The notes beneath the pieces were generated by a model, which ran no database searches, was not told the origin of the DNA, and saw only the letters and a program-made list of their open reading frames with translations. Both the position numbers and the translations under genes were made by a program. Of a stretch of 64,000 bases of DNA, positions 1 to 64,000 are shown piece after piece. This DNA is from Macrostomum lignano (lineage: Eukaryota), in the NCBI GenBank assembly GCA_002269645.1, contig NIVC01001988.1, forward strand, positions 151,635-215,634, read 5' to 3'. Every line of letters begins with the position of its first letter. Within the stretch, counting starts at the first letter, position 1.

Positions 1-297
1 ACTCCCCAGCACAGCCTCCCCCACCACCAGTGTGCATGTACGCCTGCAGTCCACTCCCCAGCACAGCCTCCCCCACCACCAGTGTGCATGTACGCCTGCA
101 GTCCACTCCCCAGCACAGCCTCCCCCACCACCAGTGTGCATGTACGCCTGCAGTCCACTCCCCAGCACAGCCTCCCCCACCACCAGTGTGCATGTACGCC
201 TGCAGTCCACTCCCCAGCACAGCCTCCCCCACCACCAGTGTGCATGTACGCCTGCAGTCCACTCCCCAGCACAGCCTCCCGCACCATCAGTTGACAC
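1..297. repeat. 52-bp tandem minisatellite (~5.5 copies, degenerating to ~400)
   Basis: Unit ACTCCCCAGCACAGCCTCCCCCACCACCAGTGTGCATGTACGCCTGCAGTCC recurs at 1, 53, 105, 157, 209. Confidence 0.95.
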
Positions 298-420
298 ATG
301 CTAGGCCACTCCCCAGTACAGAGGCTCCCGCACAATGGTGTGGCCACTCCCCAGCACAGAGGCTCCCGCACATGTTGGCTACGTACGAAATCGAACCGCC
401 CACCTGCACTCAACCCGCAG

Positions 421-1050
421 CCATCGACTCAACAGAAGACTTTCAGCCTGGTTGTGGCCGCGGCCACCAACGGCGTGATCGGGCGGGACGGCGGCCTGCC
501 CTGGGGCTACGGGCTGAAGACCGACTTGAAATTCTTCCGCCTGGTAACCAGTGGCCCCGCCAAGCCGTCGGCTGCGGACTCGCGGCGCAATCTGATCATC
601 ATGGGCCGTCGCACCTGGGACTCCCTGCCGCGCAAGCCGCTGCCCAACCGCCTGTCCGTGGTGCTCACCCGCTCTCCGGATGAGCTTCAGCCCCGCCTGC
701 CGGACGGTGTCCGAGCCGCAGCCAGCCTGGACGCCGCCCTGGCTCTCGCCGATCCGGACGGCCCGCTGGCTGCCTCAGTCGCCGAAATCCACGTGATCGG
801 CGGGGCCGCCGTGTACGCCGAGGCGGCCCGGCATCCGCGCCTCGGCCGGATCTACTTCACCCGCGTGTTTGACGACAACTGCATCGGCGACTGCCGATTC
901 CCGGACAGCCTGGACTGGTCCGAGTTCGTCCAGCTGCCGCCGGATCGGCTGCCGGAGCATCTCCGGGCGGAGTTCAGCTTCGATAGGCAGATCGAGGCCG
1001 GGCTCGAGTTCCAGTTCACCGTGTGGGACCGACGCGGTGACCTTGAATGA
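421..1050 (+). CDS. DHFR: Dihydrofolate reductase (coding exon; start codon not in this exon)
   Basis: Motifs FSLVVAA..NGVIG..GGLPW, DLKFF, IIMGRRTWDSLP.KPLPNRLSVVLTR, IHVIGGAAVY, GDCRFP. Acceptor CCCGCAG ends at 420, in phase 0. Last codons (GDLE*) overlap the start of the downstream minisatellite. Confidence 0.92.
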   Translation, partial: PSTQQKTFSLVVAAATNGVIGRDGGLPWGYGLKTDLKFFRLVTSGPAKPSAADSRRNLIIMGRRTWDSLPRKPLPNRLSVVLTRSPDELQPRLPDGVRAAASLDAALALADPDGPLAASVAEIHVIGGAAVYAEAARHPRLGRIYFTRVFDDNCIGDCRFPDSLDWSEFVQLPPDRLPEHLRAEFSFDRQIEAGLEFQFTVWDRRGDLE

Positions 1051-1560
1051 CCTTTTATTAACCTGAACAATCTGAAATGACCTTCAATGGCCTTGAGTAT
1101 CCCAGAAGGACCTTGAATAAGTCTGAGTGACCTTGAGTAACCTGAATGACCTTGAGTAACCTGAATGACCTTGACTAAGCCTGAATGACCTTGACTAAGC
1201 CTGAATGACCTTGAGTAACCTGAATGACCTTGAATAAGCCTGAATGACCTTGACAAAGCCTGAATGAACTTGACTAAGCCTGAATGACCTTGACTAAGCC
1301 TGAATGACCTTGACTAAGCCTGAATGACCTTGACTAAGCCTGAATGACCTCGAGTAACCTGAATGACCTTGACTAAGCCTGAATGACCTTGAGTAACCTG
1401 AATGACCTTGAGTAAGCCTGAACGACTTTGAGTAACCTGAATGTCCTTGACTAAGCCTAAATGACCTTGACTAACTCTGTAACTCGAATGAACCTGAATG
1501 AACTTCAACGACCTTGAACAACCCCAAATGACCTTGAATGACCCTGAATGACCTTCAGAG
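1040..1560. repeat. 20-bp minisatellite
   Basis: Unit GACCTTGACTAAGCCTGAAT and variants, ~20 copies. Confidence 0.93.
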
Positions 1561-2329
1561 CAGAATGAAGGTTCTTATGGAAATAGAGTGACCTTGAGCG
1601 ACCATAGACTGTCTCTGATTGCAATTTGTTGACTTTGATTAGGCTTGTGAATTAAAATGACCTGTAATAAGTCTGATTGAAGTTTAGCATCAAGCTACGA
1701 GCGTAAAATTGTGTTTAAATTTCAGTAGCCAAATTTTTTAAACTTCTTCGTTGCAATTACGAGCGTAATTAATTTTTTTACAGCATTTCGCATTAAATAT
1801 TTGCTATTTTTTAATAACACTCAAATACATTTCATTGTTTCATTACTTGCAATTTATCCAAATCAACTTTCAAAGCTGCAATAATTCGCTATTTACTGGT
1901 GGACAGCAAAAGTACATTTCTCTGAGCTATCATCATCCCTAGTTAAGCTCAGCAATCAAAGTTAGTAAAGGGCCCGGCATGCCTGGCCGCGTGTCTTGTT
2001 CGCCTTGTCGGGGGAATAAACTTCATTGCTAAGCAAGAGGGCCGGCCGATGCGGCTGGGAAATGCTCGATGCTGATGAGAATTCGATATCATGGGGTCTG
2101 AGCAGTAGATCTATCCGCGTCGCAGAGTTGAGAGGCCTTGCAGTCATTATTTGTGATGCAATTTGCTGCTCCTCAATGTCCGGCAGTCACCAAATAGCTT
2201 AGCGTTTTAGTAGCTCCCTAAAACCCACATTACAGACCGTAGCCTGACCATGGCGCAAGGACATTGTAATATACGGCACTGCGATGATATAGTGCACTCC
2301 AAACTTGGTCATTTATTTCAGGGTGGCAC

Positions 2330-3322
2330 CAGCAGTCGATGTGTTTATTCTGGGGTACGGGCCATAGACATTAGGAATCGGTAACTTGCAACAGCAGTCG
2401 ATGTGTTTCTTCTGGGGTAGGGGCCATAGACATTAGGAATCGGTAACTTGCAACAGCAGTCGATGTGTTTCTTCTGGGGTAGGGGCCATAGACATTAGGA
2501 ATCGGTAACTTGCAACAGCAGTCGATGTGTTTCTTCTGGGGTAGGGGCCATAGACATTAGGAATCGGTAGCTTGCAACAGCAGTCGATGTGTTTCTGCTG
2601 GGGTAGGGGCCATAGACATTAGGAATCGGTAACTTGCAACAGCAGTCGATGTGTTTCTGCTGGGGTAGGGGCCATAGACATTAGGAATCGGTAACTTGCA
2701 ACAGCAGTCGATGTGTTTCTGCTGGGGTAGGGGCCATAGACATTAGGAATCGGTAACTTGCAACAGCAGTCGATGTGTTTCTTCTGGGGTAGGGGCCATA
2801 GACATTAGGAATCGGTAGCTTGCAACAGCAGTCGATGTGTTTCTGCTGGGGTAGGGGCCATAGACATTAGGAATCGGTAACTTGCAACAGCAGTCGATGT
2901 GTTTCTGCTGGGGTAGGGGCCATAGACATTAGGAATCGGTAACTTGCAACAGCAGTCGATGTGTTTCTTCTGGGGTAGGGGCCATAGACATTAGGAATCG
3001 GTAGCTTGCAACAGCAGTCGATGTGTTTCTTCTGGGGTAGGGGCCATAGACATTAGGAATCGGTAACTTGCAACAGCAGTCGATGTGTTTCTTCTGGGGT
3101 ACGGGCCATAGACATTAGGAATCGGTAACTTGCAACAGCAGTCGATGTGTTTCTGCTGGGGTAGGGGCCATAGACATTAGGAATCGGTAACTTGCAACAG
3201 CAGTCGATGTGTTTCTGCTGGGGTAGGGGCCATAGACATTAGGAATCGGTAACTTGCAGCAGCAGTCGATGTGTTTCTGCTGGGGTAGGGGCCATAGACA
3301 TTAGGAATCGGTAACTTGCAAC
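2330..3322. repeat. 62-bp tandem repeat, ~16 near-identical copies
   Basis: Unit CAGCAGTCGATGTGTTTC(T/G)TCTGGGGTAGGGGCCATAGACATTAGGAATCGGTAACTTGCAA-like, period 62; no unique spacers. Confidence 0.95.
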
Positions 3323-3944
3323 AAACGAAACGAAAATCAACAGGGGAAGTTGACATGCGGTCAGTTGTCAGCAATGGGCAGGCATTAAAAGTTAAAGGTG
3401 CATTCGTTGAATTTTCAAGAGTCCATTGTGACGCAGTCCTCCGTATGCTCCGTTAGAACGGACTCTATAAGAATTCACCGTGCCGCATCATCTGCACGTG
3501 AGTCTTCTTTGGCACAGGGACTTGAACCCACGGCGTCTAAGTGGATTGTCCAGCGGAAAATAGTCCAGATCATCAGGGTGGGTCCGCCATTCGATAAAGT
3601 TGAACAGCTCCGCGTCATCCATGGTGGGCCTTGGCACTCAGTTCCGATATCAGGCTTTGTCGCTTGACTGGGAGTGCAGGAAGGGCTTACCTTTTTTGAG
3701 CACGCTAATTGAGAGTGAGAAATGGGCAAGGGTTGCGTATAACAAATATGCTTGATTTTGATAACTATTGCAGAATCGGAGAGATAAGAGAAGATAAAAA
3801 TTCAATCGATGATTTAATTTTACACTTAAAGTAGACTCAGGACGCAGCGAATTAGGTGATAAAGAAGCTGTAAAATGAAATAAAACTGAGTAGCTGATTT
3901 ACCTGATGGAATTTCCCCGCACCATGGCGTCTCAAAAATTTTCC

Positions 3945-5135
3945 ATGAGTCTGGCATTTGAGAAATTCCTCTTAAGCCTTAGCATCTGAGAAATTCCCCT
4001 TGAGTCTTGGGATATTAGAAGTTCCCCTTGAGCCTTGCGCCTGGCATCTAAGAAATTTCCATTGAGCCTTGGCATCTGAGAAGTTCCCATTGAGTCTTGG
4101 CATCTAAGAAATTCCCCTTGAGCCTTGGAATCTAAGAAATTCCCATTGAGCCTTGGCATCTGAGAAGTTCCCATTGAGCCTTGCGCTTGGCATCTAAGAA
4201 ATTACCCTTGAGCCTTGGCATCTAAGAAATTCCACTTCTGCCTTGGCATCTAAGAAATTCCCATTGAGCTTTGGAATCTAAGAAATTCCCATTGAGCCTT
4301 GGCATCTAAGAAATTCCCATTGTGCCTTGGCATCTAAGAAATTTCCCTTGAGCCTTGGCATCTAGGAAATTACCCTTGAGCCTTGGCATCTAAGAAATTC
4401 CACTTCTGCCTTGGCATCTAAGAAATTCCCATTGAGCTTTGGAATCTAAGAAATTCCCATTGAGCCTTGGCATCTAAGAAATTCCCATTGTGCCTTGGCA
4501 TCTAAGAAATTCCCTTGAGCCTTGGCATCTAGAAATTACCCCTTGAGCCTTGGCATCTGAGAAATTCCCATTGTGCCTTGGCATCTGAGAAATTCCCCTT
4601 GAGCCTTGGCATCTAAGAAATTCCCATTGAGCCTTGGCATCTGAGAAATTCCCATTGTGCCTTGGCATCTAAGAAATTCCCCTTGAGCCTTGGCATCTAA
4701 GAAATTCCCTTGAGCCTTGGCATCTAAGAAATTCCCCTTGAGTCTTGGCATCTGAGAAATTCCCCTTGAGTCTTGGCATCTGAAGAAATTCCCATTGAGC
4801 TTGGCATCTAAGAAATTCCCCTTGAGCCTTGGCATCTGAGAAATTCCCATTGAGTCTTGGCATCTGAGAAATTCCCATCGAGTCTTGGCATCTGAGAAAT
4901 TCCCATTGAGTCTGGCATCTGAGAAATTCCCATTGAGTCTTGGCATCTGAGAAATTCCATTGAGCTTGGCATCTAAGAAATTCCCATTGAGTCTTGGCAT
5001 CTGAGAAATTCATTGAGCCTTCATCCAGTTCCCATCAGCTGGGATCTGGCCCATTGCGCTTGCATCTAAGATCCCAGTCGGCATCTATTCCCATTGAGCC
5101 TTGGCATCTGAAAACGCCTTTCCTGGCATCTGAAA
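3945..5135. repeat. ~28-bp minisatellite (GAGCCTTGGCATCT family)
   Basis: Unit GAGCCTTGGCATCTAAGAAATTCCCATT; degenerates into the 5' end of the iGluR ORF. Confidence 0.93.
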
Positions 5136-5139
5136 TTCA

Positions 5140-7885
5140 AGCCGATCGCTTCGAACCTGGCTCGTTCAACTACACTGTCACCAATAGCAACAGCTCGTAC
5201 AACATGCAGCGCAGGCTGTGCCAGTATCTGTTCCCATCGGGGGCCTTCGCCGTGTTCGGCTCCACCAACGCCCTGACGGTGGACGGCATCCAAAACCTGG
5301 TCTCGGTGTTCCACGTGCCCTTCGTCACGTCGGGCATTGTGAAGGCCGAGAATCCCAAGGGCCAGGACTATATGCTCAACCTGCGGCCGCGCCACGTCAT
5401 GGCAATCATCGACACTCTGGATCTCTACAAGTGGTCCAATTTTGCTTACCTGGTCAACAGCCACGAAGGTTTGCACCGCTTCCAGGAGATCCTTCGCGAG
5501 TACCAGCGGCGCCACGTCTACAGAGACGTGAATGTACAAATCATTTACCTGTCGGATACGCGCTTCGTCTACCCGGACCTGGCCAGGCTGGACAGCCTGC
5601 TCAAGGCCGAAGATCGCAAGCACGTCGTCATCGATCTTGACCCGCCTGAGGCTGTGTCGAATTTCCTGTACCAGATCCACGAGATGGGCATGAACCGCAG
5701 GGAGTATCACTACTTGATTAGCGGCATCTCGGCTCTGGACATCGAGACCGAAGGCATGCACTATAGCGGAGTCAATGTCACTGGCTTCCAGCTGGTGAAT
5801 GAGAGCCAGGTCAATGTGAAATCCTTAAAGCAGAAATGGCTACAGCTGTGTCAGCAGAAGCGCTGGGACTGCAGCAGGGGCGGGAACAGCCTGCCACTAT
5901 ACGAGGTCGCACTTCTCATGGATGGCGTCGAGACCTTCGCCAGGGCCATCGACAGTCTGCTGTCGCGGCCCGATACTCGCAGACAAATCGAAGCCGCACT
6001 GAAGCAGCCCGCCTCGAGTAGAGTAGACTGTCTCCAGAAAGTGTACCAGTCGCGGTCCAAGCTGCTGAACCCGCGGGTGTACGCCTACCAGTACCTCGGT
6101 CCCTCCGTGCCAATCCGCACGTCCAAAATCGGGGAGCTGCTAATGCGCGAAATGTCGGCGATCAGCTTCCCCGGCTACAGCGGCCAGGTGACCTTCGACG
6201 AGAACGGCTTCCGTTCCAACTTCTCCATTCAGCTGATGGAGCTGGAGGGGACAAAGTCGTTCCAGCCGGCGGGCGGCTGGCACACCAACTTGGGACTTCA
6301 GCGGCAGCTCATCAGCTCTGGAAATGCTTCTACCGCGGCTGCGAACTTCACTAAAGTTATTCGCGTCGTCACGATCAAATCCGAGCCGTTCATCCAGCCC
6401 AGGGAAACCAAGCCCAACGAGCCCGAGCCGGTGGGCAACGACCGGTTTGAAGGCTTCTGCATCGAAATGTTTAAGAAGATGGCCGAGAGACTTGGCATCC
6501 AGTACAGGATTCACTTTGTTCGCGACAACCAGTACGGCAGGATTGACAAGAAGGGCGAGTGGAATGGAATGATTGGCGAGCTGCTGAGGAACGAGGCGGA
6601 CATCGCTCTGGCGCCTCTCACCATCACAACAGAGCGAGCTGAGTTCGTGGACTTCACCGAGCCGTTTCTTACTTTCGGTATCTCCATCATGATTAAGAAG
6701 CCAAAGAAGGAGAAGCCGGGTACGTTCAGCTTCCTGCGGCCCTTGTCACCGGAGGTGTGGAGCTACATCTTGACAGGCTGCCTGGGCGTGAGCCTCGGCC
6801 TGTACCTCTGCTCCCGCATCAGCCCGCTCGAGTGGCAGGTCGAATTCGAAAACGAGTTGCCACCGGTGCACAAAGTGACGCGCGACTTCACCGTGAGCAA
6901 CTCTTTCTGGTTCTCCTTCGCCGCGGTTGTCAATCAAGGCATCGACCTGTCGCCGCGTAGTTCGGGGACTCGCGTGGTGGCCAGCGCCTGGTGGTTCTTC
7001 ACGCTCATCATGATTGCGTACTACACAGCCACCCTAGCTGCCTTCCTCACCGTTGAGCTGCTCAGAACCCCCATTGACAGCTGGGAGGACCTTGCCGAGT
7101 CCAAGGAGATCCTGTACGGCACGCTGAACTCCGGATCAACTAAGGCATTCTTTCTCACTACAAAGCTGCCTCCGTTTGACCTCATCGGAATCAACATGCA
7201 GAAGAATGAGAAGAAGGGCCTCGGCGTCTACGTGAACACTAGCGAGGACGGCATCCGCAAGGTGCGCGAGTCCAAAGGCCGCTATGCCTTCCTGCTGGAG
7301 TCAAAGACCAACGAGTTTCATAACAACCGCGATCCCTGCGACACCATGATGGTTGGACAGCCGTTCGGCGACAAGGGCTACGCCATCGCGACGCCAAAAA
7401 AATCGCCTTTCCACGAGAAACTTAACGATGCCGTGCTGCAGCTGCGAGAGGCCCAGGTGCTCGCCCAGCTCTACAAGAAGTGGTGGATCGAGAAAGGCCA
7501 GTGCATCAGCGACGACTCCGGAGGCGGCGGCCTGTCCGCCCTGACGGTGGTGAACGTGGCCGGCGTGTTTTACATCCTGGTGGCGGGCTTGGGCATCGCG
7601 CTGGCCATCGCTTTGGTCGAGTTCTACTTCACCAACAGACGGGAGGCGGCAAAGGCCCGCCTGGACGACTCGGTGGTGACCGCGGCGGCCCGCGCTCGTC
7701 TGCTGGACACTTCGTCCGAAGGCGGCGGACTCGAACCCGCCGTCGCCAGTACGAAGGTCGGCAGTTGCCGCTGCCACCGTCACCGCCGCCTGCCAGCGTC
7801 GGAGCAACGGAAAAGAGCGGGACGACGACGAAGCGGCGACAGGGCGGCGAGAATTTGCGGGCCCGGTGCACGTGCACCAGAGTAG
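5140..7885 (+). CDS. Ionotropic glutamate receptor, AMPA/kainate-like (large uninterrupted exon; signal peptide and extreme N-terminus not found)
   Basis: ATD, S1 (YG..DKKGEWNGMIGELL..EADIALAPLTIT.ER), M1, pore loop (SNSFWFSFAAVVNQG), M3 (YYTATLAAFLTVE), S2 (YGTLNSGST, YAFLLES, KGYAIATPK), M4. The first ~50 codons of ORF 4994 are repeat-derived; 5' boundary approximate. Confidence 0.93.
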
Positions 7886-8442
7886 CAGCGGCTACGGGCT
7901 GAAGACCTGCGCCTTGTAGCTGCTGCGCCATTTGCTTAAATTTCAAGTTGCTGTGCTAATCGTGATCTGAGTTCGCAGCACTGTTGTACCTGGATACCAG
8001 CTTATTGCATGCGTTCCGCTTCCTTCTCGTGAAAAAATATCGGGCCACGCATTACGGTTTATCGTTTCTCGCGAATTGCTGCTAAATGTTGAGAGCTTAT
8101 TAATCATATTCGAGAACTTTATGAATTTGTCCCGGCCTATCGGGTTTTGTTGTAATACCGTTAAGTTGCCTGTAGGATGCATTGTATGCATAATTTTTTT
8201 ATAAACTTTATTTCGCCAATTACCTTGCTTCTGCTTTCGAAACACTAGTTGAATTTTTCTTAACAATGTCACTAGTAAATATTTTTAATTACTGTCGCTG
8301 ACGCTCCTGTTGGAGGCAGATTTCTAAGAATCAGATATATGTACGGGCGTACATGTATTACATTTTTCGTGTACGAAGCTCGCTATGTACGAGACATTTA
8401 CCGATACAATTTTCATATAAACTCTACTTTACTGTATGATCT

Positions 8443-8765
8443 TGTAGCAGCCCAGGGGTTATTGCATCGGACTCGCGACTTGAAGGAAGGTTGGAGGTTC
8501 GATTCCCGATCTCACTGAAACAATTTGTGTCCTTGAGCAATTAGACAATTAACCCCTGCATTGCTTCAGTTCACCCAGCTGTTAAATGGACACCAGCATT
8601 AGCTGGGGTAATTGAGGGTGTGTGGTGACCCCCAGCCCTTGGACTGAACAGCCGTACGCAGCCTTCAGATGCGCTGCGCAATAGCTGCGGCTGAGCTGTC
8701 GGTTGCATATCTGGCCCAATTGGGGTAGTGTAGCTTATTAATTATTATCATTTTATTACTACTAT
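8443..8765 (+). mobile_element. tRNA-derived SINE with CORE-like central domain and (TTA)n tail
   Basis: B box GGTTCGATTCC; central TTGTGTCCTTGAGCAA...CACCCAGCTGTTAAATGG; TTA-rich tail; second copy at 22.0 kb. Confidence 0.75.
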
Positions 8766-11513
8766 TGAGAAAATATAAGAGGTACACCAAGTTAAGTACA
8801 GCTGCAGGTTGTAACAAACAAGTATTTTAATAGTTAGGAACTGATTCGGATTAGAATGTTGCTTGCACGTGTAGATTCTCTTGCTCCTGGATCTGGCTCA
8901 CCAGCATCCTCGTAACACGGATTTCTTTTGCATAAACTATAGGGCCGCGACACGCACAGATCGTGTGAATTATTTTATTAGAGAGCTGATTATTCGAAAT
9001 ACATTTACCTGCATGTGCAATTGTATACGCAAAAAATTGACCTCTTTATTCTCGTTTGGTGAATGAAAATCTCGATACTGGATACATCACCTTATATAAA
9101 GAAACAGATCCACGCGACGACTCTACATGTAGTTTTTTTGCGGAAGTTTGAAGTTTGCATGACATGAAGTTTGCGGAGGGGCACTACTAAACAGTACATG
9201 TACAGTACTACATGGCAACCGCGCGTTTCCTCATGGCCGCGGAATGGATATCCCTCCAGTTGTTGCCAAGTCAGAAAGTAGAAATCCTATACTGATTGTC
9301 CGCTTGCTTAATGGCCTCGTAAATTTACATTTACAAGCTTACATCTTCAAATTAAGCTGGAGTTAAATTTCGCTTGATCAAACTTCATCGATTTCAACTA
9401 ACGACTCAAAATAATTCGTTTTTCGAGCGCTGCAATTATAATGTCCGAGCCCTGGAGAGAATGGGCCGAATGCACGCGATATCTAAAATATTTACACAGT
9501 AAATACGATCGAGACCCAGCGTTTTTGCACATTCAGCCGCATCATTATTATAAACTTGCCCTATAGCTGCGGATCAAAGCTGTACATGTAAATCAGCAAC
9601 GCAATTGTTGATTGCACCGTTCTTCATATCGTGGAAGACCTAAAAGCTAAAATTGTCTGTCGTTTTGACAAGCTCGCATCGATCGGATCATAAGCTCAAA
9701 AACTTCATATCGTCAAAGGTGTAAACGTACATGTACAGTGCATGCACTGCTTATCACTTTTTTATAGTTCAGAATCGAAATTTACACGTATACGCACTAA
9801 ATTTTATGTCGTCCAAATTTTATAATATTGTCTGCATTACATATAAACACGTAGAGTACGCTCGAAAAATTACGCGATGTCTCATTGCTCGTTACTTTTG
9901 CACTAAACTGACTCTTATAGAGCGAAAATTCATCATATGCTTGAAATTCCGTATCGTGGAATTTGCGATAGTTATGAGCGAGCAGCAGCAGAAATGTGTA
10001 AACTGCACGGAAGTGTGCACAGAAGTGTTGCCTGAGTTGTACACGGAATTCTCGCTCGTTTATAGAGTCTGTCATTCAGAAAGCTACAAATAAGTGGTTT
10101 TTGGCAACATATATATGATCGAAATGTGGGAATTTTTTGCATTCGATGGCATAAAAGATTATGAAACAGAAACACTACCATTGTAAATTGTCCAAGCGAA
10201 TTTTTTGACAAATTACTTTCAATACTACTTCCTTCTGAGCCCTGAGCAACCACAGAATTTTTGTAAAGATACAGCTACATATTCTTCTTCTTCTATAGCT
10301 ACATAAATTACTTCTGCTTCAGGTTAGGTTAGATAAGCATATGGCCACGGCTTTTGAGCAGAATTCTTTGGCTGAATTTTTCAACCAAAAAATCAGATGG
10401 GAAGACCATTTTTAGTATATGGATATCTTGATTCTATTCATAAATTCTGAGATTCAGGCTTTGGGAAATAAATTTCCATCTTTGCAGAATTGGAAATAAC
10501 GAATTTTTACGGATTTTACAATTTACGAATCGGGTCGATCGAATTTTTAAACATATCGATATTTTACTTTTCTATCCTGGATGATGCAACTGGATTGACA
10601 GATAATGATGATTTTTAGTTAGCTAGGGACTGGGCTAGGGGTGGGCTAAGTTTGCTTATGTTACCCGAATTTGGTCAGTGCTTTGCTACTACTAACTAAG
10701 CCTTCTAGTCGTTTTTATGTAATAAACACCAAACAGGGCCTTTGACTTTTACTATGGACAACATAACTTGAATTTTAAATTAGACCTTTTCGTTACCGCA
10801 GATATCTTTTTTAAAGCAATTTAATTAAAGCAATTAATTATAAATCTAAAAATAAAATGCTAAGAATATTTCTTTTAGTCTAGCCTATTTATTTGACTTT
10901 TCATTGATATCTAGCTTTCTAGCAAATACAATCTTTTTGGCTAGGCCTATGTAATAATATATATTATCAACCATTACAATGATATGCTTGTCTCTCTTAC
11001 TATGTGTTTTAGACTTAGTCCTTGTTTTTAAGTATTTTACTAGGGCCTACCTATTGATTCCATAGACCTAGGTCTATTATAGACCTGGTCTTTTATAAAG
11101 ATGATAATTATTTATACGAAAAGCAAGTGCTATAAATAGCTAATATTTGTCTTTGAAGATGATAGACTATTTTACAAGTTAATAGTCTAGTTTAATAGTA
11201 AACTAGTAAACTAACAAGTAGGTAAATATAAAAGTCTAATATAAATACTCCTAACTCCTTTTTTCTTCTGGGATAGCCCTGTAACCAATTCAAGCACTCT
11301 AATTTTTTTAAAGCTAGGCCTAAGCACTAGGCACTACTTAAAATCTAAGCACTTTTGGCTTTGCTTTCTATTAAAATTGCTAAGTTTAATTATAACCTAA
11401 ATATAACATTTGATAAAATATACTTATTAAATGATCTTTACCTAAAAGACTAACTATCAAAGCCATTTTAAACTTTGTTCTTAGTGTCGCAAGGATGCTT
11501 CCTTCTTAATAAT

Positions 11514-11531
11514 ATCCCACCGCTGCCACCA
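11514..11531 (-). promoter_or_regulatory. Primer-binding site complementary to tRNA-Leu 3' end (two shorter copies at 11578-11587 and 11663-11672)
   Basis: Minus strand TGGTGGCAGCGGTGGGAT = reverse complement of ATCCCACCGCTGCCA+CCA, the eukaryotic tRNA-Leu 3' end. Confidence 0.8.
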
Positions 11532-11590
11532 AAAGCTGTCCCAGGGCTCTTATTTATTCTTTTGTTTAGCCTTATTAGCTGCCACCAAGT

Positions 11591-12360
11591 TGTCACAGGG
11601 GTGTCTCCTTTTACTGAAATTGTCAAAAGGCTAAACTTCCTACACTAATCTTTAAGTTGGTAGCTGCCACCAGGATTATCCTATTAATAAATTATGAGTT
11701 TATCAATCTTAGAATAATCCGAGAAATGTTTCTTAGAATTGATCTGAGTATATATCTTAGTATTTAGTCTGAGTATTTAGTCTGAGTATTATTCTTAGAA
11801 AACTATTAGCCCTTAAAGATTTTATTCCTCTGTTATTCTGGTAGCGTTCTATTTAATAATTTGGCCTGAGCGGTATTTTGGCTTACTGGTATATGTATTT
11901 CATGTACTTTGCAAGTCTTTGGGCATTACTGAGATCAGAGGGTCACAGCCTCTGGTTATTCTTACACAAATCACTTCAGATCTACTTCGTATTTTCTTAC
12001 TACTCAATGCTGCTGCTTATCAGTAGTATATACTGTATACGCTTCAGTCTACTTCACTCTTACTTCTTAAAAAGAATCAACACAGAAAACACCTCTTCAA
12101 TTAGATTTTCTCGGAACTCTTATTATTAGCTATCAACTGTTTTATTATTGAACCGCGATGCGCGAGGTTGGTTCTTCCTCTGCCAAATTCGCTTCTATTT
12201 ATACCATTTTTACTTGTAGATTAAAACAAAAATTAATTCATGAAAATAATATGAAAAATAGAAGTATTAAAACAAAAAGAAATTGCATCTTAGTTTTGGC
12301 ATAAATTTGAGTTTAACTATTTGGTAACTATTTTAAAGCAAATCGGGAAGGGCCTTTACA
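11591..12360 (-). mobile_element. Putative LTR (element 1)
   Basis: Minus strand: PPT AGGGGAGGCAGG (12373-12362), then TGTAAAGG... at 12360; ends ...GTGACA at 11591, 3 nt before a PBS copy. End boundary tentative. Confidence 0.55.
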
Positions 12361-12712
12361 ACCTGCCTCCCCTAAATAAAAAATTTTAAACAAGGTTACT
12401 ACTATTAGTAAGCGAGTGCAAAATTTTTGATCTGATGCAAGAGAAGGTGCAATAAAACAACTAAACAGTGAATAAAGAATTGAACTATGGAGTTATCACG
12501 ATACATGAATACTAGGCACAAAACTATGTAAAAGAAAAATAAAGCACTATGTACAGCACAAAAAGAAGTAGGCAAAGAATAAAACGCTAAATCATGTATA
12601 GACACTAAGTGAATAAAGCAGAAAGAAAACTAGTAAACTATTAGAGAACAACATAGAAAAATACAACAGAGATGACTAAAAGCATGTCAGTAACATAATG
12701 AAAAAGGCCTGC

Positions 12713-13771
12713 TTAGAACTTGCAAGGGTTCGGGAGATCGCGAAAATAGGGCCATCCTAGGAGGCCAAAAATCCAACGAAACTCAATGTTTAGTAGGCGT
12801 CGCTGAGTTACCTGCGAGTCAGCCCTCATAACGCGCTGGAGCTCTTCGGCGATGTGCTGGAGAAGCGCCACTGCCTCAGTCGATGAGAAAGTTCGCGCAG
12901 TGCTCTGATGGCGGCCCAAGCCTGCGAACGTTGCGGCAGAGCTTGATCCAGACGCAGGTGGCCGATGCGCTGCAAGTATTGCATCAGGCCGAAGCGAACC
13001 CTCTCGACCGGTTCGCCTGTCTCGAGGAGTCACTGAGCCACCTCCTGGTAGCTTCCGGCGAGCTCTGGTCGTGGCGGTCGTGGTGCAACGGCGGCCTGCT
13101 GACGAGGGGCAGCAGCGGCAGCCTGCTGGCAAAGCGCAGCAGCGTCGGCAGCCTGCTGGCGAGGCGCAGCAGCGGCGGCAGCCTGCTGGCGAGGCGCAGC
13201 AGCGGCGGCAGCCTGCTGGCGAGGCGCAGCAGCGGCGGCAGCCTGCTGGCGACTGGCGAGGCGCAGCAGCGGCGGCAGCCTGCTGGCGTCGCCCTGACGG
13301 TGGAGCATTTGCTGGAGGCTGAAGCTGAACCGTCCGACGCTCGGGTGCAGCGCTGCCGGCTGCCGATCCTTGACTCGAGGGTGCCGCGTAGACTCGCACA
13401 GGGGCAGAGTAGGATGGTAGCCCGCTTCGGCGGTGTCGGGCCATTCACCTGCAGTCGCTGGCTCGACGTTGGCGACGGTGGCCTCGGCCGCTTGCTGGAG
13501 TCTCCTGGCAGTTTCGGTCGTGTAGAACAACGCAATGGTGCCTCAATCTCCGCTGATGCTGACGGTCTTTCTCGCGGACTGACGCGCTCGGGGCTGGCGG
13601 AGTCGGCGGTCTTGGAGCTGGCGGCGGAGTCGGCGGTCTTGGAGCTGGCGGCGGAGTCGGCGGTCTTGGAGCTGGGGCTGGCTGTCTTGGAGCTTCGTCT
13701 CCTGATAAGTCGCTATCCGACAGGGCTCCGCCCAGCAATTCTTCTAAGATATTATCTACGTAATTGCTCAT
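12713..13771 (-). pseudogene. Decayed ORF of unknown function associated with LTR element 1 (Pro-rich N-terminus, Ala/Gln repeats, conserved C-terminal domain)
   Basis: GC-rich island starting MSNYVDNILEELLGG, with stops and frameshifts. The C-terminal ~100 aa (13008-12713) align with the ORF at 59442-59744. Confidence 0.65.
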
Positions 13772-14582
13772 AATTCTTACAATGAAATTCCTTACGTTCT
13801 AATAGAGAGCTAATTACTGTGAAGTATGGGGTTCTGAGAGCTCTATGGTGTTTCGTATTTATTTGCGGCCAGCCGAAAAACTGGACCGCATCGTTGTGTT
13901 CGCGCTTTCGCTTTCGAAGGGTTTAATGGGGTCACGTGTCCGTCAACTATAGCGGCTCTCTAGCGTTCGCTTCGCGGGCTCTCATTGGCTCAGAGCAGCG
14001 CACCGTTGCTAAGCGTTGCTAGGATTTTTACTGACTTCAGATTTCTTCACACAATTCTCTCATTTCTACTACTAGTAATGCGCAGTGTTTTTGTATTTTT
14101 TTTTTATTTTTTTCAAAATCTTTTTGTAAAAAGATTCATAGCAAACATATTTGTCTGTGACAATTTTACTTTAATAAAGCGATTTTTTAAACTGAAGAAG
14201 GAATTGGTTCTTGAGAAAAAGTTTTTAACTTTAGTTTGGAATTTAGTAAATGGATTGGACAAGAATAGAAATGGTAGTCAATTTAGGCTTAGCCTATTTG
14301 CATTAGGCCAATTGACATTGAGTTAGCAAAATAAAGAAATAGTACTCTATTATCGCCTTGATTGATATTCTGTTCCACATTATATATAATGCACTATTTT
14401 TTCTATTAACTAGTATTCTTGATAACAAGTAAGTAGGTAATTAAACTTTTCAGAGAGCAGCACTTTGGCCGAGCAGCAGTGTAGTGGCGCGCTAAAGCAA
14501 AGGTGGTTTTCTAACCCAGGCGATAGCAAAGGGTTCAGTTTTCCTGCCAACCTTTGTTCTGCAATGACTCCATCGCTGCACA

Positions 14583-17378
14583 ATGAGTACCACAGCAACT
14601 GATAACAACAATTTAGCAGAAGCAGAGACACAGGAGTTTCCTGCTAAAGCAAAAACTAAGAGCTGCGAAAGCCTCGACATAAAACAGTCTTTGTCGCAAA
14701 GTCCCCCCAAAGTTGTGGACGAGCTGACAGATTCAAAGTCAAAGCAAAGCTGTTTGTCAAAGTCTGAACTCGAACGGAAGCGCAAAAGCGTATCAAAGCT
14801 GGACAAAGGCGACCTGCGTCACCAGATCGACTCGCACAGCAAGCGGCACCGGGCCACTAAAGAGGCAATAGCAGACAATGAGGCCTACAGTTCTGCGTCG
14901 GAGCGGGGCAGCTCTAAGCCCCGCGTCGATTCTAACAAAGATAAAAGGACAAAAAAGAAAAATCGTCACAAAAAATCATCAGCAACTCGAGAGACGGTAG
15001 ATAAGGAGGATAAAAAAAGCATCGAGAAGTCGCAAAAAAGTCTGCACAGGCATCGGTCGAAGGCATCAAAAATCGAGCGGCAATCGCGACCCCTTGAGTC
15101 AAAATCTAGGTCAAGGTCGCCCTCCAAGCGAAGATCTTTTTCAAAGCCGATGGCCAAACCGCCAGATTCTCCAAGTCGGTTAAAGTCGGGGTACGGGTCG
15201 AAGTCAAGACAACAAGCGCGGCCAGAATCTAAGTCAAAGCATAGACAAAGAGAGAGGTCAAGGTCCAAATCTAAGCGCCAGTGTAGGTCAAGGTCAAAGT
15301 CTGAATCTTCGCGTCGATTAAGAAGGTCAAGGTCATTGTCCAAATCACACCAGCGATTGAGGTCAAGGTCGCGTTCGGGGCCCAGATTCCGGCCGCCGGT
15401 GCAGAGGCGCCGATCCAAGTCAACATCCCGACGACAGCATCAAGCAAGGCGGCGGTCGATGTCCAGAAGAAGGTCAAGGTCAAGACGGCGCTCTCGACCC
15501 CGATCGCCTTCAAGGTCAAGGTCGCGATCCAGGCCAAGGTATTCTCGACTGAGACAGAAATCTGAATCGTCCGGCAACAATTGGCGCAATCGTCATGCCA
15601 GATCGCCGCCCAGATCAGCTGCCAGAAAGTCTCGAGACCGCTCATCGTCTTTGTCCTCAACAGGTTCCTCGTCTTCTGACGGCGGTTCCTCTTCATCGTC
15701 AGCTGATGTGAAGCCAATAGTGACTTCGCGTCCGCCGCCTCCGCCTGTCAGCGATGGCTTGACGGTTGCATTTCCCTCGCACGTCGGCTTGTACCCGGCC
15801 GCCAGCTACTATATGCAGCAGCCACCCCTTGGCTACTACCATGGTCAGCAGTACGCCTACGACCCTATGCAGGCTTATCAGCAGCAGGCGGCTTATTCCG
15901 CAAACCCTGCAGTTTATCAGAACGGCTACCAGACGGCAGTGGATCCCAATTACTTCCCCGGCTATAGCGCCGCAGCTTACATGTACGCGCAACCGCAGGC
16001 TGTGCAAGAAGATCCTACTCAGTACGCAGCTCCGCTGGACCCTGCATTTACAGCTAATGGACAAGTCGATGAGACTTCAGTACCGCCGCCCCCTCCTCCA
16101 CCGCCACCGCCGCCTCCGCCGCCTGAAGACGCCGAGAAGCCGAAGCCTGCAGCGGCCGCCACCGCCGACGAGGCGCCGCCGCAGATTGACGGCCAGTTGT
16201 CGCGATATCGCGAATTCTTCGCCAAGCAGTTCGGCAATTCGTCAGCTGGATGCGGCGCTGGCGCCGGCGGCGACCTTCAGCAGGAAGCCACCACCAACGG
16301 GAAGGTCGCGCCGTCGTTAGGCCGCGCCCTGAAGCCGCACTCGACTTTCGCCTACTTTCTAGAGAAGTTTCAACCAGTGTCCACCGAGGCTGATCAGACA
16401 TCCGACGCTACTCCAGGGCCTCCTGCAGTCGACAGTCAGGAGTCCTTGAAGCCGGAGACGGTTAGAAATAGCGGCAAATCCAGTCCACCGAAGCCGGAGG
16501 AGCCGCAGCCGTCCACTGCCAAAGCGGACGTCTCGAACGATGTTGCTCCCAGCTTCCCCGGCTGCGAGCCGGGCGGGCCGCCGCCGCCAAAGTACGAGCA
16601 CATTGACTCCAACGTGTACCTGCGCAGCCAGCCCAAACTGGCCTTCCGGGCCTGGCTGTGCGACTGCACGCTGCCCAGCGAGGAAGGGCAGCTGAACAAA
16701 GACTACAAAGCCTGCACAGACGAGTGCATGAACCGGCTGCTGCAGATCGAATGCACGGACCGGTGCAACTGCGGCGCCTACTGCACCAACAATCAGTTCG
16801 CCAACAGGCGCTATGCTCCGCTCACTCCGTTCTACGCCGGCCCGGCCAAAGGCTGGGGCCTCAAAACCACCGCCGAAGTCCCGGCCGGCGCCTTTCTCAT
16901 CGAATACGTCGGCGAGGTGATCGACTTCGCCCAGTTCAAGCGGCGCATCATAGCCTACGAGAAGAGCGGCTGCCCGCATCACTACTTCATGTCGCTGGAG
17001 TCAGACGTTATCGTTGACGCCGGCGCCAAGGGCAACTGGGCCCGATTCGCCAATCACAGCTGCTCGCCGAACTCCGACATCCAGAAGTGGACAGTTGGCC
17101 GGCAGCAGCGGGTTGGCTTCTTCGCACTGCGCGACATTCCCGCAGGCGAGGAGGTCACCGTTGACTACGGCTTCGTGCAGTACGGCCGAGAGCTGCAGAA
17201 GTGCTACTGCAACAGTCCGAACTGCACAGGCGTGATGGGCAGCCGCAGTCAGCAGCTGCAGGACCGCGTGCAGGCGAGGGACTCCTCCGCCCGCGACCGC
17301 CAGGTGGCCCGGCTACTCCGGCTGGACCGGCTGGGTTCGCCTGATGACGCTCGGTGTCTGGTGCGGCTGCTTGTTCAG
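14583..17378 (+). CDS. SETD2: Set2/SETD2 H3K36 methyltransferase, exon 1 (RS-rich N-terminus, AWS, SET, post-SET)
   Basis: CTDECMNRLLQIECT, KGWGL, FLIEYVGEVI, HHYFM, GNWARFANHSCSPN, QKWTV, DYGF, KCYCNSPNCTG; donor CAG|GTGAGA at 17378/17379. Confidence 0.93.
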
Positions 17379-17387
17379 GTGAGACAG

Positions 17388-18620
17388 ACGAGTGAAGCTT
17401 ATGAGGCGCTTAGTGTAGCTTATTGTGAGGCGCTTAATGTAGCTTATTGTGAGGCGCTTAGTATAGCTTATTGTGAGGCGATTAGTGTAGCTTATGAGCG
17501 CTTAGTGTAGCTTATGAGGCGCTTAGTGTAGCTAATTGTGAGGCGCTTAATGTAGCTTATTGTGAGGCGCTTAGTGTAGCTAATTGTGAGGCGCTTAGTA
17601 TAGCTTATTGTGAGGCGATTAGTGTAGCTTATTGTGAGGCGATTAGTGTAGCTTATTGTGAGGCGATTAGTGTAGCTAATTGTGAGGCGCTTAATGTAGC
17701 TTATTGTGAGGCGCTTAGTGTAGCTTATTGTGAGGCGCTTAGTGTAGCTTATTGTGAGGCGCTTAATGTAGCTTATTGTGAGGCGCTTAGTGTAGCTTAT
17801 TGTGAGGCGCTTAGTGTAGCTTATTGTGAGGCGATTAGTGTAGCTAATTGTGAGGCGCTTAATGTAGCTTATTGTGAGGCGCTTAGTGTAGCTTATTGTG
17901 AGGCGCTTAGTGTAGCTTATTGTGAGGCGCTTAATGTAGCTTATTGTGAGGCGCTTAGTGTAGCTTATTGTGAGGCGCTTAGTGTAGCTTATTGTGAGGC
18001 GCTTAATGTAGCTTATTGTGAGGCGATTAGTGTAGCTAATTGTGAGGCGCTTAATGTAGCTTATTGTGAGGCGCTTAGTGTAGCTTATTGTGAGGCGCTT
18101 AGTGTAGCTTATTGTGAGGCGCTTAATGTAGCTTATTGTGAGGCGCTTAGTGTAGCTTATTGTGAGGCGCTTAGTGTAGCTTATTGTGAGGCGCTTAATG
18201 TAGCTTATTGTGAGGCGATTAGTGTAGCTAATTGTGAGGCGATTAGTGTAGCTTATTGTGAGGCGCTTAATGTAGCTTATTGTGAGGCGATTAGTGTAGC
18301 TAATTGTGAGGCGATTAGTGTAGCTAATTGTGAGGCGCTTAGTGTAGCTTATTGTGAGGCGCTTAATGTAGCTTATTGTGAGGCGCTTAATGTAGCTTAT
18401 TGTGAGGCGCTTAATGTAGCTTATTGTGAGGCGATTAGTGTAGCTAATTGTGAGGCGATTAGTGTAGCTAATTGTGAGGCGCTTAATGTAGCTTACTGCG
18501 AGGCGATTAGTGTAGCTTATTATGAGGCGCTTAGTGTAGCTTATTGTGAGGCGCTTAGTGTAGCTTATGAGGCCGTTACTGTAGCCTTTGAAGCGTTTAG
18601 TGCAGCTTATTGTGCGCTTA
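17388..18620. repeat. 24-bp intronic minisatellite (~50 copies)
   Basis: Unit GTAGCTTATTGTGAGGCGCTTAGT. Confidence 0.95.
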
Positions 18621-18849
18621 GTGCAGCTCTGCGTTTAAAACGCCCGACTCTCACGCCAAAGTCTGTATGCCGCCGCCACACTTATTTGGGACTCGAGTGC
18701 ACGAAAATTGGCCTGAAGCCTGGTTCTCACCCTAGAAAATGGGGAAGTCAGTGTCACTGTGCACTTTGAGTGAGTGCTCAGGGGTCAGCGGAATGGGCGT
18801 GATGGAGCAAATATAGCCAATAAAAGTACACAATGTTGCCGCTATACAG

Positions 18850-19873
18850 GAGAGCCTGGACTGGGACACCCGAATGCGGCTGGTCCGCCTTGTTGGCAAC
18901 ACGGACTGCTCGGCCAGCCTGCAGGCGCTTCGCCGCTGTCACGCCGTCGACGTGCTTTCCTCATACCTGCGCGAGCTGGTCGCTGACGACGCCGCCTCCG
19001 GCGCCTCCGTCCCGGCTGACGATGGCTCGTCAAATGTCCAAGCGACTGGTAGCGCGCAGACGCTGGTGCTGGCGTTGGCCCAGCTGCCCGTGGCCTACAC
19101 CCAGCATGTGGCTCAGGCCATGCCGCTGCTGGAACGCCTGGCCGACTGCGCCGCCGCCCGCAGTCTGCTGGACCGGTGGCGCCAGCTGCCCGGCCAGCCG
19201 TTCGGCGGCCTGCGGATTCCCAAGAAGCGCCCGGAGCTGCGCCAGACGCCCCCGGACCCTGACGACCAGCCGGAGACGCCGCCGCTACCGACATCGCCGG
19301 CTTCTTCGTCGGCGCCACCGAAGGTGCAGTCGCTGATGCCGGAGCTGCCGCCGCCGCCGCCGGCCCGGCCTTCAACTCGGCGGCTGCCCAAGGCGGAATT
19401 CCGCCGCCTGTTCGAAGCCTACGTGGCCTTCGACGACGAGCAGCGGAAGGCGGCCGCCGAAGCCGAAGCTGCCGCAGCCGCCGCCGCCTCGGCCTTTGCG
19501 AAGCCGTCGCCTGCCGACCTGTTGAAGGACGATCAGGCGATGGAGAAGGTGATCGGCCTGCTGTCCAAGTTCCTCAACTACCTGCTGAGCCACGGCGACC
19601 CGCAGTGCGCCCTGACCGACGCCGAGCTGCTCTCCGTAGCGGAGGATCGCCGGCTGCTGGGTCTGCTGGAGTACATCAAGAATCTGGATGATGTCAGCAT
19701 CATCACCGACAAGATGGAGCTCGTTCCGGCCGCTGTGCAGCCTCCGCGCAGCCGCCGCCGCTGCAGTCGCCGAGCGAGGAGGAGCGAGTGAAATTTGTTG
19801 AACAGCTGCACCAGCTGATTGTTGAATGCGTGGACGGAGTGTACGCCTCCGGCTGCGTGGACGAGATGGTCAG
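18850..19873 (+). CDS. SETD2: Set2 exon 2 (helical domain to start of SRI-like domain); apparent 1-nt frameshift near 19735
   Basis: Acceptor TACAG| at 18849 joins LVRLLVQ|ESLDWDTRMRLVRLV, matching the SETD2 post-SET helical region. The shifted frame from ~19743 gives EEERVKFVEQLHQLIVECV; donor AG|GTAGT at 19873/19874. Confidence 0.8.
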
Positions 19874-19899
19874 GTAGTCAGATAGTCACGATCCCCCTT

Positions 19900-20880
19900 G
19901 ACGTCTCAGCAATTCCCCCCATGAGCCACAGCATCTCAGCAATCCCCCCATGAGCCACAGCAACTTAGCAACCCCCCCATGAGCCACAGCAACTTAGCAA
20001 CCCCCCCCCCATGAGCCACAGCATCTCAGCAATCCCCCATGAGCCACAGCATCTCAGCAATCCCCCATGAGCCACAGCAACTTAGCAACCCCCCCCATGA
20101 GCCACAGCATCTCAGCAATCCCCCATGAGCCACAGCAACTCAGCAATCCCCCCATGAGCCACAGCAACTTAGCAACCCCCCCATGAGCCACAGCATCTCA
20201 GCAATCCCCCATGAGCCACAGCATCTCAGCAATCCCCCCATGAGCCACAGCATCTCAGCAATTCCCCCCATGAGCCACAGCATCTCAGCAATTCCCCACA
20301 CCATGAGCCTTTACGTCTCAGCAATTCCCCCCATGAGCCTTGGCATCTCAGCAACTCCCCCCCATGAGCCACAGCATCTTAGCAATTCCCCCCCCATGAG
20401 CCTTGGCATCTCAGCAACTCCCCCCATGAGCCTTGGCATCTCAGCAACTCCCCCCATGAGCCACAGCATCTTAGCAATTCCCCCCATGAGTCTTGGCATC
20501 TCAGCAACTCCCCCCCATGAGCCTTGGCATCTCAGCAACTCCCCCCCATGAGCCACAGCATCTTAGCAATTCCCCCCCATGAGCCTTGGCATCTCAGCAA
20601 CTCCCCCCATGAGCCTTGGCATCTCAGCAACTCCCCCCATGAGCCTTGGCATCTTAGCAATTCCTCCCATGAGCCTTGGCATCTCAGCAATTCCCCCCAT
20701 GAGCCTTGGCATCTCAGCAATTCCCCCCATGAGCCTTGGCATCTCAGCAATTCCCCCCATGAGCCTTGGCATCTCAACAATTCCCCCATGAGCCTTGGCA
20801 TCTCAACAATTCCCCCATGAGCCTTGGCATCTCAACAATTCCCCCCATGAGCCTTGGCATCTCAGCAATTCCCCCCCCCC
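19900..20880. repeat. ~29-30-bp intronic minisatellite (GAGCCTTGGCATCT family)
   Basis: Unit ATGAGCC(TTG/ACA)GCATCTCAGCAA(T/C)TCCCCCC. Confidence 0.93.
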
Positions 20881-21015
20881 GCTATGAACCCTCAAATTTA
20901 GAGTCTCCCATCCTTGGAACTGATTCTAAATTCTTAGGAAGAACAAGTTTCCCTCAAATGATAGTCAGATTTAAACTGATTCAGTCTCACTAATCCTCCT
21001 CTCTACCCTGCCCAG

Positions 21016-21220
21016 ACCTCGGCGGGACCAGGCGCTGCTGGCCCCCCAGCTGGTGCAGCAGCTCATGTCCCCGGGCCACATTGAGCAGCTCATGCGGCAC
21101 ACGGGCGGCCGCCTCGCGCTGGACACGGCTGTGCAGACCTTTGTCCGCGAGTTCGTGGTGGACTTCATGCTGCAGCCCACGCCAGCCACCGTTGAAGCTG
21201 CCGCAACTGCTTTGAAATAA
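21016..21220 (+). CDS. SETD2: Set2 exon 3 (end of divergent SRI-like domain)
   Basis: Acceptor CCCAG| at 21015, phase 2 matching the donor; reads RPRRDQALLAPQLVQQLM...VQTFVREFVVDFM...ALK*. Confidence 0.7.
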
Positions 21221-21999
21221 GCGACTTATTTTATTTCTTACATGTCCTAATTATACTACTTATGTTTTCATCTACCAGTAGTGCATAAAGCAAGTTAGTA
21301 AAGAAATTTGATAGCGTTAAAAGTAATCAAATTTGTGTCCGCTAACGTGCCTGCCTTAGTGTTTTCTAATCCGAATGTCGCCTCCATATCGAGAGTATTG
21401 AAACTGCCTGTCATGTTCAACATTCCCCTTTTCTATTTACCTACTCATTAGAAGTGCTCCAGGTACTTTTTCTGCTGGCGTGTGTGTTCAAATTCCCCGA
21501 ATAATCTCAAGGACTTCTCCTGACGCGGCGATAATTTTAAGAATGACTTGTAACTGTATAGCCTTACGGTTTAAAATAGTGGTCATTGTGAATTATCATG
21601 TAGTTGATTTATTTAATAGCACAGTTTTCAAATCGGTGTTGTGCACTTTAATAATATTGCGAAACTGATTGAGGCTTCTATTCGAAATGGCAGCTAAATT
21701 TGTTTATCCAAGCTTGTGACCCTAAGCTCATTTACGTTAAGTTTATTGTGCTGTCTTTTTAAAAGTGCAGGCGGAAACAGTGTGATTTGTGAAATATAGC
21801 ATACGAGTGCAGTAAAGTTAGCAGCGGGTGTATCAAGTGCCTGCTCTTGGCCAGTGAATTCAGTCTTCATTTCCTTCTTTTGCATGCGACCAGGTCCAGT
21901 TTTGAATAATAGAGAGTCGCCTTTAGAACTGGAATTTTGTCAGGCATAGGATTAACACTCAGTCCCTAATCTTCTTTAATAACCGTGTTAGGCTCTAGT

Positions 22000-22160
22000 A
22001 ATTATAATAATAATTGATTACACCTATCCAAATTGGACCAGATGTGCAACCGACAGCTCAGCCGCAGCTATTGCTACACAAATTGTTTCAGTGAGATCGG
22101 GAATCGAACCCCCGACCTTCAAGTCGTGAGTCCGACGCTCTGACCACAGGGCTACAACCC
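22000..22160 (-). mobile_element. Internally deleted copy of the tRNA-derived SINE
   Basis: tRNA-like head (GGTTCGATTCCCGATCTCACTGAAACAATTTGTGT) joined directly to the 3' part (GCAATAGCTGCGGCTGAGCTGTCGGTTGCA) of the 8.4-kb copy. Confidence 0.75.
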
Positions 22161-22364
22161 CTGACTCTAACACTAACCCAAACCCTAACCATAGCACCAA
22201 CCCGAAATGCCTGATAACCCTAATAGCGAATGACTACTACTTATAGTAGCGTTCAGAATGTTCACTCTCAAAGCCGCACTATGAATGTAAAAAATCGGCT
22301 TCGAGATTCCATCGCAAATCGCCCGAGCTGTCTCTCCCGCCAACTCCAGCCCCGGCCGGACCCG

Positions 22365-22907
22365 ATGCTGTTCTCTCCGTCAGCCTGGCTGAAGACACCC
22401 TCGCTGCCCATCAAGCTGAGCAAAGACTCGAAGAAAGCCAAGCAGCAGCAACAGCAGCAGCAACAGCAGCTGGCCAAAGCAGCCGCAGAATCCAACGGGC
22501 AGCCCGACGCCCCCTCCACCCCTCCGGACTCAACAGACCCTGCCACGCACGCAATCCCCTGCAGAAATGTGGCCTTCGCACTCGATGACGACTCCACCCT
22601 GTACAGCAACACCTGGGTGCTGTCGCTGCACTCGCCCGTGCTGGAGGCCATGTTCTCCAACCGGTTCATTGAAAGCGACCAGGCCGTGGTGAAGCTGCCG
22701 GGCAAGGATCAGGCGCCGATGCGGGCTCTGCTGAACTGCCTGCACAATTTGCACTTTTGCCGGCCTATTAGCAACTACATCAGCCCTGAGCTGGCTGTGC
22801 CTGTCCTCGCGCTGATCAAGGAGTACCAGGTGCAGGTGCTGTGGGAGCCCGCGGTGCAGCTCCTCCGCAACAATATTACCAAAGCTAATGTTGTTGTGTA
22901 CTTTCAG
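22365..22907 (+). CDS. BTB/POZ protein, exon 1 (start uncertain; ORF open from 22230)
   Basis: polyQ, then BTB fold VAFAL.DDSTLYSNTWVLSLHSPVLEAMFSNRFIES...LPGKD; donor CAG|GTAAGC at 22907/22908. Confidence 0.8.
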
Positions 22908-22929
22908 GTAAGCTCTACTTTATTTTGCC

Positions 22930-23635
22930 ACTCCGTCTCCTCCGGTTCTTCAGCCAGACACTCCGCCCCACTTCCGGTTCTTCAAACGGCCACTTCCCGC
23001 CCCTATCCCCGGTTCTTCAACCGGCCACTTTCCGCTCCCTCCCCCAGTTCTTCAACGGCCACTTTCCGCCCCACTTCCGGTTCTTCAGCCGGCCACTTTC
23101 CGCCCCACTCCCGGTTCTTCAACCGGCCACTTTCCGCCCCTATCCCCGGTTCTTCAACCGGCCACTTTCCGCTCCCTCCCCCAGTTCTTCAACGGCCACT
23201 TTCCGCCCCACTCCCGGTTCTTCAGCCGGCTACTTTCCGCCCCACTTCCGGTTCTTCAGCCAGCCACTTTCCGCCCCACTCCCGGTTCTTCAACCGGCCA
23301 CTTTCCGCCCCACTTCCGGTTCTTCAGCCGGCCACTTTCCGCCCCACTTCCGGTTCTTCAGCCGGCCACTTTCCGCCCCACTTCCGGTTCTTCAGCCGGC
23401 CACTTTCCGCCCCACTTCCGGTTCTTCAACCGGCCACTTTCCGCCCCACTTCCGGTTCTTCAGCCGGCCACTTTCCGCCCCACTTCCGGTTCTTCAACCG
23501 GCCACTTTCCGCCCCATTCCCTGTTCTTCAACCGGCTACTTTCCGCCTTATTCCCGGTTCTTCAACCGGCCACTTTCCGCCCCTATCCCGGTTCTTCAAC
23601 CGGCCACTTTCCGCCCCTATCCCCGGTTCTTCAGT
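22930..23635. repeat. ~33-34-bp intronic minisatellite
   Basis: Unit CCGGTTCTTCA(A/G)CCGGCCACTTTCCGCCCCACTT. Confidence 0.92.
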
Positions 23636-23697
23636 AAGCCACTCACAGTTGAACAAAGTAAATAAGCTGAGCTCCCACCTGCCCCAAAACGCCGCAG

Positions 23698-24153
23698 GAG
23701 GTGCTGGACTACAAGCTGGATGAGCTGGAGTACTCCATGCTGGCCGAGATGAGCCTGTTATTCGAGAAATGCCTCCGCACTCTGGAGACTCAGAAAGCGT
23801 TTCGCGAGCTCAGCCGGCCGATCAGGGAGCGAATCCTCAGCGCCCTGTGCGTGTACCACCGAGTGACACCCGCCAACGAGGTCCTCGGCGAGTCCGAGTG
23901 GTTCGGCCACGACCCCAACTGCAAGGGCTGCGGCCGGGTCAAGGACATTGTGGTGGATTGCGAGAAATGCCTGCACGACAATTTCATCTGCAGCCGCTGC
24001 CGCCAGTACGGCATCTTCATCTGCTACGCCTGCAACGAGGAGAACTCCTTGAATATCCGGCGCATGCGGCAGCCCGCCGGCCCGCTGACAGGGAGGCCGC
24101 GGCCGCCGATGAAGATGATTGAGGCTGGGAGAGAGGCTCTTTGTTTAGAGTGA
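23698..24153 (+). CDS. BTB protein exon 2 (BACK-like helices plus Cys-rich putative zinc-binding C-terminus)
   Basis: Acceptor GCCGCAG| at 23697, phase 0 (YFQ|EVLDYKLDELE); CxxC...CxxC...CxxC...CxxC cluster; the final codons run into the next repeat. Confidence 0.75.
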   Translation, partial: EVLDYKLDELEYSMLAEMSLLFEKCLRTLETQKAFRELSRPIRERILSALCVYHRVTPANEVLGESEWFGHDPNCKGCGRVKDIVVDCEKCLHDNFICSRCRQYGIFICYACNEENSLNIRRMRQPAGPLTGRPRPPMKMIEAGREALCLE

Positions 24154-25815
24154 CATATTGCCATGTACAGAGTGACATTTTACATCAAGTGTGACATTCA
24201 AATGATATGCCGTTTAGAGTGACACCTTGCCTTGTTGAGTTGCATGAAAGAATAAAATTTGCTATTGGGTAGCGTGGATTCTGCTGCTTAGAGTGACATT
24301 GATCTCCCATGTAGAGTGACATTGGTCTCCCGTGTAGAGTGACATTGATCCCCCATGTAGAGTGACATTGATCTCCCATGTAGAGTGACATTGATCCCTC
24401 ATGTAGAGTGACATTGATCCCTCATGTAGAGTGACATTGATCCCTCATGTAGAGTGACATTGATATCCCATGTAGAGTGACATTGATCTCCCATGTAGAG
24501 TGACATTGATCTCCCATGTAGAGTGACATTGATCCCTCATGTAGAGTGACATTGATCCCTCATGTAGAGTGACATTGATCCCTCATGTAGAGTGACATTG
24601 ATCCCTCATGTAGAGTGACATTGATCCCTCATGTAGAGTGACATTGATCTCCCATGTAGAGTGACATTGATATCCCATGTAGAGTGACATTGATCTCCCA
24701 TGTAGAGTGACATTGATCTCCCATGTAGAGTGACATTGATCCCTCATGTAGAGTGACATTGATCCCTCATGTAGAGTGACATTGATCCCTCATGTAGAGT
24801 GACATTGATCCCTCATGTAGAGTGACATTGATCTCCCATGTAGAGTGACATTGATCTCCCATGTAGAGTGACATTGATATCCCATGTAGAGTGACATTGA
24901 TCTCCCATGTAGAGTGACATTGATCTCCCATGTAGAGTGACATTGATCTCCCATGTAGAGTGACATTGATCTCCCATGTAGAGTGACATTGATCTCCCAT
25001 GTAGAGTGACATTGATCTCCCATGTAGAGTGACATTGATCTCCCATGTAGAGTGACATTGATCTCCCATGTAGAGTGACATTGATCTCCCATGTAGAGTG
25101 ACATTGATCTCCCATGTAGAGTGACATTGATCTCCCATGTAGAGTGACATTGATCCCTCATGTAGAGTGACATTGATCCCTCATGTAGAGTGACATTGAT
25201 CCCTCATGTAGAGTGACATTGATCTCACGTGTAGAGTGACATTGATCTCACGTGTAGAGTGACATTGATCTCCCATGTAGAGTGACATTGATCCCTCATG
25301 TAGAGTGACATTGATCTCACGTGTAGAGTGACATTGATCTACAGTGTAGAGTGACATTGATATCCCGTGTAGAGTGACATTGATCTCCCGTGTAGAGTGA
25401 CATTGATGCCTCATGTAGAGTGACATTGATCTACAGTGTAGAGTGACATTGATCCCCCATGTAGAGTGGCATTGATCTCCCGTGTAGAGTGACATTGATC
25501 TACAGTGTAGAGTGACATTGATCTACAGTGTAGAGTGACATTGATCTCCCGTGTAGAGTGACATTGATCTACAGTGTAGAGTGACATTGATCTACAGTGT
25601 AGAGTGACATTGATCTACAGTGTAGAGTGACATTGATCTACAGTGTAGAGTGACATTGATCTACAGTGTAGAGTGACATTGATCTACAGTGTAGAGTGAC
25701 ATTGATCTACAGTGTAGAGTGACATTGATCTACAGTGTAGAGTGACATTGATCTACAGTGTAGAGTGACATTGATCTACAGTGTAGAGTGACATTGATCT
25801 ACAGTGTAGAGTGAC
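24150..25815. repeat. 23-bp minisatellite (~65 copies)
   Basis: Unit GTAGAGTGACATTGATCTCCCAT with blocks of variants. Confidence 0.95.
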
Positions 25816-26445
25816 ATGGCAACGGTTTGCTTTGTTTATTTGCCCGACCACGTGTTTACTCCAGTTTGCGTTTGTTTTAATTTCAAATTTTAACGAACTG
25901 CTTTTGTTGATTTGTTTTGTTTTAATTCTCTGTAGCTGCTAATTTTGTATCTGATAGATGAAGACTACAAGCCACGTTATTCCGCTATTGTTTCATCGAC
26001 AAAGATTTATTCAGTAGAATAGACTGATTTTTGAGACTCAGCTTTTGATCATGTGAAAATATTCCAGGCGTGGCTTCTTAAATTTTATGCACTGTCAGAG
26101 TTGCACCAAAACTGAATATGTTAAATTCGGAATTTTTAAAACTTTTGCTAACAACCCGCGTGTCTTCCACTGCTATCATAATAATGTAATAGTGCTGCAT
26201 AAACATGTGCTGTATATTTATTCAAGACAGAGATGTCCAACCATCGCTTGTAATTGTCCTAATTTTGTGATGTTCTTTTTTTAATGAGATTAAACCGCAG
26301 TTTTAATTTATTTATCCATAATGCCAGATTAAAAAGATTTTAAACTAAAGGACTAAAAAGCCTGCGATTTTATCCGCTTCCCTCTTTGAGCCTTGGCAAC
26401 TTGACAACTTGGCCCTTGAGCCGCACTTAGACGACGCCCATTCCG

Positions 26446-27246
26446 CTAACCCCTGGCAACCACGGGCAGCTGGTTCTGTGGTGGTGCCGGCGTCCGGAGG
26501 AGGTGGATAGTCGCTCGCCCGGTAGCCCTTAGGTAGCGGACGAGCTGGCAGAGATTCTCAGGCCCGAGAACGTCGGAGAGGTCCGGGTTTGGGCCGGCTT
26601 GAGTTAAAGCGGGGCAGTCACGGATGATGTAAGTGCAGAGAGGCACAATGGGCATTTCTCACTACGGATTTTTCCCTGGAGGTGGCGACGCCTGGCAAAA
26701 CAGCCATGACCCGAGAGGGCCATGGTCACCGACCTGACGTCCCTGCGGTTGAGTCCAAGCAGGGCCCTGCGCAGGGCGGAGGAAGGACAGGGGACAGCCG
26801 CGCGGGATTGCCGGCAGTCGGGGACATTAGCCCACCTCTCCCTGTGCTTAGAAGCCACCCACTGGTTGATCCGAGTGGTGACAACGGCGGTGGGGGCCAC
26901 GGGCCCCAGTGAAAGAAGCGGTCAAGCCAGGCCATCGACCAACCCGTTGCTGGGGTGGCCCGAGTGCCCGAGGATCCACATCCACCTTAGGGACACCTTG
27001 TTGGAGGCGCCTAAGCGGTTGATCGAGCTGCCCGATGTAGTCGAGGACTGTGCGCGAGCAGGTGGTGGTGCCCTCAAGGGCGAGGATTGCCGCTTGACTG
27101 TCCGAGTGGAGGATAATCTTCCCCCAGACGCGCTGATTGTACAGCTCCATGGCGCAGGAGCTGATGGCGAGAACTTCGTTCTCGAAAACGGTGGAGCAGG
27201 TGCTGGTTTGCTGAGAGAAATTCGCCACGGTTTTCCATCCAGACAC
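26446..27246 (-). mobile_element. 5'-truncated, frameshifted non-LTR retrotransposon 3' end (RNase H plus Cys/His C-terminus)
   Basis: IILHSDSQAAILAL; shifted frame WILGHSGHPSNGLVDGLA; MALSGHGCF...KCPLC; YIIRDCPAL. Confidence 0.8.
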
Positions 27247-28413
27247 GAATCCCCTTGAGCCGTACTTTGAAGTGTCGACTTCCTTTACAAGCCGTTCTTG
27301 GGTCAGCCTTAAAAATGAGGGTTATAGAGAAGTTAGCAGTCCAAGTTGCGGGTTGAAGATGTCCTTGGCAAAACTCCTTGCTAGCTTCGGGTCGGGTCGG
27401 CTGTCTTTTCGAAGTCCTTGATGAAAAGTGAATCGCTGAGAGTAGTTGATGACGATCCAGCCTCCATTACAATATTCGTAATATATTTGGCTTATCGTAC
27501 CAGGGGTTTAGCAGCAATGGGAGCGGGTTCCGGCCCGGAAGTGACCGCCCAGCAAAGTTACAACTGACAATTCTACAGCAGAAATGTGTGGCTGCCCATA
27601 CAGTCATGCATTTTTCTCGTAGTTGTTAAAAATACGCAGCAACTCTAATGTGGCATCAGCAACCGGCCTACATGTAAATTGGTCAGCCATGGACTTCTAT
27701 AGACAGGCATCTGGATTGGATGAGGCTGGCTGGCTGGAGAGAAAAACATGGACTGTTTGTCAGTAGGAATACCAAGCAACCCTCCAGACCGTCAAGATAT
27801 TGAACGATAGCGCCAGCCAGAAGGCAGTGTTTTTTCCATAAACGCTAGTGCCTCAAATTTGCTCATCATGTCAGCATGTGTCTGCATCATCTCTGACTTT
27901 CGTGGCCTCTGGCCCTCGCCCAGGCGGAGCTTCTGAACCTTGAACAGATGACTATGGAACCCTGTTGCGGCTAATTCCGTTTTCGCTCTGTATTTTTACA
28001 GCGTACAGATATTAAGTATTGCCCGTTCATGTCCGTGTCTCCATCTGGCAATAAGGTACCGCATTCGCGCCTCGCCTATTGACCGAGTCGAGCTAACTCC
28101 AGCGTTTGCAGCAGTGCTCTTCAGTCAACAAGTCTAATCCAGAGGCTATTATTATTCAAAAGCCCTGAATGGGGTTGCTTTGTTTCTCTCCTCGCACACT
28201 CTGCTAATTGCTTCCGGCCATAGACAAAACGATGGTGTAGTTCGCAAACTGCAATTAAGTGTAGCCTAGCAGCTGCAATTTCCTACATTTTGATTTATGA
28301 GCCTAATTTCGAATAATGTATAAAACTGACCCAACTAGTGGCTATTAAGGTCCCCTATCATTCCCTAAACTCGAAATTGCATTCCCGAATACAGCTACCG
28401 ATATCGCTGCATA

Positions 28414-28925
28414 ATGCTGACACTCACTGTTCTGCCGCTGCTCGTCCTGCTGGCTGCCGGAGCTGCCGAGGCCGGCGGCGTCACCTGCACCAGCCTGCAC
28501 CCGCTGGACAGCATCTGCGCCACAGCTGGCGAGGGCTTCTCCTTTAGCGACGGCTGCAACCGCGTACGCTGTCTTGCTGGCGGTCTCGCCGCCTCCTCCC
28601 GACGTCGCTGCCCGACCGAGGACCCGCTGTCCGCCAAGGACCGCAGCCAGTGCGTTAGCGTTGGCTTCGCCATCTTCGACCGCGTTCCGCCGCGCTCCTG
28701 CCCCAACGCCTCGCCCGAGTCCGTCTGCCGCCCAGGGCGCGGCGGCGGCGGCTTCCGCTTCACCGACGGCTGCAACATGATCGCCTGCTCTGAAGATGGC
28801 TCTGTGGTCGGCGTCACCAGGCGCTCCTGCCCGGCTGGCGAGTCGGACTCCGCCTTCTGCCGATTCATCGAGCGCCTCAATGAGGAGAGCGCTGAGCAGG
28901 GGCCGCCCACCAGCGGCAAGAGGGG
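28414..28925 (+). CDS. Secreted pacifastin-like protein A, exon 1 (signal peptide plus 2 domains)
   Basis: Hydrophobic MLTLTVLPLLVLLAAGAAEA; two DGCN.x.C...CP domains; phase-2 donor GG|GTAGGA at 28925/28926 (if unspliced, stop at 28929). Confidence 0.75.
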
Positions 28926-29603
28926 GTAGGAGGCGTGAAGAAGCAGAACATGTTTACCTCTTCTGCCCGCACTGAACCTTTATTTAAGCAAACAATGTTG
29001 TGTTTTGTTCGCAATTACTGCTTTCGGCGTCTGCACTTTGGCAAGCCTGTTTGACATTTTGAAATAAAACTCTATCGGCTTTCAAAACCAGAAAAACCGG
29101 TAAATGAATCGAACCCTAAAAAGTCGCCGAGGTAACTAAATTGAAGTCTCGCGATTCTCTAAAGAATAGCAAGACAGTTGATTTTAACTTTTCTTAGCAT
29201 AAAATTGATTTGACTTTTAAATTGACTTTTAATTGTTTCCTGCCTGCCTGCCTGTCTTAAAAATATTTAATTAGCACACCGTAACCTTTTAGTTTGCATA
29301 CAGTATATTAAAGGCTTATAAGATAGGGTATCTACCAATAATGCAATAGCTGCACCCCAAGGGTGCTAATCAACTAGTCCAACTATCCAACTATACTAAA
29401 TATCTACTCGCATATATTTATATTATTAGAAGTCAAAAAGGGTGCCAGAAATAGTAGCTTCAAGAGACACAACTTTTTAGATTTTCCATTGAAACAAATT
29501 GTCTTTTTTAACACTGTGAATCGTGTTAGCATTGTCTTACGCAAAAATTCACCAAGCCTGAACAGCCAAGCTGCACCGAACCCATCGTAAAACCGACCTG
29601 CAG

Positions 29604-30069
29604 GTCCATGCGCCGGCGGCGCCGCAACTTCAGCCAGGAGTTCGCTTGTCCGCGGCTGGCAGCCGAGCGGATCTGCGACCCGGCCACCAACGGGTTCACC
29701 TACTCGGACGGCTGCAACACGGTCACCTGCCACGCTGACGGCACCGGCCAGACCACCTTCAAGGCCTGCCCTCGGCCTGATGAGGCTGGCGACAGAGCCG
29801 CAGCTGCCGCGGCCTACTGCGAGTCTGCCGAGCGGCAGATGCGGGCCAAGATGCAGCGGGCCAGCCTCCGCAGGCGCTGCCTGCAGCCGGAGACGGTCTG
29901 TGTTGCTGACGCGGTCAGGCGCAGGCAGGTGTTCAACGACGGCTGCAACAGGTGCGTGTGCAGAGCCCTGGGAGAGGCCTCGTGCACCCGGCGCTCCTGC
30001 CCGGCGCTGCTCATGACAGAGGAGGAGTTCCGGGGCTACTGCGAGCGGCGCGGAGCCGACAGGCACTGA
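29604..30069 (+). CDS. Pacifastin-like protein A, exon 2 (polybasic site plus 2 domains)
   Basis: Acceptor CTGCAG| at 29603, phase 2; RRRRR; last domain has the full pacifastin signature CNRCVC...GEASCTRRSC. Confidence 0.75.
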
Positions 30070-30257
30070 CGAGTTTCTTGAGCTGAGCTGCACTGCCAGC
30101 TGACCCTTCTCTGACGGATAATAAATTAATGATTGAAGCTGACAATTGAAGATTGTTCTCAGAATTCTTCTAAGTTGGTGTAGACATTTGAATCTACGAG
30201 TATAGTTAGTGCGTGTAGTCTTTGTTCTGTTCATTTCATTCTCGGGGACTAGCCCTG

Positions 30258-30843
30258 ATATGCTGGCGCCCCCTGGTGCTGGCGCCCCCTGGTGCTGGCG
30301 CCCCCTGGTGCTGGCGCCCCCTGGTGCTGGCGCCCCCTGGTGCTGGCGCCCCCTGGTGCTGGCGCCCCCTGGTGCTGGCGCCCCCTGGTGCTGGCGCCCC
30401 CTGGTGCTGGCGCCCCCTGGTGCTGGCGCCCCCTGGTGCTGGCGCCCCCTGGTGCTGGCGCCCCCTGGTGCTGGCGCCCCCTGGTGCTGGAGCCCCCTGG
30501 TGCTGGCGCCCCCTGGTGCTGGCGCCCCTGGTGCTGGCGCCCCCTGGTGCTGGCGCCCCCTGGTGCTGGCGCCCCCTGGTGCTGGCGCCCCCTGGTGCTG
30601 GCGCCCCCTGGTGCTGGCGCCCCCTGGTGCTGGCGCCCCCTGGTGCTGGCCCCCTCTGGTGCTGGCGCCCCCTGGTGCTGGCGCCCCTGGTGCTGGCGCC
30701 CCCTGGTGCTGGCGCCCCCTGGTGCTGGCGCCCCCTGGTGCTGGAGCCCCCTGGTGCTGGCGCCCCCTGGTGCTGGCGCCCCCTGGTGCTGGCCCCCCTG
30801 GTGCTGGCCCCCCTGGTGCTGGCCCCCCTGGTGCTGGCGCCGC
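30258..30843. repeat. 16-bp GC-rich minisatellite
   Basis: Unit GGTGCTGGCGCCCCCT, ~36 copies. Confidence 0.95.
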
Positions 30844-30944
30844 TGGTCATTAAGCGTCTATCTTGCTAATGAAGCATAAAAATACGAGTATTATTAAGGG
30901 TCACAACAAGATAAGAAGGAAATGAAAGCAATGCTTATTTCAAA

Positions 30945-31213
30945 AACGTCGGCTGGCAAACGTCCCGCAGGCAAACGTGGCTGGCAAACTTCCCGCAGGC
31001 AAACGCGGCTGGCAAACGTCCCGCAGGCAAACGCGGCTGGCAAACGTCCCGCAGACAAACGTCGGCTAGCAAACGTCGGCTGGCAAACGTCGGCTGGCAA
31101 ACGTCGGCTGACAAGCGTCCCGCTGGCAAACGTCGGCTGGCTAACGTCCGGCAGGCAAACGTCGGCTGGCAAACGTCGGCTGCCAAAGGTCCGGCAGGCA
31201 AACTTTGTAGACC
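30945..31213. repeat. 14/28-bp repeat array, probably a DNA-transposon subterminal region
   Basis: AAACGTCGGCTGGC / AAACGTCCCGCAGGC units ending ...TTTGTAGACCCC. Confidence 0.6.
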
Positions 31214-32070
31214 CCACTCGTACGACAAAAAAATTCAACACCGCTAGAACAGCGATCTCAGTTCAAGGCGAAGCCTAAAAAGGCACAGCGCCACCCACCC
31301 CAACGCCACACACCCACCCCCAGGGGTGGAGTCAAGCAACCCCCTCCCAGCCAATCGCAACGCCGGTTAGCCCACGCCGTGCAAGCCGGCTAGGCAAACC
31401 GGTCATAAAATGCCCGGGGATTTACCAAACTCGTGTGCTGTGGGGTGTCTCACGATAAATTTCCGATTCTCATCTGAAGCTGCCGCATGGCTCAACGTAA
31501 TTTCGCTTAGCTCTCTGTGCCAGTTGCATCAGAAATGTGCCTCAGTACCCGCTAGCGGGGCTTAAAATGAGAAGAAGTTCCATTGCTAATAGTTAATCCA
31601 CAAATTACGTTAGAAAAAAATTGAGATTCCCTCGCCTTTTTACTGTTGAAGTAAGCGACTGACAGTGTCTACAGCTCGTATCCAGTGAATAAATAGTCTG
31701 CAATGTCTATTGACGTTAAGACAACGGAATTGGCCGCCTCATGCCCAGTTTCAGTGGTAACTGTTTGCTGGGAAATCAACCTGGCAAGTTGCAAGCTGAA
31801 AGCTTCCGGCCTGACAAATCGCAGCTAAGCTGCATGGGTAGTGAAGCAACTCTGAGCGCAAACACGGTTAAAACAAATTTCAGAAGAAATTTTCGAACTG
31901 CTCCAATATTAAAACCGACCCGCAAGCTTTTCAGGTTTCCTGGCTTTAGGACAACTTGCCGCATCAAATGCACACAAGTTCGAGATTAAGAACTAAAGAA
32001 CGTTGCCTAAAAGGTTGCAAAAATTAAAATAATTTCGATGTCTCTGACTTCAAGACTTTGGACAAAGACC

Positions 32071-33148
32071 ATGGGTAAGGTGTAAAACTTTTGTATCGGC
32101 AAAATTTTGCAAAAATAACTTAACTGATTGATCCATTTCAGGCAGCATCCTCGTCCTGACCTGCTACTGCCAGCTGATCGACTGCGGAAGCTCTGATGTT
32201 GTGTGGCGGAGGCTGGTGGTGCCACAGTGCCTGCCCGAACTTCTGGCAGAGCGGCTGGCCGAGACCCCTGCTGACACCGTCGAGTGTCTTCTTGAGGCTG
32301 CTGTCGCCGGTGCCTCGAGCGGCCTGCAGGTGGCCCAGTTCGACTCGGACAATCGCCAGTGCTCGCTCTTCCAATACACCGCAGTGTGCCACCTCATCGA
32401 TGGACTCGCTGCTGCAGAGAGCTCGCAGCCCCGCCGCTGTGCCGCATTCGCCAATGCCAGAGCCGCCAAGTTCCTCACCTTGAGCAGGAAGCTCATGCTG
32501 GGTGTGGGCTCGAAGCTGAGGGCCGCCTGGGTGATGAGCGACGATGCGGACGCCAGCAGGAGCAACTTGGTGTGCGGCCAGACGCAGCAGTGGATGTCGG
32601 AGAATGTGGAGTGGAGCAGCGAGGGAGCCAAGCTCGACGGAGTGTCGTCCAAGATGTGGCTGGAGAACGTGGAGTTCGCGAGCGTGCAGCAAGGACTCAC
32701 GTGGCTGCTCAGGCTCAAGCGGACTGTCCGGAAGGAGGCAACGCTGCTCGAATTCTACAACTGCAACTCCAAGGCCCTTTGTGCGGGTTTTTGGGACGGT
32801 TGGACTGGAGGATGGGGCCTGTACTTCTTCAGGGTGGCTTCATCCTTTTTTGACTACATCACATCTTCTGCCACGAACTCGTTTGACCCGAATCGATTCG
32901 TTGAGGTCGGCGTCAGTTCGGCGTCTCTTTCAAGCCGCGACTTCTTCTCCAACTCCGGGTTCGTGCCGCGGTCTGCTGTGAGCGCTGGTACTCACCGCGA
33001 GGCTGCCGTGCCGACATGCCGCTGCATCCGCTTGGGATTTCGACCTGGCGACCCGCGAATGCTGAAGGGCACGGTGCAGGCGGTGGCCATCATGAACGAC
33101 ACTATGACGGAGGCTGAGATTCGCAGCTTCTTCGGTCTACTGCGCTGA
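32071..33148 (+). CDS. Secreted protein with Apple/PAN-like N-terminus and LamG/concanavalin-like C-terminus; exons 32071-32074 and 32142-33148
   Basis: ATG G|GTAAGG ... TTTCAG|GC gives signal-like MGSILVLTCYCQLIDCG; C-terminal LKGTVQAVAIMNDTMTEAEI resembles the end of a LamG fold. Confidence 0.65.
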
Positions 33149-33672
33149 AGTTCGTTGCAAGTTTGCTGATTGTTGAAGAATCAACCAGTTATGTTGTAAC
33201 ATGAGACAATTTTTCTGGAAAAACACTGAGCTAATTTTACAATAAGAGACTGTGCATTCCATAAGTACCATTTAAACGATCTTTTCAGTTGATTTCGGCA
33301 TGAAAATTTCTATATTTCTTATGTATTTGCTCACACAGAGTTTCTCTGTAATTGCCCACCTGAATCAAACACATGAGCAGTGGTGTCACTGCAGGTCCTA
33401 GCGACTTTACTTGGGTCAGGCTACCTTGTTAGATGCTTTAAAACTGAACTATGGAATTTCTGTGTGTTAGTCTATAGGCAAAACTGAGTCAAGTCATGCT
33501 TGCAAGCGAAGGAGAAAAAACATACGAACAGAAGTATACCGAGGTGACGAAAGTATTTATTTGACTGCATAGCACGAAACCATGTACAATAATAGACCAA
33601 CACAATCTGATTGGCGGAGTGTTAAAACCATGCACACTACGAAGCGCCCAAGTGCAAACGGGTAGGGGTAAG

Positions 33673-33675
<3 letters not shown>

Positions 33676-33754
<79 letters not shown>

Positions 33755-33760
33755 AGAGAG
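33676..33760. repeat. (GA)n microsatellite (shorter one at ~34055-34083)
   Basis: Direct inspection. Confidence 0.97.
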
Positions 33761-34052
33761 GTCACGGCGTGTTAAAATATTAAGCAGTTTGAATAAAATA
33801 AATGACAAAGTGAATAAATATTGTACTTCAATAGGGTAAACTGAGCGCATTGGTTAAAACGATTCAATGGTTTCCCGGCTGAGACTTCTTACACTTATTG
33901 GGAGCCAGAAGGCTTCTGTAAATTACGTTGCCGTGTAAATCCGGCAAGTATGCGGGAGCCTGGTTTATCTTGTAGCTTATCAAAGTTTTTAGCAATCTCG
34001 TTGGCGAGCCAGACCGTAGATGGGTGAAAAGGAAGTACCAGTGGGATGGGTC

Positions 34053-34083
<31 letters not shown>

Positions 34084-34304
34084 TGAAACAACGTGAAAAC
34101 CAAAGTTTAACCCCAGCACCCCATTAGAGTGAGAGGATACTCGTTCGTATAAATGAATCCCAAGGAAACGTATTGCGCATGAGTACTTCTGATTGGCTGC
34201 CAGGAGAAAAAGCAATGACATTTAAATTTCGTCAGACTGAACTCACACATGGCAGAACATTGCCCATTTGTCACATCTGCTTCACTGCCAATGAAAGCAA
34301 AATC

Positions 34305-34997
34305 ATGCAGCTTCAATCGCTGTTGCAGCTGCAGTTTCTGATGCTCACTGCAGTATCCGCCTGTCAGCTCCCTTTCACCATCACAAACGGCCACTGCCTC
34401 TTCATCGAATGCTCCCCGAAGAGACTGTGGTGCGATGCAGCTGAGCGCTGCTTGCAAATCGGTGGCGAACTGCTGCTGGATCTTGGGGTGATGCGAGCCG
34501 TGCGATCGCAAATCTCCGCCTGGTCCTGGGTTGGATTCTCGGACTTGACGCGCGAGCGGCAGACATCCCGCACTGGTTGGAAGCTCACGAATGGCTCGCT
34601 TCTTCAGTCCGAAGATTCGGATTGGAATGGGCCTTCTCCTAGAAATTCCGCTGCCAATGACGACTTCGGCTTGATAATCAACACTGGACTCGGGGACGGC
34701 ATGCTGAAACTTCATGGCACAGTCTGCCAGCCAATCACAACGCCGAACAGCTCCTACCTTAAGGTCACTGAGTTTCTCAAGCTCGGTGACATCAGTCCTG
34801 ACTACTGCTTCACTGAGGTCGCGGCTGTTTACAAGAAGTTTGACTGTCTGTCCCTCTGCTCACGCCGCTGGCAGTGCAGGGCTGCTCTGCACAATGCTGT
34901 GCAAGGCAGGTGCCGGATGTTGGACTTCACTGACGCCAGTGTTGGTGACGCGATCGAGCTGGACCCCAACTGGAAGAAGTACGTCAAGGTGTACTGA
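34305..34997 (+). CDS. Secreted C-type lectin-like plus Apple/PAN domain protein
   Basis: Signal MQLQSLLQLQFLMLTAVSA; C...F....GHC...W..A...C..IGG.L, WVGFSD; C-terminal CLSLC....C..A......CRML. Confidence 0.75.
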   Translation: MQLQSLLQLQFLMLTAVSACQLPFTITNGHCLFIECSPKRLWCDAAERCLQIGGELLLDLGVMRAVRSQISAWSWVGFSDLTRERQTSRTGWKLTNGSLLQSEDSDWNGPSPRNSAANDDFGLIINTGLGDGMLKLHGTVCQPITTPNSSYLKVTEFLKLGDISPDYCFTEVAAVYKKFDCLSLCSRRWQCRAALHNAVQGRCRMLDFTDASVGDAIELDPNWKKYVKVY

Positions 34998-37825
34998 TGA
35001 TCTTGCTGGAGACTCCCACTTGAGTGAATTACTTTAACAAAGAAAACTAACAAATCTGACAAGGAACCCAATTAAACAGAAATATCCGTGAGAAGTTTAA
35101 TAAAAAGTAATTTTATCAAGGCAATTTCTTTATATTAAAATAGTATCTGATGAGCACTCGCTGTATTTCTTAAAATAATCCTAAACGAATAAGCTGCTGT
35201 GATTAAGCGTTTTACCTTCTCGAGAAATGAATTCGAGTCAATTCAAATAGAGCACGAAAGATGGCTGCATCAAAAACTCACTGTTGTTGTTTTTCTGTTA
35301 AATTATTGTTGACTCACCACCGCCATAACTATTTGGCTGTCTTTTATGACACAAAACACAATCCACAACGTCAGCCAGTCCCAGCCTCCTGCAGAATCCT
35401 TGCTGCCTGCATGGTGCTTGCTCGCCTCCTACCTGCAGATAGTCACTTGTCCAAGATTCGAATGTGCTGCCTCTGCCTCATCAGTCACTGCAGCCATCAT
35501 CGACAGGCCTCAGTCTGGGTCGCACACAGCCTTCTGCTCTGTCTAAGTTTTCGACTCACTCACAACTCTGTACCTATCGCTTCTTCACATAGATTTTGTA
35601 CAGTGTTGGTGCAGGCGCATTCCCTCACATTTACTGCATTGCATGGTTGCACACAAAGTGACTGAGCACACTGCTGCATAGTCAATCATAGAAGTGACAT
35701 CACTAGGAGTCGATGCAGTCAAAGCCATTATCCAATCGATAGAAAATTGGATAGAAATGACCTTGAGCTGAGCCAATGACTAAAAAGATAATGGAAGCTG
35801 CTGCAAGCGCTGCTGTGGCATTCACTGTCGGGAGTGGAGGGAAATTTGAAGCAGCAGCAGCAGCAACAGCAACAGCAATTCGGACCTAAGCGGTCATCTT
35901 GAAATATATCCGCCAATAAGATAACGCACCACAATAGCGTCATCGATTGGTGTCCCCTCTGAGCGGCTCAACCGCATACAACAACAACAGGCAGCAGCAA
36001 TGTTGTTGCATGCATTGGCTGATGCTGCAGCTGAAATTTCTGAAGTAATGCATGAGGCAGCAGCTAGAAAACTCTTTTCGACGTTATCAAAACAATTTGT
36101 AGCAAAAAGCATGAGGAGCGCATCATAGAGATGGTTTTCGAGAGGGCAGAAACACTGCCTCACTAACTCCGCAACTTTCTGTGCTGTCACTCAGAACAGC
36201 ACGCAATGTGGAAAGCAAGTTGCTGCAACTGCAATCATCCACCATGCCTTTTTGTTCGAAACTGCAACTGAAGTATCTCCCGCTGCAAAACCCTTTTAGT
36301 TTCTGCTGCTGGGTGACTCTTCAAGTGGACGACGAAGAATACTTCACTATCGTAGCACGAAATTGAATGCACTATTGTCCCGGGTCGGTTCGGGTGCCCA
36401 GCCCAAGTACTTTACGGTTGTACCAGCAGGCGTTCTGACACTCTGCCAATATGATATTACTGCTGACAGGCGTTCTGACGCTCTAACCTGCGAGTTACTG
36501 AGGTTAACCATTTACTTGACTTGAGTAAAGTATCGCTTACAATTTCTCGGAGCGCAAAAACGAAGTGAGTGGGAAAACCCAGAGCCACGCGAGCAAGAGA
36601 AGCCAGTGCGCAAAATAATAAATACCAAGACAGGCCTGGGGGCCGGGGGCAGGCGGCCCCACCGGCTAAGCCCACAAAAGTAGAGCAAACAAGAGAAAAT
36701 AGAGACTGGCCGCACCGGCCAGCCAATCAAAACCCCGCCTGGTGTGGGCGGGGCCCCACCCGCGCAAAAGCCGGCCCGGCCGCAGCCAACCAGCCCTGAG
36801 CCCGGGGCAGGGGGGGGGGCACGGCTGGGGAGGGGCACGCGCAAAGCCCGGCCGCCGGCCAGACCCTGCCACGCCCGCCAACCCCCCTAGCCAACGCCAT
36901 AGTTACAAGCGTCCCAAACCCCGCACTGACGAAAAAGAATGCACTAACTGTAGGTCGAAGACGCCGCGGACGAAGAAGAATTCACTTTTAATGAAATAGA
37001 ACGATAAAACCAAAAAAGTACATAAGTTTCAAATGGAAATTTGATGCTCGTAGAGTACCACAGTAAGTGCCTGGATTCTTCTAACCAGGATCGCGGGCAG
37101 CTAGAAAATGTACATAAACGAGCTGTTTTTGGTGTTTGTTTCTAAATGTTAATTTCTATGCCCTTTAAAATACAGGTAGTAAATGACCCATTTGAACTGT
37201 CACCTCTCTCAACCCCAACCATTCCACGGGCCGCTATTCCGACGACGCCGTAGGACTTCGGAGAAGCTGCACTGAGAGATGAAGCCGAACACATCGAGAT
37301 GCGAGTTGCAACATTGGAATGAACTTACTGGCCGCAATGTATGCGTGGTATAAGCATCCAAATAATATATAATCTGGACGACTAACATTGTTTAAAAAAA
37401 CATGAATAGTCCCAAACAACCGAGAGAAAGTCAAGGCCTATGTACACCCTGCGTGAGAGCGTGCCAGCTGCGCACGCACCGGTGTATGCGCTTCGGTCAG
37501 CTGTGAATGTGTACAGCTGCTTGCTTTGATAAATAAAGAAACTGGAACACTGACTCTCTAAATAAATTTTAATTAAAAAAATTATACACAGCATCACACA
37601 GTGACTTAGTAAAAAAAACCTATGTAGCTCGTAAGACCTATAATGTTTTTCGGACTTTGTTAAATCGAGCGACACGCAGTTCTAGCAGCGATAAAACAGC
37701 CAATACGTCAATTATTAAAAAAACTCTTTAGAAAATTTAACAGCCAAGTTGTCAATGCTGCTACTCCCTTTGGCTTTGAGTAGTACAGGACGGGCCCAGC
37801 CCGACTCATTCTGACAGCATCTGAC

Positions 37826-38065
37826 ACTCCGCCTCCAACAACAGTAGTGTGATCCTTATCCCCCAGTATAGTGTGATCCTTATCCCCCAGTGCCAGTAGT
37901 GTGGTCCTTATCCCCCAGTAGTGTGATCCCAATCCTTAGTAGTGTGATCCCGATCCCCCTGTGGCCTTGCGCCAGATCCCCAACAGGTTATCCCAAGCAT
38001 CTGCTCAATCCGACCCGATCAATGCCCACCTTGACATTGTAGCCCTGCACCAATTTGGCAACTTC
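37826..38065 (-). pseudogene. Centrin-3 duplicate remnant (12 codons of exon 1, donor, short minisatellite; exon 2 deleted)
   Basis: Matches 52810-52950 (EVAKLVQGYNVK|GTGGGC) and fuses directly to sequence matching the centrin 3' flank. Confidence 0.75.
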
Positions 38066-38199
38066 GCCCCCCCCCCTCTAGCACAATGATAGAACTTGGC
38101 AGCTGTGTGATACTGCAACCTAAACGTCCAGGTTCAGGCTCAGTGCACCTGGAGAAGCTGAATGACCAGTGTATTGATAGATTTGACGTTGTGGCAAAT

Positions 38200-39610
38200 T
38201 TTTCAGGTGGGAAGCAACGGCGAGAGCACAAATGCTAAAAATGCCCGTGGTACCAACCTTTTACGACTCATTGGTTGATCACCTAGCTCCAGAAAAGTTG
38301 AGTAACAAGTCGTACGACGACCTAACAGCTGCTCTTAATAAGATCCTCATTCTGATTACTCCTTCCAACAATGCATCCAAAATCTAAGAGAATCAGTCAG
38401 GCGGTTTGCAGAACGTCTGTTCAGAGAATGTCGGATCGTCAGAGAATGCCAACTTTGGTAACACTGATGCGAGACTGAGAGATCTAGTCATATGAGGCCT
38501 TGCAGATCACCATTCTTGGGAAGCTGTTCGTGAAGGAATATCAAACGCTCAGTTTCAAAGAGGCGGCTGCAGAGGCGGAGGTTCATTCAAGGTTGGCTAC
38601 AACAGAAATAATGAAGAGCACTCCAAGACCGGAAATGCGATCGTGATGAAGGTTGGTATGTACAAGTCGCTTCCAAGACACCAAAAAAGATGCAGCCATC
38701 GGAGCGAAGCAGCCACCATCTGCAAACTGTGTGGAGGGCCCATGGAAAGTCAACATGTCCAGCGGCCGGAAAGATGTGCAAACAAAAGATGTGGCAAAGC
38801 AAATTATTTCTGCAACATCTACGTTTTAATCAACAGCCGGTAACCAGACAGTATATGTAAGTCACCGAAAAATTCTTGGAGAGATCTTCGCACCAAGCGA
38901 GAGAACTGGACAGCAACATCTTCACGATTAGGGCGATATCCAAGCCGGAGCTGATACTTGATGCCATCACAGTTACACTCCAGTTCATCGCTGGTGACAA
39001 AATGATACCTGTACAGTGCCAGTTGAACAGTGCGGTGTCAAAAAAATCCGACCGCGCGCCGGTTCTGGAAGAAAATTGGTTGCTCACACTTGCAGTCAAG
39101 CTGTCTGGGGCTGACAGGCTACTCTGAGGGTCATCAATTCGAGACATTTCGCAGTTCTCCTCTTCTGTGAGATTTCATAGAAAATTGTAACAATTGCCTG
39201 TTCATGTAGTTCACTCAAATCGCACTTTTGCACTATACTAGGGACGGATTTCATGAAGCCACTTTTCAGACAAATTACAAGTGACAAATGAAAATTCCGA
39301 CAACGTTCCCACAATTCCGAATGCGTTTTATGAAAGTTGTGACAAATCAACAAGTTACGAGTGAAAATTGTCAAGCCCTACCCTGACAAGTGAATATTTT
39401 CAATCGTTTTATAAAAGCTTCATGAAACAGATATCGACAAGTTCGCTGGAAAAGACAGTCATCACGCCTGTGCTATTCCCACTATTCTTACCAAGTGAGA
39501 ATGGCAGGTGAAGCACTTCGGCTTTGCGTGGACTAAAAGCAAACGTTAAACCCACGGTCAGTGACCGACACGGCTCGCGCCGGAGGAAGCCGGAGGAAAT
39601 TATAAATATT
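38200..39610 (+). mobile_element. Highly degenerate Gypsy-like LTR retrotransposon remnant
   Basis: Gag-like HLAPEKLSNKSYDDL at ~38280; integrase-like ISDNVP near 39295; purine tract near 39590; many stops. Confidence 0.4.
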
Positions 39611-39759
39611 TGTTTCAGTACTCGAGTATATTTGTTTGTTTGAAATAAAAGTGACGTCTGCGCGTATCGCGCTGAAATATGTATCTGAATCGTTTGCATT
39701 AGTCTAAACGAACGACTGAATCTGAGAGAGACCGAGATGACTATAGACAGGAGTGCGCA

Positions 39760-40130
39760 GCTGCACATTAGTATGCTGATGATATCCTGATTTGGGAGAA
39801 ATTGAAGAGCAGCTTAATGATAGAGAAGAGTGCCTGAACCAAAATGGCCTGAAGATCAACCAGCCCAAGAGCACCGGTTTGCCAACAACCAACTTGGATT
39901 CGTACTGGAGGACGGAATGTTTCAACCATGCAGATCCTGAGGAAGTCAAGAGTACTACAGAAGATGGAAAACCCTGCAACACTGACAGATTTGGAGTATC
40001 TAAATGGCCTAATAATATGCAGCGAAGGCTGATCTCAAACTTGTCGGACTGCCTGGAACCACTCACCACAAGGTGGGCTCGGAGGAAAAAGTTCTGATGG
40101 CAGAAGGAGCAGGACGACGCACTCCAGAAG
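39760..40130 (+). mobile_element. Degenerate non-LTR RT fragment
   Basis: YADDILI followed by EEQLNDREECLNQNGLKINQPKS. Confidence 0.55.
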
Positions 40131-41311
40131 CTGCTTCCTCACTACGAGCTGCTTCAGCTACCCCTCAAACGCACCTCAAATGCCTCACACGAAAGTCTTT
40201 ATTTCCTCACTTCTGATTGGTTGCCAGGAGAAAAAGCAATGACATTTAAATTTCGTCAGACTGAACTCACACATGGCAAGAGGGAGATGGAAGACTCCTC
40301 GGCTGTGAAAGTTTTTGATGTTTTTAAGTTGACGGATGCAATTCTGCATTGACGGATCGAATAGCAGGAAACACAGGCTGTCCTGACTCCTGTTGCTTCG
40401 TCCGTGAATGGTGGCACCGATTCAATCCTACTTGCGATTTAGATCTCATCGATGACCCGGGTCACGACCTTCTCCATCTGTGACAGCTTTGAAGCTCTCA
40501 GCGCAAGGAAGCCTTCGCCTTGGTGCTGAAGCTCTGGCATGTCCTCAATGTCAAGTCGCCGTACAAGAGAAAATGCAAGCGGGGCATCAGTCAGGATCCT
40601 GTTCGTTCATCGCTTGACTGGAAGCTGCAATTTCTGGAGGAGTTCGCTGACTTTCTTGACAGCTGGAGGAGTCAGGCAATCCTGGCATGTCCAAGGAGAC
40701 CTTCTTTGCCTGCCGCATGACGTTCCGTGCCCTGGCCTGCTGTGCAAGGCATTTGCTGCACCATGAAGGCTTCTCCTATGTGCTTCTTGGAGCGATTCAG
40801 TCCGACTGCATTGAGCGCCGATTCGGTTGGCTTCGGCAAATGTCCGGGGCAAATTTCTTCATTTCCGCGCGACAGGTGAAGGAAAACAGCAGAAAAATTG
40901 CTGTCGTAAGCCTGCTGAAGTAATCGGACTTTTCCTTGAAGAAAATCGACATGGTGTCATCGAGGTGCCCTCCGACTCTGGCTCTATTCGGGAATCTGTT
41001 AGCATTCTGGCTGTGCAGCTGGAGATGGACAGCCATCCTCGGGCCAGAAGACCCGACTGCAATCTTCTATGTCACCCCGCAGTTGCTCGTAAGTTCGTGC
41101 AGAACCGAAAGTGCGACTCCTGCAGACAGCTACTACTTGAACAGGAAGAGGTGCCATCGTTGGATCTTGATTGGGTTCCGGCTGAGGCATCATCATTCTT
41201 TGATCAGATCAACCGAGGAGGTCTGTGCCAGCCAACAGAACTAGCTTTCGCACTTTCAATGCATTCCTGCTCAAGGCATTCCTGACTGTGCAGCAGCAGC
41301 AGCAGCAGCAG

Positions 41312-41553
41312 CTGTTTATCCTCTTTATTGACACCGTCAACGACGTCGTCAGCCCTCCCGCGGAGCTCTCTATGTACTATGCACTTGCTGGACTGCCCTG
41401 CTCTAGCCGGCGCCAGGCTCCGCTTCCTCGGAGGACACACCATTGAACTCAGCAGCATCTCTGCCGACCCCCTCGGCCTGGTCGCGCTGGCCAAGCACTG
41501 CCTTTAGCTGTGCTTGGGCGCTTCCTACCACACACACACACACGCACACACAC
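41312..41553 (+). mobile_element. 242-bp 3' fragment of a LINE with (CA)n tail
   Basis: Flanked by G(CAG)7 duplication (41290-41311 / 41554-41575); encodes ...ISADPLGLVALAKHCL*, resembling the C-terminus of the adjacent LINE. Confidence 0.6.
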
Positions 41554-41582
41554 GCAGCAGCAGCAGCAGCAGCAGGTCTTCT

Positions 41583-44500
41583 TCAGTGGACCGATGAAGA
41601 CGCTAGGGGACACCTCACCGAACACTGGAGCGCGACTAACGGCCTCCACGTCTGTAACGGAACCAGCCACACCAGGAGCAGCCCGAGCAGCGGATCCCGG
41701 AGCTCACCCGATCTGACGCTGGCAAAGGGCTTCCTGACCGCGATCATCCCGGCGGTTTGGAGGACCGAAAAGGATATGAGCAGCGATCATCTCCCCATCA
41801 CCTTCCCGCTGGCAATGGCAAGGCGCGAACTCAAGCACGGTATCACTCGCTGGAGCTTCGCCAAGGCCGACTGGCCCGCCTTCAGACAACATCTAGCCGA
41901 CATCCAAGGACCCCAAGACTGGGGTGACGTGGACCCTGAACACGCGGCCCTCTGCGCCGACATCATCGAGGCCTCCACTCAGGCGATCCCCAGAGGCAGC
42001 CCCAAAAACAACCGCTGCCCTTTCTGGACCCCAGACTGCGAAATCAGCCGACAAGCCTGCATCAGAGCAAGGGCGACGGCCGAGTCCGACCCGACCCCAG
42101 GAAACCTCGCGGCCTACAACGCAGCTCGACATGCCGCCAGCAATACCATCCGCAAAGAGCGCAGAGGCTTCCTGGAAGACCGCGCCAGCGAAATGACGGT
42201 TGACAGCAACCTCTTCCGGCTCCTGCGCGCAGCCAGAGGAGATACGCCAGTCCCGCGCGGCAAAGTCGACATCACCCGGAAGTCGGTCGACGGCGTCGAG
42301 CTCCGACCGGCGCGCACCGACAAAGAAAAGGCAGACACTTTCTGCCAAATCTACGCCGCTGCCGCCAGGGTCCCCCGCCGACAGGAGGACTACAAGATCC
42401 GCTACGAGGCAAGACGCGCCAGGAGACGACCAGTCCATCCGCCGGTACCCTTCACTCTCCTGGAGCTCAGATCAGCTATCCGACAACTCAAATCCGGCAA
42501 AAGCGCCGGGGAAGACGGCGTTACCAACGAGATGCTCAAACGCCTCCCACCGGCCACCGACCAACGCCTCCTGGACCTCATCAACCGCACGTGGATACAA
42601 CAGCGCTGCCCCAGAAGCTGGAGGTCGGCAATCATCATCCCAATTGCCAAAAAAGGGAAGACGCCACCCTCCCAACATCCTACCGACCGGTGGCCCTTAC
42701 GAGCTGCATCGCCAAATGTGCGGAGAGGATGGTGCTCCAAAGACTCAACCGCCAGCTCGAAACCAACGGCTCCCTGTCCCCGGCACAAGCCGGATTCCGC
42801 AGCGGCCGCAGCACCGAGGAGCAGCTCGCCAGGGTCTGTCAGGACATCTTCGACGGCCTGGAACGCTCTCCACCGCACAGGAGCATCCTCGCGTGCATGG
42901 ACTTCAAAGGAGCCTACGAAACGGTCTGGAAGGAAGGCCTCGTTGTGAAGATGACTCGAGTAAAGATCGACCAGAACATCATCGGCTGGACGGAAGCCTT
43001 CCTTTCCGACCGACGCGCAAGAGTCCGCTTCGGGCGCACCCTGAGCCGCCAGCGCGTCTTCCGAGAGGGACTTCCACAAGGCTCGGTCCTGGCGCCAACT
43101 CTCTGGAACATCTACGTGAATGACCTAGAGGAGGCAGTAGTCACGACAGCAGCGCCGGACTGCGGCATCAGCCTCTACGCCGATGATTCGGCTGTCCTCA
43201 GCACCCAGCCCTCACTGGCGAGCTGCGGAGCCAGGATACAACCGGCACTCGACCCTATAGCCAACTGGACCAAAGAGTGGAAAATCACCCTGAGTACCAG
43301 TAAGTGCTCAACATTCACGCTCGCCAAGCACGCAGCCAACGTCTGCCGCCGCATGAGCCGACGCCGACGCGCTCTCGCCGACCTCGCGAACCGCGCGGTA
43401 GGAGCCACCCAGGAGGTGCTCCGGACGGCCTACCAGGCAACCATCCGCGCCGTGGCCGAATACGGATGCGGAGTCTGGGGAGCCAGCGCGGCACCGAGTA
43501 CCAAACTGCTTATCGAACAGCAACAGAACAGCTGCGCAAGAATCATCACCGGATGCATGCTCCCAACTCAAACCACGGAGCTGCTTCGGACGGCCAACCT
43601 CCCCCCCTTTGGCCACACCATCCTGGAACGCACCGCCTGCCTCCGAGAACGGGTGCTGCGCCTCCCGGAGGACGTCCCAGCACACCGGACTGCGGCCAGA
43701 GACACCACCAGCAGACTACGAAACCGCGCCTACGAGAGCGCCCGCCGACAAGAAGAGGCAAATTTTAACGCGCTATAACGACTACAAGCGCCCTTTCCGC
43801 GGCTGCTGGCGGCGAATCGCGAGAGAAATCACCGATCCCTGCGGCCTCGAAGACCGGCCCAGAGAGCCGTTCCCGCCACCGCCGCCCGACCTGGCACACC
43901 TCGCGCTCAACCGGTACAGCCAGACTTTCGACCTCACCCTCGCCGACGGCTGCGGCAGAGCAGTCCCGACGAGCGTCCGCCGCGACAGGGCGATGTCAGC
44001 TCTCGAGCAGCTGACACCCTGTGACATCGACGCGTGGACGGACGGCAGCGTCAAGGAGGGCATCCACGACGCATGGGGTGCCGCGGTGGTCTGCACCCGC
44101 CTCTGGTGCCAAAAGATCACCGCCCCGGCCGGCCGGATCGCATGCAGCTTCCAGGCGGAGATGGTCGCGATCAGCGCCGCCCTCGACTACATTACTCAAC
44201 TCCCGCCAGAGCACGGCCTTACAGTGCGGATCCTCAGCGACTCCAAATCAGCACTCACGGCCCTCCAGAGCGGCCCCAGTAGGCAGGACACCGCCGCCGG
44301 AAGCCGCTGCTGGGAGGCACTGGCCCACATGTCGCGCCCGTGCGACTTCGTCTGGGTCCCGGCCCACTGCGACGTCCCGGGCAACGAGCAAGCAGACCGC
44401 TGCGCCAACGAAGCTAGACGCGGCCAACAGCAGGACGAACCCATTACGCTGCAGGCCGCCAAGGCCGCCATCCGACGCGCGCGGTCCGCCCGCGACCAGG

Positions 44501-44855
44501 AACTGCTTGGACGCCCCTGGCAACGACCACCACGACACCTGACCAGGAAAGAAACGGTGGCGATTAACCAACTCAGAGCCGGGTGCTCCACCCTGGCCGG
44601 GGCCACACGCCACCGGGTCGGCCTGACTGAGAACGCCAGCTGTCCTGACTGCGGGGCGCCCGACACGGAGGAGCATATCATCCTTGAATGCCCACGCGGC
44701 GACGCCCTTCGGGAGAGCACTGAGGACGAGAGGGACATCCGCGACGACCCGGAGCGCCTTCTCGCCCTCCTTCGCAGGTTGGGGCGCCTCTGAGCGCCCT
44801 CCCCCCAGCTGCCAGCGGCAGCGTTGTGGGGCGGTGGAAGAAAAGAAGAAGAAGA
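41583..44855 (+). mobile_element. 5'-truncated I-group-like LINE (APE C-terminus, RT, RNase H, CCHC) with frameshifts
   Basis: SPDLT..SDHLPI; QAGFRSGRST; DFKGAYETV; GLPQGSVLAP; LYADD; WTDGS, AEMVAI, SDSKSAL, WVPAH..PGNEQAD; CPDC...EHIILECP; (GAA)n tail; TSD AGCAGGTCTTCT at 41571-41582 and 44856-44867. Confidence 0.93.
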
Positions 44856-46640
44856 AGCAGGTCTTCTGTGGCCTCGTGAATGAGATGGCCGTCGATGAGT
44901 TCTTTCTGGAGTCCTTTATGCAGCTGGTGATTTGCACGCACGGCCACGCTGTGAAGATGGGCTTGGCAAAGGCTTTCTGCAACTGCATCATGAAAAACCT
45001 GGCCAAGCAGCTCTCCAATCGTGAAAGCGGGAGGAAGCCAAAGATCTCTAAGCTGTCCGGCCTCTCTTCTACGGATAGATGAACCATTTTTAAAGCTACA
45101 AATGTTTCAAGTTGATGAATATATCTAGAACTACATTTTGACTTAGTTTACGCATGAGTTCTGTAATTATTCTTAAAGAAGTGTGCTCGAAGCCTGACCC
45201 TAATTCAATATTTTCTTCACTGTTGCCACATAATCTCATTATAAAGAACAAACTCTTTTAATTAGTAGCAGCAATGTCTCCGAACGAATCGCTTTTGTAT
45301 GCCGTTGGTGCTTAAGACTCTCGAAAGAAATCTCCTGAGAGATAAAATTTCCCTTGATACTCACGCAGTAGCTGGGAATGGTTGCCACACTAGGGTACGT
45401 GTGTGTTGGGAGCTTCCCGTCCAGTGATGCTTTTTTAAGGAGTCCCTGGCATTCACTTTGGGAAGTGGAGGGAAAGTTGAAGCACCAGCGGCGGCAGCAG
45501 CAGAAGCAATTTTTTTATGCATGCATTGACTGATGCTGCAGCTGTACAGAAATAAAATTTCTGAAATGAAGCAGCGAGAAATAAAATTTGTAGCAAGCTA
45601 CTTCAGAAGTCAGAAACAAGCAAAAGCAGGAGCGCATCTTAGGAGACTGGTAGCGATGGTTTTCCGATTTTTTTAACTAGAGGGCAGAAACACTGCTACT
45701 CCAATTTTTTGTCCTGTCACTCAGCGCAGCGCACAATGAGGAAAGAAAGCAAGTGGCTTCAACGGCAGCCATCCGCAATGCCTTAATTCGTTCAATACTG
45801 CAGCTGAAGTATCCACCGCTGCACAAGTTTGGAAGTGGACGCTTTTGTGAAGCTGTTTTGGAATGAGCGATGTCGATTGTGATGCTGCTAATTTCAAGGT
45901 TTTTAGAGCTGCTGCTACTACTGTTATCGATTTTTCTCTTCTGTTGATGTGTGAGTTCTTACAGTGGCGATTTCAGCCAGTTCGGAATGCTGTTGCTTAT
46001 GAACGGAAACGCCAATCAAATAAGAATTGCAGGAAACAAAACTTATGAATTTTGCCTATCAGCATGTGCAGTTGCTAGGGAACAGGAGCAGACAGTTTTG
46101 CACAGTATTGGATTAATATTTGACATTTTTTAGGACACCCAGTATATATACTCGTAGATCAGTCCGGGTCCCTACAGCAACAACAGAAAAACACACTCTT
46201 AGTAAGTCAGTGGAGGCGACAGCGAGCGGACAAAGTCCGGCCAGTTGACAGTGTCGGACGCAACCGCGTTGCTCAGGCAAGGACTACTAAACTATAGACT
46301 ATATAACAAAGTATTCCTAGTGGTCCTTGTGCTCAGGATGCAGTCTACCCATCACCGTGTCCTCGCTGGACCCAGGGTGGTTATTTGTCTCAAAAATGAG
46401 TACTTCGGAGTATTTTTAAATCCAGTTCGCGCACTAACCAGAATACGAGCTAGGAATGAAAAACTCTCAGGATAATAACGTCAAGTTTGGAGATAATTGG
46501 ACAGCAATTACGGATGAAGCTGGAACCAAACTGCTGCACGCAACTCTAAAACTTTCAGACCATTTGGGAGGCAAGCAGCGGAAGTTCAATGGGGATAAAA
46601 GCTGTAAAAACATTCACAAAATGGCAGCATCGCTTCTGTC

Positions 46641-47170
46641 ATGCTTCTGAAAATGCTTTGGCTGCTGCTGATCCTGCTGTGGCCGACTTTCGTGACGGCC
46701 TCTGACGAGCCGAACGTGGAGTGCCCGGAGCTGCACCCCAGCACCTTCTGCTCAGACGACGACATCCCGAGAAACTTCGAGTACAGCGACGGCTGCAGCC
46801 GCTACCGCTGCAACTTCATGTCCTACTCGACTCTGCAGAGCCGCGACTGTCCGCGAGCCGAGTCGCTCGCCGACCAGCGTCGGTGCCGCGATGTCGCCAG
46901 AGCGATTTTCAGTCGTCTCGAGCCGCGCACCTGCCCGAACGCGGCGCCCGCGACTGTCTGCGCCAGCGTGAGGGGCGTCAGAGGAGGAAACGGCAGCGGC
47001 TTTCGCTTCACCGACGGTTGCAACCGCTTCACCTGCGCACCCGACGGCTCCGTGGCGGGCAGCACCCGACTGTCTTGTCCTACTGGAGACGCTCGCAGGG
47101 CCTACTGCAGCTTTGTAGCCAACTTCCAGATTGAGGCAGTGATGAATAGCGCTGATGAGAGCGAAGACGG
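46641..47170 (+). CDS. Secreted pacifastin-like protein B, exon 1 (signal plus 2 domains)
   Basis: Signal MLLKMLWLLLILLWPTFVTA; donor GG|GTAAGC, phase 2. Confidence 0.82.
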
Positions 47171-47343
47171 GTAAGCAGTCGGACACAAACATGATAGATA
47201 CAAACAGTTTAAAAGCTTTCTTGAGTCAATGGTTGGCCTTTGTTATCTCACAAACTTGACGCAAAAAGCACAATGAGAATGTTCACTTTTGCAGCTTCAT
47301 TTTAAAATTCATCAAATGACATTCTCATTACGTTGTTCGCCAG

Positions 47344-47820
47344 TCAACTGGCGTTAGTCGCTCCTAACGTGGAGTGCCCGGAGCTGCACCCGAGCACCTT
47401 CTGCTCAGACGACGACATCCCGAGAGACTTCGAGTACAGCGACGGCTGCAGCCGCTACCGCTGCAACTTCATGTCCTACTCGACCCTGCAGAGCCGCGAC
47501 TGTCCGCGAGCCGAGTCGCTCGCCGACCAGCGTCGGTGCCGCGATGTCGCCAGAGCGATTTTCAGTCGCCTTGAGCCGCGCACCTGCCCGAACGCGGCGC
47601 CCGCAACCGTCTGCGCCAGCGTGAAGGGCGTCGGAAGCGACCAAGACGGATTCCGCTTCACCGACGGTTGCAACCGCTTCGCCTGCGCACCTGACGGCTC
47701 CGTGGCGGGCAGCACGTGGCGGAGCTGCATCGCAGGCAACGCTCGCAGGGCCTACTGCAGCTTCATCGTTGAAGTACAGATTGATGCTGCTGGCGAAAGT
47801 TTAAACCGGAGTAGCGTTGA
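47344..47820 (+). CDS. Pacifastin-like protein B, exon 2
   Basis: Acceptor GCCAG| phase 2; 477 nt (symmetric); donor GA|GTAAGC. Confidence 0.8.
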
Positions 47821-48625
47821 GTAAGCCCGGGGTTGCTGCGGTTTGCAAAAAAAGTGTACGCAAAAAGTCGCATGTCTTGTTTGAAAGAGCATGTTTTGAG
47901 CATCCATCCACCGAAAGATGTATTGGCAGAGATGAGCAATTTTTGGTTGCTACGAAAATAACAATTCAAGGATCGAACCCATCTGATAAGTCGTAGGAAA
48001 TCCATTATCAGTAAGATCGTTACTCTGTCGAGAGGCAACAGTAAAGGAGAAAATATTTCAGAGGTTTAAAACCGTTGCGATGTGAGTGGCGGTCCAGAAC
48101 CAAACACTTGGACTGGGCGTCGGGGAGCTCCCAGCCACACCACTGTCATTGCTAGCGGGTCGCAAAGACGACGGACTTGCATGAGGATGTCCGCATTCCC
48201 GCTACTTTCTCAATGAGCACAATGCCAAATCAAACTCTCAGGCTTGCTGAAATACGAGTAATCGGCCTGGACGATGTCATCCACTCCGACTGTTCTTTTA
48301 ATGTTTTGAAGACTCTCAAGGATGTGCGAGCGTATTGTAGCCTTAGGTTGCTGGGCGGCTTCTCGATTGGTGAGCTGCCATTAGAACGAACGAATTCTGG
48401 CCTAGAAATAAATGACAGCCAGCTTCGCAAAGTTACTTGTGCCTTTGTCGATAGACAATTTACTCCTACGTAATTTTACGTGAAGTTGAGTATCTCAAAT
48501 AATATAGATAGAACATGATTAAGATATATTTTTCTAACCTTTCTGCAAACCGGAATCCTAATTATAGGGTTACATCGTATATGGAAAAGTGAAATGCATT
48601 GACAAGAACTTTTTTGCCTTTCAAG

Positions 48626-49095
48626 AGAATTTTCGACGGCAAACGTGGAGTGCCCGGAGCTGCACCCCAGCACCTTCTGCTCAGACGACGACATCCCGAG
48701 AAACTTCGAGTACAGCGACGGCTGCAGCCGCTACCGTTGCAACTTCATGTCCTACTCGACCTGCAGAGCCGCGACTGTCCGCGAGCCGAGTCGCTCGCCG
48801 ACCAGCGTCGTTGCCGCGATGTCGCCCGAGCGATTTTCAACCGTCTCGAGCCGCGCACCTGCCCGAACGCGGCGCCCGCAACCGTCTGCGCCAGCGTGAG
48901 GGGCGTCGGAAGCGACCAAGACGGATTCCGCTTCACCGACGGTTGCAACCGCTTCGCCTGCGCACCTGACGGCTCCGTGGCGGGCAGCACGTGGCGGAGC
49001 TGCATCGCAGGCAACGCTCGCAGGGCCTACTGCAGCTTCATCGTTGAAGCACAGATTGATGCTTCTGGTGAAAGTTTAAACCGGAGCAGCGTTGA
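48626..49095 (+). CDS. Pacifastin-like protein B, exon 3 (1-nt deletion near 48758)
   Basis: Acceptor TTCAAG| phase 2; 470 nt, one short of a multiple of 3; TCGAC-CTGCAG versus TCGACTCTGCAG in sister exons; donor GA|GTAAGC. Confidence 0.72.
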
Positions 49096-49706
49096 GTAAG
49101 CCAGGGGTTGCAGTTAATTACGTCGAAGTATGTTCTGTTGATGCTCGCGAGAAACGGCATGATGTGTTTGATAGCGAGCGTTTTTGCAATCCGTTGGAAC
49201 ATTCGCAAATTTCTGCAAAGTAAATGGAGTTTATAATCAGTAAAACAGAAATAAGCCTTCTCGATTTTTCTGGCATCCTAATATGACGATAGTTTAATTC
49301 AGATTATTTACTCAACCGACTTACATCATGCAAAATCTGTACTGAGTTGTTTATTAATGAAGGAAGTGCATTACGAAAACTTCTGGGTCCTTCAAAAATG
49401 AACATTCGTCCTTCTTTTAGTGGCTTGCGATTAGCTCGTAAAATAAAAAGTTATTTCGGGATCGGGTTTAACTCGAACCCCGAAAAAACGGCAATCTTAA
49501 ACACCACAAGGACCCTCCCGGGCTACGCCGGTCTGTCGGGGTTTCAGTGAGGTCATTGAACATTGAACTCAGAAATATTGTAAACTACCAACCTAGAGCA
49601 CTTGCAAAGCGATTGACTTGAGCTTTCTATTACACTCCAAATTTTACTAGGGCGCACTGATTAGGTGGCGCATTTCAATATTTTCCCAATCATGTTATAC
49701 TTATAG

Positions 49707-50163
49707 AGACTTTTTGACGGCAAACGTGGAGTGCCCGGAGCTGCACCCGAGCACCTTCTGCTCAGACGACGACATCCCGAGAAACTTCGAGTACAGCGAC
49801 GGCTGCAGCCGCTACCGCTGCAACTTCATGTCCTACTCGACTCTGCAGAGCCGCGACTGTCCGCGAGCCGAGTCGCTCGCCGACCAGCGTCGTTGCCGCG
49901 ATGTCGCCAGAGCGATTTTCAGTCGCCTTGAGCCGCGCACCTGCCCGAACGCGGCGCCCGCGACTGTCTGCGCCAGCGTGAAGGGCGTCGGAAGCGACCA
50001 AGACGGATTCCGCTTCACCGACGGTTGCAACCGCTTCGCCTGCGCACCTGACGGCTCCGTGGCGGGCAGCACCTGGCGGAGCTGCATCGCAGGCAACGCT
50101 CGCAGGGCCTACTGCAGCTTCATCGAACGAGACCAGCAAGTTGACGGCATGGAAGTTGGGTGA
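49707..50163 (+). CDS. Pacifastin-like protein B, exon 4 (probably terminal)
   Basis: Acceptor TTATAG| phase 2; 2 domains; TGA at 50161-50163. Confidence 0.78.
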
Positions 50164-50919
50164 GAGTCGATAATAGATACGAGAATCTAGAGAGCAGACT
50201 ATTCATAAGTGACACGGCGTAAAAGACGTAATACTCGTATGCACGACTCCCGGTGGTCGGTAATTTTGAAGTTCATTGAAAATCTTGGCCTGTTTTGTTC
50301 AGAATTTGTTTCGGCCATTTGTCATGAAGTTAAGTAAGAGTAGTAATATTCAATACATTTACACTACGGTCTACAGCTACATAAGTTTCAAATGGAGATT
50401 GCAAGCCTTGATTTTCGTAGAGTAGCACAGTTAATGCCTGGATTCTTCCAGCAAGGATGACTTGCAGCAAGAAGATGCACATAAACGAGCTGTTTTTGGT
50501 AATTTCGTTTCTGGATTAGAATTTCTAGAACAGGATCCCAATCTTGAAATCCCGAGATCTAATCTTGAAAATTAGTGGTTAATGCGAATCGACCTTTACT
50601 GGTTACGAGCTTCCATTTGGGACAGACTGGTTGATAACTCGTTTGCATTGTAAAGTTCGTCCCTATAAAATACAGTGTAGTCAATGGCCCATTTGAACTG
50701 CGGATCACCTTCCCCAACTTTAATTAACCATTACACAGGCCGCTATTCCGACGCCGCCGCAGGACTTCAGAGAAGCTGCACTGAGAGATGAAGCTGAACA
50801 AATCTAAATGCGAGATGCATCATTGGAATGAACTATTTGCACGCAATATGAGTTGTCTAAACACCCAAAAAACTTAGATTACTAACACTGTTACCTGACC
50901 TCCTAAGACACGGAATGTG

Positions 50920-51426
50920 TATACTCAGCAACAGTCGAAGGTTTCACCCTCCAAGCGAGATGAAAATCTTCTCACAAACTGCGACAACTTCTCACTTACA
51001 GTTCAACCCTCAAGCTACGCAGTTTATTTTTAATGCAACATTCAGTTAGAACACCGATGCTTAATAACTCGCATGGGATTGTGCGGCCACTCTGCGGGGC
51101 ATCACCAGGATGAGGCGGCGCAGACAGTCCTGCAAACAGCAGCCAAGCTTTTCAATGGCAGACGCACCTCCTGCGTTTTAGGAAGTCCCAGACATGCTCG
51201 ATGGGATTCATGTCTGGTGATCGGGGGAGGCCAGCGCAGAGTGCGCAGCTGTAGCTGTTCTTTCGGTTGACTAACAGCATCGGCTCGGTGTGGCGGTGCG
51301 TTGTCATCCTGGACAACCCCTCAGTGGCAATGAGCTTCGCGTGTGCCTTACGTTGCGTCACTCGCAATAAGTGAGAAAAATTCATCTCGCTTGGGAGGGT
51401 GGAACTTTTGACTGTTGCTGAGTATA
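50920..51426 (-). mobile_element. Internally deleted Tc1/mariner element
   Basis: ~45-bp TIRs (TATACTCAGCAACAGTC..CACCCTCC.AGCGAGATGAA); transposase remnants QDDNAPPH and RSPDMNPIEHVWDFLKR. Confidence 0.85.
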
Positions 51427-51851
51427 CACTGCCTGGCAATGAGAAAGTCAAGGCCGATGTGCACCCTGTGTGAGCGCATCTGTCGTGTATGCGCTTCGGT
51501 CAGCTGTATGAGTACAGCTGCTTGCTTTGATCAATAAAGAAACTGGAACACTGACTCTCCAAATAAATTTAAATAAAAAAAATTATACACACAGCATCAC
51601 ACAGTGATTTAGTAAAAAAGAGAACCTATGTAAGACCTATAATATTGTATTTCTTACTTTGTTCAATCGAGCAACACGCAGTTCTCGCTGCAATAAAACA
51701 GCCAATATGTTAATTATTAAAAAACTATCTAGAAAATTGAACAGCCATGTTGTCAATGCTGCTACTGCCTTTGGCTTTGAGTAGTAGTACAGGACGGGCC
51801 CAGCCCGACCCATTCTGGCAGCATCTGACACTCCGCCTCCCAACAGCTGCG

Positions 51852-52130
51852 TCAGGCCTCCCCAGTCATGATCGCCATGAACTCCTCCAGCGAGATGGCA
51901 GAATCGCCGTCCTTGTCGAACTCCTCGATCATGGCGCGCAGCTCCTGGTCAGACATGTTCTCGCCGAGCTCCTTGGCCACCTTCTTCAGGTTGCGGAAGG
52001 TGATCTTCCCGGAGTCATCGTCGTCAAACAGCTTGAAGGCGCGCACGATTTCATCGGTGGGGTCGCGATCGAGCAGCATGTCGGTGACGATCTCGGTGAA
52101 GTCCGCCTGGGACAGCTTGCCGGAGTCGTC
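51852..52130 (-). CDS. CETN3: Centrin-3, exon 2
   Basis: DDSGKLSQADFTEIVTDMLLDRDP...AFKLFDDDDSGKI...MIEEFDKDGD; acceptor CCGCAG| at 52131. Confidence 0.92.
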   Translation of the reverse strand, partial: DDSGKLSQADFTEIVTDMLLDRDPTDEIVRAFKLFDDDDSGKITFRNLKKVAKELGENMSDQELRAMIEEFDKDGDSAISLEEFMAIMTGEA

Positions 52131-52219
52131 CTGCGGGGGGGGCGGCCAGGACCACTAGGAATAAGAGGACTCGGATCGAGGCAAAATATGAAGACCTAAC
52201 TCATTCCATGCAACCTCAT

Positions 52220-52830
52220 CCCAAATGCCCCAGTAGTGTGATCCTAATCTTACTGTAGTGTGATTATAATCCATCTGCAGTGTGATCCCAATCCCCAGTA
52301 GTGTGATCACAATCCCAGTAGTGTGATCACATCCCCTCATAGTGTGATCCAATCCCGCAGTAGTGTGATCCAATCCCGCAGTAGTGTGATCCCAATCCCG
52401 CAGTAGTGTGATCCAATCCCCTGTAGTGTGATCCCAATCCCGAAGTATTGTGATCCCAATCCGCAGTAGTGTGATCCCAATCCCGCAGTAGTGTGATCCC
52501 AATCCCCCTGTAGTGTGATCCCAATCCCGCAGTAGTGTGATCCAATCCCCCTGTAGTGTGATCCCAATCCCGCAGTAGTGTGATCCCAATCCCCCTGTAG
52601 TGTGATCCCAATCCCCCAGTAGTGTGACCCAATCCCCAGTAGTGTGATCCCAATCCCCTCATAGTGTGATCCCAATCGCAGTAGTGTGATCCCAATCCCC
52701 AGTAGTGTGATCCCAATCCCCAGTAGTGTGATCCCAATCCCCCAGTAGTGTGATCCCTAAATCCCCCAGTAGTGTGATCCCAATCCCTCAGTAGTGTGAT
52801 CCCAATCCCCTTTGATCCCCTGCAGTGTGA
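52220..52830. repeat. ~21-23-bp intronic minisatellite
   Basis: Unit CAGTAGTGTGATCCCAATCCC(G/C). Confidence 0.92.
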
Positions 52831-52906
52831 TGCCCCACTGTCCTGGTGTCAGATCCCCAACAGTTTTATCCAAGCAACTGCTCAATCCGACCCCACCAAT
52901 GCCCAC

Positions 52907-53104
52907 CTTCACATTGTAGTCCTGTACTAATTTGGCAACCTCGCTCTTCTTCAAATCGAATCCCAGCGCTCGAAGGGCCACCTTGAACTCGTGATAAGTG
53001 ATGGCATTGTCATTGTCGCTGTCAAACAGTTCAAATGCATCCTTGATCTCAGCTTTCTGCTCGCTGCTCAGTTCGCGTCTCTTCTTTCTTCTTTTGGCGT
53101 CCAT
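52907..53104 (-). CDS. CETN3: Centrin-3, exon 1
   Basis: MDAKRRKKRRELSSEQKAEIKDAFELFD; donor AAG|GTGGGC, phase 0. Confidence 0.92.
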
Positions 53105-54410
53105 TGCTGTTGCTGCAAGTTGTGGATGAAAGTACATAGAATAATGCAGAAATTCAGAGCTGCATTTCCCAATAACTTCTAGGATTGCCTCCTCTCTATG
53201 ACTTTGCTACCCATAATCAGGGTACTTTAATGGCAACTTATGTTTAATACTCATGTCATTGTATAAATGTGCTTTTAATAAATACATTTCTGTTGAAATC
53301 AAACATGTATCAATGCAAAAAATGTAAAAAACATGGTGTGCACCATTGCCAATCTCAGTATGCCAGAAGGAAATTTTGGGCCTTGTCTAGTTCAATAACT
53401 CTTGAAGATGACAATAAACATGTACCAATCACTAAAATACATGAGGCACTTACAATTGATACTATGTCAAGTCATTCTGAATAACTGAATAAGTGGATAC
53501 AGTTGCATTAAAACATGACATGATATCATATTTGTATTACCATTCAATAATGAAAATAATTTTATTTAAAATAGTATGATACATAAGTTACTTTGATATA
53601 TACAATAATAAAGAGTTTTTGCTTAACTCCTATCATTCTTTTGAAGTTTTTAAATGTGCAATTTTGTAGACATAAGCATCATTAATACTTTAGCAGAATG
53701 GGCGCCCCCACCTTCCCGCTGTGTCCCTCCGGGACAGCCCTGCAGTTAAATCATTAATACTTCTATAAGATATTCTTACATACAAAGCATGCTGATAATA
53801 GTGAATTTGTCTGTGTTGCAGCATTGGTCAATTTAATTTTCATTTGAGATAAAGTTGGAGTTAAAAAAAGACGATTTTATTGTTATGTCAGCAGAAGACA
53901 AATCATCAGATTTTGAGTCTGATTAGAGCATGAGGTAAACAGCAGCGACAAAAAAGCAGACAAAATGTATATTACTTGGCACAATGGCATGACCACTATG
54001 CACTGCAGTACTAGTAGAACAAAATTTGGACTATCAAACCAAGATGGCCTATCTACTAGGGATCCATAACTATCAGATCCACATTATTGTCTTAACTTTC
54101 TTGAAGCTAAGCAGCCTAAGTGCAATTGTCATATGCTTTGTATCAACCAATCACCATTTGAAAATTATCAATACATATGGCATAAGAATGAGACTACAAA
54201 GCCTCCCAAGTTTGCTTAAGAGAGCACCCTTATATCCAAAACTTGCATACTGCAGATAAGAAACATTTGCCTTTATGCAAGAACTTGACACTTGAAGTTG
54301 CACAAGGCAGTTGTAATAATATTAGTGGCTATCTATGCTTTTCTTTTTTACTATTACTAATACTATTTGAAATACTTGGGGTTTTTCTCGGGGTGGCCTG
54401 GTAGGTCTTT

Positions 54411-54610
54411 GAATCCCACTGCTGCCACCAGTGAAATAGATGGGGTTTTCTTGGGGTGGCCTGGTAGGTCTTTGAATCCCACCGCTGCCACCAATGAAGT
54501 GGAATGGTGTTTGCTTCCCGGATTAGGCCCTTGCGGATTACCTTAAACCTCGGCCTCTTCTTCTTGGGAAGTTCTCTCAACTCTCAGTAGCGTAGGTAGT
54601 GCTGCCACCA
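54411..54610 (-). promoter_or_regulatory. Cluster of three tRNA-Leu PBS copies (54601-54610, 54474-54493, 54411-54430); the last two lie in a 63-bp tandem duplication
   Basis: TGGTGGCAGCGGTGGGATTC is a 20/20 complement of the tRNA-Leu 3' end; the sister copy has 1 mismatch. Confidence 0.82.
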
Positions 54611-55500
54611 GTTCCTTCAGGTCTCGGCCCTCGATGAGGTGAGCTTCCCGTCGGAACGAAATAAACAAGTCAACGAACTCAGCACAGCGTGTAGATTTGC
54701 AGATTAATGAACAAGGCGTCCTGATCAGCAGATCCCCGCCGGGCTCAGGGGTGGCTGGGAAGGCAGTGTTAGCCTCCCTTAGGCTTGGGCTTTAGTGGGG
54801 TCTCAGTCAGACCAGTACAAACGGATTCAGTACGCAAAGGGCACTTAGTTAGACACTGACGCACACGGGATCTTAGTGAATTCTCCGCAGATAAGAAGCC
54901 ATTTCCTTGACGGAAACAAGGGGAGAGGGGTCCTATTTATAGTCGGGAAACACCCACGCACAAGACCTCGTGACTTGTTCTATTTTTAGAACTGACGTCA
55001 CTTGAGATCTCGAGGCAGGGTCTCAGTGCGCGCAAGACCTCGTGACTCGTTCTATTTTTAGAACTGACGTCACTTGAGGTCTCCGGCCAGAGTACACGTG
55101 GCTGTGACTCAGTTGCTATTTTTAGCAACATGAGTCACTCCTCTCCTTAGAGAAGGGAGGGGTCCAAAAGCACGTGATTCTCCCGGTAAACAGGGCCAAC
55201 GAGTGCAGTAAACATGTTTACTGCACTTTAGGACTCGAAGAACGCAGAGTCTGTCATGTGACTTGCTCACAAGACAGAGGAAAACGGGACGGGAACGAAA
55301 CAGAGACAGCCCACAGCAGAGAAGCTGAGGGCTGAGAACAGAGACGCAGAAGGGCAGAACAGGCCAAGGGCAGCAACAGACGGGCTAAGGGGGGGGGGGG
55401 TGGGAAGCTGACCAGCGGCAGACAGCAACCCAGGGCGAGGGCGAGGGAGACTGCTGACAAAGTGGGACGCCTAACATCAACTAGCAGATCACTACATATT
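54495..55500 (-). mobile_element. Putative LTR (element 2) with TATA box and 72-bp enhancer repeat; 5' boundary uncertain (55137 or ~55496)
   Basis: TATAAATA (54941-54934); duplicated modules at 54961-55006 and 55033-55078; ends ...TTCA one nt before a PBS. Confidence 0.6.
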
Positions 55501-55876
55501 CTTTACTATTTCTATTCTATTACTATTCTTACTATTCACCCTAACAGAAATGACTACTAAGTGATGCCATTTTTGAAGATGCGACCCAGGCTACTAGCTA
55601 GTCAACCAATGCAACTTAGGCCACTAGCAAGTCAAACAATGTAGCCGAGGCCACTAGCCAATCAACTAACCTAACCTAGGCTTCTAGCCCGCTTCCAGTC
55701 AATTCGGCGACAACCGATTCGGCGACAAGTCAGTTCGGCGACAGCCAATTCGGCGAATGCTAATTAAGGCGAATTAAGGCGGATCATTGCATAAAGCTAC
55801 TAAAACTCGTTAAATTTTACATACGTATACGCATAGCCATTCACCCCTGACCATTTATTATAGAAAAATTGTTGGA

Positions 55877-57973
55877 GTGCTGGACCGGCTGCTCGCCCAT
55901 GGCGTAACGCTTAACACCGCCAAGTGCCAGTGGGCTGCAGAGTCCGTGCAGTTTCTGGGCTACATCGTCTCGGCGAGAGGCCTTCAGCCGATGCAGTCCA
56001 ATGTGGAAGCCATCGAAGCGGTGCCGGAGCCTCAGAACACCGAGGCGGTGGCCTCATTTCTCGGAATGGTAAAGTTTTACTCGAACTTCCTACACAACCT
56101 ATCCGACATCGCCGAGCCGCTGCTGCAGCTACTTCGCAAGGACCAGCCTTGGAACTGGACAGCGGACTGCCAGAAGGCCTTTTGGAGGCTTAAGAAAATG
56201 GTAGTGTCTCCAACGTGCCTGCGATTCTTCTGTCCCGACGACAAGATAATCGTGGCCTGCGACAGCTTTGCGCACGCTCTGGGTGCCGTGTTGATGCAAG
56301 AAGACAGCGCTGGCGTTCGCAAGCCAGTTGCTTTCGCGTCGAGGACTCTGTCGGCGACCGAGCGCAAGTACTCCGCGTCAGAAAGAGAGGCGCTGGCATG
56401 TATCTTCGCCTGCGAGCGTTGGCACTACTTCCTGTTCAGCCGGAGATTCGAACTGCACACCGATCACCAGGCTCTGACGACGCTGCTGACGGCTCAAGGC
56501 AGCGGCCACCGACCTTTGCGGCTGCACCGATGGGCCGACCGCCTGCTCGCGTACGACTTCCAAGTGTGCCACGTTCCCGGCAAGAAGAACATCGTGCCCG
56601 ACTTTTTGTCACGCCATGGCGCTTTCGGAGAAGATTGCGCTGAAGATCCGACCGAGCACCAGGTGAATGCCGTATTGTTATCGGGCGCGTTGGAGGTTGT
56701 CAGCGCAAGCGAGTTGGCCGAGGCATCCCTGCAGGACCCGGTAATAAGCGAAGTGATAGCTCTGACGCTCCAGGGGTGGCCGAGCTCCATCAAGCATCTG
56801 CGGTCGGAGTTGCAGCCGTTCTGGAGGATCCGAATGCAGCTGACGGCCTGGAATGACGGCAAGTGCCTGGCCAACGGCACTCGAGCGGTGATCCCCGCAT
56901 CCCTGAGGGAGAAGACGCTGCAGCTGGCACACTTCGGACACCTCGGCGTGAGCAGAATGAAGCAGCACTGTCGGGACGCCGTCTGGTGGCCGCAAATCGA
57001 CCAGCACATTGAGGAGTTCGTGCGGCACTGTGAGGCCTGTCTGCTAAGCGAGAAGAATTTCAAGCCATCCAAGACGGTTCTGACCCCGACAAAGTGGCCG
57101 ACGCGTCCATGGGAGGAGCTTCAGCTAGACATCTTTGGGGAGCTGCACTCGGCTCCGAACTCCTGCCGCTTCATCCTGGTGCTGTAAGACTTGCACTCAA
57201 AGTGGCCGGAGGCTGCCTGCATGTCAACCATCACAAGCGCTGATGTCATCGACGCCTTGACAACGTGGTTTAGTCGTTGGGGGCTGCCGAAGAGTATCAA
57301 CACAGATGGAGGGCCTCAGTTCGTGTCCGGTGATTTCGAGGATTTTCTCCGGCGCTGTGGCATCCAGCATCGGCAGTCGCCGCACTACCACCCTCAGGGC
57401 AACGCGGCGGTGGAGCGTTTCAACCGGTTTCTCAAGGACGGCCTCAAGACGCACTTGGAGGAGGGCTATGACTTTAAGGACGCGGTGAAGGCACTGCTGT
57501 GGTCGTACAGAGCCACCCCGCATGCACTGACTGGAGTTACGCCGGCGGAGCTGATGACAGGCCGGAAGATCAGCACTCCCCTGACAGCCCTACAGCCAAG
57601 GACGGCAGCGCGGCACAGACTGGCGGCCGGCATCAAGCGGAAACAGCAGCGAGTTTTCAACCAGCTCAACTCGACCAGGAGACCCCCGCCGACTTTCATG
57701 GTCGGCGACTGGGTGCGGGTGAAGCGGCCGTTCGCCCGTGGCAAGCTAAGCAGCCGCCTGTCCGAGCCTCGTGAGATCTCCCGGATCGCGAGCGCCACCA
57801 CCGTCATCCTCATGATGGCTCCCGCTGGCACGTCGACAATTGTGTTCGAGTGCCGCGGCCCGCCGGAGCGCTGCCACACTGGCCCGCTACGGCTTCCAGC
57901 GCGGCGGCGATTCCGGCGGAGGCAGCAGAGCCAGCGCAGCCGCAGCAGACAGCCCAGACTGCGGTTCGAGTGA
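55877..57973 (+). mobile_element. Gypsy/Ty3 pol fragment (RT end, RNase H, integrase), 5'-truncated, with in-frame stop at 57185-57187
   Basis: KCQW...VQFLGY; CDS..ALGAVL; VAFASRTLS.TERKYS..EREAL; HTDH; H.GHLG...WWP; DGGPQF; HPQGNAAVERFNR. Confidence 0.93.
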
Positions 57974-58247
57974 GCACGAGGACGCGAGCGCCTCCACAGT
58001 GGTACGGGGAAATTGTGACGCATTAACTGATTTATTAGTGACTGCTAACTGACTTTCTCACGAATGATGTGCATTTGAAGCCAAATTAGTTGTTTTCAGA
58101 CTAATATTGCGATTTAATGCTCAGTGAAATACTCAGTGTGATGATCTACTTTTATTCCTTCGATGCTCAGTCATGCGCTTTTATTCCTTGTTCAATATTT
58201 CGACGAATTCGGTTTTCGCGATTCCACTAATCGGAAGGGAAGGTGAA

Positions 58248-58419
58248 TGTTGTGTTGCTACTCAATGTGTGTGTGTAGTTGTGTGTACGTTCGTTGTACA
58301 TCTGTTAGCTATCGATCGCATTACAATATATGATATATAAGTGAGAGCGCGTTGAGTTTGAGAGCTTGAGAGTTTCGCAAACAAACTTGCAGACTGGCTG
58401 GCTTATTCATTATACAACA
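58248..58419 (+). mobile_element. 3' LTR of the Gypsy fragment (172 bp)
   Basis: PPT GGAAGGGAAGG at 58233-58243; TGTTGT...ACAACA termini. Confidence 0.8.
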
Positions 58420-59441
58420 GATACATGGCCATGTATACCATTTTCCCACCTGACCCAACATAATGGGCTTAAATAGTTTGATGGTTGGTTATTTAGGATT
58501 ATTATTATATTTTATATTTACTATACTACCATTGGGGTTAATATAATAAATAATAATTCTTACGGTGTTAGTTATGGTATGTTACATATATACTAGGTTG
58601 GTTCGCAACATTTGTCAAGAAAAAATCGCCACTTAATTGCTACCAATCGCCAGCGATTTGCTGGCGGCTTTTCAAGAGGGAAATTCTTGTACTTGTATCT
58701 CAACATTTGTTTTACTGAAATACATTTGACATTTAAAACTGGTAAAAAGCCTGTCGCCAAGTTAACCTGTTGCCAAATTTACTGGTTCCCTTCTAGCCTA
58801 CCTATCAAGTCCAACTAGTGCACTTGCAATAGAGAAGCTGATACCTAGCTTGAATAATATCATTAGTGGCATTGTGCCACTCTCTACTAATAGTGGCATC
58901 AGCAAGGTGGCATCTTTGACTTTTATGCCAACCATGACAGATGGCAAGCCCATGTAAATGGGTGAAAAATTTTATTTACCACTAACTTTGGCTTTGTGAA
59001 AGATGAATTACAAGCAATTAAACAATCTGGCTAATCTAATAGGCATGGTCTGTTAGTCAGCCAGCCAATTACAACATTGCTACTAGATAATTATAATCAT
59101 AAAGCAATTTTAAGAGCAAAAAATATGGCTAGCCCAAGCTGCCAGACCATAAGCACTTAGACCTTTTATATTAATCAAAACACAAATACATTGGTTCCAT
59201 TTTGTTGTAAACCCTAAAAATGTTTTTATGCTAATGATAGATCCAAATATTTGGATTTGGAATCTGAATCCAAAAAGATGTTTTACTTTTTTAGAAATAC
59301 AAATGTTTTGGATTTGGAAAAATGTTTCCAAATATTTTCAAATATGTCAAATATAAAAAAATCTAGAAACCTAAACAAATTCATGTTCATAGAAGAAATA
59401 AAACTTTTGAAATAATAAAATATATTAAAAAACTGTGACAG

Positions 59442-59744
59442 GTAGAAAAGCTGCAATTCCACATTGAGCAATATGCGCTGAAGGTAGCATATCATTGGGC
59501 TGACACGCGACAATGCTACCCTCAAACATTGCAAGTCTGGCCACACCTGAAGTTCCTAAGGGAACAATTTAGCCACCAGGAAGCCGTTGCTATCCTCTTA
59601 GATGTCACTCATCATCTCCAGAGGGCCATAAAAGTCAGCCTGCCACCCTCATTAGTGATATTGGACGAGGAGTATCATTGGTTTTTCGCCCAGATTGGTT
59701 GGCCATATAATCGCAATCTCCTGGAGCCTTGCAGGTTTATTTGA
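59442..59744 (+). CDS. Unknown ~100-aa domain associated with LTR element 3 (exon-like, preceded by TGACAG)
   Basis: Open frame VEKLQFHIEQY...GWPYNRNLLEPCRFI*; homologous to 13008-12713 on the minus strand. Confidence 0.6.
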   Translation, partial: VEKLQFHIEQYALKVAYHWADTRQCYPQTLQVWPHLKFLREQFSHQEAVAILLDVTHHLQRAIKVSLPPSLVILDEEYHWFFAQIGWPYNRNLLEPCRFI

Positions 59745-60070
59745 ACTGTTAATGTGAACTAACTATTGCATTGCCTTTAATAATAGTTTGCTTTTAATAA
59801 TACTATTGCCTTTATAATAGCTTGCTTCCATAATAGTTTTGTTTTATAATAGTTTTGCTTTATAACAGTTTTTCACTTAATTATTGTCTGCCTTCATAAG
59901 TTTGCTTGTATTTTGTACAATCTTTTTTATGCACTAATTTGCTAACTTAGCACCCATATATATCTTTTCTTTTGCACTTAGCTGTGCACTTTTCACCTAT
60001 TTTACATATTGATATCAATTTTTCATTGTATAATAGTATTTTGTTCAAACTTGATATTAAGAGGAGAAAT

Positions 60071-60812
60071 TGTGGTAGTGCTTCAATACTGTAATAATGT
60101 GGTAAGTGGGTGCCTCCCACTGAACTGTTTGAATTTTGTCCTATTTTTGGTCGTTAATTTGTTGTTCATCCCGGGTTTGGCCCTCCTATGTCCACCTTAA
60201 GGTGCTGCCCTGACGTCACCCTCCGTCATCTACCGCTCCCTGGTTCTGGCCCCCGCCCCCAGTTCTGGCCTTTGTGCCCCTTTATTTGTTCATTGTTAAT
60301 TTTGCCCATCTTCTCTATCTTAATCTTTGTTTGGCCCTAATTATGTCTGCAATGTCCATTTTAATTAACATTTATCCCTTTTTATGTTCGTTATGTGCCA
60401 CTGTATGGACTGTTCTATAGTATTTATAGCTTGATGTGAGCACCGTCAAAATAGTTGTCCTTTGTTTGTTTAGGTTTTGTTTGTTGCTATTCCTCCTTTA
60501 CATTTGAACTGTTAACTTCTTATGCCTTAATACTTGGATACCCAATTACTTGCAAGTTAATCAACAACTAATATTGTCTAATTTATAGTCGCCTTCGGCA
60601 CCGCCTTGCGTCTCGTAATATTTTTCACATTAGTAATAATTATCTACAACTTATCCTACTTTACTAATAAACAAATTCAACTTGTTACTTGTTGCTTATT
60701 TAAGACCATAGCTTATCTTTTAGAGTAATTTGCCCGTGGGGCATAAAATAACCCAGTCTCATCTCAAAGAAAGCTCTAAGACTTCTCAACATTCCGTAAT
60801 ACACAAATTACA
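60071..60812 (+). mobile_element. Putative LTR (element 3), flanked by PPT upstream and PBS downstream
   Basis: PPT AAGAGGAGAAA (60059-60069); TGT...ACA; PBS TGGTGGCAGCG at 60814-60824; CRE TGACGTCA inside. Confidence 0.62.
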
Positions 60813-61401
60813 GTGGTGGCAGCGCTACTCTACTGGAAGTAATCAGTCAAGCATTTGAGGTATATCAATTCGGTGTCCAAGGACCCTATCTGAACACTTG
60901 TGCCTAACGAAGACTGCTTGTCTACAACCAAACTACCCTCTACCCAGAATTGAGGACCCTGGCAGTCGGAGTACCAAGAGAAGTTTCGTTGAGATTTGTC
61001 TGTGCAATATTTCCAGATTTAATTCATGCAAATTCAACATTGGTGGCAATTCAAAATAAAACTGCCCCCTCATTGGTGTCAGCAAACTAGCTAAAATAGA
61101 TTTATTGCCAAATCCCTCACCCCCTTACTTTTCTTTCTCTGCCCCTACCTCAATAATATACAATTTCCTAGAAAACTGAATTTGGGCAAAATAAATATTT
61201 TGCACCATGTATTTTGTTTTACTACATGAAATATTTGGGGAAATATTTTTGTTATAAATGTATTAAGAAATCAAGGGTATATATAAGAGTGATTTTGCAA
61301 TAAATAAACTCTGTCTATTAACTGTGAACAAGTATTGCAAACAAAAATAAGCAGTTTAATCTATATATTTCAAAGTCTTTTGAGTTTAATAGTGACTTAT
61401 T

Positions 61402-62676
61402 CAGTGTTGGGCACTTCCGTTACGAGTAACTTGTAAATGGTAACGCAAGTTACTTTTTCGTAAAGCGTTCCTTACGCAAGTTACTTTCCTATTTTGGTAA
61501 CGGAGTAACAGTAAGTTACTCAAATTTCAGAAGTCCATTACAGTTACTTTGCAACAATCGCAATATTTAAATTTAAAACTGATATGCTTAGCTATTACTC
61601 CAGTTGTCACATTTTTAGCATTTTTCATTCCTAAATTCAAAACTAAGTGAATAATATCATACGGTATTACGCTGTAATTAATAAAGAAATACTTGAAACA
61701 TGTTTTTACTTTGTTATTTTCGGTAAAATATTTTTGCTTTTCATTTTTAAGTTAATAAAAATATTTTGTTTAGTTCTTAGAAACAAAAAACTAAAGAAAT
61801 AAATTCATCTGTAGTCTCCACAAATCTACTCAGTGATCGACGTAGCCAGGAATTTTAATTGGGGGGGGGGGCGGGTTGGCCTGGCTGGCCATGCCTCATG
61901 CCATTGCCACTTTTAGCGCCGCAGGCACTCATTTTAGTGCCGCAAGCACTTATTTAAGCACCGCAAGCACTCATTTAAGTGCCGCAGGCACTCATTTAAG
62001 CGCCGCAGGCACTCAATCGCCTCATGGTTTTTGGTACCCGCTACGCCCAACCTTACCCCCCCCCAGGTGGGATGTCTTGCAGGTAGGGTGAAGTTGCCAC
62101 CCCAACAATTGTTAAGGCGGCCTCCCTGGCTACACCACTAAAGTCCACTGGCACTGCACTGCACTGCACAATAATTTAATATTATGATAATAATTGAAAA
62201 TAAATAAAAAGACTAGTAAAGCAGACTATAGAGTGGAGTAAAGCCAGGTACTTATTACTAGCAATGTATTATTAAGGACAACTGAAGTTACGTTAAGTTG
62301 TCCTTGTGTATTATAACTTATAATGTTATTAAAAATTAAATTGCGTTTGCCTTTAACGTTTCTGACCTTCAGCTTCTTTTCTTTTTACGGAAAGGGCCTA
62401 AAGTGATTAAAATTTAATACAGTTACTGAAATTAATGTTGTTTTATTCTTCCTCCTGGCTTTCGCGATCATTTGTGCTGTTCCAGCGCATTTGCAATGTT
62501 AAAAAAGCAAAAAATTTTGTTAATAACATAGGTAACGGAAGTAAGTAACAGAAATAACTTAAAAGTTACCAGGTTTTTGTATAAAGTTACTAGGCTAACA
62601 TAAGTTACTTTTTAAAAAGTGGTAACTTAAGTTACAATAATGCAAGTTACTTTTTTGAGTAACTTGCCCAACACTG
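61402..62676. mobile_element. Non-autonomous hAT element
   Basis: 12-bp TIR CAGTGTTGGGCA; perfect 8-bp TSD GACTTATT (61394-61401, 62677-62684); subterminal GTAAC/GTTAC repeats. Confidence 0.92.
61831..62140. mobile_element. MITE nested in the hAT element
   Basis: Inverted ends (C)GTAGCCAGG / CCTGGCTACACCACT, poly-G, internal 21-bp repeat; TSD not resolved. Confidence 0.65.
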
Positions 62677-63842
62677 GACTTATTCATTTTAAAAAGACTG
62701 AGAAATGATTCTAAGAAATTTGCTAAGAAAGGGAATTGGGACTAATTCTTAGAGATATACTAAGAGAGGCGCCATGACCTTCTAGTCTCGGTAGATGCCC
62801 GATTAGGACTAACTAGGCCCCCTAACTCATGTACCAGTACTAGACCGCTTAGGCCATATATAAGATACTACCAGAGCTATACATAAGATGCTACCAGAGC
62901 CATACATAAGATGCTACCATAGCTATACATAAGACGCTACCAGCCAGAACATTACTAAGAACGCTACCCAAAAATATATGAGATTCAAACAAACAGTTAG
63001 GATTTAAAAAGGCAGAGCTTAAGCCCTATCACAGCCAGTACCAGCAGTAGGATATTTGTAAGGACAGGACCAAGAAGCCTATCACAATAGTAATATAGAC
63101 ACAACTGCCATGTCTTTAAGTGTGGTGTATTTTTTATCAAATGGTCAATTTACCACAAATAAAAATGAGACTAGAGTAGGCCTATAGACATTAGACTTAG
63201 ACATAGTCATAAACTATAGTCTATAGTAGTATAGAATAGGTAGGCCTAGCCACTTAGGCCTATGTTGAAGAAAATCTCAACAGAGTAAGCCCTAAATATT
63301 TCAATATTTAGTTAATTAGATCCATTTGATTTGAATAATAATTAGGAAATTATGCTAATAAACACCAAGCATGTAGGTGCTTTTTGAAATTTAAAAGCAC
63401 AATGTGCTTTTGCCTTTTTGCTTTTCATATCATAGAAATTATTATGACATGACAATTGACATGTTATATTTATAATACACTAATAGAGAGCAATGATCTG
63501 AATCTAACCTAGGTCTATCTATAATATATTTAGATCATCTAGGCTAAGTCACCAACTTCAGTAAGGTAATGTGGTCCACAAATCTGCATTCAAAAAAATG
63601 GTACTTTAAAAAGCTAAAGTCACAGGTCGCAAAGTCTTTGAAATCCACTTAGAAGATTTAAATGTCAAAGTCCGTCGTCGTCTTAGTTTTCGAAGTTAAT
63701 TTTTTTACATATAAAAACAAATCACTTTTTAGTTTACTTCCTGTTAAACTAACAAAATATTTAAAAAATAAAATTCGTATCTGAATTACAATATCGAATG
63801 CCTGAGTTAGCTTTGTTCATTTGTTTTAACGGGCTACCATGG

Positions 63843-64000
63843 TAGTACACACTTGGGCGACAAGACATCGGCGATGGACAATTCGGCGACAAGGACTTAT
63901 CATTCTTCATTATACATGTAGCTCGTGCGTAGGTTTTTCACCAAATGTCCACTATCGAGGTCGTTTAGTCGCCGATATGGCAAATTACTAGTACTGTCGC
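63843..64000. mobile_element. Short MULE-like MITE of the TTCGGCGAC family, truncated by the window end
   Basis: GGCGACAAG / TTCGGCGACAAG left repeats and GTCGCC right repeats, as in 55690-58789. Confidence 0.5.

Follow-up and report, generated by a model that had tools for sequence, protein, structure and literature searches.

A stretch of 64,000 nucleotides from Macrostomum lignano (the window) contains an LTR-type unit, element 1, in which a previously unannotated flatworm accessory gene stands before an LTR whose end bears a ladder of PBS-like words; the gene and the ladders, the latter present in three LTRs, are what is new here, and both are real features. The explanation that we prefer, and which in our judgment has about the same chance of being right as of being wrong, is that element 1 represents the 3' end of a member of an ordinary-order Ty3/Gypsy-type LTR family whose LTR has grown stepwise at U5 past older PBSs. 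An earlier note on this DNA had called the unit "inside-out", holding that an LTR flanked by a PPT upstream and a PBS downstream must be a tandem junction, an integrated one-LTR circle or a permuted unit. That claim is probably a misreading of the LTR end, and the three options are possible without being the simplest reading.

Layout of element 1 and related copies in the window

On the minus strand, element 1 runs from a broken ORF through a purine tract and a TG…CA segment, which does measure about 770 bp as the earlier note had it, to PBS-like words (Table 1), and neither gag/pol nor a second LTR adjoins it. Other parts of the layout that had been noticed were recovered as well: the decayed ORF of about 1.06 kb spans 1,059 nt from its ATG through its stop codon, the TGT at 12360 follows this stop by 353 nt and is preceded by the PPT, and the AT-rich DNA beyond carries a repeated motif, TAGG(C/T)CTA, which occurs seven times in the window, three times at 10942-11322 and four times at 63177-63517. 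It was also correct that there is no room for pol, since the ORF starts 812 bp from the ATG of a gene with AWS and SET domains, with no gag/pol between; a CCAAT word at 13988 lies some 215 bp from the ORF start. In a PPT-TGT scan of both strands of the whole window, the PPT of element 1 is one of five matches. The LTR has a TATA at 12203 and an AATAAA at 12146, both with counterparts in element 4; its U3 would measure about 185 bp, the remainder being mostly U5. Element 1 has the TG…CA LTR, the PPT before the LTR and the tRNA-type PBS of a full Ty3/Gypsy element, but not the two LTRs enclosing gag and pol. Because no second LTR and no pol lie beside it, it can only be a fragment, a solo LTR or a derivative.

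Table 1. Positions of element 1, its parts and the other elements in the window
Feature	Position	Strand	Remarks
TG upstream of ORF	13772..13781	-	10 nt before ATG; candidate outer 5' end, 3.17-kb unit
Accessory ORF, broken	12713..13771	-	element 1
T-rich 3' untranslated stretch	12374..12712	-	element 1
PPT	12362..12373	-	11/12 purines; 1 nt before TG
Core LTR	11591..12360	-	TG…CA, 770 bp; true 3' end may lie further on
PBS-like word 1	11663..11672	-	10 nt; inside 770-bp segment; nearest CA 22 nt off
PBS-like word 2	11578..11587	-	10 nt; 3 nt after CA
Full PBS, tRNA-Leu type (putative)	11514..11531	-	18 nt; 5 nt after a CA
Post-PBS element DNA	10810..11513	-	AT- and TAG-rich, TAGGCCTA palindromes; common to element 4
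Element 2	59435..61083	+	ORF piece 59439-59744, UTR, purine tract 60059-60069, TG 60071…CA 60812
Element 3	54368..55496	-	TG…CA unit, 4-bp target duplication, AATAG-rich tract; solo-LTR-like
Element 4	61106..63748	+	decayed copy of element 1 LTR, last PBS, downstream DNA; start approximate

The same layout and spacing had been said to recur at 59.4-60.8 kb. This holds for the ORF of element 2, which is homologous, and for the gaps, which are similar (stop to TG, 327 nt in element 2 vs 353 nt in element 1; TG to first PBS, 743 vs 688 nt), but not for the LTRs, which cannot be aligned with each other (35 of 100 shuffles score as high). Element 2 is cut on its 5' side with the breakpoint inside the ORF, its purine tract has only 4 G and falls below the threshold of the PPT-TGT scan, and its PBS-like words at 60814, 61041 and 61074 each lie 1 nt after a CA. 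The 3' untranslated stretches of the two elements are weakly similar (1/100 and 6/300 shuffles). Shared DNA upstream of elements 1 and 2 was considered and rejected, with 5/100 and 14/300 shuffles and a score below that of the best-scoring segment (62 vs 64). Target duplications were at chance level for element 2 (43 of 4,620 and 9 of 651 pairs) and for element 1 (6 of 522 pairs from outer starts and 0 of 138 from the inner TG).

Element 4 is collinear with element 1 and matches it on the same strand. When 12 pairs of regions were compared, two reached 0/100 shuffles, both against 62687-63750, and the similarity could be followed from the LTR (12314-12184 vs 61173-61297, 89/138 columns, 2/300 shuffles, TATA kept; 12001-11716 vs 62726-63004, 181/308 columns, 0/200 in four null models) through the PBS region (vs 62999-63098, 3/300 shuffles) into the DNA beyond (11514-10810 vs 63053-63748, 429/785 columns; 1, 2, 0 and 1 of 200 shuffles). 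The reverse-strand control gave 26-41/200, and the element 4 site ranked first among 240 segments. The TAGGCCTA palindrome lies 209 nt from the PBS in element 1 and 219 nt in element 4, whose last PBS, at 63036, matches at 12/18 positions. No PPT or ORF precedes element 4; it is without the block of about 140 bp that bears PBS words 1 and 2, and it is split by an insertion at 61402-62676 (1,275 bp, 12-bp inverted ends, 8-bp duplication). Its sole candidate target duplication, 61106/63909, falls in another repeat and was rejected. Since this second copy at 61.1-63.7 kb carries LTR, PBS and downstream DNA, what follows the PBS is part of the element, as had been implied earlier. The similarity is firm to about 11310 and weaker beyond, with 10609 as a candidate for the right end; an AT-rich island at 29.1-29.3 kb also beats the null against 10827-10693 (0/300), and the distal part is therefore less sure than the first 220 bp or so. 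As a side observation, the post-PBS DNA is high in TpA and low in CpG, and a tally of substitutions for a RIP-like or strand-specific signature was not decisive. Similar TAG-rich DNA is found at 14.2-14.5, 29.1-29.4 and 55.5-55.8 kb, and the window is dense with nested repeats.

The accessory ORF and its protein family

Judged by its sequence, the ORF is a real gene family, and it defines a small, previously unannotated protein family. In element 1 it is interrupted by frame changes near 13690, 13400, 13300 and 12890 and by an internal stop at 13030-13032; its reading frame is GC-rich and has internal tandem repeats of 27 bp and 30/37 bp. The piece in element 2 aligns with two frames of element 1 at 41% identity (E 1e-12; E 3e-7). 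Between the two elements, codon differences by position number 26/21/32 over 57 codons and 18/18/26 over 39, and different codons are used at 21 of 38 identical residues; third codon positions vary most, and therefore the protein was under constraint. A HMMER search over 1.84 billion representatives gave three matches at E up to 0.001. PAA73844.1, a hypothetical protein of M. lignano, is 89-97% identical to the pieces of element 1; PAA77797.1/PAA83213.1 is a second M. lignano hypothetical protein of 349 aa; and the third match is a protein from a contig, with one cluster mate. The HMMER search found no family members beyond M. lignano and the further contig proteins. Four ORFs of the window, looked up as exact sequences, had no match.

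The element 1 protein has an acidic LxxLL-like N-terminal helix, a basic KRP patch, a disordered middle and a conserved C-terminal domain of about 100 aa with four helices. The intact relatives share with it an EAPLR…KRP motif, the C-terminal domain of about 100 aa and, by eye, the acidic LxxLL-like stretch, for which a pairwise test is too weak. AlphaFold predicted four helices for the C-terminal domain (pLDDT 83.9, pTM 0.77) and gave low confidence to most of the remaining protein. With five family members, Pfam returned nothing under E 0.1; PDB sequence searches reached only E 0.9 and 0.19 at best, Foldseek against PDB and BFVD gave no match at E 0.001, and the ESM Atlas had no usable feature match and structure rows of only TM 0.39-0.51. 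The best fold match of the C-terminal domain, AppA SCHIC (Z 8.2, rmsd 2.8, 88 aligned), was rejected, its score being tied with those of unrelated helical bundles. No capsid protein is among the fold matches listed, a result that does not exclude a capsid, and profile and fold searches found no zinc-knuckle signal. A word-based search with the element 2 piece found no homologue among longer proteins, an alignment-based search returned only two of the family's own members, no longer fused protein was found among proteins of 612-2,000 aa (a weak test), and tblastn against phages gave no match. A signal peptide and a transmembrane helix would mark an env-type ORF3 protein; by eye, the intact relatives have no long hydrophobic stretch. 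From its motifs and by analogy with CERV (PMC10309623), the accessory protein may be a nuclear adaptor, encoded in the ORF3 position, that would most likely aid transcription or RNA export of the element.

PBS-like words and the end of the LTR

The earlier note placed tRNA-Leu PBSs after the LTR. The words are present, but only the one at 11531 is a full 18-mer, and the word at 11672 lies inside the segment that had been taken as the LTR, while the word at 11587 does follow its CA. The 10-nt word occurs exactly seven times in the window, three times in element 1, once at 60814 and three times at 54.4-54.6 kb. The full 18-nt word, which we take to be a tRNA-Leu PBS, is repeated at 54493. By chance, 0.001 such 10-nt words are expected per 1-kb segment, and two or more were seen in 0 of 2,000 simulations. 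Across elements 1 to 3, a CA stands exactly 1 nt before five of nine PBS-like words, where the background is 5-6%; two of the five are one duplication. The RNA fold of the ladder has a z of -2.05 (4/200 shuffles). ARAGORN found no tRNA genes and Rfam no match at the gathering score; these results bear on undecayed A/B boxes. The first 10 nt of the 18-mer equal the word at the start of the internal region of the cestode ta-TRIM in PMC4558846, where a 9-nt Leu PBS is given and where the primer of an internal-region probe contains the same word; the assignment to the tRNA-Leu type is thus a probable one. The six short words match the 18-mer at 8-13 positions, almost all at the 5' end and with 0-3 in positions 11-18, and fit former short PBSs, like the 8-9-nt ones of cestodes, better than random decay.

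Element 3 bears on where such an LTR ends. It encloses PBS-like words at 54610 (10 nt), 54493 (18/18) and 54430 (17/18), the latter two of which head 63-bp repeats, and the CA at its right end is in exact register with the ends of these units. A blind scan for its ends gave 2 matches among 460 pairs; with the right end fixed by the register, the 4-mer precedes 1 of 10 TGT starts (0.15 expected). This start falls on the sharp edge of an AATAG-rich tract that resumes on the other side of element 3, with 11 words per 50 nt outside vs 0 inside and 6 vs 1. Element 3 has no detected homology to elements 1 or 2 (LTRs of 2 vs 3, 124/300 shuffles). Since its end lies beyond its PBSs, a terminal repeat of this genome can have PBS words within it. 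It is therefore not established that only a junction, a circle or a permuted unit can give an LTR with both flanks, and for element 1 itself a PBS word lies within the supposed LTR, no tandem neighbour is present in the window and no duplication exceeds chance.

In an LTR, the tRNA priming site determines the 3' end and the PPT the 5' end. On the assumption of U5 growth, a template switch during reverse transcription would duplicate the junction of LTR end, PBS and leader, tRNA-Leu would prime at the downstream PBS copy, and both LTRs would then receive the older PBS, together with the spacer, from minus-strand strong-stop DNA. Integrase would use the new CA, and after repeated rounds the former LTR ends would form a ladder; a PBS would thus seem to follow every 3' LTR or solo LTR. 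Element 1 would consist of a gene in the ORF3 position, a UTR, a PPT and a 3' LTR that is long, the upstream part having been lost, and would be a dead copy whose gag/pol was lost or supplied in trans. As a sub-case, with the true start at the TG that lies 10 nt upstream of the ATG, element 1 would be a 3.2-kb solo LTR. In cestode LTR elements (PMC4558846), the tRNA-Leu PBS measures 8-9 nt and lies 4 nt from the LTR, the PPT precedes the LTR by 3 nt, and target duplications are mostly of 4 bp; because these PBSs are so short, 10-nt words can be former working PBSs. Furthermore, it is common for an ORF to lie between pol and the 3' LTR (PMC5408684).

U5 growth is favored because element 3 has a duplication-bounded end beyond two near-complete PBSs, because the five CA-adjacent words reproduce a normal LTR-end/PBS junction, because three LTRs that do not align with one another outside the PBS carry three words each, because the layout is found in both of the ORF-bearing elements, as for a property of the LTR rather than a rare accident, and because the 770-bp segment contains one of the words and the block with words 1 and 2 is missing from element 4. 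It is weakened by the fact that element 3, not being homologous to elements 1 or 2, provides an analogy. An intact PBS within an LTR should compete for priming, and the U5 of element 1 would have to extend past its intact 18-nt PBS by at least 220 and probably 700-900 bp, whereas the last two steps in element 3 are 45 bp. U5 growth is further weakened because no above-chance duplication fixes any end of elements 1 or 4, because element 4 resembles an ordinary 5' LTR plus leader (TG, PBS, AT-rich DNA), because the words of element 1 itself lie 22, 3 and 5 nt from a CA, and because no gag/pol-linked copy is seen within the window.

A serious but doubtful alternative is that element 1 is the relic of a shared-LTR junction, produced by unequal recombination between a 3' LTR and a 5' LTR and followed by deletion of the outer parts. 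The LTR would then measure about 770-850 bp, the TAG-rich DNA would be the 5' leader and element 4 a normal 5' end, in agreement with the element DNA that is common on the PBS side for 220-700 bp and with the TG of element 4, which has no PPT before it. Tandem shared-LTR elements attributed to ectopic recombination have been described (bioRxiv 10.1101/158386), and tandem ta-TRIMs occur in cestodes (PMC4558846). However, two independent junctions, each trimmed on both sides, would be needed in 64 kb (elements 1 and 2), neither element has a second LTR or repeat unit beside it within the window, and the three PBS words per element and the whole of element 3 are left unexplained.

It is a more speculative idea, which we think unlikely, that the lineage rebuilds its LTR both ways: re-priming at a downstream PBS would lengthen U5, and an upstream plus-strand start would pull the gene into U3, giving a 3.2-kb gene-bearing LTR (TG 13781…CA 10609) spread as solo LTRs, or the same unit would be a permuted one-LTR element. 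If two-way rebuilding were true, the PBS ladder would be an ordered, readable record of LTR growth, and the four-helix protein would be a regulator lying head-to-head with the promoter of the host SET-domain gene.

Less likely again is a permuted non-autonomous unit or an integrated one-LTR circle. In the circle model, an element of the order LTR-PBS-leader-ORF-PPT-LTR would give a 3.17-kb one-LTR circle that opened between leader and ORF, the product being TG 13781…CA 10609 with a 4-bp duplication. This would account for the completeness of the ORF and for the TG 10 nt upstream of its start, for the layout in two of two ORF-bearing elements, for identical 4-mers flanking 13781 and 10609 or 10585, and for the TAG-rich, CpG-poor composition that changes near 10600. 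However, the 4-mer match is at chance level, 0.33 such matches being expected from 58 CA ends, TAG-rich DNA of this kind recurs elsewhere in the window, and no shared outer end is seen, for element 2 starts inside the ORF and element 4 has no ORF. In addition, one-LTR circles have no integrase ends, and TG 13781…CA 10609 can equally be read as a giant solo LTR. Finally, a patchwork, in which a pseudogene of host origin, a piece of an LTR and words due to chance happen to adjoin, or a chimeric assembly, is very improbable and, within the window, already largely refuted: nested repeats are dense in the window, some of the breaks in the ORF could be sequencing indels and relatives of the ORF are annotated as host hypothetical genes, but order and spacing recur with an ORF of 41% identity, PBS words cluster far more than expected by chance, and a collinear second copy exists.

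Relation to known elements and implications

Element 1 shares with Ty3/Gypsy elements that have a gene in the ORF3 position a TG…CA LTR, a PPT 1 nt before it, a tRNA PBS and a sense ORF just upstream of the PPT, and element 3 has a 4-bp duplication; examples of such elements are bdelloid families (PMC5408684) and, in M. lignano, members of the Mag, CsRN1 and Gmr1/Osvaldo clades (PMC12801592). In contrast to these, there is here no gag/pol and no second LTR, each LTR end has three PBS words, and the ORF of element 1 matches no Pfam family or clear fold. The cestode ta-TRIM and its candidate helper lennie (PMC4558846) are likewise flatworm elements with a short tRNA-Leu PBS that begins with the same word as in element 1 and lies a few nt from the LTR end, and they have mostly 4-bp duplications and common solo LTRs. 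However, the ta-TRIM has LTRs of about 198 bp, no ORF above 120 codons and, as described, one PBS (PMC4558846), whereas the LTR of element 1 measures at least 770 bp and is linked to a gene of about 350 codons. TRIMs are defined as shorter than 1 kb, with two LTRs and no long ORF (PMC10886601), and element 1, with at least 2.9 kb, a 1-kb ORF and one LTR, was rejected as a TRIM of the ta-TRIM or Helenus kind; Helenus itself, whose LTR contains tRNA-derived sequence, was considered and set aside. Tandem shared-LTR elements (bioRxiv 10.1101/158386) have, like element 1, an LTR between a PPT and a PBS, but here flanking units are absent and a second family of the window repeats the layout.

MMTV sag and HIV nef are accessory genes in 3' or U3 position and, by analogy only, resemble the accessory ORF in being lineage-specific non-Gag, non-Env genes. 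CERV of C. elegans Cer1 (PMC10309623), an accessory nuclear protein, is likewise lineage-specific and neither Gag nor Env, also by analogy only. For none of the three was a link to the element 1 protein seen in sequence or fold.

Zebrafish bhikhari has a single protein gene. As in element 1, a single ORF is present with no pol seen; the ORF of bhikhari is called Gag in PMC13269885, whereas for the element 1 protein no sign of a capsid or a zinc knuckle is among the matches listed.

In M. lignano, LTR elements account for 21% of the genome (PMC5730564), and 137 LTR families, mostly Mag and Gmr1/Osvaldo, have been curated (PMC12801592). Neither of the terms PBS and ORF occurs in the main text of the latter, and among the sequence rows listed for six families in its supplements the 10-nt PBS word was not found; its family search starts from RT, and pol-less units would therefore escape it. 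Among the papers that phrase searches of open-access text listed, none describes PBS ladders in LTRs, judging by the entries, and the same holds for those listed on single-ORF non-autonomous tRNA-Leu elements and on tandem, circular or permuted LTR forms. If the ladder reading is true, stepwise U5 accretion would be a testable route for the lengthening of LTRs, seen three times in 64 kb in mutually non-aligning LTRs. It would also mean that a PPT before and a PBS after an LTR do not by themselves prove a tandem junction or a circle, and that PBS-anchored annotation will misplace LTR ends. M. lignano is tractable for transgenesis, and primer choice and the accessory protein are therefore open to experiment.

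Decay and nested insertions in element 4

Element 4, a decayed copy of the LTR, last PBS and downstream DNA of element 1 (the minus-strand unit of accessory ORF, PPT, LTR and PBS), is divided in two by a non-coding insertion that we take to be hAT-like, and its far end is obscured by a short repeat whose two members are listed in the table. Its decayed PBS (63036-63053, plus strand) differs from that of element 1 at 6 of 18 positions, four of these differences being G to A, and the DNA after the PBS is rich in TpA and poor in TpG and CpG. These G to A changes and the composition after the PBS are a possible deamination signature. The likeness of a minus-strand AT-rich island to positions 10827-10693 may be compositional, or the island may be a further decayed copy.

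Neighboring LTR sequences and the element 1 ORF

CRE-like TGACGTCA words are found in the U3 parts of both element 2, which carries a 5'-cut homolog of the element 1 ORF, and element 3, an unrelated TG…CA unit; elsewhere their LTRs do not align to each other. Between elements 3 and 2 lies an ordinary Ty3/Gypsy 3' fragment, for which Ty3 Gag-Pol was the top PDB match (E 8e-40), with an integrase stop near 57187 and a 3' LTR starting at 58248; this fragment has no PBS ladder, that is, no stacked PBS-like words at the LTR end. The element 1 ORF and the host AWS+SET gene are arranged head-to-head, 812 bp apart, and the interval (13782-14583) contains a CpG-rich patch bearing a CCAAT word at 13988; the host promoter could drive the ORF.

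Other repeats and host genes

The short dispersed repeat contains a B-box-like word and by eye appears SINE-like. Long minisatellites are numerous; the periods of those tabulated, in table order, are 62, 28, 24, 30, 34, 23, 16 and 22, and some of these loci apparently lie within genes. Among the host genes, the EF-hand exon is presumably centrin-like, and the DUF6221 match is weak, falling under its own cut-off.

Coordinates of repeats, insertions, LTR words and host genes in the window
Feature	Position	Strand	Remarks
DHFR domain, host gene	295-1050	+	
Long minisatellites, first four	2326-3323, 3952-5021, 17402-18628, 19904-20876		
Long minisatellites, other four	22942-23633, 24289-25817, 30261-30841, 52218-52810		
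Ionotropic glutamate receptor, host gene	4991-7885	+	964-codon uninterrupted frame
Short dispersed repeat	8444-8761 and 21996-22158		two inverted copies, about 84% in matched pieces
Weak DUF6221 match	18817-19791	+	
AT-rich island	29133-29273	-	weak similarity, 94/145 columns
Non-LTR retrotransposon-like ORFs	41407-44793	+	broken; endonuclease and RNase H domains
EF-hand exon, host gene	52913-53104	-	
CRE-like words, element 3	55072 and 55000	-	
Short repeat family	55697-55774 and 63853-63893		82% over 39 nt
Ty3/Gypsy 3' fragment	55814-58420	+	RT end, RNase H, integrase, PPT, short 3' LTR
CRE-like word, element 2	60211	+	
Insertion in element 4	61402-62676	+	12-bp perfect inverted ends, 8-bp target duplication
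Second element nested in this insertion	about 61839-62136		imperfect inverted ends, 21-bp repeats

Follow-up and report, generated by a model that had tools for sequence, protein, structure and literature searches.

ORF3, the third gene of a Macrostomum Ty3/Gypsy retrotransposon lineage: two broken copies in one contig, a motif shared with linker-histone H1 genes and a candidate domesticated derivative

The two related peptides encoded in the window (the 64,000-nt stretch of Macrostomum lignano contig NIVC01001988.1 that was analysed) are broken remnants of ORF3, which is the third gene in one Ty3/Gypsy lineage of Macrostomum. A sequence-only reading of this DNA had pictured two isolated remnants of about 100 aa. 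This picture was abandoned: the full gene has three to four times that length, comes with its own promoter-like module and is part of a large family in which many copies are recent and intact. From sequence we favor, at a probability of about 0.5, the reading that ORF3 is a nuclear factor that is expressed with linker histone H1 and either promotes expression of the element or blocks its silencing. The main interest lies in the ORF3 family, the H1-type motif and a candidate domesticated copy rather than in the relics of the window.

Homology between the two window peptides was assessed using tblastn. The peptide of copy A (an open frame of 100 codons at 59442-59744) matched copy B at 13008-12880 (frame -2, 35%) and 12889-12716 (frame -1, 41%) with E(2)=2e-12, and the next-best match in the window had an E of 0.1. 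When the two copy B pieces were scored separately against 10,000 shuffles of the copy A peptide, no shuffle reached the score of either piece (57 versus a maximum of 52 and 113 versus a maximum of 67), confirming the proposed homology. DNA similarity was as scant as had been claimed and was confined to one 68-nt patch of 74% identity. The distances from stop codon to LTR were measured as 326 nt (copy A) and 352 nt (copy B), close to but not exactly the 327 and 353 nt given earlier.

Copy A (plus strand, 59440-59744) is a 5'-truncated ORF3. Of the helical domain at the C-terminus it retains the last 100 codons, and it has no start codon or promoter left. It shares 74% amino acid identity with the intact ORF3 of L035 (pS 0.80, pN 0.12) and groups with L031/L035 in the tree with support of 99/95. 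By blastn, its likeness to intact relatives starts at 59440, within the coding frame, which makes TGACAG|59442 a truncation junction and a splice acceptor unnecessary. The splicing into this site that had been suggested is therefore not supported, and no polypyrimidine tract precedes the junction. The polypurine tract (plus strand, 60059-60070) was identified from its sequence and from its position, which is as in L035. The 3' LTR (plus strand, 60071-63086) was detected by blastn, at 74-85% to L031/L035-type LTRs, and by an nhmmer LTR profile in three pieces (E 2e-37, 1e-10 and 2e-8). It is split 19 nt after its start (60071-60089), resumes near 61150-61165 (about 61150-61401), is split again and ends at 63086 (62685-63086). 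The first interruption (plus strand, 60090-61150, right junction approximate) consists of an unrelated inserted LTR at 60090-60812 (TGTAAT..ATTACA), a PBS-like sequence at 60814-60824 and a leader fragment; the inserted LTR had no match to ORF3-family LTRs by blastn. The 742-bp LTR formerly assigned to copy A (60072-60813) is chiefly this insertion with its own PBS. The second interruption (61402-62676, no strand assigned) is a DNA-transposon-like element of 1275 bp with terminal inverted repeats, flanked by the 8-bp target duplication GACTTATT at 61394 and 62677, and is probably hAT-like. Upstream of copy A lies a Gypsy pol (55814-57973) with 25-34% identity to the pol of ORF3 elements and its own LTR ending near 58420; it is part of an element other than that of copy A.

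Copy B lies on the minus strand and is a full-length but broken ORF3 (12713-13771, three-frame translation) with its domain at about 13050-12713. A single frameshift near 12890 had been noted. That frame change was found, along with at least three more (near 13580, 13410 and 13260) and a premature stop near 13030. The 3' piece is 95% identical in amino acids to the intact ORF3 of L047. Upstream of the gene is a module (minus strand, 13772-14130) containing an H1-type motif at 13901-13875, a degenerate TATA at 13864-13856, and RFX-like half sites with a CCAAT at 14023-13985. This module is 71-92% conserved in other families whose ORF3 DNA is not conserved. The polypurine tract (minus strand, 12361-12373, from sequence) is followed by a 3' LTR (minus strand, 11485-12360) that is 77-82% identical to the LTRs of L046/L047/L063 (nhmmer E 4e-62 and 1e-12) and holds relic LTR-end/PBS copies near 11670, 11588 and 11531. 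The LTR measured about 875 bp, not the ~770 bp claimed. Both window copies are dead relics.

Searching the genome with copy A resulted in at least 137 matches at E<=0.01, a lower bound as 150 of 169 candidates were scored, and many matches lay within open frames of 280-480 codons. ORF3 is a single exon encoding 280-480 aa that lies between the integrase and the polypurine tract/3' LTR, in sense orientation in all full copies, in keeping with the retroelement accessory protein that had been proposed. Full copies have the order LTR-PBS-gag-pol-ORF3-PPT-LTR (e.g. L031, L033, L047, L052 and L064, in ten-kb stretches). The parent element encodes a 341-aa gag with a CCHC knuckle and a 1516-codon pol frame (PR-RT-RH-IN) followed by a spacer before ORF3; Pfam RVT_1, RT_RNaseH and rve were found on P0009, a record identical to the element protein. 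Paired LTRs have TG..CA ends and are 94-100% identical, mostly 99.7-100%, elements such as L040, L041, L052, L053 and L070 have 4-bp target duplications, and the PBS complement corresponds to the end of tRNA-Leu genes in three of six loci scanned. The parent is clearly a Ty3/Gypsy LTR retrotransposon. Among the records compared, the nearest non-Macrostomum RT-RH was about 42-51% identical. Identical or near-identical proteins of the family are recorded as Macrostomum lignano hypothetical proteins; a search of the open-access literature found no paper on this ORF, and the portion of PMC12801592 available to us, with its supplement 1, did not contain the word 'ORF'. Four sequencing runs, each from a different study and only guessed to be RNA, gave contigs that span ORF3. 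At the predicted start region two of these runs have a contig break and two are continuous, and no splice joint appeared in the contigs, which carry no weight in the readings given here.

The ORF3 protein is made up of an acidic amphipathic helix, a low-complexity linker, a conserved block, a second linker and a C-terminal domain of about 115 aa. The N-terminal helix (e.g. LDDFLRELL in L050) begins the protein with a net charge of -6 to -9 over the first 25 residues in 27 of 27 full ORFs, and the C-terminal domain has a net charge of only +1 to +7, which counts against the favored reading. The conserved block reads, for example, EAPLRQPTRP..NKRPR..QKRAA in L048, and the KR motifs of the protein are nearly invariant and NLS-like. 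Acidic activation domains are typical of activators, which is the basis for our reading of the helix, and this helix in combination with the NLS-like motifs points to a nuclear protein that may favor expression or counter silencing. The regulatory or anti-silencing role suggested earlier is plausible on these grounds. The position of ORF3 is that of env, as would be expected of an env substitute for cell-to-cell spread. This function has next to no chance of being correct, as the 27 full ORFs contained no hydrophobic membrane segment (best 19-residue hydropathy 0.45-1.11) and the N-termini are acidic with neither a signal peptide nor an MG start for myristoylation. The same features set ORF3 apart from an sORF2-FAST fusogen. 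A more serious, if tentative, alternative is that ORF3 acts post-transcriptionally in RNA export, packaging or nuclear entry of the particle, with the H1 motif serving merely as a strong promoter in dividing cells. Arg-rich motifs and conserved R/U5 repeats that are possible RNA sites are consistent with this, but the conserved acidic N-terminal helix better fits an activator.

Structure of the ORF3 domain was predicted with AlphaFold2 on 19 sequences, resulting in five helices with a pLDDT of 88 and a pTM of 0.80. When the whole protein was modelled, order was confined to the N-terminal helix and the domain, with a disordered middle. A homodimer prediction that did not use the alignment gave no usable answer (score 0.00). 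No known domain had been recognised in the peptides by eye and this was borne out, as no Pfam family was better than E 0.017 when 19 members were searched. Comparison of the domain with PDB sequences and the ESM Atlas gave no usable match, Foldseek against PDB and BFVD gave none at E<=0.001, and the best VIA-align Z scores were 7.3 and 7.7, with none >=8. Searches with the modelled fold indicate neither a new fold nor kinship, and neither the sequence nor the fold searches returned a homologue or fold that would assign a function to ORF3. An alignment to residues 25-147 of CUL3 (VIA-align Z 7.1, rmsd 3.9, 101 aligned; Z 6.5 for a second model) would allow the domain to mimic the first cullin repeat and sequester E3-ligase adaptors. 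We consider this highly improbable since a Z below 8 is background for helical bundles and is equalled by unrelated folds. Cullin homology was itself rejected with hhalign, which gave a probability of 0.2% against a shallow profile of four cullin N-termini from the worm's own genome.

Relatives were sought with an HMM search of 1.84 billion representatives, which returned six matches consisting of four Macrostomum records, the P0002/P0007 protein and P0006. P0002/P0007 is an assembled protein with the same architecture as ORF3. P0006 is a repetitive bacterial protein matched in eight short stretches and was discarded as spurious. A word-index search for longer ORF3-like proteins found nothing, although relatives exist; running it again with an improved alignment recovered P0002 and P0005 and nothing else. 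ORF3 is a real and new protein family, with relatives in these searches confined to Macrostomum records and one assembled protein.

Upstream DNA of the sampled ORF3 loci was searched for shared elements. A motif ending GGTCCAGTTT, followed by TATAAATA in many families, lies about 100-140 nt before the ORF3 ATG and was present in 55 of 69 loci versus 0.45 matches in shuffles. The 14 loci without it include the most divergent family (L058/L059/L091), with CCAAT boxes and a TATA instead. Genome-wide, the motif pattern had 333 matches, of which 100 were listed, versus 0 for the reversed control. Thirteen motif places outside elements were followed up. Ten proved to be tandem arrays, two belonged to histone H1 genes and one was a single site without explanation; none of the 13 had an LTR or ORF3 match. 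The arrays are independent and tandem with a period of 34-41 nt.

In 12 of 15 linker-histone matches, covering four of five paralogue groups, the motif lies 210-266 nt ahead of the stretch that matches the globular domain; it precedes none of 16 H4 matches. Two variants of the motif occur on both the retroelement and the H1 side. L044 is exactly identical to H1 locus L157 over 30 nt and L031 to H1 locus L154, whose class ends in a histone stem-loop, over 21 nt. This 21-mer occurs 41 times in 764 Mb, with 37 occurrences before ORF3 (assigned by comparing coordinates by eye) and four before H1. An 18-nt pattern of the other variant occurs 52 times (35 at ORF3, 3 at H1, 13 in arrays and 1 unchecked). 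A TGTCAA box 44-58 nt upstream was seen in two of four H1 classes and three of six ORF3 promoters checked. We infer from sequence that the motif and TATA form the internal promoter of ORF3. The GGTCCAG core of the H1-type motif was absent from 25 of 25 LTRs, so that this core does not serve as a response element common to internal promoter and LTR in the manner of foamy viruses; an internal promoter and LTR without a common DNA element would also fit the post-transcriptional alternative. No paper describing a retrotransposon that uses an H1 promoter element was found in the open-access literature. The ORF3 coding sequence itself was considered as a derivative of linker histone H1 and rejected (hhalign probability 0.8% versus the globular domain).

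The vertebrate H4 box has a GGTCC core and is bound by HINFP, which reportedly drives H1 to repress transposons in flies. Vertebrate H1.0 genes have the H4 box ahead of the TATA, and the H4 box/H1 box of these genes is like the flatworm motif in being conserved and placed before a linker-histone TATA (PMC6027317). The flatworm motif differs in its length of 21-30 nt and in being shared by H1 genes of the stem-loop and the poly(A) type but not by H4 genes. The motif could also be a target of ORF3, which would then bind it, autoregulate and tune down host H1, with the tandem arrays as amplified targets as for VANC. The single-copy motif before ORF3 and H1 next to independent arrays is compatible with such binding, and VANC targets do form tandem repeats (PMC5735166). 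We nevertheless find this quite unlikely: one motif is common to domains that are just 30-50% identical, its conservation across H1 paralogues points to a host factor, and the arrays lie outside elements.

To measure selection on the accessory protein we compared the ORF3 domains in pairs. Median dN/dS was 0.35 in the seven measurable pairs, supporting the purifying selection that had been claimed; synonymous sites were saturated or undefined in 163 of 171 pairs, at identities of 25-82%. The domains of L031 and L093, for example, had a pS of 0.81 and a pN of 0.10. Divergence of the domains did not follow that of the backbone. L031, L041, L045 and L093 are 100% identical in RT and IN (RT pS 0.02-0.05) with domains that are 49-81% identical (pS 0.71-0.86), and L050, L052, L055 and L057 had the same pattern of shared gag-pol with diverged domains. 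RT pS was 0.02-0.05 versus an ORF3 pS of 0.67-0.86 in seven of 12 pairs compared. Near-identical gag-pol with very different domains indicates that old ORF3-LTR cassettes were recombined onto few backbones. It also argues against a tight interface between ORF3 and Gag or IN, which weighs against the post-transcriptional alternative.

Breakpoints of identity were found 10-105 nt past the motif in 28 of 35 pairs that are >=92% identical upstream, a count made on non-independent pairs and including two that show only a local dip. The motif may just be the best-conserved DNA patch at which breakpoints cluster. Seven of nine near-identical domain pairs share their U3 and two do not, so ORF3 and U3 types mostly but not always travel together, as close linkage alone predicts. 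Domain identity correlated with RT (rho 0.76) as well as with U3 (0.67). The sample held at least 17 domain types below 82% identity on few gag-pol backbones. Such diversity is expected under frequency-dependent selection and would suit ORF3 as a factor for self-limitation or exclusion, acting in copy-number control or in competition between types, or as a dampener that benefits the host, with H1-linked expression tightening repression; the persistence of a domain-only copy in a host context, described below, points the same way. This alternative is unlikely, as recently moved copies with LTRs 99.7-100% identical have intact ORF3, and chimeric ORF3s and mismatched ORF3/U3 pairs are also found among the copies that moved.

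Many copies without RT retain ORF3, which was intact in 16 of 23 RT-less loci versus 15 of 16 with RT; in these counts L085 was regrouped, one of the 15 RT-bearing loci has a garbled domain and loci were chosen via ORF3 matches. The RT-less partners encode their own mini-Gag of 191-196 aa, intact in 10 of 15 checked, that is 41-52% identical to the autonomous Gag. Among themselves the mini-Gags are under purifying selection (pS 0.52-0.83, pN 0.09-0.26). The ORF3 of RT-less copies was 98-100% identical to that of an autonomous partner in nine of 15 cases, and its retention may be hitch-hiking. That RT-less partners keep both mini-Gag and ORF3 is a further point in favor of post-transcriptional action.

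The domain-only copy, P0005 (Mlig026206), is an ORF of 118 aa present in three copies that are 98-100% identical. It is without the acidic helix and NLS-like block and keeps the motif, TATA and open frame. The locus sits between host genes. In 20-25 kb around the three copies, tblastn found neither gag nor pol at E<=1, and blastn and nhmmer found no LTR, with an LTR profile that also detects both window LTRs. None of the sampled element domains is more than 42% identical to it. The three copies differ by four synonymous changes and two conservative replacements with no indel (binomial P about 0.035, calculated by hand). From these sequence features Mlig026206 has possibly been domesticated. 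It is an annotated transcript present in a transcriptome listing, and the annotation that names it is transcript-based (PMC5730564); the listing fits LTR-independent transcription from the motif. Mlig026206 is labelled 'Non-Specific' in PMC7336406, a default class of 47,371 rows that is uninformative on tissue. Gene ids of ORF3-domain records did not appear in the heat-shock or PMC5816591 supplements. Copy A was considered as a second domesticated gene and rejected, as it has no start codon or motif, its LTR carries nested insertions and its end branch is longer.

If ORF3 is a nuclear pro-expression or anti-silencing factor, the motif and TATA would act as an internal promoter to produce a subgenomic ORF3 mRNA wherever and whenever H1 is on. 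The protein would enter the nucleus with the basic block as its NLS, the C-terminal domain would dock on a chromatin factor of the host or on DNA or RNA of the element, and the acidic helix would recruit activators. The folded domain would be under diversifying pressure, with many old types kept because the host side keeps changing, and cassettes could be swapped via co-packaged subgenomic RNA or recombination at the conserved motif patch. The LTR-free domain-only gene would be a host-kept competitor of ORF3. The complete scenario is speculative and we give it only modest credence: an anti-silencing gene wired to the host H1 promoter element and rising with H1, an ancient bank of ORF3-LTR cassettes that can be swapped and that mini-Gag satellites use as well, and a host answer in which a shortened copy, driven by the same kind of promoter, acts as a dominant negative.

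ORF3 was compared to accessory genes of known elements. The accessory protein of Grande is said to be nuclear and to have its own promoter, and foamy virus Tas is a nuclear product of a 3' accessory gene with an internal promoter and an acidic activation region. ORF3 differs from Tas in that its element has no env and its internal motif has no second copy in the LTR, and no homology between the two was found. TRP28 of Grande/Retand (Tat) resembles ORF3 as an extra gene between pol and the 3' LTR that is present in recently active and non-autonomous copies and is a proposed regulator (PMC11963269). In contrast to ORF3, which is sense, has no Pfam match and has the H1-shared motif, TRP28 is antisense, plant-specific and contains PF04195. 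Cassandra also uses a host housekeeping promoter (5S rRNA) and mirrors host variants (10.1101/2023.07.14.548913), but this is a Pol III promoter within the LTR of a non-coding element, whereas the motif of ORF3 elements is Pol II-type, internal, before a protein gene and not in the LTRs. VANC of VANDAL elements is likewise a lineage-specific accessory protein with many diverged types (PMC5735166). Unlike ORF3, it belongs to a DNA transposon and has proven sequence-specific demethylation activity. Its fold is MAIN-like (PMC13547354), and the fold searches with ORF3 gave no clear match; ORF3 and U3 types are not strictly coupled. ORF3s of bdelloid rotifer LTR elements and sORF2 of the Drosophila MDG1 group are other non-env extra ORFs of animal Ty3/Gypsy elements, and are captured enzymes or membrane proteins that are spliced or expressed on genomic RNA (PMC5408684 and PMC11952523). 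Macrostomum ORF3 differs from these as a predicted soluble orphan with its own promoter-like module. By analogy ORF3 would act most like Tas of foamy viruses or the accessory genes of Grande/Retand, and Cassandra with its 5S rDNA promoter is the nearest parallel for the borrowed promoter, but in orientation, domain or the shared response element ORF3 departs from these groups and is a member of none.

Extra genes of LTR retrotransposons are known, but there is little description from animals of such genes that have a promoter of their own and a soluble product of nuclear type. The ORF3 case offers a new protein family with a confident predicted fold, natural type diversity and a 21-30-nt motif shared with H1, together with a derivative that the host may have kept. 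The animal is amenable to RNAi and transgenesis, and the case touches on how retrotransposons stay active in animals whose stem cells are piRNA-guarded. As a by-product, the comparison revealed a likely cis-element of flatworm H1 genes.

Elements that lack RT but retain ORF3, the sense third gene between integrase and 3' LTR of this Macrostomum Ty3/Gypsy lineage, carried an intact mini-Gag of 191-196 aa at ten sampled loci of the M. lignano genome (L035:1792-2370 and L036, L043, L049, L056, L063, L069, L092, L096 and L097). The zinc knuckle of this mini-Gag was altered and a hydrophobic helix was present in addition. Purifying selection was detected on the mini-Gag of these RT-less partners in its own right. 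The RT-less mini-Gag elements are an old satellite lineage that has repeatedly taken up new ORF3-LTR ends. At L035 (3397-6690) a 733-codon ORF inside inverted repeats, DNA-transposon-like in arrangement, was inserted into a recent RT-less element. Elements in tandem with a common LTR were observed at L033 (genome contig G000:C2404) and L094 (C3845), and the ORF3 copies of L094 and L026 were chimeric, with the N-terminus from one type and the domain from another.

The U5 ends of the LTRs at L031, L044, L063 and L070, and at 11485-11680 of the window, consisted of several decayed copies of LTR end plus PBS nested within one another, looking as if the LTR had grown through repeated primer-site capture. 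These nested copies were preceded by a block that was conserved and looked structured, together with repeats of the AACGCTACCAG type. In the initial 260 nt of U3, TTC(N3)GAA sites, which resemble STAT/BCL6 sites, were counted in 16 of 25 LTRs and TTTGTTT(T/A)-type sites, presumably similar to forkhead/Sox sites, in 23 of 25, both as raw counts.

The promoter module (13772-14130) of copy B, a broken ORF3 relic on the minus strand of the window, contained RFX-like half sites, CCAAT and the promoter-like H1-type motif that also precedes host linker-histone H1 genes. A SETD2-like methyltransferase ORF (14582) was positioned head to head with this module about 450 nt away, and it is possible that the promoter is shared or was co-opted. 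Outside any LTR element, the H1-type motif formed several independent tandem arrays with a period of 34-41 nt and differing spacers (L135-L143 and L145; G000 contigs C628, C568, C767, C864, C1061, C112 and C111), which could titrate a putative binding factor of the motif. The domain-only gene, an LTR-free copy of the ORF3 domain among host genes, had one or two histone-type 3' stem-loops with no histone gene attached at a distance of 750-1100 nt on its upstream side, on the strand opposite to its own (L079:6630 and 6967, minus strand; also L071-L073, L081 and L082).

Elsewhere in the window, a different Ty3/Gypsy element with a 5'-truncated pol (Pfam RT_RNaseH, rve) and a short LTR occupied 55814-58420, and yet another element, represented by LTR and tRNA-Leu PBS copies related to pieces in L053, L098 and L134, lay at 54370-55460 on the minus strand. 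A broken non-LTR retrotransposon (42204-44793) retained pieces of endonuclease, RT and RNase H. Small secreted cysteine-rich proteins with repeated SDGC..C.C units, presumably pacifastin-like, were clustered at 28369-30069 and 46608-50163, several copies being in tandem.
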